Positions 1 to 32,000 of a DNA stretch of 32,000 nucleotides are shown piece by piece. Within the stretch, counting starts at the first letter, position 1. Each line of letters starts with the position of its first letter. Location: the NCBI GenBank assembly GCA_031316235.1, contig JALDRA010000001.1:1500001-1532000 (forward strand), given 5' to 3'. The stretch comes from Candidatus Scalindua sp. Its GTDB lineage: Bacteria; Planctomycetota; Brocadiia; Brocadiales; Scalinduaceae. The notes under the pieces are model-generated. The model made no database searches, was not told where the DNA came from, and saw nothing but the letters and a program-made list of their open reading frames with translations. Made by a program: the position numbers and the translations under genes.

Positions 1-959
1 TGGTTATTTTCTTCGGCTTATTGTTAGTTGATTATTTTACTATTGCCAGGTACTCATATGTTTTTTACGCAATAATCATTATCGGTTTATTGTTTGTTTT
101 ATTGTTTGGGAAGAGTGTATATGGTGCAAAAAGGTGGCTTCCGTTGGGACCTGTCTCTTTACAACCTTCAGAATTTATGAAGATTGTGCTTGTTTTAGCT
201 CTTTCAAGATACATGATGTTTAAAGAAAACGTTTCTAAATTTCGCAATCTCATAATACCTCTTTTCCTGACAATATTCCCAATGGTATTGATTATGAAAC
301 AACCGGATTTAGGTACAAGCCTGGTAATGTTACCTATCTTCTTATCAATAATTTTTATCGCAGGTGTAAAGCTCAGGTATTTTTTTTCCATCATAATTTT
401 AGGCTTAACCTCAATACCTTTTTTATGGTACCTTATATTAAAGGACTATCAGAAATCCAGGGTAATCACTTTTCTCTGGCCGGATCAGGTAAGCAATATG
501 GGGGAGGGTTATCATAAGGTTCAGTCGCTGATTGCTGTTGGCTCAGGCGGCAACTTCGGAAGTGGCTGGGGAAACGGCATCCAGAGCCAGCTTAATTTTA
601 TCCCTGAGGGGCATACTGACTTTATTTTTTCAGTAATCGCTGAAGAGTGGGGCTTCTTCAGGAGTTGTGCTATTCTGGTTTCTTATATACTTTTTTTCGC
701 ATGCAGTACCGGTATCGCCCTGAAAACCAGGGAAGCATATGGAAGGCTCATTGTGACCGGTTTTACTGCCATGTTTGCAACCCAGGCACTTGTTAATATC
801 GCCATGACAATGGGTCTCGCTCCAATTACAGGTTTAACTTTACCATTTATCAGTTATGGGGGATCTTCACTCTTATCATCTTTTATTGCCCTCTCTTTTA
901 TCTTTAATGTGAGATTGCGAACAAGAGTCGCTCTTGCAAGGGATGAGTTTTATGAATAA
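1..959 (+). CDS. rodA: SEDS-family peptidoglycan polymerase, RodA-like (5' end cut by the window edge)
   Basis: The frame is open from the window edge to the first Met at 21. The sequence is multi-TM and hydrophobic. It carries the SEDS signature GYHKVQSLIAVGSGGNFGSGWGNGIQSQLNFIPEGHTDFIFSVIAEEWGF, and the QSQLxFxPExHTDFIF pattern is RodA-type rather than FtsW-type. Confidence 0.8.
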   Translation, partial: VIFFGLLLVDYFTIARYSYVFYAIIIIGLLFVLLFGKSVYGAKRWLPLGPVSLQPSEFMKIVLVLALSRYMMFKENVSKFRNLIIPLFLTIFPMVLIMKQPDLGTSLVMLPIFLSIIFIAGVKLRYFFSIIILGLTSIPFLWYLILKDYQKSRVITFLWPDQVSNMGEGYHKVQSLIAVGSGGNFGSGWGNGIQSQLNFIPEGHTDFIFSVIAEEWGFFRSCAILVSYILFFACSTGIALKTREAYGRLIVTGFTAMFATQALVNIAMTMGLAPITGLTLPFISYGGSSLLSSFIALSFIFNVRLRTRVALARDEFYE

Positions 960-2817
960 TTTAAGGAAGTTTGTCGAGGAAAATATCTTATCTTCTGTGG
1001 AGACTCCCGGGCAGTACATAGGGGGAGAATGGAACTCCATTACAAAAAAACATTGTAATGGAGATGTTACAATTGCCATTGCATTTCCGGACACTTATGC
1101 AATAGGAATGTCCCACCAGGGTATTCAGATCATATACGGTCTATTGAATGAACGTAATGATACGGTGTGCGAAAGAGTATTTGCCCCATGGCCTGACATG
1201 GAAGAAGCGTTGAGAAATCATGATGTTCCGCTATATACCCTTGAAACGTTTACACCGTTAGGAAACTTTGACATCATTGGTTTTTCACTTCAGTATGAGA
1301 TGTCATATACAAATGTATTGAATATGCTGGATCTTGCAAAGATACCATTGAGGAGGCAGGAAAGATCTGAAGAGGATCCATTAATTATTGCTGGTGGCCC
1401 CTTGGCTTTAAATCCTGAACCAATGTCTGATTTTATCGATATATTCTTTCTCGGAGAGGGAGAAGAAATGTTCATTGATTTTATTGAGCATTTTAAGACA
1501 GTAAAACACTCCACCGGATTAACAAGAGACGGAAAAATTCTCTCTCTTGTGAAACAGTTGGATAATCTTTATGCCCCCTCCCTTTATGATGTAACATATG
1601 AACCTGGTGGAGTTGTAAGAGAAATTGTGTCAAAAGATACCGGTATACCCTCAGCAGTTCGATCAGCTACTGTCAAAAACCTTGACACAGCATATTTTCC
1701 CAGAAACCCTGTTGTACCATTTGTGCAGACTATTCATGATCGTATTTCTATTGAGGTGATGCGAGGCTGTACTCAGGGGTGCAGATTCTGTCAGGCTGGC
1801 ATGACAAAACGACCCAATAGAATCCGTTCAGTTGATACTATCTTGAAGCTCTCCGAAGAGTGCTATCGCAGTACAGGTCATGATGAGATATCCCTTGGAG
1901 CACTATCCATAAGCGACTATCCTCATCTGAAAGATCTGATGAAAAGAATGGATACTACTTTTAACCAGAAGAAAGTAAACATATCATTTCCGTCTCTGAG
2001 AATATCAGATCAGCTGACCGACTTACCTTCTTATCTCAATACCGTACGCAAATCAAGCCTGACATTAGCGCCTGAAGCTGCCACGACAAGACTGAGAAAA
2101 GTCATTAACAAAGATATATCAAATGAAGATCTTTATGATGGAGTAAGAGAAGCATTTAAAGAGGGATGGAAACTTGTCAAGTTATACTTTATGGTGGGCC
2201 TTCCAACGGAAACGGATGAAGACATCGAAGCAATCGCAGACCTGGCTCACAAGGTATCAAGCCTGAGAAAAGAGGTGAAGGGAATATCTGGAAACGTAAA
2301 CGTAACGATAGCACCTTTTGTACCCAAGGCGCATACCCCATTTCAGTGGGGCCCGATGGTCAGGCTGGAAAGGATCAATGAGATCAAAAACCTGCTCAGA
2401 AACAAGATAAGAAGCGGAAAAATCAAAATAAAGTTTAATAAACCCGAAAGGAGTTTTCTTGAGGGTGTATTTGCCCGTGGTGACCGGAGACTGGGCAGTG
2501 TAATCCTGAAAGCATGGTCGAAGGGATGCAAATTCGATGCATGGGATGAACATTTCAACTATAATGCCTGGAAGGACGCTTTTGAAGAGGCCGGCATAGA
2601 TACCGGTTTTTACGTATATAGACAGCGAAAAGAAGATGAAGTATTTCCATGGGACCACATTAACAGCGGTGTAGTAAAGCAGTTTTTCAAAAATGAAAAC
2701 GACAAGTCCTTCCAGCAACAGTATACACCTGACTGTTTTAAAGGCATCTGTCCGGATTGTGGAGCCTGTGCCCGGTCAAGCCAGTATGTGGGAAAAATAT
2801 TGTCACAATTGCCATAG
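943..2817 (+). CDS. Large radical SAM protein with an N-terminal B12-binding-like region (TIGR03960-like family, function unknown)
   Basis: Long ORF with the CX3CX2C cluster motif CTQGCRFC. Its start overlaps the rodA stop (957-959). The track start at 934 is TTG; ATG codons lie at 943 and 952. The family assignment is from memory of the architecture. Confidence 0.8.
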   Translation: MSFMNNLRKFVEENILSSVETPGQYIGGEWNSITKKHCNGDVTIAIAFPDTYAIGMSHQGIQIIYGLLNERNDTVCERVFAPWPDMEEALRNHDVPLYTLETFTPLGNFDIIGFSLQYEMSYTNVLNMLDLAKIPLRRQERSEEDPLIIAGGPLALNPEPMSDFIDIFFLGEGEEMFIDFIEHFKTVKHSTGLTRDGKILSLVKQLDNLYAPSLYDVTYEPGGVVREIVSKDTGIPSAVRSATVKNLDTAYFPRNPVVPFVQTIHDRISIEVMRGCTQGCRFCQAGMTKRPNRIRSVDTILKLSEECYRSTGHDEISLGALSISDYPHLKDLMKRMDTTFNQKKVNISFPSLRISDQLTDLPSYLNTVRKSSLTLAPEAATTRLRKVINKDISNEDLYDGVREAFKEGWKLVKLYFMVGLPTETDEDIEAIADLAHKVSSLRKEVKGISGNVNVTIAPFVPKAHTPFQWGPMVRLERINEIKNLLRNKIRSGKIKIKFNKPERSFLEGVFARGDRRLGSVILKAWSKGCKFDAWDEHFNYNAWKDAFEEAGIDTGFYVYRQRKEDEVFPWDHINSGVVKQFFKNENDKSFQQQYTPDCFKGICPDCGACARSSQYVGKILSQLP

Positions 2818-2943
2818 CGGTATCGAGGTTAAACCTGAAAATCAGATGATGGCAACAAACCGTGACTTTAGTTTCACAATTTAAGGGACTTACTAAAATC
2901 CCTTCATGAATATAGTGTCAAAACGGTAAAATTCTTCTATCGG

Positions 2944-3117
2944 ATGATCATGCGTTCACAAGAACATTACGAAAAACACGTTGTCAATAATTTCGGCAGT
3001 CCTGTTATCAATCAGGTTTTCTCAGGCGGCAAGCAGTATCTTTTCCAAACGCAGCTTTGTGAAATAGTCAGATACTACCACTCTGAGGAACAAAATACTT
3101 CGGAATATAGCACATGA
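2944..3117 (+). CDS. Hypothetical 57-aa ORF, below the track cut-off, coupled to the next ORF
   Basis: Hand translation gives MIMRSQEHYEKHVVNNFGSPVINQVFSGGKQYLFQTQLCEIVRYYHSEEQNTSEYST. Its TGA overlaps the ATG of the 3114 ORF (ATGA at 3114-3117). I see no clear RBS and recognise no homology. Confidence 0.25.
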   Translation: MIMRSQEHYEKHVVNNFGSPVINQVFSGGKQYLFQTQLCEIVRYYHSEEQNTSEYST

Positions 3118-3599
3118 ACACAGACATACTAATTTCTCAAGAAAACCCTTCGAATCAAAAAACTGATGAGCGTGAAGCTCTCAGGGCATTGAACCACCGG
3201 TTATGTAATATCCGGGGGATAATTGAATCATGTACCAATCTTCTGAAATATTCTGACGACAAATCAATGATAAAAAGATGGTCTACCATGAGAAATGTTT
3301 TCATGGTTACCGGCAGAGACAGAATTAACAGTGAGATGGAAATTTATTGCACGAAAAAAGAAACAATAGAAGGTATTTCTCTCGAAATATATCGAAACGT
3401 CTACGATAAACTTGCACTAGCGGACAGTAATTATAAATCACTCTTTGATCTTGTTCATAACTCAATAACCTGTTCTGATGATAACAAGAATGAATCGGTA
3501 ATCGCAGGAGAAAAGATTACGGATATCCTTGGGCACATAATACAAAAGCTGGAGGTTATAAAGGTTGAATTGCAAAAAACAGAAAATCCTGATCGTTGA
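3114..3599 (+). CDS. Hypothetical protein with a histidine-kinase H-box-like helix (possible stand-alone DHp/phosphotransfer domain)
   Basis: 161-aa ORF. LNHRLCNIRGIIESCTNLL resembles the HRxKN H-box of HisKA_2/HWE kinases, and no ATPase domain is present. It overlaps the downstream response-regulator gene by 35 nt. Confidence 0.5.
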   Translation: MNTDILISQENPSNQKTDEREALRALNHRLCNIRGIIESCTNLLKYSDDKSMIKRWSTMRNVFMVTGRDRINSEMEIYCTKKETIEGISLEIYRNVYDKLALADSNYKSLFDLVHNSITCSDDNKNESVIAGEKITDILGHIIQKLEVIKVELQKTENPDR

Positions 3600-5058
3600 C
3601 GATGAATTGGGTTGGTGCGAGGTTCTCAAGTCCGTGCTGCAAACAAACGGTTTTGAGGTTGAATGTGAATCAAAGGCAGAAAATACTCTACGCGTAATCC
3701 ATTCTTCCCAGCCCGATGCTATTCTCCTGGACGTACTTTTTGGAGACATGAACAAGGGGAAAGATATCTTCAGAAATGTAAAACTGGAGTATCCACAACT
3801 TCCCGTCATCATGCTTACTCATACCGTTATCGAAGAAGATTTCCGGCTTGAAGACTACCCAGGGTGCGCATTTGCTTACGCCAAGAACCAGCTGGTCTCT
3901 GGCATGGATGAAACCTATGAGGGATTTGCTGATAAAATCAGGCGTGCGATAACAAATACCAAGACAACCGTCGAATCTCTGGAAAGAAATTTTAAATTTG
4001 TTGTCGGTAAAACAGAAGCAATGAAGAAAGTGTGCAGACAAATTATGAATGTTGCCGCGACAAATGCAACGATACTTATTACTGGTGAAAGCGGTGTCGG
4101 GAAGGGGATAATTGCGTGTGCAATTAAAGAGAAAAGTAAAAGAAACAATAAAAAATTCTTAACGAAAAGTTGTACAGATTTCCCAAACGAAAATTTGCTG
4201 ATAAGTGAATTGTTTGGCCACGAAAAAGGTGCCTATACGGGCGCTGAGAGTTGCCATGAGGGGATTTTTGAGGAAGCAACAGGAGGTACGGTATTTATCG
4301 ACGAAATAGGGGATGCGACACCGGAAACACAAGGAAAACTTTTAAGGGTCCTGGAAGAAAAAACTATTCGGAGAATGAAAGGGAACAAAGACATAGCAGT
4401 TGATGTAAGAATCCTCACCGCTACGAACAAACCCCTTGATGAATTGATAAAATTGGGGAAATTTCGAGAAGATCTTTTTCATCGCTTAAGCCAGTATAAG
4501 ATTCATCTCCCTCCATTAAGAGAAAGAAAGGAGGATTTACCGGAACTGCTCGCTTATTTTATAAGAAAACACAATAGAGACGACAACAAAAATATCCTCA
4601 TAGAAACAAAAAAGGGTCAAAGAGACTGCCTGCGACTGGATGTACTTGATTTGCTGTCGTCATATGACTGGCCCGGTAACATAAGAGAGTTTGACAATAG
4701 TGTTCGAACGGCTATGATTAATGCTGGTGACTCTAATATTTTGTTAACGGATTTTTTTGACATTACAATTGACCGGGAAAGAGATTGCTCTCTGTTTGAT
4801 GTTGAAAAACTGGTTAATGAAGTATTTGAGCAAAAGTGGCATGGAGAAGAAAAATGGAATAGTTTTGTACGAACGTATACCTCCAAAGAGTGGCAAAAGG
4901 AGTTCTTTGAACGCTGTATTGAAAGACTTAAAGAAAACAAAAAGAAGAAAAACCTCACATACCGCGATATAGCGGAGCTATTCGGAATTAATGAGAATAA
5001 TATGAGGCAGCGCATGCACGTAATTGGCATAAACTGGAAGGATAAGAAGAAATTATAA
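3565..5058 (+). CDS. Sigma54-dependent response regulator (NtrC-family bacterial enhancer-binding protein)
   Basis: REC domain (ILIVDDE, DAILLDVLF). AAA+ domain with Walker A GESGVGKG and Walker B VFIDEIGD. The sigma54-contact loop is ELFGHEKGAYTGA, so GAYTGA replaces GAFTGA. C-terminal HTH-like tail. TTG start lies 9 nt after GGAGG (3551-3555). Confidence 0.9.
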   Translation: MNCKKQKILIVDDELGWCEVLKSVLQTNGFEVECESKAENTLRVIHSSQPDAILLDVLFGDMNKGKDIFRNVKLEYPQLPVIMLTHTVIEEDFRLEDYPGCAFAYAKNQLVSGMDETYEGFADKIRRAITNTKTTVESLERNFKFVVGKTEAMKKVCRQIMNVAATNATILITGESGVGKGIIACAIKEKSKRNNKKFLTKSCTDFPNENLLISELFGHEKGAYTGAESCHEGIFEEATGGTVFIDEIGDATPETQGKLLRVLEEKTIRRMKGNKDIAVDVRILTATNKPLDELIKLGKFREDLFHRLSQYKIHLPPLRERKEDLPELLAYFIRKHNRDDNKNILIETKKGQRDCLRLDVLDLLSSYDWPGNIREFDNSVRTAMINAGDSNILLTDFFDITIDRERDCSLFDVEKLVNEVFEQKWHGEEKWNSFVRTYTSKEWQKEFFERCIERLKENKKKKNLTYRDIAELFGINENNMRQRMHVIGINWKDKKKL

Positions 5059-5065
5059 AACTCAT

Positions 5066-5110
5066 GATATACTCATCTCATACTGGATTTCGGATAAAAT
5101 CCGAGATGAA
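5066..5110 (+). repeat. Short copy (5' module only) of the dispersed hairpin repeat, between convergent gene ends; possible bidirectional terminator
   Basis: GATATACTCATCTCATACTGGATTTCGGATAAAATCCGAGAT is identical to the start of the 11327 copy and differs at only a few bases from the start of the 19760 copy. It contains the hairpin TCGGAT-AAA-ATCCGA, followed by a second hairpin GAGAT-GAA-ATCTC. Confidence 0.7.
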
Positions 5111-5115
5111 ATCTC

Positions 5116-6123
5116 TTATAACAGAGACTCAATGATCTTCTTTTTCGGTTCAAATGTGTTTAACTGGCTGAGTCCGAGATTTTCTACCGCAGCCTCTATC
5201 AGCTCCTCTTTCGACTGAGTTTTTATATAGAATGCCCCTGCATCCAGTAATGCTTTTTCGGGTACAAGTCCTACTATTTCACTTCCTGTAGCTTCTGTTC
5301 CGAATTCCCTGGCCAGCTTTTTTACCGTCTCAAATGTTGTATGTATCGATGTCTCCTCAAAATTTGTCAGATTGATTGATACCTGGGTAATATGGTAATC
5401 ATTGAGTTCTACTCCAATCGCCTTTACATATTTCAGTAATCCAGGGACTCTCATGCCCTTACCTTCCTTATTTTCAACCAGAGAACCGGACTCTCTTACC
5501 ATCCGTGCTATTTTATGAGCGATACGCACATCCGTCGTCTTGAGATTCACGTTATAGGCAATCAGGAAAAACCTTGCTCCAATTACCGTAGCACCAGATT
5601 TTCTGACTCTATCGTTGTATTCTGAAGGACCGTAATCAGGTCTCCACTCTTCTATTCTTTTCCTGAGATCTTCATATCCTCCCTGTCTGATATTTTCAAG
5701 GTTTTTTCGCTCTTTAAACCTTGCAGCTGATTCATACAAATACACGGGGATACCAAGCCTTTCTCCAACCTCCCTTCCAAGTTCATTTGCCAACAGTACA
5801 CATTCACCCATCGTTACGTTCGATACCGGTATGATGGGGCAGACATCTGTTGCTCCTATTCTTGGATGTTCGCCCTTCTGCGTTGACATATCAATGAGTT
5901 CTGAAGCCTTTGCTATTGCCTTAAATGCAGCCTCTTTCACAGAAGAAGGCTCCCCAACAAAGGTTACTACGGTCCTGTTATAGTCTTTGTCAGATTCACT
6001 GTTTAAAAGTTTTATATTCTCTGTTGAAACGATAGATGCCTCAATAGCATGTATCGTTTCAAGATTTCTCCCTTCACTGAAATTGGGTACACATTCTACA
6101 ATCTTTTTATTTGTCATAATCAT
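5116..6123 (-). CDS. ftcD: Glutamate formimidoyltransferase (formiminotransferase domain protein)
   Basis: 335-aa ORF with the N-terminal hallmark ECVPNFSEGR. The length fits the two-subdomain formiminotransferase fold. Confidence 0.85.
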   Translation of the reverse strand: MIMTNKKIVECVPNFSEGRNLETIHAIEASIVSTENIKLLNSESDKDYNRTVVTFVGEPSSVKEAAFKAIAKASELIDMSTQKGEHPRIGATDVCPIIPVSNVTMGECVLLANELGREVGERLGIPVYLYESAARFKERKNLENIRQGGYEDLRKRIEEWRPDYGPSEYNDRVRKSGATVIGARFFLIAYNVNLKTTDVRIAHKIARMVRESGSLVENKEGKGMRVPGLLKYVKAIGVELNDYHITQVSINLTNFEETSIHTTFETVKKLAREFGTEATGSEIVGLVPEKALLDAGAFYIKTQSKEELIEAAVENLGLSQLNTFEPKKKIIESLL

Positions 6124-6348
6124 TTATTGTGTCTGATCGAATAAAATTCACGCTATCATTATCCATGAATTGATACCATAAGACGCTTATTATACAAATA
6201 TCAAATTTTCGACTCAATAGAAAATACATGGAAGATTTTTCTTCAGGAAAATTTGAACAAACAGAGTATATCTATAATTGATTGACTAATTATTCGGCAG
6301 AAGGTAGATTTATGTTATAATTAATAATTTACGGATGAGCTAACCAAA

Positions 6349-7680
6349 ATGGAAGATCTGTTTGAAGTAAATGCAAAAGCTGCAAAAAAATCCCCCCTGG
6401 CAGACCGAATGAGGCCACGAAATTTAAGAGAATTTGTTGGACAGGAACATCTCGTTGGTCCCGACAAAATACTCAGAAGATTTGTAGAAAACGAGGAATT
6501 GGTTTCCCTCATATTCTGGGGACCAGCCGGTGTAGGAAAAACTACACTGGCCTTAATCATTGCGGAGGCTATGAAGGCCCATTTTGTCTCATTTTCGGCT
6601 GTATTGTCAGGTGTTAAGGATATCAGGGCTGTTATTTCAGAAGCGAAAGAACAGCTTAAATTTTATGGAAAAAGAACCATCCTCTTTGTCGATGAAATCC
6701 ATAGATTTAACAAGGCCCAGCAGGATGCTTTTCTCCATCATGTAGAAGACGGTACTCTTACGTTAATTGGTGCCACAACAGAAAACCCATCGTTTGAAAT
6801 CAATGCTCCACTTCTTTCCCGGTGTAAGGTGCTGATTCTGGAGCAGCTCACAAAGGAGCACTTGAAAACTATTATGAGCAATGCATTATCAGATTCAGAA
6901 CGGGGCCTTGGTAACCTGCACATAGAGATAGAAAATGATGCCTTTTCCTTTATCCTGGAACATTCCCACGGAGAGGCAAGATTTGCCTTAAATACGCTCG
7001 AATCTGCCGCAATGCTTTCTTCGCCAAACCAGGAAAACAAACGGGTAGTAACCATGGAAATTGCACAGGAATCCATGCAGCAGAAGGCACTTCGTTACGA
7101 TAAAGGAGGCGAGGAACACTATAATGTAATATCGGCCTTTATCAAATCGATGCGGGGGAGTGATCCGGATGCTTCCCTCTATTGGCTCGCCCGTATGCTT
7201 GAAGCCGGGGAAGACCCTCTCTTTATTGCGCGACGCATGGTAATATTCGCCTCTGAGGATATTGGGAATGCTGCTCCGGGAGCCCTCCAGGTAGCCCTGT
7301 CAGTGAAGGAAGCCTTTCATTTCGTTGGAATGCCTGAGGGGTGGATACCGCTGGCACAGGGCGTAACCTATCTGGCAACTTCGCCAAAGAGCAACGCCTC
7401 TTACAAGGCCTACCAGGCAGCATTAAAAGATGTGAAAGATAGAGGAGCCTTAGGAGTACCCCATCACATCAGAAATGCCCCGACTTCACTGATGAAGGAA
7501 ATCGGGTATGGAAAGGGGTACAGATATCCGCATGATTACGGCGGTCATATCGAACAGTCTTATTTACCCAGGGAGTTGCAAAATAAGGAATACTACAAAC
7601 CTACAGACAACGGCTTTGATAAAGAGATCAAAAAGAGGATGGAATATAATAAAGAGAAGAGAAAAAAACCTGCAAAATAG
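6349..7680 (+). CDS. rarA: Replication-associated recombination protein A (MgsA/RarA AAA+ ATPase)
   Basis: Walker A GPAGVGKTTLA and Walker B/sensor LFVDEIHRFNKAQQD. C-terminal MgsA-type region YDKGGEEHYNVISAFIKSMRGSDPDASLYWLARML. Confidence 0.92.
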   Translation: MEDLFEVNAKAAKKSPLADRMRPRNLREFVGQEHLVGPDKILRRFVENEELVSLIFWGPAGVGKTTLALIIAEAMKAHFVSFSAVLSGVKDIRAVISEAKEQLKFYGKRTILFVDEIHRFNKAQQDAFLHHVEDGTLTLIGATTENPSFEINAPLLSRCKVLILEQLTKEHLKTIMSNALSDSERGLGNLHIEIENDAFSFILEHSHGEARFALNTLESAAMLSSPNQENKRVVTMEIAQESMQQKALRYDKGGEEHYNVISAFIKSMRGSDPDASLYWLARMLEAGEDPLFIARRMVIFASEDIGNAAPGALQVALSVKEAFHFVGMPEGWIPLAQGVTYLATSPKSNASYKAYQAALKDVKDRGALGVPHHIRNAPTSLMKEIGYGKGYRYPHDYGGHIEQSYLPRELQNKEYYKPTDNGFDKEIKKRMEYNKEKRKKPAK

Positions 7681-7845
7681 GAAATCGTTTTTTTACGATG
7701 AAAGGTAAATCCAACCATGAAAAAACTCATCGTTCGGGTTAGGTATAATACCTTTTTTTACCTATTGTACCCTGATAGTCAAGTCACCAGAAATAAGATG
7801 AGGAATAAACGGAAAAAATTCAATACGGTAATTATCCTCAGATAT

Positions 7846-8973
7846 CTATTCTCTTGATTCAAATTTTTTCATAAACCGGCGATCAATAAAATCCTTGATG
7901 ATAAAGGCAATCTTACCCTCCAGCACCAGCAGTTTTTTTCGTAAAATCCCGGTACCATCCCCCATATTGAAAATAAGCAGGTATTTTCCACCTGGTTTAA
8001 AAGTCTGGAGACCTGTTCCATCTAATGAAGCCATGAGGTTATGAAAAAGGACCGGGTTTTCCCGTACCGCGTAAACACCGACTTTGTCAAGCGGACGTCC
8101 TTTTAAATAAATACAATCACCTCCTCCGAATATTTCACTATACGTTGTGCACTGAAGGTACTTATTGACAAGGAGTTCACCATCAGGAGCTGTTGGCAAT
8201 CCTGATCTCTCAAAAACAGGTGACGGCTTTACCCCATGAGCGAGAAGAATTAAATCCTGAATATATTTCTGTCCAGACTCCATGGTGATCTCGCCAGTAT
8301 TGATTCCCGTTACAAAAGAGTGTTCCAGAATTTCAATTCCGCGCTTTGTCAAGGACCGAAAAATTCTGGTTCGTACGTTTTCCGGAAAACGATTCATGAA
8401 TTTTTCACCTGAGAAAATTGTTATTCTGGGCATATTTCTGACGAAAAATTTTCCCAGCCTCCAGATGTTACCTGCAATCTCAGCAGCAGAGGGTCCTCCA
8501 CCTATTATACCGATGGTTATTTTCCGCTGTGAGGCAAGTTCAAGAATCCGCTCCTGAAAAGATATAAGTTTTTCAATAGGTTTCACAGGAAAAATATCTC
8601 TGTCTACACCTTTTACGATTGTCATGGGTACATAACTACCGACATTACATGATAGTACGTCATAGGATATCGCTTCCCGGGATTCGAGGTATACGGTTCT
8701 GTCTATCGGATCAACACGGTTGACCTTATCCTGTATAAACACTCCTCCCTGTTTCACGACTATCCGTTTTGTCTCAAAACGGATTTCTGCGGGAGTATAT
8801 GTTTTTCCGAGCATCCCCGGACCCATACCCGAGTAATAGTGGTATTGAGATGGCCCGATAACTGTTACACGGTAGCCTTTTTCAATGAATTTGTGAAGGT
8901 TGGCCAGTGTTAACATGTGAGCGTGTCCACCACCGGCAATTACAAGATGTTTCCCCACTGTTACCTCCGTCAT
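7846..8973 (-). CDS. FAD/NAD(P)-binding oxidoreductase (pyridine nucleotide-disulfide oxidoreductase / Ndh-like)
   Basis: Two dinucleotide-binding motifs (VIAGGGHAH, IIGGGPSAAE) and a C-terminal GGGDC. It is co-directional with the upstream RiPP-like genes and 98 nt downstream of them. Confidence 0.8.
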   Translation of the reverse strand: MTEVTVGKHLVIAGGGHAHMLTLANLHKFIEKGYRVTVIGPSQYHYYSGMGPGMLGKTYTPAEIRFETKRIVVKQGGVFIQDKVNRVDPIDRTVYLESREAISYDVLSCNVGSYVPMTIVKGVDRDIFPVKPIEKLISFQERILELASQRKITIGIIGGGPSAAEIAGNIWRLGKFFVRNMPRITIFSGEKFMNRFPENVRTRIFRSLTKRGIEILEHSFVTGINTGEITMESGQKYIQDLILLAHGVKPSPVFERSGLPTAPDGELLVNKYLQCTTYSEIFGGGDCIYLKGRPLDKVGVYAVRENPVLFHNLMASLDGTGLQTFKPGGKYLLIFNMGDGTGILRKKLLVLEGKIAFIIKDFIDRRFMKKFESRE

Positions 8974-9071
8974 GAATGAAAAAGGATGATAACAATACCT
9001 ATCAGTATCAAAGTCGCTACATAACGCTTTGTAATACCTTATTGTTCATGAGATCTGTTTTCCTTTTGATT

Positions 9072-10358
9072 TCATTTACCACTCATCCATCTTTTAAGGA
9101 TTACGTCTTCTTTGATGCGTGAAACCTCCAACACTATTCTCCCGTACCGTAAAAGAAGTATAAACGGATGAGCCATATAATAGAGATAGAGCCTGGTCGA
9201 GGAGAGAGGTACAGAATATCTCTCAGAAATAAATCCTGGATCGGGAAAAATATAATTCCTTAAAATCCCGGCCTTTTCGCGACAGGTGTGAGCAGCCTGT
9301 AATTGGATGATCTTGGATGGTACTACAGAGTGAGAATCTTCTCTCCTGAGGATTTTCCTGCACATGATGGAGACGAGTTCCCTGTCTCTCCCTTCCGGCG
9401 CAACACAGTCAACTGTTTTACGAATCGTATCATCATTTTCTCCCAGGATTTTCCCTACAATGCAGAGGGTCATAAAAACGGGATCAGCAATTCCATACTG
9501 CTCAGCCTTATGCCTGAGTCTCTCCCCACATATCTTATCGTGAAAGTATCTGATAGTTTGAAAGATATCATGTAGCTGTATAAGTGCCCCCCTGCTCGTA
9601 AAACCTGCACCAAAGCCTTGATATCGATTTTGGTAGCGATGTTTTAAAAAATGGAGACAGAGATGAAAAATGCAGTCTTCCGGACTGAGGATCTGTGCAG
9701 GGAGGCCTGAAATTGTAACCACCATCGCTTCCTTCCTCCACTTCGCAATCATCTCGTTATCAAAATCTCGGATTCGAGACGGATGTATTTTGTTTGCTAT
9801 ATGCCAATGTACTTCTACCGGAACCCTCTTTTCCCGATGGATATAGTTCATGTGATGATGGCGATTCCTTTGATACCAACCAGAAGTTTCTCTCTCATCG
9901 AGAAAATAACCTGCACCGTAGAGTATGCGTTCTGCATCGGGAAGAGCCTGTTTCTTTACGAGGAGATCGATATCACTCATCGGCCTTAACCCAATATCGC
10001 CATACACCGTTTGAGCCAATGCTGCACCCTTGAGTATGATAACTTCTATCCCTCCATTGTCAAACGCCTCTAAAATCCTTTCCAATTCTGCATACAGAAA
10101 CATATTTCTGGCTACCGTATCGTAGTAAGCGGCCTTTAACTTTTCCATAAACTCTACGGGAATTGAGTCGGTTTCCTGGAACGACTTTAAAGAATTGTAG
10201 AGTAATGGCCCTATACCGTGCCAGGATGCAGACGTCCAAATCTCGTCCCAATTAATGGTACCCTTTAGCAGCTCCTTTACCTTTGCCCTTGTATCCTCTG
10301 AAATTTCTGTTCGCGTAGAGCAATGCAAGAGTTGGTTTTCATAAGATAGATTCAACAT
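9072..10358 (-). CDS. Nucleotidyltransferase-family protein (PF14907 / NTP_transf_5-like)
   Basis: 428-aa ORF. VIILKGAALAQTVYGDIGLRPMSDIDLLVKK matches the LKG...R...DIDLLV core of this family. It starts 9 nt after the B2-like gene. Confidence 0.7.
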   Translation of the reverse strand: MLNLSYENQLLHCSTRTEISEDTRAKVKELLKGTINWDEIWTSASWHGIGPLLYNSLKSFQETDSIPVEFMEKLKAAYYDTVARNMFLYAELERILEAFDNGGIEVIILKGAALAQTVYGDIGLRPMSDIDLLVKKQALPDAERILYGAGYFLDERETSGWYQRNRHHHMNYIHREKRVPVEVHWHIANKIHPSRIRDFDNEMIAKWRKEAMVVTISGLPAQILSPEDCIFHLCLHFLKHRYQNRYQGFGAGFTSRGALIQLHDIFQTIRYFHDKICGERLRHKAEQYGIADPVFMTLCIVGKILGENDDTIRKTVDCVAPEGRDRELVSIMCRKILRREDSHSVVPSKIIQLQAAHTCREKAGILRNYIFPDPGFISERYSVPLSSTRLYLYYMAHPFILLLRYGRIVLEVSRIKEDVILKRWMSGK

Positions 10359-10367
10359 AGATAGCTT

Positions 10368-10937
10368 TCAAAGATTATCAACCGAATTTCTCTCTTCCTC
10401 TGGAAAGATATACGTTATCTTGTAGCTCTTTACTGCCTCGCTATTTTTTTCAAGAAAGATTCTTCCCTTATAAAGGAGCCATGCATGTCCTTCAAGTCTC
10501 TTTTGTGGAGAACCAGCCGGCAACATCCTGTTAAATCTTACTCCAAGGCAGAGACTTACCTCCATTCCAGACTTCCGTAAAAGGTGGTAGAGTACTAAAG
10601 ATCGTTTGAGGCAGGGATTTTTACCCGTAAAATATTTCAGACTCAGGACGTAGTCCGTAAACCGAACAACTTTATCCTGAAATTCCTCACTATCCGAACT
10701 CTTATTGATCTTCAAGGTTCTCGGTGTAAAAACTCTCATTAATCCCGGGAGAGAAAAAAATCTCAGGACCAGAGGCAATGTGGTTATGAAAAAGAGTATT
10801 TGTATAAAGATCCAGATATCTTCGACTGTTTTGAAGTTTTTTCTCATTTTTTTGTAAACGTTCACCGCAGAGTTTTCTCTATTTTTTTTGAATGAGTGCT
10901 TGTACGGAAACCCTGTGTTTGAACGAAAACTACCCAT
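10368..10937 (-). CDS. Transglutaminase-like cysteine peptidase, lasso B2-type (PF13471-like), with an N-terminal TM helix
   Basis: NPCLKRSLVLYHLLRKSGMEVSLCLGVR...GHAWLLYKGRIF has the Cys...His(AW) arrangement of McjB-C/B2 leader peptidases. The start overlaps the PqqD-like stop by 8 nt (ATGGGTAG). An alternative start is at 10847. Confidence 0.75.
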   Translation of the reverse strand: MGSFRSNTGFPYKHSFKKNRENSAVNVYKKMRKNFKTVEDIWIFIQILFFITTLPLVLRFFSLPGLMRVFTPRTLKINKSSDSEEFQDKVVRFTDYVLSLKYFTGKNPCLKRSLVLYHLLRKSGMEVSLCLGVRFNRMLPAGSPQKRLEGHAWLLYKGRIFLEKNSEAVKSYKITYIFPEEERNSVDNL

Positions 10938-11217
10938 CTACAACCTTTACTAATTTTTCACGAACAAGCTCGCGGACAAGAGCGAGAACACTTTCCCCTG
11001 CCTTTTCAGGTGAAACATCAAACTCTTCCAGAAGCTTTGTCCCTATCTCATCAAGTGTTAAGTCTCCACTCAACAGTCCCCAGATACGGACTCCTGTCTC
11101 ATTGAGGGTAAAGTACGCCTTGGTCCCCAGATGAAGAAGAACGGCCTCTTTCCCCTCCTCTAATTCCGTTACCACAACATCTGTATCGGGTTTGACTTTC
11201 TGATGTAACTCTATCAT
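10930..11217 (-). CDS. PqqD-family RiPP recognition element (lasso B1-type chaperone)
   Basis: 95-aa ORF with typical PqqD size and pattern (EAVLLHLGTKAYFTLNETGVRIWGLL...LDEI...L..EFDVS.E....V..L..L). The RBS AGAGGT lies about 9 nt upstream of the ATG. Confidence 0.8.
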   Translation of the reverse strand: MIELHQKVKPDTDVVVTELEEGKEAVLLHLGTKAYFTLNETGVRIWGLLSGDLTLDEIGTKLLEEFDVSPEKAGESVLALVRELVREKLVKVVDG

Positions 11218-11326
11218 TTATATTACCTCTTTAAAATATGTTCGGCCAGGAATGAACACGAATTATAATGTGATAATTCTAAATAACGATACTTTCGTAT
11301 TCAAGCCGTTCTTTGCCAAAATTTAG

Positions 11327-11490
11327 GATATACTCATCTCATACTGGATTTCGGATAAAATCCGAGATAAAATTGAGCGCGTAAAATCCTCGGCGCTTTT
11401 TGTCCGGGGATACCTTCACCAGGATTTGGTTTCCAGTAAAACCAAAAGCCAAATCGGTTTTAGTACAATTGCCAACTTTAAGCCAGTAGC
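11327..11490 (+). repeat. Full-length copy (~165 bp) of the dispersed hairpin-rich repeat, inserted between the PqqD-like and radical-SAM genes
   Basis: By-eye alignment to 19760-19925 gives about 8 mismatches plus one 3-nt indel over the first ~140 nt. Internal hairpins are TCGGAT-AAA-ATCCGA, TCCTCGG...CCGGGGA and AAAACC...GGTTTT. Confidence 0.8.
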
Positions 11491-11532
11491 TTTTATTTTC
11501 TAATCATTCGAGTAAATTCGTGACCAAATTAT

Positions 11533-12531
11533 TTATACCTTCCAAACAGAACTCGACCAGGGACTTTCGTGATCATCTTTCAGCCAACCTACTTTATTAA
11601 AATAATTCAAGCAATAAAAGCAGGGAAAATAGTCTAAATCTTTATTTTTACCTTTACGGTAGCGTTCACGCTTATCCTGGTGAAACGTTTTATTCATTTG
11701 AATAAAACGTTTCAGTGCCTCTGCAAAACTCATCATATCCAGTTTGCCTATTATATCTCCACCTGTTGCACCGTTTCCATAACCAGACAGGTGACAGCAT
11801 AAGGTGACATTACCCCTCCAGTCAATGTTCAACTCCTTTGACTGAAGCGGACTGCAGGGGAAGAGATTGGTCGTATGATATCCAGGAGCCATGATTATGG
11901 GCATGGGAAAGGATTGTTGAAGTCCTCCGATCAATCCCTCGATCACCACACACTCCTCAGGAGAAATGGTAAGGCCCTTTTCAACATTCCCGGGTGTCGG
12001 CATGAGATGGCAAAACCTCAACCCACGACTCCCCAGTTTCGTTGCAAGCTCAGCCATCTCCTTTAATTCTCCCTTATTGTAAAACATAACGGTCGTATTA
12101 ATGGTAAAGGGAATATCTTTTACCATGCAGATACTGAAAGCCTTCATGAGTCGACGATATGCCCCCCTCCCTCGCACCTTATCGTGTACCTCCTCCCTGG
12201 CACTATCCAGACTAAATGTAATCCCTCTCAGTCTGTCACGATAGGGAAGTAACTGGCTATACACGTCAGTGAAATTCCATCCGTTTGTGACGAAGCCAAA
12301 GTTATATCCAGCCTCATTCACATTCTTGAGTATTTCATTGAATCGGGGGTGAAGTGTCGGTTCTCCGCCCGTAAAAGAGAGGTGATCAAACCCGTGGTCC
12401 CTGGAGTTTTGGAGGATCTTATCCAGAATCTCTGTTTCAAGATTTTCTCCGTCAGCACTATGTCTAGTATCAAGACAGTGCTGGCAACTTACATTACAGC
12501 GATTTGTTAGTTCGATTACGATACTCGGCAT
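11533..12531 (-). CDS. Radical SAM enzyme with a C-terminal SPASM/twitch-like Cys-rich domain (peptide maturase candidate)
   Basis: CX3CX2C motif CNVSCQHC and the SAM-binding motif SFTGGEPTL. C-terminal cysteines lie in CSPLQ...NVTLCCHLSGYG...YFPCFYCLNYF. Confidence 0.85.
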   Translation of the reverse strand: MPSIVIELTNRCNVSCQHCLDTRHSADGENLETEILDKILQNSRDHGFDHLSFTGGEPTLHPRFNEILKNVNEAGYNFGFVTNGWNFTDVYSQLLPYRDRLRGITFSLDSAREEVHDKVRGRGAYRRLMKAFSICMVKDIPFTINTTVMFYNKGELKEMAELATKLGSRGLRFCHLMPTPGNVEKGLTISPEECVVIEGLIGGLQQSFPMPIIMAPGYHTTNLFPCSPLQSKELNIDWRGNVTLCCHLSGYGNGATGGDIIGKLDMMSFAEALKRFIQMNKTFHQDKRERYRKGKNKDLDYFPCFYCLNYFNKVGWLKDDHESPWSSSVWKV

Positions 12532-12549
12532 TTAATGTAAATCTTAATT

Positions 12550-12752
12550 TCTAATGTCTAAATCCTAAATAAATTCAAAGACATACTATTAAGATGTAAA
12601 GGGGTGCAGTACAATACTGGTTAAAGATTTCGGTGTATTGTTACCCAATCCAATAACATCTTTAGCAAATTTGAATGTTCTGTCTTCTAAGTCCTAATGT
12701 TTTGAACCTTGTATTTTTGTCATTTGACATTGTTTAGGATTTAGTGCTTAGA
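12550..12752. repeat. AT-rich insert of ~200 bp bounded by imperfect 22-bp inverted repeats (MITE-like) in the kinase-rSAM spacer
   Basis: TCTAATGTCTAAATCCTAAATA (12550-12571) matches the reverse complement of 12731-12752 at 18/22 positions. The perfect 12-bp core is CTAAATCCTAAA / TTTAGGATTTAG. Confidence 0.45.
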
Positions 12753-12812
12753 TTTTAGAATTTATAATAATTAATTCGTCGCCTTCCGAATCTCCATTCT
12801 CAATTATAGGGT

Positions 12813-13823
12813 TCACACTTTAGGTCTTGGCACTATCCCTGATAACACTTCGGTAATCTTCTCCGGTTCTTCATACAAATCACGACCCGCAAGGAGTTGA
12901 TAACTATCTGTCTGATAAACAAGTTGCTTAAGGGCCTCAAGATGATTCTTCGCCGTCTCTCTGTTAAACAGTAGAGATGCACTCTGCCTTGTCAATCTGA
13001 CAAGTGCAGATGTTGGATCAACCGGGATCAACCTGCTTTCTGGTTCCGACACTATGCTTGTAAATAACAATATCTTTGGTACCGCCTGAGAACAAAATTG
13101 ATCGGGATACAGAGACGTCACATCTAAAAACCGCTTTGTGCCCGCTCCGCTTGTTGATTCTTCAAGATAAGGCAAAATCTCGGGATAGTGACGTACTAAT
13201 TGGGGATCGAGATAAAATTTATTTCGAAAGGCAAAAACTTCTACTCTGCTTTCAAAACACTTCATCAAAAGGGCATCATCTGAGACATAGTGCCACCCCT
13301 GGTTGACAAGACTGAGTGTCGCAGTGGATTTTCCACTACCGGAATCTCCCAGAAGCAGAAACCCTAACCCGTCCCTGACAAGCGAGGCAGCATGGAGTTC
13401 ATAGACACCTCGGGGTGAAAGAAGATGGATAAGGCCGATAAGAAAGAGATTATACTTTGAGAGAGATGTTTTTTCCTGAAAAGAGCCATGGATGGTAAGA
13501 ATACCTGAACCTTCATAAGGATTTAACTGAAACAGGGATGATCCGTCTGTAATGTAAACAGTATCATCTAACCTGAAAATTGATACGTCGTAGCATGAAA
13601 ACGGCACTGATGCAGCATCAGGGCTCTTGACAGGAACTTCTGTAGAAGTAAATTGAAGGTTCAGGTGAACGGGTGTGCCTGTATCGCTCAACTTCATAAA
13701 AGGAAAGGGGTTAAAGAGTTTCTGTATTTCATCTTCAACCCCATTCCCTTCACACCGAACCGCAATGGTCAGTCCATACAGGGAATAATGACAGATACTC
13801 GCATTATCCATCCGCTTCCCCAT
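12813..13823 (-). CDS. HPr kinase-related serine/threonine kinase (HprK-like, RiPP-associated type)
   Basis: LHAASLVRDGLGFLLLGDSGSGKSTATLSLVNQGWHYVSDD matches the HprK C-terminal P-loop region. It starts 26 nt after the precursor-like ORF. Confidence 0.75.
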   Translation of the reverse strand: MGKRMDNASICHYSLYGLTIAVRCEGNGVEDEIQKLFNPFPFMKLSDTGTPVHLNLQFTSTEVPVKSPDAASVPFSCYDVSIFRLDDTVYITDGSSLFQLNPYEGSGILTIHGSFQEKTSLSKYNLFLIGLIHLLSPRGVYELHAASLVRDGLGFLLLGDSGSGKSTATLSLVNQGWHYVSDDALLMKCFESRVEVFAFRNKFYLDPQLVRHYPEILPYLEESTSGAGTKRFLDVTSLYPDQFCSQAVPKILLFTSIVSEPESRLIPVDPTSALVRLTRQSASLLFNRETAKNHLEALKQLVYQTDSYQLLAGRDLYEEPEKITEVLSGIVPRPKV

Positions 13824-13849
13824 CTTTCCGGCATCTGCTCATACCAACG

Positions 13850-14128
13850 TCACGGTGTAAATGTGCCAAAAAAACCGGCCGTAATCTTCGCAGCGTCCCC
13901 GTGTTTCACAAGTTTCGGTTCAATAAACGTTAATTTAGGTACCGTAAAAAACTTTTTTGTCTGCGAAGCGTCCGTGCTCATAGCTTGAATCTTTTTTCTT
14001 CCAACTGGCTGTTTTTCTCCCATACCTTTTTCATCCTCCATGTTTTTAGCTGGTGGGCGACTCTCAAATGTAAAGACCGCCCTATCCAGATTGGCATTTA
14101 CGTAAAAGTCTTCCCCTGTTCCCTTCAT
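13850..14128 (-). CDS. Candidate RiPP precursor peptide (maximal 92-aa ORF; alternative starts at 14041, 14023 and 13981 give 63, 57 and 43 aa)
   Basis: It is the first gene of the operon. The C-terminal 43 aa are MSTDASQTKKFFTVPKLTFIEPKLVKHGDAAKITAGFFGTFTP, which contain FIEPKLVKHGDAAKITA|G, matching the lasso leader consensus YxxPxLx3Gx5Tx followed by a core Gly. GGAGG lies 11 nt upstream of the 14023 ATG. A promoter-like site would make the 14128 ATG leaderless. Confidence 0.55.
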   Translation of the reverse strand: MKGTGEDFYVNANLDRAVFTFESRPPAKNMEDEKGMGEKQPVGRKKIQAMSTDASQTKKFFTVPKLTFIEPKLVKHGDAAKITAGFFGTFTP

Positions 14129-14136
14129 TTGGTAAC

Positions 14137-14165
14137 ATTATATACGAAACTGCCGTGCAATTCAA
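14137..14165 (-). promoter_or_regulatory. Sigma70-like promoter candidate for the RiPP-like operon
   Basis: On the minus strand, TTGAAT (14165-14160) is followed by a 17-nt spacer and then TATAAT (14142-14137). The predicted TSS near 14130 is 2 nt upstream of the ATG at 14128. Confidence 0.35.
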
Positions 14166-14569
14166 TATGACAAAAGATGACATGAAATATTTTTTACCTG
14201 GGTTATGAATCACTCAATTCAACGTTAATAAAAACACTTCTGTATGATGAAATCGTACCTTATGTGTCAGCAGGAAAACCTCAGTCCCTATGATCACGCA
14301 GCCCTTCAAACATGATTTTGAAATTCCTGCCCACCAGGAAAAAAATCGCCATTTTCCTTAAGAGATAAAAGAGTTTTATTTTAATCTCATATGGGTTATA
14401 CTTGGGAAAAATAATTTACTATTTTGTGGTTTAACTGCGAGACTGGAACTGTTTAAAGATAGACTCATTGCAGAAGGATTTTTGGAATTTCTGGACAGGG
14501 GCTTGCTTGAAATCTTGATTTTTCGATTAAACAGAGCCGGAAGCCTGGTAATACTAAGCTGAGGATTTT

Positions 14570-14597
14570 TCCCGGACAAAAAGCGCCGAGGACTTTG
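14570..14597 (-). repeat. Inverted fragment (~28 nt) of the dispersed repeat's central hairpin module
   Basis: The reverse complement CAAAGTCCTCGGCGCTTTTTGTCCGGGA matches ...AATCCTCGGCGCTTTTTGTCCGGGGA at 11385-11410. Flanking similarity is weak. Confidence 0.5.
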
Positions 14598-14679
14598 TGA
14601 TTGAGAAAAACGTAAAGTTCATGTGCAACCTGTTACAGAAAACCGAAAATTATTTTGTGATGACATACACATACATAAG

Positions 14680-15342
14680 ATGAATACCACCCGTTACAAC
14701 GCCGTTATATTTGACCTGGACGGTACCTTACTCAACACCCTGGAAGACCTGGCCAACTCTGTGAACCGTGTCCTTGTGAAAAACGGGTTCCCCACTCACC
14801 AGACAGATGCATACCGCTATTTTGTTGGAGACGGGGCACTCGAACTTGTCAATCGAGCATTGCCTGCTGAGAAGAGAATTAACAGCATCATATCTCAGTG
14901 CCTTGAGTCATTTCGCACCGACTACACAGAGAACTGGAACATCAAAACTGCCCCTTATGAGGGAATTGCGGAGATGCTGGATGCACTCAAAGCACTCAGG
15001 GTAAAGATGGCGATATTATCAAATAAGCCTCATGAACACACAAAGCGGTGTGTGGCAGAACTTTTACCACAGTGGGATTTCGAAATCGTACTTGGACAAC
15101 GCAGCGGGATACCCCGAAAACCGGATCCGACAGGTGCATTGGAGGTGGCTGAGCACGTAAACATTGCACCGTCTGAGTTCCTCTACCTTGGTGATACAGA
15201 CATTGACATGAAGACGTCTGTTACTGCCGGTATGTTTCCCGTGGGAGCACTCTGGGGTTTCAGAACTGCGGAGGAGTTAAAGGAGAGTGGTGCGCGGGCA
15301 TTGATCGCGCATCCGTTAGAGATTTTACCCCTGATGAAATGA
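14680..15342 (+). CDS. HAD-superfamily hydrolase (phosphoglycolate phosphatase-like)
   Basis: Motif I is IFDLDGTLLNT, motif II is ILSNKP, and motif IV is GDTDIDM. The ATG at 14680 is preferred over the track's GTG at 14623. Confidence 0.85.
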   Translation: MNTTRYNAVIFDLDGTLLNTLEDLANSVNRVLVKNGFPTHQTDAYRYFVGDGALELVNRALPAEKRINSIISQCLESFRTDYTENWNIKTAPYEGIAEMLDALKALRVKMAILSNKPHEHTKRCVAELLPQWDFEIVLGQRSGIPRKPDPTGALEVAEHVNIAPSEFLYLGDTDIDMKTSVTAGMFPVGALWGFRTAEELKESGARALIAHPLEILPLMK

Positions 15343-15365
15343 CACCGTTGTGAATATCCATATTG

Positions 15366-16394
15366 TCATGGCACCAGGACCATTTTCCCAAACTGTTTTC
15401 TCCCTATCATCTTAGTCTGCGCCGCTACAGCGTCTTTCAGCTGAAATACCGAGTCAATGACAGGTTTTAATTTTCCGGATTCAACGAGGCGTAACACCTC
15501 CATAAGCTCCTTCCTGCTCCCCATGTAACAGCCGGAAATGGAGAGCTGCCTGACAAAGAAAGACCTCAGATCAATAGTCACTGCTGAACCACTGGTGGCA
15601 CCGCACGTAACAACTCTTCCCCCCCGTTTGAGGCATAAAAGGCTCTTCTCAAATGTCTCCGGTCCAATATGCTCGAACACAACATCAACACCCGTACCAT
15701 GGGTAAACTCTTTTACCTTTTCCGCAAAGTCGTCCTGTAGATAATTGATTCCATAATCTGCACCCAGTTCCCCGGCCTTTTCCAGTTTATCCGCTGTGCC
15801 AGCCGTCGTTATCACCTCAGCACCGCTCAGTTTTGCTATCTGAATTGCTGCACTGCCGATTCCGCTGCCGGCAGCATGAACCAACACCGTTTCCCCTGCC
15901 CTCAGACCTGCACGTGTCTTGAGCATATGCCATGCGGTTAAAAATACGAGCGGTACCGCAGCCCACTCTTCAAATGACAGCGTATCAGAAATCTCAATAA
16001 TGTTGCCGGCAGGGACCTTAACATATTCGGCATAGCCTCCGTCAATTTGAAATCCCATTATCTTGAATTCACTACAGAGACTCTCATTGACAGAAAGGCA
16101 ATATTCACACTTTCCACAACTTATTCCAGGTGCGACAAGTACCCTCTGTCCCGGATGTAGCTGTTTCACCTCAGTACCGACCTGATTTATCTCACCACTG
16201 ATCTCACACCCGAGGATATGAGGCAGAGAGATGGTAACACCGGGTATACCTTCTCTTACCCAGATATCGAGATGGTTCAAACCGCAGGCCTTGACCTCTA
16301 CCAGCACCTCTGAAGGAGAAATCTCAGGCACGGCACAGTCAGTGTATACTAATTTGTCTGTATCTCCATGCTCATAAAAGACTACAGCCTTCAT
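15366..16394 (-). CDS. Zinc-type medium-chain dehydrogenase/reductase (alcohol dehydrogenase / quinone oxidoreductase family)
   Basis: Structural-zinc Cys cluster CGKCEYCLSVNESLC, Rossmann motif HAAGSGIGSAAIQ, and N-terminal GLNHLDIW. Confidence 0.85.
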   Translation of the reverse strand: MKAVVFYEHGDTDKLVYTDCAVPEISPSEVLVEVKACGLNHLDIWVREGIPGVTISLPHILGCEISGEINQVGTEVKQLHPGQRVLVAPGISCGKCEYCLSVNESLCSEFKIMGFQIDGGYAEYVKVPAGNIIEISDTLSFEEWAAVPLVFLTAWHMLKTRAGLRAGETVLVHAAGSGIGSAAIQIAKLSGAEVITTAGTADKLEKAGELGADYGINYLQDDFAEKVKEFTHGTGVDVVFEHIGPETFEKSLLCLKRGGRVVTCGATSGSAVTIDLRSFFVRQLSISGCYMGSRKELMEVLRLVESGKLKPVIDSVFQLKDAVAAQTKMIGRKQFGKMVLVP

Positions 16395-16558
16395 TATTTC
16401 TCCACTACCTGAAAAGCGTCTTTATTTGCACCGCATGCCGGACAGACCCAGTCATCAGGCAGCTCTTCAAACGGCGTATTTGGTTCAATACCGCCCATAC
16501 TGTCACCTTTTCTTGGATCGTATATATAGCCACAAACCGTACATTCCCAACTAGACAT
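16394..16558 (-). CDS. Rubredoxin (54 aa)
   Basis: Two CxxC knuckles, [12 protein letters not shown] and [13 protein letters not shown]. The ATG at 16558 lies 7 nt after AGGAGG, so the track's 91-aa version is over-extended. Its stop TAA overlaps the dehydrogenase ATG (TAATG at 16392-16396). Confidence 0.9.
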
Positions 16559-16882
16559 AAACTTCCCTCCTAAATGTATGTTAATTCTTTTAAAAAAAGT
16601 TGAGTGCGAGTTCCATTCTTCGCCGGTGCCATTTTGGGGCTGCCATGCTGTATCATGAAACACCGCCACTACTCCCGAACTTTCATCTTACCCGATATAT
16701 CTGGATAAAACAAAGTCTTTTTTCGTCCCTGTCCCTCTTAAACGATTCATCGAATTTACAAACAAACCGTATGGAGAAAACAGTGTTGCTTGAAGAACTG
16801 CCGATTAAACAGCTAGTTCAGGAGCAGCACAATTAAACCGGTTCCCTTCTATTTCCAGTCGCTGATTAAGGCTTCCGGGGCT

Positions 16883-17167
16883 CTATTTACCCGTATACTC
16901 GGGTATAATCTGACGAAACGGCACACCCTTAATCCTCTTCAGGCAATCCCTTAAAGATTCTTCAATCGTGTCACCCAGACCGACGTATGCGGTATTGGTA
17001 CAGTCTTTCATGATAAGGGTAGGAACCGCAATGAAAGTACCTTTAGCGGAACCGCCTAAAGGCTCTCTCACATTAATAAAAATTTTCCCCTCTTCTCTCT
17101 CTAATTCAAATTGATGTACACGGGATAACACATCATCCCGATCCAAGAGTCCTTCCGTGTTTACCAT
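16883..17167 (-). CDS. Hypothetical protein (94 aa)
   Basis: ORF only. I recognise no motif. Confidence 0.4.
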   Translation of the reverse strand: MVNTEGLLDRDDVLSRVHQFELEREEGKIFINVREPLGGSAKGTFIAVPTLIMKDCTNTAYVGLGDTIEESLRDCLKRIKGVPFRQIIPEYTGK

Positions 17168-17437
17168 ACCGTCTCCCCTGTTTCACATTGATCTATTGGA
17201 AATATTCTGATAATTCATAATAGACAGCCGATTGTTAAAATCAAGAGAAATATAGGGGGCAAATTCCCCCTTGACTGCATAACTGCTTTAACATTGTATA
17301 TTCCTTTCTAATCTTTGTACTTTTCTTCATTCTCTCTCTCAATCGAAAATTACTTGAAGCTGCCGTTTTGACCCCCACAATGAGGGGAAATAAGAAATTA
17401 TTGTGTTTTCTAATTTAATATAATAATAAGTTAGTAT

Positions 17438-17692
17438 ATGATTAAAAAAAAATTGTTTAATAAGTTGATTTCTGGTTCAAAAAATATTAGATTCTCAGAA
17501 GTAACTGCATGTGCTGAGTCATTTGGTTTCCATTTGGACCGTATTAATGGCAGCCACCATATTTACTACCATCAAGACGTGCCAGAATTATTAAATTTAC
17601 AGAACATAAAAGACAAAGCCAAACCATATCAGGTAAAGCAATTATTACAACTTATCGAAAAATATAATCTTCAATTGGGAGAGAAGAAATGA
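17438..17692 (+). CDS. hicA: Type II toxin HicA-family mRNA interferase
   Basis: 84 aa. GFHLDRINGSHHIY matches the HicA G-x-x-x-x-R-x-x-GSHH core. Its stop overlaps the hicB start (ATGA). Confidence 0.8.
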   Translation: MIKKKLFNKLISGSKNIRFSEVTACAESFGFHLDRINGSHHIYYHQDVPELLNLQNIKDKAKPYQVKQLLQLIEKYNLQLGEKK

Positions 17693-17907
17693 AAGATTAT
17701 CATATTAATATATTTTATAGTGATGAAGATAATGGATATATTGCGGACATACCGGATTTAAAACATTGTTCTGCTTTTGGTGCAACCCAAGAAGAAGCAC
17801 TTAAGGAGGCTTTAAAGGCAAAAGACGCATGGCTTGAGACAGCTCGATCAAGGAATAAACCTATACCAAGCCCTCAATACCGCCCCGTAATTTACCAAGT
17901 TGTTTAA
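17689..17907 (+). CDS. hicB: Type II antitoxin, HicB family
   Basis: 72 aa. YHINIFYSDEDNGYIADIPDLKHCSAFGATQEEALKEALKAKDAWLE is a typical HicB N-terminal fold sequence. It is translationally coupled to hicA. Confidence 0.8.
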   Translation: MKDYHINIFYSDEDNGYIADIPDLKHCSAFGATQEEALKEALKAKDAWLETARSRNKPIPSPQYRPVIYQVV

Positions 17908-17946
17908 AGTTGTACAGTAATAAATGTTTATGTTATGTGTAGTAAA

Positions 17947-17972
17947 TACTTATGTGAAGCTTCACATAAGTA
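17947..17972. repeat. Perfect 26-nt palindrome centred on AAGCTT
   Basis: TACTTATGTGAAGCTTCACATAAGTA reads the same on both strands. It sits exactly where homology of the adjacent HUH-gene remnant ends. Confidence 0.9.
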
Positions 17973-18152
17973 ATGGTTATTCATGAGTACATAAGCATGA
18001 ACACTTCAACCGGTTCTTGCACATACTTCCATCAAGGTTTCAAGGAACCGCTCACGGTTAGTATCATCCCGAAAAAGCTCTGCCTGCCTATTACCACGGC
18101 TTATTACATGATACACCGCTCCATCATACTCAATTCCTGGTTTCCCTGGCAT
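17970..18152 (-). pseudogene. Remnant of an IS200-like/REP-associated HUH tyrosine transposase gene (N-terminal ~60 codons, in-frame TGA)
   Basis: The minus-strand translation is MPGKPGIEYDGAVYHVISRGNRQAELFRDDTNRERFLETLMEVCARTG*SVHAYVLMNNHY. It parallels the intact paralogue at 31222 (RIEYPGAWHHAMNRG...LLPNHYHLLL). It is broken by a stop at 18006-18008 and truncated within the HUH motif. Confidence 0.75.
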
Positions 18153-18549
18153 ATGTTAGAATAATATCAATATCTCAGAAGAGTGCCAACGCTTAAATGC
18201 GAGTATCTGCCCCCTTTATTTTAGTGTAGTAAGTTTGACAATTCCTATCGCGTCGAAGCCAACTGCTAAAACAGGTTACAAAATCCTGGGTAAATATTCA
18301 AGAGATCTTTTGATACAATTGACCATGATGACTAATCAGACTTTTCGGGTATAGGACAAAAGACAGACATGTTATATAACACATAAAGATATGGCTGAAT
18401 GCCCTGGTGTTAGACCAATTCTTGAAACTATTTTTACCCCAAGGGCGCATATCCCCACGCTCATCAACACTCAAGAACGGAGGGACAAGGCCGTTCAAAC
18501 AAATGATATGCTTGCCCATTTTTCTTATATGGTCTGCAATTCCGCAGGG

Positions 18550-19701
18550 TTAAAAATCGACAACCCCACCGCTGAAGCAGCACTCGAAAATCCTTTTTAT
18601 ATCTTCCAGAGTCGGTTGACGCGGATTAGTGCCGGTACAAGGATCATCCATGGCGTTCTGCGTTATGGCATCCAATTTTTCTGCCCAAACCTGAGGATCG
18701 ACACCATACTCTTTGAAATTACTCTTAATATCCACGCTCTGCCTGAGATTCTCTATCTCCCTGGCAAAATCCTCGGCAGTTTCCTTGCCCAGGGCTTGGG
18801 CCAACAAGCAGTATTTGTCAGTGCTGCGGCTATTAAACCGAATCACGTTTGGCATAAGGATGGCATTCGCGCAACCATGGGGAACATTGAACATGCCACC
18901 AATCTGGTGCGCCATTGAGTGGGTAATACCTAAAATAGCGTTGGAAAATGCCATCCCGCCCAAACAGGAAGCATCGTGCATGGCCTGACGGGCTTCAAGG
19001 TTATTTCCGTCCTTAAAAGCCCGGGGAAGGTAATCGAAAACGATACGGACAGAATGTATGGAAAGAGCGTCTGTGTAAGGTGATGCCAGGCCGGCAACAA
19101 AGGCTTCAACATCGTGGGATAACGCATCCATCCCTGTATTAGCGGTGATATGGGGGGGCATGCTTTGGCAAAGATTTCCGTCTACTATAGCAATATCGGG
19201 GCAGAGCTCATAGGAGACTATGGGGTATTTGGTCCCTTTACTACGGTCAGTGATGACCGAAAGGCCGGTCACCTCGGTGCCTGTCCCACTGGTGGATGGG
19301 ATAGCAATAAAGCGGGCCTTGTTGCGCAGTGGTTTTATCGTAAATGGACGGACAATCTCTTCGAAAGTTACTTCAGGGTATTCATAAAATACCCACATGG
19401 CCTTGGCTGCGTCGATGGCAGAACACCCACCCAGACCAATAATGAGATCAGGTTTCTCATGTTTGAGAAATTCCGCCCCTTTCATCACGGTTTCAACGGA
19501 AGGGTCAGGCTCTACCCCTTCAAAAACAGTCGAAGTAATACCGGTTTCCTTCAAAAGGTTGATAGTTTTATCGAGAAACCCGAAGCGCTTTATTGAACCA
19601 CCGCCTATAACGATAACGGCTTTATTGCCTTCTACCTCTTTCAGGTTCTCCAAAGACCCAAGCCCATGATATATTTTCCTTGGAACGATAAATGATGACA
19701 T
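18550..19701 (-). CDS. Iron-containing (group III) alcohol dehydrogenase
   Basis: 383 aa. Motifs are GGGSIKRFG, LGGCSAIDAAKA and the metal-binding histidines in HSMAHQIGGMFNVPHGCANA. Confidence 0.9.
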   Translation of the reverse strand: MSSFIVPRKIYHGLGSLENLKEVEGNKAVIVIGGGSIKRFGFLDKTINLLKETGITSTVFEGVEPDPSVETVMKGAEFLKHEKPDLIIGLGGCSAIDAAKAMWVFYEYPEVTFEEIVRPFTIKPLRNKARFIAIPSTSGTGTEVTGLSVITDRSKGTKYPIVSYELCPDIAIVDGNLCQSMPPHITANTGMDALSHDVEAFVAGLASPYTDALSIHSVRIVFDYLPRAFKDGNNLEARQAMHDASCLGGMAFSNAILGITHSMAHQIGGMFNVPHGCANAILMPNVIRFNSRSTDKYCLLAQALGKETAEDFAREIENLRQSVDIKSNFKEYGVDPQVWAEKLDAITQNAMDDPCTGTNPRQPTLEDIKRIFECCFSGGVVDF

Positions 19702-19759
19702 AATTTTTTTCTCCTTTATAGATTTTAGCGCAACCCCAGAAACACTGTGGGTCGCTTAT

Positions 19760-19925
19760 TATACTCATCTCATTCTGGATTTCGGATAAAATCCGAGATA
19801 AAATTGAGCGAGTAAAGTCCTCGGCTTTTGTCCGGGGATACCTTCACCAGGATTTGGTTTCCGGTAAAACCGAAAACCAAACCGGTTTTAGTATAATTAA
19901 CAACGTATGTTAAGCCGGTTAGTCT
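19760..19925 (+). repeat. Full-length copy (~165 bp) of the dispersed hairpin-rich repeat, upstream of the Fe-ADH gene
   Basis: See the 11327 copy. The 61-aa ORF on the track (19770-19955, minus) lies entirely inside this repeat and is probably spurious. Confidence 0.8.
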
Positions 19926-20127
19926 CACACCATCGTATACACATGTAGTAACCAAGCATTTTGGATGAGGTGCAACAAATGGATATAGTATACGACTTAA
20001 ATTTGCTTTTTGTCAAGAAAAGTATAGGGGAACTCACGGCCATGTCAAAGTTTCTCGCAAGATATCGTACAACAGATGTTTATGAAATTATATGGACATC
20101 TATGCGTAAATATTTTATACTTAGCGC

Positions 20128-21886
20128 ATGAACCGTGGCACAGTAAAATTAGATCCATTGGCCAAAGGATTACTCCAAGGAGTAACCGTCCGCCCAATTT
20201 CCCGCCAGGAACGAAATGGATGGGACAAACTGATGCAACAGCATCATTACCTTGGGTACCGTGCTTTCGTAGGAGAATCAATCCGTTATATAGCCGAGTC
20301 AAATGGACGTTGGGTAGCTCTTATCGGCTGGGCATCTGCCGCCTTTCAATGTGAGGTTCGAGATAAATGGATTGGGTGGCCTCCTATAATAAAAAACCAA
20401 CGCCTTCGATTTTTAGCAAATAACACTCGCTTCTTAATCCTACCAGGGATACACATACCAAACCTCGCTTCCCGAATTCTAGCCCTTAATCTCAAACGAT
20501 TGTCTCAAGATTGGAATGGCATGCATGGACATCCAATTTATCTTGCAGAGACGTTTGTAGATTACCGCCATTTCAAGGGTACCTGTTACAAGGCAGCTGG
20601 ATGGACATTTTTAGGATACACCAAGGGATATTCCAAATCGTCCCATGGCTATATTCGGCACAATAAACCCAAGATGATCTTTGTACACACTGTTGGATCA
20701 AGGAGCCGTGAATATCTGAATTTCCCTGAATTTAGCCTGGAATCAAAAAAGGAGCTGAAACCAATGAAATTATCTTTAAAAAATGCTGAAGCGCTTACCA
20801 AATTTTTGTTACAAATCCCCGAGCATCGTAAGCCAAGAGGCGTTCGCCACAGGAGGCGTTCTATTTTAGCAGTTTCTATTTGTGCTATCATGTGCAATGC
20901 CTGGAGCTTTGCTGCTATCGCGGAATGGGGTCAGCGCTGTTCACAAACCATGCTCAAGCGACTCTCATGCCGTTACAACACAAAAACAAAGCAGTACATG
21001 CCTCCGAGTGAACCCACTATCAGGAGATTTTTACAGAATGTGGATGCAGAATCTGTTGATAAGGCACTTTCGAGTTGGTTTCAATCCATTTGTGACAAAG
21101 ACTTGCCTATTGCGGTTGATGGAAAAACCCTTTGTGGCGCGAGACAATCTAACGGTCAACAAGTTCATTTGCTTTCCGCGTTTCTTCATGAGCAGGGAAT
21201 GGTACTTGCACAAACTCAAGTAGATCGCAAAACAAATGAAATACCGATGGTACCAATACTATTTGATGATGTAGATTTACAAGACCGTGTGGTTACTTTT
21301 GACGCCTTACACACACAGAAGGAGACAGCCCGTTATTTGGTCGAAGATAAAAAGGCTGAATATGTATTCACTGTCAAAGATAATCAAAAGACTTTAAAAC
21401 AAGACATTGTTGACTTAAATCTCAACTCTTTTCCCCCCTCAACACATAACTACTGAAAAAGGTCATGGCCGCATTGAAATCCGCAAGATCTGGACAAGTG
21501 CTGAGTTAACAGGGTACCTTGATTTTCCAAATCATAATCAGGTATTCTGTATCCATAGAAAATTCACAGAAGTCAAAACAGGTAAAAAGACGGAAGAAAT
21601 CGCTTACGGAATTACCAGCTTAACTCAAGAAAAGGCAGACCCGAAAACGGTTCTTAAAATCACCAGGGGGCACTTGGGAATAGAAAATAGTCTTCATTAT
21701 GTACGTGACACAGCCTTCAATGAAGATCGTTCGCAGATACGTACTCGCAATGCTCCACAGTCTATGGCTGCTTTGAAGAATCTAACGATTGGGCTTTTTC
21801 GTTTTTTCAAAGTAACAAATATTGCCAGGGCTCTTAGAGATTTTGCAGCAAGACCTTTTCTTGCACTTCAATTACTTCGGTGGTAA
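20128..21886 (+). pseudogene. DUF4338-like domain fused to an ISAs1-family DDE transposase, interrupted by a +1 frameshift (IS ends not identified)
   Basis: The N-terminal part (HHYLGYRAFVGESIRYIAE...AAFQCEVRDKWIGW...NNTRFLILP...NLASRILAL...ETFVD...CYKAAGW) looks like DUF4338. The ISAs1 core (DGKTLCGA...FDALHTQ) follows. The frame stops at TGA 21454-21456, and the conserved C-terminus EKGHGRIEIR...HLGIENSLHYVRDTAFNEDRSQIR continues in the +1 frame to 21886. A C6 run lies at 21433-21438. Confidence 0.8.
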
Positions 21887-22530
21887 CAGAACAAATCAAA
21901 CGAACATCAAATTTCTTGCTCTCACTTCAAGTTTATAGGGATGGTCCCGATTCATTTTGCTTTTTTGCCAAATCTGGCATACTAACACCCATGATTTCTC
22001 TTCTTTCTTGACTGATTTATGATGATCCTGAGATATTAACAGCTCAGATTACTGCGGCAAAAGACCTTGACGTTACCGTGTTGTCATACTGTGTTGTGTT
22101 GACAAATTAAATATTTTAGTGTAATACTATGCTCATCGTGGAGTACGGTATATCCATATCATAAGGACCGTGATTACGCCGTTGACATTACATGGCATAC
22201 CACCATCTTCCTGTTATACTCTGTACTGTTTACTTGCATGGTATACGACACTTCATATCGTAATATATGCAATTGGGAAAACTCATCACTCCAGGATGTA
22301 ATAGACCATACAATACAAAATAGTATCGTTTGTTCATAAGGTTGTAGCTGTTCAAGTCTGTAATACGAAAATTTAACTTGAACTAGATACGTTTTAAAGG
22401 AAAACGGGAAGGCGTGAATGTGTACAATAAAGCGGTAATAAACCGGGACTGTTTTTGTCAATTGAAATATGAAGGTGACCCTCATCCACATTACCTAACT
22501 ATTGAAAAATAGGAAGAAATAGGGAGATAC

Positions 22531-24498
22531 ATGGATTTATCTCAACACAACATGATTGTAAACTTTATCTGGGGTATCGCGGATGATTGCCTCCGGGATG
22601 TCTATGTACGGGGTAAATACCGTGATGTAATTCTCCCTATGACCGTTATCCGCAGGATTGATGCGGTATTGGAACCTACAAAACAGGCTGTATTAAAGAT
22701 GAAGGAGCAGCTGGATAAGGCAAAGGTTACCAATCAGAACCCCGCCCTCTGTCAGGCATCTGGTCAGGCATTTTATAATACCAGTCATTTTTTGCTTAGA
22801 GACCTGAAATCCCGCACGAAACAGCAGCAGCTCAAAGCAGACTTCGAGGCCTATCTTGACGGCTTTTCACCAAATGTACAGGAAATCCTGGAAAAATTCA
22901 AATTCCGCAATCAGATACCCACCATGGTAGAGTCTGATATTCTCGGCTCAGTTATCGAAAAATTTACAAACCCGGAAATCAATCTGAGCCCCAATCCTGT
23001 TCTGGATACAAAAGGTGAAGTACGTCTGCCGGCCCTTGATAACCATTCCATGGGGACCATATTTGAAGAGCTGATCCGCAAATTTAATGAAGAAAATAAC
23101 GAAGAGGCGGGTGAACACTTTACTCCACGCGATGTGGTAAAGCTTATGGCAAGGCTTATCCTTGAACCTGTCGCATCAAGGATTGAATCAGGCACCTATC
23201 TGGTTTATGACGGGGCTTGCGGTACCGGAGGCATGCTGACGGTTGCGGAAGATACCCTGAAGGATCTGGCTGCACAGCAGAAGAAAGAGGTTGTCATTCA
23301 TCTCTACGGACAGGAATCTCAACCGGAAACCTACGCCATACTCAAGGCTGACCTTCTTTTAAAAGGCGAAGGTTCAGAGGCGGAAAATATGAAATTCGGT
23401 TCTACGCTTTCAGCCGATAGCCATCCGTCAAGAGAATTTGACTTCATGCTTTCAAATCCTCCCTATGGCAAGAGCTGGAAAAACGATCAGGAACGTATGG
23501 GCGGCAAAAAAGATATCAGAGACTACCGCTTTGTAATCCAATATAAAGACAATCCAGAATACAGGATGATTACGCGTTCCAGTGACGGCCAGATGCTCTT
23601 CCTGGTTAATAAGATATCCAAGATGAAACACAATACCGTATTGGGAAGCCGGATTGCAGAAGTCCATAACGGATCGTCCCTCTTTACCGGAGACGCAGGG
23701 CAGGGAGAGAGTAATATCCGCCGCTGGATTATTGAGAACGACTGGCTGGAGGCAATCGTCGCCCTGCCTGAAAATATGTTTTATAACACCGGTATTGCAA
23801 CCTATATCTGGCTGCTTTCCAACAGGAAAACCGATGAAAGAAAGGGCAAGGTGCAGCTCATTGACGCAAGCGGCTGGTATGTCCCCCTGCGGAAGAACCT
23901 CGGCAAAAAGAACTGCGCATTTTCAGATAAACAGATTGCGTACATCTGTGACCTTATCATGCATCCCGGAGAAACCGAACAGTCAAAGATATTTCCCAAC
24001 GAGGCCTTCGGGTACAACAAGATAACCGTAGAGCGTCCGCTTCGATTGAAGGGGATTGATGCGCAGAAGGCATACTCGTCTAAAGAGATTAAAGAACTGG
24101 TGGAGAAGGGAATGACAGATGAAACCGGAACACCCGTTATCCGTAAGATTCATAAATCTATAAAACCCGATCCGTTACACGGCCTCTTTGAAGCCGTTAT
24201 CGGCAATAAGAAGTGCACTGTCGAATACCAGCCCGATACAAATCTGCGTGATACCGAACAGGTCCCGCTTCTGGAAGCAGGAGGCATTGAGACCTTCTTT
24301 AAACGGGAGGTTCTGCCTTATGTCCCGGACGCATGGATTGATGAAAGCAGAACGCAGATCGGTTATGAAATATCGTTTACCAGATATTTCTACAAACCCG
24401 CACAGATGAGGACACTCGATGAGATCATGGCGGATATCCGGGCAATAGAGAAAGAGACCGACGGATTGTTGAATGATATTGTTGGGGAGGAGAACTAA
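22531..24498 (+). CDS. hsdM: Type I restriction-modification system methyltransferase subunit
   Basis: AdoMet motif VYDGACGTGGML, catalytic motif LSNPPYGKSW, and an HsdM_N-like N-terminus. It is followed by hsdS. Confidence 0.92.
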   Translation: MDLSQHNMIVNFIWGIADDCLRDVYVRGKYRDVILPMTVIRRIDAVLEPTKQAVLKMKEQLDKAKVTNQNPALCQASGQAFYNTSHFLLRDLKSRTKQQQLKADFEAYLDGFSPNVQEILEKFKFRNQIPTMVESDILGSVIEKFTNPEINLSPNPVLDTKGEVRLPALDNHSMGTIFEELIRKFNEENNEEAGEHFTPRDVVKLMARLILEPVASRIESGTYLVYDGACGTGGMLTVAEDTLKDLAAQQKKEVVIHLYGQESQPETYAILKADLLLKGEGSEAENMKFGSTLSADSHPSREFDFMLSNPPYGKSWKNDQERMGGKKDIRDYRFVIQYKDNPEYRMITRSSDGQMLFLVNKISKMKHNTVLGSRIAEVHNGSSLFTGDAGQGESNIRRWIIENDWLEAIVALPENMFYNTGIATYIWLLSNRKTDERKGKVQLIDASGWYVPLRKNLGKKNCAFSDKQIAYICDLIMHPGETEQSKIFPNEAFGYNKITVERPLRLKGIDAQKAYSSKEIKELVEKGMTDETGTPVIRKIHKSIKPDPLHGLFEAVIGNKKCTVEYQPDTNLRDTEQVPLLEAGGIETFFKREVLPYVPDAWIDESRTQIGYEISFTRYFYKPAQMRTLDEIMADIRAIEKETDGLLNDIVGEEN

Positions 24499-24574
24499 AT
24501 CCGCAGACGACGCAGATGGACGCAGATTACACAGATTTGTCCTTCATCTGCGAACATCTCCGTAATCTGCGGAT
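24499..24574. repeat. Nested inverted repeats / hexamer array (CGCAGA x3, TCTGCG x2) in the hsdM-hsdS spacer
   Basis: The outer stem pairs ATCCGCAGA (24499-24507) with TCTGCGGAT (24566-24574). The inner stem pairs CGCAGATG (24511-24518) with CATCTGCG (24545-24552). The third CGCAGATT (24521-24528) could alternatively pair with AATCTGCG (24564-24571). The hsdS RBS GAGGTGG follows directly. Confidence 0.6.
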
Positions 24575-24588
24575 AGAGGTGGTATAAA

Positions 24589-25998
24589 ATGAAACTCAAA
24601 CCATATCTAGAATACAAAGACTCTGGTGTACCGTGGCTGGGGAAAGTGCCAAAGGAATGGGTGGAAAAAAGAGCGAAATATTTATTTCGTGAAATAGATA
24701 TACGTTCTACTGCTGGTGAGGAAGAGTTACTTTCGGTGTCGCATATTACAGGAGTCACACCAAGGAGCAAAAAAAATGTAACCATGTTTAAATCAGAATC
24801 GTATGAGGGTTCTAAACTATGTTATCCGGATGATTTGGTAATAAACACAATGTGGGCCTGGATGGCAGCACTTGGGGTATCTAAATATAAAGGAATTGTT
24901 AGTCCTTCTTATCATGTATATCGTTTAAGGCATAAAGATTCGCTGGTTTCTGAATATATAGACAAACTCTTAAGATCGTGGGGATATGCTGTAGAATACA
25001 GAATACGTTCTACAGGTATTCGACCTTCAAGATTACGATTATACCCAGATAAATTCCTTACAATTCCTATTTGCATTCCATCGTTAAGAGAGCAAAAGCA
25101 GATCATTAAATATATTAAATTCAAATCCTCACAGATTGCCCGCTTCATCCGTGCCAAGAAGCGAATGATCGAACTCCTCAAGGAGCAGAAGCAGGCCATC
25201 ATCAATGACGCGGTAACCGGGAAGATCGATGTGCGCACCGGCAAGCCATATCCGAAATACAAACCAAGCGGTGTTGAGTGGCTGGGGGATGTACCTTGCG
25301 ATTGGGATATATATCCTTTAAAGAGATGTATAAAATCGAACATTGATTCATTGTCGGAAAAAACAAGTTCCGGATACGAATTTGAATATATAGAAATTAA
25401 TAAGGTAAAATCCGGTTATATGATTGGTGCACCAGCAAAGATAAATTTTGGCAACTCTCCCTCAAGGGCAAGACGAAAGGTGAAAAGAGGTGATACAATA
25501 ATATCTACAGTAAGAACATACTTAAGATCGGTACTATTTATTGATTTTGAAAAATGTGACAATTTAATTGTGTCTACAGGCTTCTCAGTGCTTTCACCTA
25601 ACAACGAGATTAATCCTAGATATCTTGGATATCTTTTGAGATCAGACAATTTTATAGATCGAGTTATACAAAACTCTATAGGAGTATCCTATCCTGCTAT
25701 AGCAGATTCTCGACTCATTTCACTTAAAATCATATTACCATCTACATATAATCAATCTTCGATAGTTAACTATATAGAAAAAGAAACAAAGAATATAGAT
25801 TTAGCGATATCCCGCACTGAGCGAGAAATTAATCTTATGCAGGAATACCGAACCCGCCTTATCTCCGATGTGGTCACCGGCAAGGTGGATGTACGGGAGA
25901 TACATGTGCCGGAAGTCGCAGAAGAAGACCTGATCATTGAAGATATTACAGAGACAGAAGCACTTGATGAAACAGGGGATGAGGAGGAAGATAGATGA
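24589..25998 (+). CDS. hsdS: Type I restriction-modification system specificity subunit
   Basis: Two variable TRDs separated by conserved helical regions (KEQKQAIINDAVTGKIDVRTG; EYRTRLISDVVTGKVDVRE). There is an internal repeat SGVPWLGKVPKEW / SGVEWLGDVPCDW. Confidence 0.9.
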   Translation: MKLKPYLEYKDSGVPWLGKVPKEWVEKRAKYLFREIDIRSTAGEEELLSVSHITGVTPRSKKNVTMFKSESYEGSKLCYPDDLVINTMWAWMAALGVSKYKGIVSPSYHVYRLRHKDSLVSEYIDKLLRSWGYAVEYRIRSTGIRPSRLRLYPDKFLTIPICIPSLREQKQIIKYIKFKSSQIARFIRAKKRMIELLKEQKQAIINDAVTGKIDVRTGKPYPKYKPSGVEWLGDVPCDWDIYPLKRCIKSNIDSLSEKTSSGYEFEYIEINKVKSGYMIGAPAKINFGNSPSRARRKVKRGDTIISTVRTYLRSVLFIDFEKCDNLIVSTGFSVLSPNNEINPRYLGYLLRSDNFIDRVIQNSIGVSYPAIADSRLISLKIILPSTYNQSSIVNYIEKETKNIDLAISRTEREINLMQEYRTRLISDVVTGKVDVREIHVPEVAEEDLIIEDITETEALDETGDEEEDR

Positions 25999-26180
25999 AG
26001 AACAGACCCGTTCCGGCATTGCCCCTCTATCAAAAAATTGTTGAGATTCTGGAAGAGGCGAGAAAGACCGCTTATCGCTCCATAAACAGCACTATGGTAC
26101 ATGCCTATTGGCGGATTGGACAACAGATTGTTGAGCATGAACAGGCGGGGAAATCGAGGGCAGAATACGGGAAGAGCTGA
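25995..26180 (+). pseudogene. N-terminal fragment (61 codons) of a DUF1016/YhcG-like PD-(D/E)XK nuclease gene
   Basis: LYQKIVEILEEARKTAYRSINSTMVHAYWRIGQQIVEHEQAGKSRAEYGK matches the YhcG N-terminal domain, whose full-length proteins I recall as ~340-370 aa. The ATGA overlap with the hsdS stop is preserved, and the frame then dies. Confidence 0.65.
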
Positions 26181-26300
26181 GCAGGACACACTAGCAATTA
26201 CTTTTGAAGGTTGAAACGATAATTCTCGATAATGGTATTTTACTGAGATTTCAGATTACAGATAAGAAGTTGAAATTGGTTTGAGAGATTGGAAAGAAAC

Positions 26301-26960
26301 ATGAATGCAGGCAGATCAACTGAGTATTATTGCAGTATTGTTCAAGAGTTACGCAGACTACCTACAGAAACAGAATGGGTTGAATTCAAGCATAATAAAG
26401 CAGCTGCTGAGGAGATCGGTCAGTATCTCTCCGCGCTCTCTAACCCAGCGGCTCTAGTCGGAAAAGTTAAGGCTTATCTGATCTGGGGAATTGAAGATGG
26501 AAGTCATGACATTATTGGAGCCACATTTAAACCAAGAGAGTCTAAAGTTGGGGATGAGGAAGTTGAAAACTGGTTGTTGCGGCATCTATCGCCAAAGATT
26601 AAGTTCGATTTTTATGAATTGACTTTGGAGGACAAGCCGGTAGTTTTATTGGAAATCGGATCTGCATTTCGTCATCCGGTTCAATTTAAGAATATAGAAT
26701 ATATTCGAGTAGGATCATACCTGAAAAAACTCAAAGATTTTCCTGAAAAAGAACGTGAGTTGTGGCGTATTTTTGACAAGATACCGTTTGAGCGGGGCAT
26801 CGCTCAAGATAATCTTGCGGCAGAAGATGTTTTGTTGTTGATTGATTACCCTGCATGTTTTTCTCTTCTCAACTTACCGTTACCGGATTCACGTGACGGA
26901 ATTATCAAGGCCTTAGAATCAGAGGAAATGTACACATTTAGAATAACGATATGCAACTGA
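26301..26960 (+). CDS. AlbA_2 (Schlafen-like putative DNA-binding) domain protein, apparently C-terminally truncated
   Basis: PTETEWVEFKHN...AYLIWGIEDGSHDIIG is AlbA_2-like. Full-length relatives usually carry an extra C-terminal ATPase-like/HTH region. The ORF stops inside a 17-nt direct repeat at the edge of the HUH-gene insertion. Confidence 0.6.
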   Translation: MNAGRSTEYYCSIVQELRRLPTETEWVEFKHNKAAAEEIGQYLSALSNPAALVGKVKAYLIWGIEDGSHDIIGATFKPRESKVGDEEVENWLLRHLSPKIKFDFYELTLEDKPVVLLEIGSAFRHPVQFKNIEYIRVGSYLKKLKDFPEKERELWRIFDKIPFERGIAQDNLAAEDVLLLIDYPACFSLLNLPLPDSRDGIIKALESEEMYTFRITICN

Positions 26961-26973
26961 GGGAGTTTTTGCT

Positions 26974-27023
26974 CGTTCCCAAACTCCGGTTTGGGAATGC
27001 ATTGTTTGCGAAACTCTGTTTCG
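26974..27023. repeat. Left hairpin pair (REP-like / terminal inverted repeat) flanking the HUH gene
   Basis: Hairpin TTCCCAAAC-TCCG-GTTTGGGAA (26976-26997) is followed by CGAAAC-TCT-GTTTCG (27009-27023). The reverse complement of this block matches the right block at 27585-27636. Confidence 0.75.
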
Positions 27024-27037
27024 TATGAGTAAGTAAA

Positions 27038-27574
27038 GTGAGAAGCAGATACAGGATTACAGAAAAAGAGGGGATATATTTTGTAACTTCTACAATAGTG
27101 GAATGGATACCCGTTTTTACAACACAGAAGTATTGTGACATAGTTATAGATTCGCTCAGGTTTTGTAAAGACCATAAGGGGTTAAGATTATATGCATTTG
27201 TTATCTTGGAAAATCACTTTCACCTGGTTGTATCAGCCCCTGAATTATCGGACGCATTAGCTTCATTAAAGAAGTTTACTGCAAAAGAGATAATTAATGC
27301 GTTAAAGCAAGATAATAATCGCTGGTTACTCAATCAACTTGCTTTTTTTAAAAAGAGAAACAAAATGGCAAGCGACTTTCAGGTGTGGCAGGAGGGTTTT
27401 CATCCGCAATTGATACTGAATGACAAGATGTTGATTCAAAAAGTAGAGTATATCCATCAAAATCCGGTAAGATACGGTTTAGTAGATGAGCCTGAACATT
27501 GGCGTTATAGCTCTGCTCGAAATTACCGTACTGATGATCATTCGATTATTAAAACGGATGAGTTGCCTGATTGA
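27038..27574 (+). CDS. HUH-motif Y1 transposase-like protein (IS200-like / REP-associated tyrosine transposase family)
   Basis: 178 aa with a GTG start. HUH motif in ILENHFHLVV. Conserved C-terminal VEYIHQNPVRYGLV...WRYSSARNY. It is flanked on both sides by inverted hairpin modules. Confidence 0.8.
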   Translation: MRSRYRITEKEGIYFVTSTIVEWIPVFTTQKYCDIVIDSLRFCKDHKGLRLYAFVILENHFHLVVSAPELSDALASLKKFTAKEIINALKQDNNRWLLNQLAFFKKRNKMASDFQVWQEGFHPQLILNDKMLIQKVEYIHQNPVRYGLVDEPEHWRYSSARNYRTDDHSIIKTDELPD

Positions 27575-27584
27575 TGGTTTTATC

Positions 27585-27636
27585 GAGAAACAGAGTTTCT
27601 CCGGAAATCTCGTTCCCAAACCGGAGTTTTGGAACG
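27585..27636. repeat. Right hairpin pair (inverted copy of the left pair) flanking the HUH gene
   Basis: GAGAAAC-AGA-GTTTCTC (27585-27601) is followed by CGTTCCCAAA-CCGGAG-TTTTGGAACG (27611-27636). The loop CCGGAG is the reverse complement of the left loop CTCCGG. Confidence 0.75.
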
Positions 27637-28013
27637 AGTCTTGGGCAGGCTGGAGTATTGGAGCGAGTCTTAATGTACATCAATAAATGTTGTGGAACTG
27701 AGGGAAATTTTGAAAATGAATAAGGGCTGTTAGTTTTGGGCAAACAACCCTCAGAAATGCCGACAGCTCTACTTTGTAAAGCAAAAAAACAGCGTATCAT
27801 TTTTATTAAGATTATGCAAAATATTTTATGCGTAAAAGTCAGATTTATTTTCTTCTATTTTCGCAGTAGTTTCTTTTGCAGGGAATAAAGAAGATAAAAA
27901 TCAATATATTGTGAATATTCTCTTATAATATACATTCATATTGTAAGCTTTCTATTTTAGGTTTATTTTCGCCCATTTTCGTATGCTTTATTAAAAAAGG
28001 TGGGTAAAAAATT

Positions 28014-30986
28014 ATGAAAGTAACTGATACCTCAGAAAAAGGCCTTGAGGCCATCATTTGCGATTCACTTATACATGAAGCCGGGTATGTACAGGGTGAT
28101 CCCAGCGATTTTGAACGGGAACATGCTATTGATCTTGCAAAGTTTATCGACTTTGTAAAAGATACCCAACCGGAAGCTTTCGATGCTCTTTCACTTGGTG
28201 AAGATACCCCACGCCGAACAAAATTCCTCCATCGCCTACAGGGTGAGATTGCAAAGAGAGGCATAATCGATGTCCTGAGACTTGGCGTAAGTGATGGGCC
28301 TGTCTCCCTGGACCTTTTTTTCGGTACACCTTCATTAAAAAACCCTAAGGCACAGGAACTTTATGCAAAAAACATATTCAGCGTTACCAGACAGCTCCGT
28401 TACAGCAGGAATGAGGCCCAGTTAGCGCTCGATCTGGGTATATTCATTAACGGTCTGCCTATTATGACATTTGAGTTGAAAAACAGGCTTACCAAGCAGA
28501 CAGTCCAGGATGCCGTCCAGCAGTACAGACGAGACCGTGATCCCAGGGAACTCCTCTTTCAGTTTGGCAGGTGTATGGTTCACTTTGCCGTGGACGATCA
28601 TGAAGTGCGTATGTGCACCCATCTTAAAGGAAAGGGATCGTGGTTCCTGCCCTTTAATAAAGGGTATAATGACGGTGCGGGCAATCCGCCCAATCCGATG
28701 GGGATTGCAACCGATTACCTCTGGAAAGAGGTGCTGCAAAAGGAGCGATTGACCGACATTATAGAAAACTATGCCCTGATTGTAGAAAAAAAGGATGAAA
28801 AAACAGGTAAGAAGAAACGAGAACAGATCTTCCCACGCTATCACCAGATGGACGTTGTGCGCAAACTCCTCGCAGACGCCCCCGTGAGCGGCATCGGTAG
28901 ACGATACCTGATCCAGCACTCGGCTGGGAGCGGAAAGAGTAATTCCATCACCTGGCTTGCCCACCAGCTTATCGGGCTTGAAAGTGATGGCAAATCTCTG
29001 TTTGATACCGTCATCGTTGTCACTGACCGCAAGGTACTGGATAAACAGTTGCGGGATAATATCAAACGCTTTGCTCAAGTTTCGTCCATAGTCGGCGCCG
29101 TTACTGAAGGCTCAAGTCAGCTCCGTGAGTTTCTTGAAACCGGTAAAAAAATCGTTATCACTACCGTACAGAAGTTCCCTTTTGTATTGGATGAAATCGG
29201 TGATGCGCACAGAAATCGCAAATTTACCATTATAATAGATGAGGCCCATTCCAGTCAGGGTGGAAGAACGTCTTCCAAGATGAACATTGTATTGGCTGAA
29301 ACAAGTGCAGAATTTGGAACAAGGTGTAATGAGGAGGACAAGGAAGCCGATACAGAAGACAAGATCAACAGTGTTATTGCTTCCCGAAAGATGCTCGGGA
29401 ATGCAAGCTATTTTGCCTTTACTGCGACACCGAAAAACAAGACCCTTGAAATATTCGGTGATGAATATAGAGAAGGTGACGACATTAAGCACCGGCCTTT
29501 CCATTCATACACTATGAAACAGGCCATTCAGGAAGGGTTTATCCTGGATGTGCTGCAGAACTATACACCGGTCAACAGCTATTATCGCCTTATCAAGTCT
29601 ATTGAGGATGATCCTGAGTTTGACATACGAAAGGCAAAAAAGAAGCTTCGTCGTTATGTTGAATCGCACGACTACGCTATTCGTCAGAAAGCGGAGATCA
29701 TGATAGACCATTTTCATGACAAGGTTATTGCCCGGCACAAAATCGGCGGACATGCAAGGGCAATGGTTGTGTGCAGTGGTATCGAGAGGGCTATTAAATA
29801 CTACCATGCCTTTGTTGATTACCTTAAATGGAGAAAAAGTCCTTTTGAAGCCATCATCGCCTTTTCAGGTGAACACGTGTACGCAAAGAAAAATGTTACC
29901 GAGTCATCATTGAATGGATTTCCCAGCCATGCTATACCGGACAGATTCCAGGAGGACCCATACCGTTTCCTGATTGTGGCTGATAAATTTCAAACCGGCT
30001 ATGACGAACCTCTCCTTCATACCATGTATGTCGATAAAATATTGTCGGGAATCAAGGCGGTACAAACACTCTCCCGCCTTAACCGTGCCCACCCGCTGAA
30101 GACAGACACCTTTGTACTGGATTTTGTGAACAGTACCGAGGTTGTTCAATTTGCCTTTTCTGATTACTACCGAACTACCATACTGAGTGATGAAACAGAC
30201 CCCAACAGGCTCCATGACTTAAAATCTGCCCTGGATGGCTATCAGGTGTATAATCAATTTCAGATAGATGAGCTGGTAAGATTTTTCCTTTCTGGTGAGA
30301 GCAGAGAAGTGCTTGATCCTATTCTGGATGGTTGTGTAGCGACGTATAACAGCGATCTGGATGAAGATGGACAGGTAGACTTTAAGGGTAAAGCAAAATC
30401 CTTTGTTCGTACCTATAATTTTCTTGCTGCTCTTCTTTCTTACCCGAATCCTTCATGGGAAAAACTGTCTATATTTTTGAATTTCCTGATTCCAAAATTG
30501 CCTGCCCCAAGAGAGGATGATCTATCAAAGGGAATCCTTGAAACCATTGATATGGACAGTTACCGTTCGGAAGTACAGAAAAGTCAGAGGATACAACTTG
30601 CCGATGAAGATGCGAAGATAGATCCTATTCTTATTGGAGGTGGTGGCAAAAAAGCAGAACCGGAAATGGATCATCTGAGCAATATTATCAAGGCATTCAA
30701 TGATCATTTCGGTAATATCGACTGGAAGGACACGGATAAAATCCGGAAGGTTATAGTGGAGGAATTACCGGTAAAGGTTGCTTTGGACAAGGCGTATCAG
30801 AATGCCATGAAACAGGATGATAAACAAAACGCCCGTATCGAACATGACAAAGCACTTGAGCGTGTTATCGTAGATATGCTGACAGATCAGACAGAATTAT
30901 TCAAACAATTCATGGATAATCCGAGTTTTAAAAAGTGGCTTGCTGATACGATTTTTAATGAAACATATAAAAGAAAGACAGCTTAA
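28014..30986 (+). CDS. hsdR: Type I restriction endonuclease subunit R
   Basis: 990 aa. N-terminal nuclease-like region, SF2 motor motifs QHSAGSGKS (motif I) and IIIDEAHSSQ (DEAH), and a long C-terminal helical domain. The RBS AAGGTGGG lies upstream. Confidence 0.92.
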   Translation: MKVTDTSEKGLEAIICDSLIHEAGYVQGDPSDFEREHAIDLAKFIDFVKDTQPEAFDALSLGEDTPRRTKFLHRLQGEIAKRGIIDVLRLGVSDGPVSLDLFFGTPSLKNPKAQELYAKNIFSVTRQLRYSRNEAQLALDLGIFINGLPIMTFELKNRLTKQTVQDAVQQYRRDRDPRELLFQFGRCMVHFAVDDHEVRMCTHLKGKGSWFLPFNKGYNDGAGNPPNPMGIATDYLWKEVLQKERLTDIIENYALIVEKKDEKTGKKKREQIFPRYHQMDVVRKLLADAPVSGIGRRYLIQHSAGSGKSNSITWLAHQLIGLESDGKSLFDTVIVVTDRKVLDKQLRDNIKRFAQVSSIVGAVTEGSSQLREFLETGKKIVITTVQKFPFVLDEIGDAHRNRKFTIIIDEAHSSQGGRTSSKMNIVLAETSAEFGTRCNEEDKEADTEDKINSVIASRKMLGNASYFAFTATPKNKTLEIFGDEYREGDDIKHRPFHSYTMKQAIQEGFILDVLQNYTPVNSYYRLIKSIEDDPEFDIRKAKKKLRRYVESHDYAIRQKAEIMIDHFHDKVIARHKIGGHARAMVVCSGIERAIKYYHAFVDYLKWRKSPFEAIIAFSGEHVYAKKNVTESSLNGFPSHAIPDRFQEDPYRFLIVADKFQTGYDEPLLHTMYVDKILSGIKAVQTLSRLNRAHPLKTDTFVLDFVNSTEVVQFAFSDYYRTTILSDETDPNRLHDLKSALDGYQVYNQFQIDELVRFFLSGESREVLDPILDGCVATYNSDLDEDGQVDFKGKAKSFVRTYNFLAALLSYPNPSWEKLSIFLNFLIPKLPAPREDDLSKGILETIDMDSYRSEVQKSQRIQLADEDAKIDPILIGGGGKKAEPEMDHLSNIIKAFNDHFGNIDWKDTDKIRKVIVEELPVKVALDKAYQNAMKQDDKQNARIEHDKALERVIVDMLTDQTELFKQFMDNPSFKKWLADTIFNETYKRKTA

Positions 30987-31221
30987 AAAGTAAATACTAT
31001 TGCTCCTGTGGCTGGAAGAGTCGAAGAGGGTCACCCAAACCTAATCTATTGACAAATAAACTAGCCGTTAGCCAAACAAATAGAACAAATAGGGATGGGC
31101 GGAACACGATTGGCATTCAAAACTAACATTGTGTCTGTTTCACCGCCGCACTTTCTTCAACCCCAATAAAGGGGTCAAGTCCATACTTGACTACATAATA
31201 GAAATAAAGTAAACTCTTATC

Positions 31222-32000
31222 ATGGCTCGTCCACTAAGAATAGAATATCCAGGTGCGTGGCATCACGCAATGAACAGAGGATTAAATCAGTACTCCATAT
31301 TTTTGCATGATTCTGATTATGAGCTTTTTATAACCGTAGTCAAAGAAGCATGTAAACTTTTTAATGTCTTTGTCTCCTCATATTGCTTGCTACCAAACCA
31401 TTACCATTTACTATTATGCACACCGGAAGGTAATCTTGGACGTTTTATGAGACATTTAAATGGCGTATACACGCAAAGACATAATAGAAAACACAAAAAG
31501 GATGGTCCCCTTTTTCGTGGTCGATATAAAGCCACTTTAGTACAAGAGGAAGAATATTTGACACGTGTTGTCAGATATATCCACAGGAATCCTCTAAATG
31601 CCAAAATGGTTGACAACTTGAGTAGTTACCAATGGAGTAGCCATAAAGTATATGAATGGGGAAAAAGTAAAGAAGATTGGCTCGATATTGATATCATACT
31701 TGAATGCTTTTCGAACAAAAGAAAACAAGCGGTTAAAATATACAAAAACTTTGTTGAAGAAGCAACAGATTCAGAATTGGAGAAATTTTATTCAAAACGA
31801 AATCAAAGTAGCATTCTTGGAGAAGAGGGTTTTATCAAAAACATAAAAGAGCGTTTTCTCTATTCAGACAAAGATTTGAAAGTTGAGATTAAAGAGAAAA
31901 AGGAGATCCAAAGTGAAGGTAGAATCGAAAAAATAAATAGAGAAGTGTGTAATATTTTTAGGGTAAGTGATGAAACACTTTACACAAGTACGAGAGGTGA
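31222..32000 (+). CDS. HUH-motif Y1 transposase-like protein, long form with a C-terminal extension (3' end cut by the window; absent from the ORF track)
   Basis: Hand translation from ATG 31222 is open to the window end: MARPLRIEYPGAWHHAMNRG...SYCLLPNHYHLLLCTPEGNLGRFMRHLNGVYTQRHN...YIHRNPLNAKMV...YQWSSH... The tail IEKINREVCNIFRVSDETLYTSTRG resembles the DnaA C-terminal-like HTH seen in long members of this family. Confidence 0.8.
   Translation, partial: MARPLRIEYPGAWHHAMNRGLNQYSIFLHDSDYELFITVVKEACKLFNVFVSSYCLLPNHYHLLLCTPEGNLGRFMRHLNGVYTQRHNRKHKKDGPLFRGRYKATLVQEEEYLTRVVRYIHRNPLNAKMVDNLSSYQWSSHKVYEWGKSKEDWLDIDIILECFSNKRKQAVKIYKNFVEEATDSELEKFYSKRNQSSILGEEGFIKNIKERFLYSDKDLKVEIKEKKEIQSEGRIEKINREVCNIFRVSDETLYTSTRG

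Follow-up and report, generated by a model that had tools for sequence, protein, structure and literature searches.

Gene content and layout of the locus

The window, the whole 32-kb stretch of DNA analysed here, belongs to an anammox planctomycete resembling Candidatus Scalindua. Sequence reading and profile searches reproduced the ORF coordinates, domain calls and junction distances that an earlier sequence-only reading had reported for seven minus-strand ORFs. Six of them, all full length and with intact catalytic residues, form a cassette in the order precursor, HprK-type kinase, Twitch-type radical SAM enzyme, PqqD-type RiPP recognition element (RRE), lasso-B2-type peptidase and PF14907 nucleotidyltransferase. 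The precursor gene lies 26 nt from the kinase gene, the RRE and B2 genes overlap by 8 nt (ATGGGTAG), and 9 nt separate the B2 and nucleotidyltransferase genes. The kinase/radical SAM and radical SAM/RRE junctions measure 281 and 315 nt, respectively.

A pyridine-nucleotide-disulfide (FAD/NAD) oxidoreductase resembling TIGR03169 (7846..8973, minus strand; PF07992, E 1.9e-25) follows the nucleotidyltransferase after 98 nt and had been counted as part of the operon. That placement is not upheld, since homologues occur in 0 of 88 related loci and nucleotide synteny with Scalindua AMX11 stops at about 9000, just before the gene. The oxidoreductase is best regarded as a neighbour that is unrelated to the cassette.

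Two non-coding insertions interrupt the window operon, which counts against the main reading given below. In the 281-nt gap (12532..12812) lies what is left of a 23S-rRNA-IVP gene (12612-12779; identity to the Scalindua AMX11 locus 93%), accompanied by imperfect inverted repeats (12532-12579 and 12723-12770). A GNAT acetyltransferase gene that other Scalindua genomes keep at this place has been cleanly deleted, a loss relative to four other Scalindua loci and a further point against the main reading. The 315-nt gap (11218..11532) carries a dispersed 145-nt repeat (11329-11476) with three copies in the window; further copies lie at 19760-19904 and, as partial ones, at 5068-5133 and 14571-14596, and the repeat also occurs at different sites in other Scalindua genomes. 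Repeat insertions, once proposed for both large junctions, thus account for the 315-nt gap, and the 281-nt gap is a gene remnant. The context of the cassette differs from that in AMX11, with breakpoints exactly at the cassette ends; the second synteny break falls at about 14195, beside a repeat fragment. In the AMX11 locus, too, these two junctions contain inserted genes.

Precursor peptide

The precursor gene (13850..14023, minus strand) sits in an open frame that runs on to 14128. A start at 14128 had been proposed, giving 92 aa, whereas homology with a 57-aa gene of Scalindua AMX11 favours a start at about 14023 (MGEKQ...), and the precursor is probably the 57-aa form MGEKQPVGRKKIQAMSTDASQTKKFFTVPKLTFIEPKLVKHGDAAKITAGFFGTFTP. 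It comprises the leader motif FIEPKLVKHGDAAKITA (13877-13927, minus strand) and the predicted core GFFGTFTP (13853-13876, minus strand). Cys, Trp, Tyr, Lys and acidic residues are all absent from the eight-residue core, so its sequence does not single out a radical SAM reaction, a point against the main reading. The leader is in lasso register, F(-17)xxP(-14)xL(-12)x3G(-8)x5T(-2)x, and the lasso_leader_L3 model (NF033521) matches weakly (17.3 bits, cut-off 19). Lasso leaders carry YxxPxL at -17 to -12 and Thr at -2 (PMC10368454).

Related loci contain 62 precursor-homologous ORFs, and the following statistics are based on 52 non-redundant precursors. The register [F/Y](-17)xxP(-14)xL(-12)x3G(-8)x5T(-2)x is exact in all 52. 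Overall, the precursors read ...PKLTKHGDxxxIT and then FFGxF[S/T]P, the conserved motif of the core. This motif is located at or near the precursor C-terminus, in many cases followed by variable extensions (PPSV, PPASD, NGVD), and the core N-terminus is not conserved. Asp or Glu occurs at core positions 7-9 in a single precursor (1/52). A Ser or Thr lies within the strict [F/L]FxxFxP pattern in 45/52, and in five of the remaining seven it adjoins the conserved Phe (xxPFSP/GAFSP variants and the truncated core of locus L018). Brocadiaceae precursors have V, R or A at the F-x-P position and a hydroxyl residue two places earlier. The Ser/Thr position is not fixed, a point against the main reading.

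Predicted enzymes of the cassette

The discrete PqqD-type RRE (10930..11217, minus strand, 95 aa) is a B1-like protein matching PF05402 (68.3 bits, E 7e-19). Its best NCBIfam matches are two lasso PqqD models, which stay below their cut-offs (51.8/80 and 46.7/70) and outscore ScmD and PqqD. PqqD presents its precursor to PqqE. In lasso systems, B1 speeds both phosphorylation and B2 cleavage (PMC10368454). The adjoining gene (10368..10937, minus strand) encodes a 189-aa lasso-B2-type transglutaminase-fold cysteine leader peptidase (NF033537, 48.4 bits, cut-off 33; PF13471, E 6e-11) with catalytic Cys109 and G-H151-A-W, whose Cys and His are kept in 31 orthologues. The start may instead be Met31 (10847), which would shorten it to 159 aa and abolish the overlap with the RRE gene.

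The HprK-type (ScmC-like) peptide kinase (12813..13823, minus strand, 336 aa) matches PF07475/HprK-related (E 1.9e-7) and contains GDSGSGKST. Profile searches thus back the B2, PqqD and HprK assignments alike. The catalytic motif H144-G159-G162-G164-K165-S166-D182-D183 is kept in 51 orthologues and corresponds, complete and with identical spacing, to that of the lasso precursor kinase BsfK (PMC10368454). Kinase homologues form 226 representative clusters at E<=1e-30, and orthologues match Pfam PF27840 'ScmC' in precomputed annotations. The PF14907 nucleotidyltransferase (9072..10358, minus strand, 428 aa; 198 bits, E 2.6e-58) is of the PsmN/LppN/BsfN type, and its S-D-I-D metal site is conserved in 39 orthologues. 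Kinase and nucleotidyltransferase chemistry is known from pseudomycoidin (PMC6993621) and from the linear polyphosphorylated peptides (LPP) of Bacillota (Popov et al., Nat Commun 2026; PMC13381572).

The radical SAM enzyme (11533..12531, minus strand, 332 aa; PF04055, E 1.1e-21) carries CNVSCQHC, and its C12-x3-C16-x2-C19 motif lies at the extreme N-terminus, leaving no fused RRE. In 19 sequences, these three Cys and five C-terminal ones (C226, C245, C246, C304, C307) show no variation. The auxiliary pattern, CX13GX4C...CX2C, is of a Twitch-like kind; the window protein lacks the full seven-Cys SPASM motif, and the profile search with PF13186 gave no match. The earlier radical SAM/SPASM call therefore holds for the radical SAM part, and we assign the C-terminus to a Twitch-like or partial SPASM domain rather than a full one. 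Among solved sequences, SkfB and PqqE are nearest, and these closest solved relatives belong to the Twitch/SPASM peptide maturases. The predicted structure (pLDDT 81) has BlsE, SkfB, viperin, SuiB and PqqE as nearest folds; BlsE and SkfB come nearest in the Twitch/SPASM class check.

Distribution of the cassette

The neighbourhood survey traced the six-gene cassette, its gene order shuffled, to about 65 species-level genomes; these span at least 12 phyla, which bears out the expectation that the gene set is conserved elsewhere. Presence was counted in a non-redundant set of 45 loci that are flanked on either side by 5 kb or more. The kinase and the RRE are each present in 42/45, the precursor in 37, the nucleotidyltransferase in 36 and B2 in 32, and 24 loci have all six genes. 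Some loci lack B2 and/or the nucleotidyltransferase within 8 kb, and six of the 45 lack both, which weighs against the main reading. GNAT occurs in 10/45 loci and is thus accessory.

No Asn-synthase-like cyclase or ABC exporter is encoded by the window's 16 other large ORFs, confirming across all large ORFs that both are missing from the operon and the whole window. Neither recurs among 69 large flanking ORFs of related loci; the lack of a conserved exporter across these loci is a further point against the main reading. A SipW-like signal peptidase I and an MsbA-like exporter are found neither in the window nor among recurrent neighbours, and related loci hold no conserved redox partner genes.

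The cassette has unexpected neighbours in secreted proteins whose C-terminal β-sandwich domain (CTD) is new. Their genes lie within 1.5 kb of it in 24/45 loci, in most cases immediately upstream and on the same strand; the window has none. Most CTD proteins stop right after the domain, without an FFGxFxP tail, and a few bear a fused precursor-like tail. In Brocadiaceae the proteins end in a K/R-rich stretch and GFFGRFRP(K), with neither an RRE-binding leader nor Ser/Thr. In the protein P0218, the CTD is followed by a recognisable leader and core (hmmsearch E 1.2e-5). The CTD can follow 'choice-of-anchor' domains (NF041518 in locus L003, PF26766 in L006), and sorting signals are usually placed C-terminal to such domains. 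Stand-alone precursors occur in nearly all loci, those with fused tails included.

Proposed pathway and alternatives

We assign a probability of roughly 0.6 to the window containing, in intact form, a widespread and so far undescribed RiPP cassette which derives from phosphorylated-lasso machinery and in which a Twitch-type radical SAM enzyme has replaced the macrolactam synthetase. Conservation, the leader register and the absence of a cyclase support a RiPP pathway with lasso-style leader recognition and cleavage, the kinase and nucleotidyltransferase as accessory pair, and a radical SAM enzyme in place of the cyclase, as the sequence-only reading had suggested. The product is most likely a small modified peptide of an undescribed kind. 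The discrete RRE would, by analogy, bind the FxxPxL motif and present the precursor to the enzymes one after another. The radical SAM enzyme may abstract a hydrogen in FFGxF[S/T]P, yielding a cross-link (e.g. a small cyclophane or an ether) or an epimer. The kinase could then phosphorylate the motif Ser/Thr, and the PF14907 enzyme might elaborate the phosphate in a manner comparable to the hexose additions on pseudomycoidin. Cleavage by B2 after Thr(-2)-Ala(-1) would finally free a decorated, non-lariat peptide of about 8 residues.

Peptides also serve as scaffolds for cofactors, in PQQ (PqqA/D/E) and mycofactocin (MftA/B/C/E/F) biosynthesis. Likewise, the radical SAM enzyme, the peptidase and the kinase/nucleotidyltransferase pair could convert the conserved C-terminal F-[S/T]-P region to a small intracellular molecule that is phosphorylated or nucleotidylated. 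The position of the conserved motif and the missing exporter would suit such a product, the set of precursor, discrete RRE, Twitch/SPASM radical SAM enzyme, peptidase and group-transfer enzymes parallels mycofactocin, and MftC and PqqE rank with the better matches in NCBIfam and the PDB. However, the scores are far under the MftC (83 against 265) and PqqE (66 against 381) cut-offs, many precursors extend variably beyond the motif, neither redox partners nor the adjacent oxidoreductase are conserved, and the same motif ends large secreted proteins. We consider a cofactor pathway unlikely.

Alternatively, the real clients could be the C-termini of the CTD proteins. The cassette would then modify or process a C-terminal FFGxFxP tag that serves to anchor or sort them, and the stand-alone 'precursors' would be tags that have become detached. 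The frequent proximity of CTD genes, the Brocadiaceae tails, P0218 and the place of the CTD after 'choice-of-anchor' domains speak for this arrangement. It is nevertheless doubtful, as most CTD proteins have no such tail, the Brocadiaceae tails offer neither leader nor hydroxyl residue, stand-alone precursors are nearly universal, the window has no CTD gene, and cytoplasmic enzymes would have to meet signal-peptide-bearing clients. A simple 'free peptide' model, for its part, leaves the tight linkage between cassette and CTD proteins unaccounted for.

The window copy could also be decaying and silent, parted from CTD genes. The IVP-gene remnant and the repeat in the two large gaps, the GNAT loss and the synteny break at about 14195 are consistent with decay, but none of the six ORFs is shortened and their catalytic residues are intact, GNAT is accessory and AMX11 has insertions at these junctions as well, and we find decay improbable. 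A conventional lasso pathway drawing on a cyclase and exporter encoded elsewhere would fit the lasso-type leader, RRE and B2 and a genome inspected over 32 kb, but it is extremely improbable and, judged by the core sequence, close to refuted: a lasso macrolactam needs a core Asp/Glu (PMC10368454), GFFGTFTP has none and cannot form a macrolactam, homologous cores almost always lack one at 7-9 and have no conserved N-terminus, and no cyclase recurs in about 65 related loci.

Comparison with known systems

The closest described systems are LPP and SynChlorMet, and membership tests place the cassette outside both. With the phosphorylated or glycosylated lasso clusters (paeninodin, pseudomycoidin, Bsf) it shares a discrete PqqD-type RRE, B2, an HprK-type kinase, a PF14907 nucleotidyltransferase and the leader register YxxPxL at -17 to -12 with Thr(-2). 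Domain calls and register thus uphold the view of these four proteins as a lasso-type accessory set. Unlike those clusters, the cassette has a radical SAM enzyme, no Asn-synthetase-like cyclase (none in the 32-kb window, none recurrent in related loci), no ABC exporter and no Asp/Glu acceptor at core positions 7-9. Lasso cores are hypervariable, whereas FFGxF[S/T]P is conserved across phyla.

PQQ and mycofactocin likewise use a stand-alone PqqD-type RRE to serve an RRE-less Twitch/SPASM radical SAM enzyme, together with a peptidase and group-transfer enzymes. Their precursor motifs differ, and the cassette precursors have neither Glu...Tyr nor a C-terminal Val-Tyr. Membership was rejected on the scores for MftC (83.2/265) and PqqE (66.2/381) and the lack of a cognate precursor motif.

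SynChlorMet (SCM; ScmC/D/E/F) and the HPr-rel-A system, both listed in TIGRFAMs/NCBIfam and reportedly going back to Haft and Basu in 2011, also bring together a radical SAM/SPASM enzyme and proteins resembling HprK and PqqD; to our knowledge, both are uncharacterised. The window proteins score far below the SynChlorMet cut-offs (ScmC 25.8/125, ScmD 33.4/100, ScmE 72.5/400, ScmF 79.3/400) and those of HPr-rel-A (TIGR04352 kinase HprK_rel_A 41.8/200, TIGR04353 PqqD-family chaperone 17/35), and membership in either was rejected. SynChlorMet has two radical SAM/SPASM enzymes where the cassette has one, and the B2 peptidase, PF14907 enzyme and lasso-type leader set the cassette apart.

LPP is likewise a cyclase-less lasso offshoot, with a YxxP-leader precursor, a discrete RRE, a kinase resembling HprK and an uncharacterised NTP transferase (PMC13381572). 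With its characterisation in 2026 (PMC13381572), cyclase-less clusters of an HprK kinase, an RRE and a nucleotidyltransferase are no longer known only from catalogues, which corrects the sequence-only reading's statement on HprK/PqqD pairs. LPP relies on a SipW-like signal peptidase I where the cassette has B2, and it includes an MsbA-like exporter, which the cassette lacks, and no radical SAM enzyme, which the cassette has. The LPP precursor motif, YxxPxVLxHQxIxFETxxS, precedes a variable C-terminus and has a phosphorylated Ser3, in contrast to the Phe at core position 3 here. LPP is restricted to Bacillota, whereas the cassette extends over at least 12 phyla.

A six-gene cassette in the window

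The window encodes seven co-directional minus-strand ORFs between 14128 and 7846, in the order and at the positions given by the sequence-only reading, which took them for a cyclase-less lasso-type operon with a radical SAM (rSAM) enzyme. In gene order, the junctions measured on the sequence are 26, 281 and 315 nt, an 8-nt overlap (ATGGGTAG), and 9 and 98 nt, and the four tight ones listed in that reading agree. All of its domain assignments are backed by Pfam and NCBIfam scans. The C-terminus of the leading 92-aa ORF scores just short of the cut-off for NF033521, a model of lasso leaders (17.3 against 19 bits). Homology to the annotated 57-aa genes of Scalindua AMX11 and SCAELEC01 puts the most likely precursor start at Met36 of this ORF (~14023, with GGAGG in front).

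Downstream on the minus strand lie an HprK-related kinase (12813-13823; PF07475, E 1.9e-7), whose top NCBIfam models, HprK_rel_A, HprK_rel_B and ScmC, all score far below cut-off, and a radical SAM enzyme (11533-12531; PF04055, E 1.1e-21) that best matches SPASM/Twitch-type maturases. The closest homolog of the latter, at 88% identity, is encoded by Candidatus Scalindua sp. AMX11, which assigns the window to a Scalindua-like anammox planctomycete. These genes are followed by a PqqD-type RRE (10930-11217; PF05402, 68 bits) with two lasso PqqD models as top NCBIfam hits, a lasso B2 peptidase (10368-10937; NF033537, 48.4 bits, exceeding the cut-off of 33), a PF14907 nucleotidyltransferase (9072-10358; 198 bits) and a pyridine-nucleotide-disulfide oxidoreductase (7846-8973; PF07992).

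The other large ORFs of the window encode RodA/FtsW, a B12-type radical SAM enzyme, a sigma-54 activator, a formiminotransferase, MgsA, a HAD hydrolase, two alcohol dehydrogenases, rubredoxin, HicAB, transposases and a type I restriction-modification operon. As had been noted from the sequence, they include neither an asparagine-synthetase-like protein nor an ABC exporter. An Rfam scan of the window gave no match, and a promoter/terminator scan returned counts equal to those of shuffled controls.

Several of these regions have features of their own. The rubredoxin gene and a HicA/HicB-like toxin-antitoxin pair (16394-16669, 17438-17907), the HicAB call at 17438-17907 being made by reading translations, occupy a low-GC stretch between alcohol dehydrogenase genes. 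Between type I hsdS and hsdR (26289-27638) lie a Schlafen/AlbA_2 gene and a gene for an IS200/Y1-type transposase (27038-27574), the latter bounded by 26-nt inverted repeats (26972-26997 and 27613-27638). In the ORF at 20128-21456, a DruA-like N-terminal region is joined to DDE_Tnp_1_assoc and DDE transposase domains.

Cassette boundaries and intergenic gaps

The oxidoreductase had been counted as a seventh member of the operon. We reject this assignment because it has no homolog in 88 loci, synteny stops before it, and it lies outside the nucleotide similarity to the Scalindua AMX11 locus. That similarity is confined to the cassette, ending at ~9000, just past the nucleotidyltransferase stop, and at ~14195, just upstream of the precursor. 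The genomic context thus differs from that of the sister genomes, and the two breakpoints mark the boundaries of the cassette.

Both long gaps had been attributed to repeat insertions, which holds for one of them. The 315-nt gap (11218-11532) contains a 145-nt dispersed intergenic element at 11329-11476 that recurs in the window at 19760-19904, partially at 5068-5133 and as a fragment at 14571-14596. Full copies are 91-95% identical, the element is also present at unrelated positions in other Scalindua loci, and a fragment lies at the synteny breakpoint on the upstream side of the precursor. The 281-nt gap (12532-12812), however, holds no repeat family but a gene remnant: positions 12612-12779 share 93% identity with the beginning of a 23S-rRNA-IVP gene at the same AMX11 junction. 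The other four Scalindua loci carry a GNAT gene between the kinase and rSAM genes, placed between the kinase and the IVP gene; it is cleanly absent from the window. All six cassette ORFs are full length despite the long gaps.

Conservation across phyla

An rSAM-profile scan of one genome per GTDB species yielded 80 loci, ~65 of which have an rSAM orthologue (36-88% identity). ORFs were called in all fetched loci (designated by L numbers) and searched iteratively with the seven window proteins as queries. The precursor, kinase, rSAM enzyme, PqqD, B2 and nucleotidyltransferase are co-inherited, recurring together across loci in at least three gene orders. Anammox bacteria have the order precursor-kinase-rSAM-PqqD-B2-nucleotidyltransferase, Nitrospira and Acidobacteriota have B2-precursor-kinase-rSAM-PqqD-nucleotidyltransferase, and other Acidobacteriota have PqqD-nucleotidyltransferase-B2-precursor-kinase-rSAM. 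Among 45 non-redundant loci flanked by 5 kb or more on either side, the kinase and PqqD each occur in 42, the precursor in 37, the nucleotidyltransferase in 36 and B2 in 32. All six components are present in 24 of the 45, and a GNAT acetyltransferase in 10.

The hosts are Brocadiia (Scalindua, Brocadia, Jettenia, Kuenenia, Loosdrechtia, Anammoxibacter), Novipirellula, Nitrospirota, Thermodesulfovibrionia, Desulfobacterota, Chloroflexota, Trueperaceae, Acidobacteriota, Acidimicrobiia, Entotheonella, Ignavibacteriales, Omnitrophota, Schekmanbacteria, Sericytochromatia and Gammaproteobacteria, with metagenome-assembled genomes in nearly all cases. For the kinase, an exhaustive HMMER search at E<=1e-30 returned 226 representative clusters at the 50% identity level.

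Some loci depart from this layout. In Kuenenia stuttgartiensis (L001; CP049055.1, 1914040-1931071) several IS elements break up the cassette, together with a reverse transcriptase gene and a Mu-like transposition module, and neither kinase nor precursor is detectable near the rSAM gene. The DruA-like/DDE architecture seen in the window also occurs beside this disrupted cassette (L001:2531-3859). In Trueperaceae, the slot directly upstream of the kinase is taken by a lipoprotein of ~204 aa or longer ending in GAAWFFAE/P (L048:2177-2791, L049:6040-6654, L050:6405-7016, L054:6413-7033, L056:5224-6993, L057:5945-6967) that has no Pfam or NCBIfam match, and small FFGTFSP precursors lie kilobases away from this slot.

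A protein of ~175-190 aa with an N-terminal membrane anchor, also unmatched in Pfam and NCBIfam, is found in 15 loci immediately upstream of B2, the precursor or the gene for a secreted protein described below (for example L015:1708-2232, L012:3358-3933, L014:5524-6048, L020:6110-6685, L029:5787-6293, L036:5723-6274 and L042:5822-6349). It may be a further cassette component.

Precursors with a lasso-type leader and cores that nearly all lack an acceptor

The 52 non-redundant precursors are readily alignable. A variable hydrophilic N-terminus precedes [K/R]x[F/W]xEPKLxF[I/V]EPKLTKHGxxxx[I/V]T, 0-7 variable residues, FFGxF[S/T]P and sometimes a short tail. All 52 fit [F/Y]xxPxLx3Gx5Tx. This is the register of lasso leaders, with Tyr(-17), Pro(-14), Leu(-12) and the penultimate Thr(-2) (PMC10368454), in which YxxP is the RRE recognition sequence (PMC12710340). 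Cleavage after Thr(-2)-x would release cores of mostly 7-14 residues, and GFFGTFTP in the window.

The core motif is conserved across phyla, and its conserved residues are only Phe, Gly, Ser/Thr and Pro. The core N-terminus shows no conservation among the 52 precursors. A lasso macrolactam needs an Asp/Glu acceptor at position 7-9 (PMC10368454), which is found in 1 of the 52 cores. With no acceptor residue, the substrate itself excludes a lariat, independent of the missing cyclase. A lasso cyclase acting in trans is rejected on the same core sequences. Each core with the motif has at least one Ser/Thr, usually within F-[S/T]-P. In Brocadiaceae cores, the middle position of F-x-P is V, R or A, and a hydroxyl residue stands two places earlier (GTF, GSF).

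Catalytic residues and proposed pathway

The catalytic motifs are intact, and judged by these residues the cassette enzymes look active. The window kinase has H144-G159-G162-G164-K165-S166-D182-D183, kept in 51 orthologues, with spacing identical to that of H148-G163-G166-G168-K169-S170-D186-D187, the motif common to characterized lasso-precursor kinases (PMC10368454). B2 has a conserved Cys109 and the GHAW histidine, and the nucleotidyltransferase a conserved S-D-I-D site. In the rSAM protein, Cys 12/16/19 and five C-terminal cysteines (226, 245, 246, 304, 307) are invariant. Its earlier description as an rSAM/SPASM enzyme stands for the radical SAM part but not for a full SPASM domain, as CX13GX4C...CX2C is a Twitch or truncated SPASM pattern. 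The closest solved relatives are SkfB and PqqE by sequence, and BlsE, SkfB, viperin, SuiB and PqqE by predicted fold (pLDDT 81). Since the radical SAM motif stands at the very start of the protein, a fused RRE is absent, and the enzyme, like PqqE, would need the discrete PqqD protein.

We propose that several enzymes rely on the RRE, which would bind FxxPxL, as PqqE relies on PqqD. In a characterized lasso system, BsfB1 speeds both phosphorylation and B2 cleavage (PMC10368454). The kinase would phosphorylate core Ser/Thr, by analogy to the HprK-type kinases that phosphorylate precursor Ser in paeninodin, pseudomycoidin, Bsf and linear polyphosphorylated peptides (LPP; PMC13381572, PMC6993621, PMC10368454). 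The PF14907 enzyme may then elaborate the phosphate, much as PsmN is required for hexose additions to phospho-pseudomycoidin (PMC6993621). B2 would cut off the leader after Thr(-2)-x. The rSAM step is the least defined. Because only Phe, Gly, Ser/Thr and Pro are conserved in the core, candidate reactions, left unranked, are a C-C or C-O cross-link (e.g. a cyclophane or ether) at the invariant Phe of F-[S/T]-P, epimerization, or desaturation.

Secreted proteins encoded beside the cassette

Clustering of unassigned ORFs neighboring the cassettes uncovered a family of large proteins (200-1450 aa) with a signal peptide and a common C-terminal domain (CTD) of ~125 residues ending in F.FFVDVLG. In 24 of 45 loci the cassette has a CTD gene no more than 1.5 kb away, in most cases immediately upstream of the precursor and in the same orientation (L003:3640-5991, L004:2564-4099 and 6108-6995, L007:3800-6550, L010:2358-4865, L012:4613-6535, L015:2239-4659, L016:2705-6268, L017:3799-6090, L018:3833-6637, and others). 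The window has no CTD gene; AMX11 has such genes, and synteny with AMX11 breaks just upstream of the window precursor.

The CTD matches no Pfam or NCBIfam model. It is confidently predicted to be a β-sandwich (pLDDT 92.8), and a fold search with the model gave only generic β-sandwich matches at E >= 2e-3 (CBM2-like, macroglobulin receptor-binding domain, adaptin ear), from which function is not readable. A single-sequence search with the Kuenenia CTD and tail found only three proteins, and a profile search 95 protein clusters. The domain is carried by diverse secreted β-propeller/repeat proteins, C-terminal to SBBP, delta-60, FG-GAP, RHS, NHL and subtilase modules, and follows 'choice-of-anchor' domains in two neighboring proteins (L003, L006).

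In Brocadiaceae (Brocadia, Kuenenia, Loosdrechtia, H5_AMX3), CTD proteins extend past the domain with a K/R-rich stretch and end in GFFGRFRP(K), the core motif of the precursors (L013:435-1712 and 5146-9519, L016:2705-6268, L017:3799-6090, L018:3833-6637, and proteins P0121 and P0218). The C-terminus of the metagenomic P0218, VIKPSLTKFGKGSGVTKKGFFRRFRP, aligns with the stand-alone leader and core FIEPKLTKHGDATKITAGFFGTFTP. It matches the precursor HMM at E 1.2e-5, with a leader-like IKPSLTKFGKGSGVT preceding the core motif. Such a tail looks like a fusion of a CTD protein gene with a downstream precursor gene, which would tie the peptide functionally to the secreted proteins.

The CTD may bind the peptide, the peptide may tag the proteins, or the two may merely share regulation. 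If the link is real, it points to a cellular rather than an antibiotic role. We speculate, and think it rather unlikely, that cassette and secreted proteins form one system, in which an rSAM-modified, phosphorylated FFGxF[S/T]P peptide is a dedicated CTD partner (ligand, anchor or tag), fused in cis in Brocadiaceae. The RiPP would then be a cell-surface display component or an rSAM/kinase-based C-terminal protein tag, not a free bioactive peptide.

Relationship to known systems

The six genes form a real, conserved and apparently undescribed RiPP cassette. The earlier proposal of lasso-style leader recognition and cleavage coupled to radical chemistry without lariat formation is supported by the conserved cassette and the acceptor-free cores. 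None of the six proteins has a dedicated model in NCBIfam release 20, and in the literature searched no paper was found in which a radical SAM RiPP enzyme occurs together with an HprK-type kinase. The cassette has probably been overlooked because its hosts (anammox bacteria, Nitrospirota, Acidobacteriota, Chloroflexota, Trueperaceae, Entotheonella) have, with few exceptions, not been cultured or are difficult to grow. The small size of the pathway puts heterologous reconstitution within reach.

The closest catalogued systems are the SynChlorMet (SCM) cassette and the HPr-rel-A system, both uncharacterized to our knowledge, and the window proteins miss all of their equivalog cut-offs widely. 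HprK and PqqD pairs had been described as catalogued only, but a cyclase-less precedent exists in LPP (PMC13381572). This closest described system shares the HprK-like kinase, discrete RRE, NTP transferase, YxxP leader and lack of a cyclase. It differs in its SipW-type peptidase, MsbA exporter, absence of a radical SAM enzyme and restriction to Bacillota (PMC13381572). Fosfazinomycin is another re-use of lasso-type parts outside lasso peptides (2026 preprint).

The cassette thus probably represents a new RiPP class assembled from known enzyme families, with a motif conserved across phyla and an rSAM substrate of only Phe, Gly, Ser and Pro. After LPP, it would be the second independent case in which lasso machinery is put to use without a cyclase, and it is relevant to the evolution of RiPP classes: the class-defining enzyme is swapped, and the leader, RRE and peptidase are retained.

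Follow-up and report, generated by a model that had tools for sequence, protein, structure and literature searches.

Organization of the locus

The window, that is, the whole 32,000-nucleotide stretch of Candidatus Scalindua DNA analyzed here, carries on its minus strand a cassette in which a small precursor peptide gene is followed, in order, by genes for an HprK-like kinase, a Twitch-type radical SAM (rSAM) enzyme, a PqqD/B1 protein, a B2 cysteine protease and an NTP_transf_5 nucleotidyltransferase. Its features are:

14137..14165, minus strand: promoter-like TTGAAT-17 nt-TATAAT upstream of the precursor gene, 10/12 matches
14035..14039, minus strand: Shine-Dalgarno-like GGAGG lying 11 nt ahead of the ATG of the 57-aa form, read from the sequence
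13850..14023, minus strand: precursor peptide gene, 57 aa plus stop, MGEKQPVGRKKIQAMSTDASQTKKFFTVPKLTFIEPKLVKHGDAAKITAGFFGTFTP
13877..14023, minus strand: leader, residues 1-49, with a tandem FxxPKL half-motif and then the full lasso motif F33..P36.L38...G42.....T48.A49
13853..13876, minus strand: inferred core GFFGTFTP, residues 50-57, boundary from the T(-2) rule
12813..13823, minus strand: HprK-like kinase, 336 aa, with PF07475, TIGR04352/04355 and ScmC matches, all under cutoff
12771..12797, minus strand: GNAT acetyltransferase remnant (MEIRKATN and stop), the gene being intact at the same position in related Scalindua clusters
11533..12531, minus strand: rSAM enzyme, 332 aa, PF04055 at 78 bits, CX3CX2C at C12/C16/C19
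10930..11217, minus strand: discrete PqqD-type RiPP recognition element, 95 aa, B1-like, PF05402 at 68 bits
10368..10937, minus strand: B2 transglutaminase-like cysteine protease, 189 aa, NF033537 (lasso B2) at 48.4 bits, cutoff 33
9072..10358, minus strand: NTP_transf_5 nucleotidyltransferase, 428 aa, PF14907 at E=2.6e-58

Catalytic residues were conserved throughout the cassette. In the kinase, the Walker A motif G159xSGxGK165, H144 and D182-D183 were at least 90% conserved among 56 homologues. C109, H151 and E163 of the B2 protease, whose start overlaps the PqqD stop by 8 nt, and G111, D129 and D131 of the NTP_transf_5 protein were also conserved among homologues; a PDB sequence search with the latter protein gave no match. 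The best NCBIfam matches of the PqqD protein were two lasso PqqD models (51.8 and 46.7 bits, both under cutoff). As proposed in the preliminary description, a PqqD/B1 protein and a B2 protease accompany the precursor; this is supported for PqqD by the Pfam match and for B2 by a score above the curated cutoff. The kinase, PqqD and rSAM proteins fall under the cutoffs of every named NCBIfam family, and their functions are thus transferred from distant relatives. The L002 orthologue of the GNAT remnant matches PF00583.

The rSAM enzyme has no fused recognition domain and possesses a Twitch-like C-terminus (CX18C...CX2C), with C135, C226, C245, C246, C304 and C307 invariant. The preliminary description had called it a SPASM enzyme adjacent to the precursor. 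Both points need revision: the kinase gene sits between the two, and the C-terminal pattern is limited to C226, C245/246 and C304xxC307, the full seven-Cys SPASM motif being absent. No NCBIfam family was reached at cutoff, and the best 25 of 75 matches, all of them far under cutoff, included no triceptide/FxsB model. An AF2 model (pLDDT 85) gave BlsE, SkfB and SuiB, and also viperin, PqqE and DesII, as best Foldseek matches. These and the PDB matches are generic Twitch/SPASM enzymes (TM ~0.6) and are not diagnostic, so an assignment of chemistry from structure was rejected.

A search for a lasso cyclase (PF00733, asparagine-synthetase-like) gave no match among the ORFs of the 32-kb window, nor in five homologous loci annotated with Pfam; the 80 rSAM-centered loci likewise yielded no conserved cluster of ORFs of cyclase size. 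In addition, no exporter, ABC domain or signal-peptidase domain was detected in any window ORF.

Precursor peptide

The minus-strand translation given in the preliminary description proved exact. Its start had been left among forms of 43, 57, 63 and 92 aa; comparison of homologues resolves it as the 57-aa form, which begins with the minus-strand ATG at 14023-14021 and ends with the stop at 13850. The N-terminus of this form, MGEKQPVG, aligns with MLEKQSVG and MSEKISAG from other anammox genera. The Met of the 43-aa form is replaced by Lys in the nearest relative, the ATG of the 63-aa form is out of frame in Scalindua locus L001, and the 92-aa extension is excluded because in L001 the frame is closed by a stop codon lying 7 codons ahead of the Met. 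AAGGAGG is kept at the equivalent position in L001 and L002, and the putative promoter has the same hexamers and spacing in L001. The core codons differ from those of L001 by five synonymous and two non-synonymous changes. A profile built from homologues without any Scalindua sequence matched the precursor ORF at E=3.6e-22, its sole match across the window. An Rfam scan of the precursor region and 5′ UTR gave no match, and a search for further precursors in the intergenic gaps of the window found none.

The segment F-I-E-P-K-L-V-K-H-G-D-A-A-K-I-T-A fits the lasso leader consensus [FYW]xxPxLx3Gx5Tx, as had been proposed, with spacing F(-17)xxP(-14)xL(-12)x3G(-8)x5T(-2)x; a half-motif, FTVPKL, indeed lies 7 residues ahead of it. 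This consensus occurs once in the six-frame translated window, against 0.05 matches expected per shuffled window. NCBIfam lasso leader models matched the precursor weakly (18.5 bits, under the cutoff of 19), and the lasso precursor model lasso_cyano was matched weakly by 27 of 34 family members. In alignment A2 (34 homologues), P36, L38, G42 and T48 of the leader and F51 and F55 of the core are invariant, and PxLx3Gx5T is carried by all of the best 120 database matches (120/120). These data bear out the view that the ORF encodes a RiPP precursor whose leader is genuinely of the lasso type.

The tail GFFGTFTP contains no Asp, Glu or Cys, in agreement with the preliminary description. Cleavage before G50 (G36 in the earlier numbering) is predicted solely by the T(-2) rule. 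Across the family, T-x and the FF motif are separated by anything between 0 and 8 residues, and in F(S/V)xPFSP variants the T-x rule would place the first conserved Phe at -1, in the removed part.

Occurrence and gene linkage

Homologous precursors formed 1230 clusters at 90% identity and 254 representatives at 50% identity, and were named "hypothetical protein" wherever the source supplies any name. Hosts include anammox Planctomycetota, Nitrospirota, Acidobacteriota, Chloroflexota, Trueperaceae and others, with protein-level conservation of the precursor spanning at least eight phyla. Among 109 distinct cores, the consensus was G(76%)-F-F(92%)-G(88%)-x-F-S/T(76%)-P(88%). Acidic residues (Asp/Glu) at core positions 7-9 were limited to six of these cores and Cys to two, and the final Pro is absent in certain members (e.g., ...FFGTF-COOH). 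Examination of homologous clusters, which had been suggested as a check, strongly supported the original proposal in that a comparable small ORF with the conserved motif and an aromatic-rich short core was found. A Ser/Thr, overlooked in the preliminary description, is conserved beside the second Phe (104/109 distinct cores).

The genes for precursor, kinase, rSAM, PqqD, B2 and NTP_transf_5 occur in this order in anammox genera, Nitrospira, Thermodesulfovibrionia and Desulfosarcina, and the same-order cassette was also found in Acidobacteriota, Dehalococcoidia, Acidimicrobiia and Trueperaceae. When loci were sampled from the rSAM side, 47 complete loci contained the kinase in 43 cases, PqqD in 41, NTP_transf_5 in 34 and B2 in 28; B2 was thus undetected within 6 kb of the rSAM gene in 40% of complete loci, and NTP_transf_5 in 28%. 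Sampling from the precursor side recovered the kinase in 38/42 and the rSAM in 29/33 loci. The association of precursor, kinase and rSAM therefore holds from either sampling side.

A second point missed in the preliminary description is that no gene is linked to the rSAM gene as tightly as that of the kinase: the kinase gene lies immediately upstream in 43/47 complete loci, often with overlapping stop and start codons.

Membership in the cluster was also weighed for two flanking genes of the window, one encoding a HAD phosphatase (14623-15342) and the other a Pyr_redox oxidoreductase (7846-8973), and was rejected in each case, as 0/160 other loci have either gene near the cassette. Some metagenome loci carry a 1.7-1.9 kb insert between kinase and rSAM, which was also dismissed as a biosynthetic gene, as it resembles a small nucleotidyltransferase/HEPN-type toxin-antitoxin pair and may represent such a pair.

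Relationship to known systems

The closest known systems are the paeninodin/pseudomycoidin lasso peptides and the linear polyphosphorylated peptides (LPP), neither of which has an rSAM enzyme or a GFFGxF(S/T)P-type core. In the former, the linear lasso precursor is phosphorylated on a Ser by HprK homologues, after which a nucleotidyltransferase attaches a hexose to the phosphate (PMC8498205). The family described here shares with the phosphorylated and phosphoglycosylated lasso peptides (paeninodin, pseudomycoidin and proteobacterial clusters) the [Y/W/F]xxPxL...T(-2) leader, PqqD/B1, B2, an HprK-like kinase acting there on the linear precursor, and an NTP_transf_5 nucleotidyltransferase (PMC8498205). 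However, it lacks the cyclase and the acceptor Asp/Glu and has an rSAM enzyme instead; its core is highly conserved and only ~8 residues long, an ABC exporter is usually missing, and its host phyla are different. In addition, the candidate phospho-acceptor is a Ser/Thr beside Phe, usually penultimate, whereas phosphorylated lasso peptides use a C-terminal Ser.

LPP (Popov et al., Nat Commun 2026; PMC13381572) are likewise a cyclase-less offshoot of the lasso pathway. They combine a YxxP-type leader with a discrete recognition protein, and they also have an NTP transferase and a kinase of the HprK-like type. Their kinase, LppK, polyphosphorylates internal core Ser residues and refuses Thr in place of Ser (PMC13381572). 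LPP clusters are restricted to Bacillota and have a SpI/SipW-type leader peptidase, an MsbA-like exporter and no rSAM, whereas the present family has B2 in place of that peptidase and, in addition, a Twitch rSAM enzyme. LPP cores are long and variable (precursors of 35-200 aa), in contrast to the short conserved FFGxF(S/T)P core here, and the leader FxEPKLTF(I/V)EPKLTKHGDATKIT does not match the LPP consensus YxxPxVLxHQxIxFETxxS (PMC13381572).

The pairing of an rSAM enzyme lacking a fused recognition domain with a discrete PqqD-family chaperone is common to this cassette and the PQQ and mycofactocin systems (PqqE/PqqD and MftC/MftB), as are a short, highly conserved C-terminal motif as target and the lack of a dedicated exporter. 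PqqE and MftC were among the better NCBIfam and PDB matches of the rSAM enzyme, with NCBIfam scores far below equivalog level (66.2 against a cutoff of 381, and 83.2 against 265, respectively). The accessory genes differ: kinase, B2 and nucleotidyltransferase here, PqqB/C/F or MftD/E/F there. A cofactor role would be pure speculation.

The triad of HprK-like protein, PqqD-like protein and rSAM is also found in the SynChlorMet (SCM) cassette (NCBIfam ScmC/ScmD/ScmE/ScmF), which to our knowledge has been defined bioinformatically only. The window proteins scored well below equivalog level for ScmC (25.8, cutoff 125), ScmD (33.4, cutoff 100), ScmE (72.5, cutoff 400) and ScmF (79.3, cutoff 400), and the Pfam ScmC model matched homologous kinases weakly or faintly. 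SCM contains two rSAM enzymes, whereas the present cassette has one, together with B2, NTP_transf_5 and a lasso-type leader. Triceptides (3-CyFE) similarly pair an rSAM enzyme with an aromatic-rich short motif; however, the present enzyme reaches the cutoff of no triceptide maturase family and lacks the full SPASM motif, and an Omega-X-X3 unit is not clearly conserved in the cores.

Proposed pathway and alternatives

The ORF is, in our judgment, probably a 57-aa precursor (49-aa leader and ~8-aa core) of a widespread, cyclase-less RiPP family derived from the lasso toolkit and matured by the following pathway. What was directly observed comprises the genes with their linkage and conserved catalytic residues, along with the conserved leader and core sequences; the enzymatic steps are proposals. 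By homology to lasso B1, the discrete PqqD/B1 protein would bind F(-17)xxPxL of the leader and present the peptide. The HprK-like kinase would then phosphorylate the Ser/Thr flanking the second Phe (T54 or T56 here), a step suggested by the characterized lasso and LPP kinases and the conserved Ser/Thr. NTP_transf_5 may decorate the phosphate, perhaps by adding a hexose in the manner of PsmN in the pseudomycoidin pathway; since about a quarter of loci lack this gene, its role would be accessory. The Twitch-type rSAM enzyme would abstract a hydrogen within the conserved x-F-G-x-F motif, with an intramolecular crosslink involving a Phe as the most likely outcome, and the B2 cysteine protease would finally cut off the leader after T-x. 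One point against this pathway is that LppK rejected Thr for Ser, yet many cores, including GFFGTFTP, offer only Thr.

Several other readings were weighed against the same evidence. If a cyclase were encoded at another site in the genome, the product could be an ordinary lasso peptide. This would account for the lasso-type leader motif, B1 and B2, but it is effectively refuted and retains very little probability: eight residues are too few for ring and tail, the core has no Asp/Glu (and only the six cores noted above have one at positions 7-9), and no cyclase was found in any of the sets of loci searched. The earlier claim that the precursor cannot yield a lasso peptide is thus upheld, because both cyclase and acceptor Asp/Glu are lacking. 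A chance ORF that is never translated is effectively refuted by the comparative evidence, and virtually nothing speaks for it, given conservation over at least eight phyla, the synonymous excess in the core, the conserved position ahead of the kinase, and the conserved promoter-like and Shine-Dalgarno elements. The remaining readings differ in the reaction of the rSAM enzyme. The preliminary description guessed at a triceptide-like aryl-C(beta) cyclophane on F-G-x or F-(S/T)-P (loss of 2 Da), which is one of several possible chemistries and which we regard as conceivable but doubtful. Aromatic residues are the most conserved core positions, and the best matches of the enzyme in sequence and structure include SkfB and SuiB, which modify peptides. 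When the motifs are compared with Omega1-X2-X3, however, X3 of F-G-x is variable and is Gly, hence without C-beta, in ~9% of cores; the F-(S/T)-P motif, although its Pro is 88% conserved, is missing in certain members; and both the lack of a triceptide/FxsB-type model among the top NCBIfam matches and the incomplete SPASM motif argue against this chemistry.

YydG, EpeE and PoyD are rSAM epimerases that convert L- to D-residues. A mass-neutral, non-crosslinking change of this type, giving a linear, phospho-decorated, LPP-like peptide with D-residues, appears unlikely. It is compatible with the single auxiliary-cluster architecture of the enzyme and with the precedent of LPPs, which are cyclase-less linear phosphopeptides with the same recognition, kinase and nucleotidyltransferase modules, and YydG was among the PDB sequence matches (E=3e-10); however, this similarity is confined to the generic rSAM core (residues 3-148), SkfB and PqqE match better, and nothing points specifically toward epimerization. 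It is also rather improbable that the enzyme acts not on Phe but on phospho-Ser/Thr or on a phosphate-attached sugar or nucleotide provided by NTP_transf_5, with the kinase supplying its substrate. The tight coupling of kinase and rSAM genes, often with stop and start codons overlapping, favors such a target, and since the top structural matches include BlsE, viperin and DesII, which use nucleotide-linked or sugar substrates, the substrate need not be peptide backbone or side chains. On the other hand, about 28% of complete loci retain the rSAM gene without NTP_transf_5, the rSAM-PqqD pairing resembles the peptide-directed PqqE-PqqD and MftC-MftB, and the invariant Phe residues would be left without explanation.

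Implications

RiPP classes are defined by a class-defining modification. In the present family the complete lasso recognition and cleavage apparatus (leader, B1 and B2), along with the kinase and nucleotidyltransferase as tailoring modules, has been joined to an rSAM enzyme that takes the place of the cyclase. The family allows one to ask whether phosphorylation gates the radical reaction, and its short, well-defined substrate of ~8 residues is suitable for finding what the rSAM enzyme does to a Phe-Gly-x-Phe motif.

Cross-phylum conservation of a core is uncommon among RiPPs and hints at a physiological role in nitrogen-cycle bacteria of environmental importance. Together with the usual lack of an exporter, it suggests that the product has a conserved function in physiology and is not a fast-evolving antibiotic. 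We tentatively extend the proposed pathway to a reading that we consider unlikely as a whole: the product might be a small rSAM-crosslinked Phe peptide to which a sugar or nucleotide is joined through phosphate, or a molecule released from such a peptide, that serves as a conserved intracellular factor. Such a factor might be a cofactor, signal or envelope component and not an antibiotic. On this reading, the pairing of a kinase with a subsequent rSAM step would amount to a novel RiPP chemistry, with phosphorylation priming the radical reaction. The reading is suggested by the nearly identical core, usually without an exporter, from anammox Planctomycetota to Nitrospira, Acidobacteriota and Trueperaceae.

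Within the literature searched, the precursor family is apparently undescribed: a full-text search, whose coverage was incomplete so that an earlier description is possible, found no paper on the precursor-kinase-rSAM cassette. More than 1,000 members have been overlooked, probably because almost all of them occur in uncultured or enrichment-only lineages (for example, anammox bacteria, Nitrospira and Acidobacteriota). In the RRE-Finder paper, ~300 lasso-type recognition proteins co-occurring with rSAM enzymes were set aside as false positives of the lasso model (PMC7470986).

Precursor gene and its start codon

The preliminary description had proposed a lasso-type precursor in a minus-strand open reading frame (ORF) within 13850-14128. 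Its translation corresponded exactly to the last 43 residues of this ORF, and FIEPKLVKHGDAAKITA does match the leader motif [FYW]xxPxLx3Gx5Tx, which has a single match in the six frames of the window and a mean of 0.05 matches per shuffled window. Likewise, Asp, Glu and Cys are all absent from the tail, GFFGTFTP. The start, previously left undecided among 43, 57, 63 and 92 aa, could be assigned by homology. The N-terminus MGEKQPVGRKK aligned to MLEKQSVGRKE (Scalindua) and MSEKISAGHIG (Brocadia, Kuenenia, Jettenia). In L001, the locus of the closest relative (Scalindua SCAELEC01), Lys replaces Met of the 43-aa form, the ATG of the 63-aa form is out of frame, and a stop 7 codons upstream of Met rules out the 92-aa extension. 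Therefore, the precursor is 57 aa long (14023-13850). A Candidatus Scalindua sp. "hypothetical protein" (P0223) matched the 92-aa ORF with 100% identity.

In leader residues 24-49 (13877-13954, minus strand), the recognition unit is tandemly duplicated (F-x-x-P-K-L-T followed by F-I-E-P-K-L). Most family members keep this arrangement; Trueperaceae sequences lack it and have a single YxxPxL. The tandem unit might allow two recognition-protein-dependent enzymes to be bound simultaneously.

Cassette organization

Features of the cassette in the window (functional assignment is above threshold for B2; all others are sub-threshold or family-level homology)
14165-14137, minus strand: promoter-like site TTGAAT-17-TATAAT, shared by the most closely related Scalindua loci
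Upstream of the ATG at 14023, minus strand: GGAGG, kept in the closest Scalindua loci
12813-13823, minus strand: HprK-like kinase, downstream of the precursor
11533-12531, minus strand: radical SAM enzyme (rSAM), downstream of the kinase
10930-11217, minus strand: PqqD-family protein; best NCBIfam matches are two lasso B1 models, both below cutoff
10368-10937, minus strand: lasso-type B2 protease (NF033537, 48.4 bits, cutoff 33)
9072-10358, minus strand: NTP_transf_5 nucleotidyltransferase (E=2.6e-58)

The PqqD, B2 and NTP_transf_5 genes overlap or almost abut. Pfam scans of all other sizeable ORFs in the 32 kb detected neither an asparagine-synthetase-like lasso cyclase nor an ABC transporter. 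Neither the HAD phosphatase gene nor the Pyr_redox gene on its flanks recurs beside the cassette in 160 other loci; both were rejected as cluster members, and the cassette was therefore placed at ~9072-14165.

Gene linkage was assessed by two independent samplings, which agreed. Where rSAM was flanked by 6 kb or more on each side (47 loci), profile searches detected the kinase in 43, PqqD in 41, NTP_transf_5 in 34 and B2 in 28; 25 loci had all four. The median gap between kinase end and rSAM start was ~12 nt, mostly within a few bases, and overlap was common. A metagenome scan seeded with the precursor alone, counting loci with enough downstream sequence, found the kinase in 38/42 and rSAM in 29/33. 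The precursor, kinase, rSAM and PqqD form the obligate set; B2 and NTP_transf_5 are frequent. Among five Pfam-annotated neighborhoods of different lineages, no lasso cyclase was present and one had an ABC transporter pair.

Some loci (9 of 80, in addition to L087 and L088) carry a GNAT acetyltransferase as an accessory gene. It is intact between kinase and rSAM in two Scalindua loci (L001 and L002); the gene is deleted in the window genome, where 12797-12771 (minus strand), within the kinase-rSAM gap (12532-12812), reads MEIRKATN*, the first seven GNAT acetyltransferase codons.

Distribution and conservation

A genome scan seeded with rSAM yielded 80 loci, mostly from metagenome-assembled genomes. 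The window rSAM was 88% identical to that of Scalindua sp. AMX11, and tblastn searches with the window proteins showed that gene order is kept in anammox genera, Nitrospira, Nitrospiraceae, Thermodesulfovibrionia, Desulfosarcina and other Desulfobacterota, Ignavibacteriales, Dehalococcoidia, Acidimicrobiia, Acidobacteriota, Bryobacteraceae, Novipirellula and Trueperaceae. Small ORFs preceding the kinase were clear homologs of one another. Their alignment, suggested in the preliminary description, revealed that the leader P, L, G and T and two core Phe were invariant among 34 precursors, as was the initiator Met.

A precursor profile searched against 5.8 billion proteins matched 1230 clusters at 90% identity; where named in the source, these were always "hypothetical protein". 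PxLx3Gx5T was present in all 120 matches listed. Exhaustive HMMER searches gave 254 precursors as 50%-identity representatives; FFGxF occurred in 115 of the 147 inspected, and the others had close variants (e.g., SFGxFSP, VFGTFSP, WFGDFSP). A profile from which all Scalindua sequences had been left out matched the window ORF (E=3.6e-22). Of the changes separating the eight core codons of the window from those of L001, 5 are synonymous and 2 non-synonymous. These comparisons indicate that the precursor ORF is translated and has evolved under purifying selection.

Core peptide and leader boundary

The consensus of 109 distinct cores was G(76%)-F-F(92%)-G(88%)-x-F-[S/T](76%)-P(88%). In 104 cores, the second Phe has Ser or Thr as its immediate neighbor on one side or the other; Cys occurs in 2 cores, and an acidic residue (Asp/Glu) within core positions 7-9 in 6. 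The spacer from leader Thr to first Phe was 0 to 8 residues and the tail past the second Phe 0 to 11 residues (mode 2 for both). In some loci (L005, L032), precursors of another type, F(S/V)xPFSP(IPN), are also encoded beside the same single rSAM. In this type, cleavage one residue after the penultimate leader Thr (the T-x rule) would put the first Phe at position -1; for this reason, we place the boundary before GFFGTFTP only by inference.

Pyrinomonadaceae and Thermoanaerobaculia harbor a sister cassette (L045-L067), whose rSAM shows 33-38% identity. The precursors of this cassette, ...FVEPAISVPVDVLEATT-FFQxxxSGATN (also written ...VDVLEATT-FFQxxxSGATN), keep the leader spacing and FF dipeptide and lack the second Phe. 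A sulfotransferase-like accessory gene was also observed there.

Orphan precursors occur as well. Scalindua sp. AMX11 has a second one (L084, 9001-9177; core AGFFGAFSP) between genes for an NHL-repeat protein and an aminotransferase, with cassette genes absent within 9 kb on either side; L094 and L106 contain similar orphans.

Enzymes and proposed pathway

Judged from their catalytic residues, the cassette enzymes look active. In the kinase, conservation is 90% or higher at the Walker A motif (G159xSGxGK165), at H144 and at D182-D183. C109, H151 and E163 of B2 are conserved, with a spacing like that of the Cys-His-Asp triad of lasso B proteins, and so are G111, D129 and D131 of NTP_transf_5. 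PqqE and MftC depend on a discrete chaperone for recognition. Because the cassette rSAM begins straight at CX3CX2C (C12, C16, C19), it carries no recognition domain of its own and presumably relies on the separate PqqD protein. Additional invariant Cys (C135, C226, C245, C246, C304, C307) form a CX18C...CX2C pattern, which suggests a Twitch-like domain with one auxiliary cluster rather than a seven-Cys SPASM domain.

In lasso systems, the B1 protein binds YxxPxL in the leader and hands the peptide to B2 for cleavage after T-x. HprK homologs transfer phosphate to the hydroxyl of a Ser while the precursor is linear (PMC8498205), and in pseudomycoidin a nucleotidyltransferase adds hexoses to the precursor phosphate (reviewed in PMC8498205). 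By analogy, PqqD would recognize the leader, a Ser/Thr flanking the second Phe would be phosphorylated, NTP_transf_5 could optionally decorate that phosphate, rSAM would modify the x-F-G-x-F motif, and B2 would remove the leader; we infer this order, the acceptor residue and the rSAM reaction from such parallels. Since kinase-rSAM coupling is tight, phosphorylation may be a prerequisite for, or a participant in, the radical step.

The rSAM chemistry is left unspecified by family, sequence and structure matches. The enzyme missed the cutoff of every NCBIfam family (best scores 89.6 versus 380 for tungsten-cofactor maturase and 83 versus 265 for MftC). SkfB, PqqE and BlsE were the best PDB sequence matches, and the AF2 model (pLDDT 85) best matched BlsE, SkfB, SuiB, viperins and PqqE at TM ~0.6. 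A crosslink involving Phe is the likeliest single outcome, although at less than even odds; its triceptide-like cyclophane subset is by itself a rather unlikely product. Epimerization or another non-crosslinking change appears somewhat less likely still, and action on a phosphate-linked group improbable, with some other reaction taking up the remainder; this is a rough split, grouped otherwise than the listed rivals and not additive with them.

Relationship to known systems

The core had been considered too short and acceptor-less for a lasso; both were tested, and with no cyclase in the window or the five annotated neighborhoods and no acceptor residue in the core, a lasso peptide is effectively ruled out. 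LPPs, a cyclase-less Bacillota family, have a recognition protein, HprK-like kinase, NTP transferase, SpI peptidase and exporter (Popov et al., 2026; PMC13381572), and their kinase polyphosphorylates an internal core Ser (PMC13381572). LPP membership was also ruled out: in contrast to LPPs, the cassette lacks SpI peptidase and exporter, has another leader consensus and a short conserved core, and contains rSAM. Curated models place it outside the SCM, PQQ and mycofactocin families and, with no triceptide model among the best 25 of 75 NCBIfam matches, probably outside the triceptide family. On sequence grounds, the cassette appears to be a hybrid, sharing recognition, cleavage and phospho-tailoring with lasso systems and the pairing of rSAM with a discrete chaperone with PqqE/MftC systems.

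No description of this cassette was found in the full-text literature, whose coverage was incomplete, and neither the precursor nor the rSAM is modeled in NCBIfam (June 2026). The RRE-Finder paper noted that ~300 lasso-type discrete recognition proteins co-occur with rSAM enzymes and classed them as false-positive hits to its lasso model (PMC7470986). The family is a candidate new RiPP class made of known modules. Its core is conserved across phyla whose rSAM enzymes share 40-60% identity. This conservation, together with the usual absence of an exporter, is atypical of antimicrobial RiPPs, and the product may have a conserved physiological role.

Variation and genomic context

The L001 kinase (5057-5899) shares only 41% identity with the window kinase, compared with 80-95% for rSAM, PqqD, B2 and NTP_transf_5, and a swap of the kinase gene between two subtypes appears to have taken place. 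In Kuenenia stuttgartiensis (L081, CP049055), several DDE transposase insertions break up the cassette; gene calling yielded no kinase between rSAM and the precursor, and PqqD is followed only ~6 kb downstream by B2 and NTP_transf_5. An insert between kinase and rSAM in L126 (9050-9666), with similar ones in L121, L125, L127 and L138, looks like a small nucleotidyltransferase/HEPN-type toxin-antitoxin pair. In two unrelated loci (L086, 6464-8608; L088, 5463-7517), a large FG-GAP repeat protein is encoded directly upstream of the precursor, which may be coincidence or an unrecognized accessory gene. Elsewhere in the window, we observed a HicA/HicB toxin-antitoxin pair (17438-17907), a DruA-domain/DDE transposase (20128-21456) and a type I restriction-modification system (22531-30986; hsdM, hsdS, hsdR), with Schlafen AlbA_2 and IS200-like Y1 transposase genes between hsdS and hsdR.
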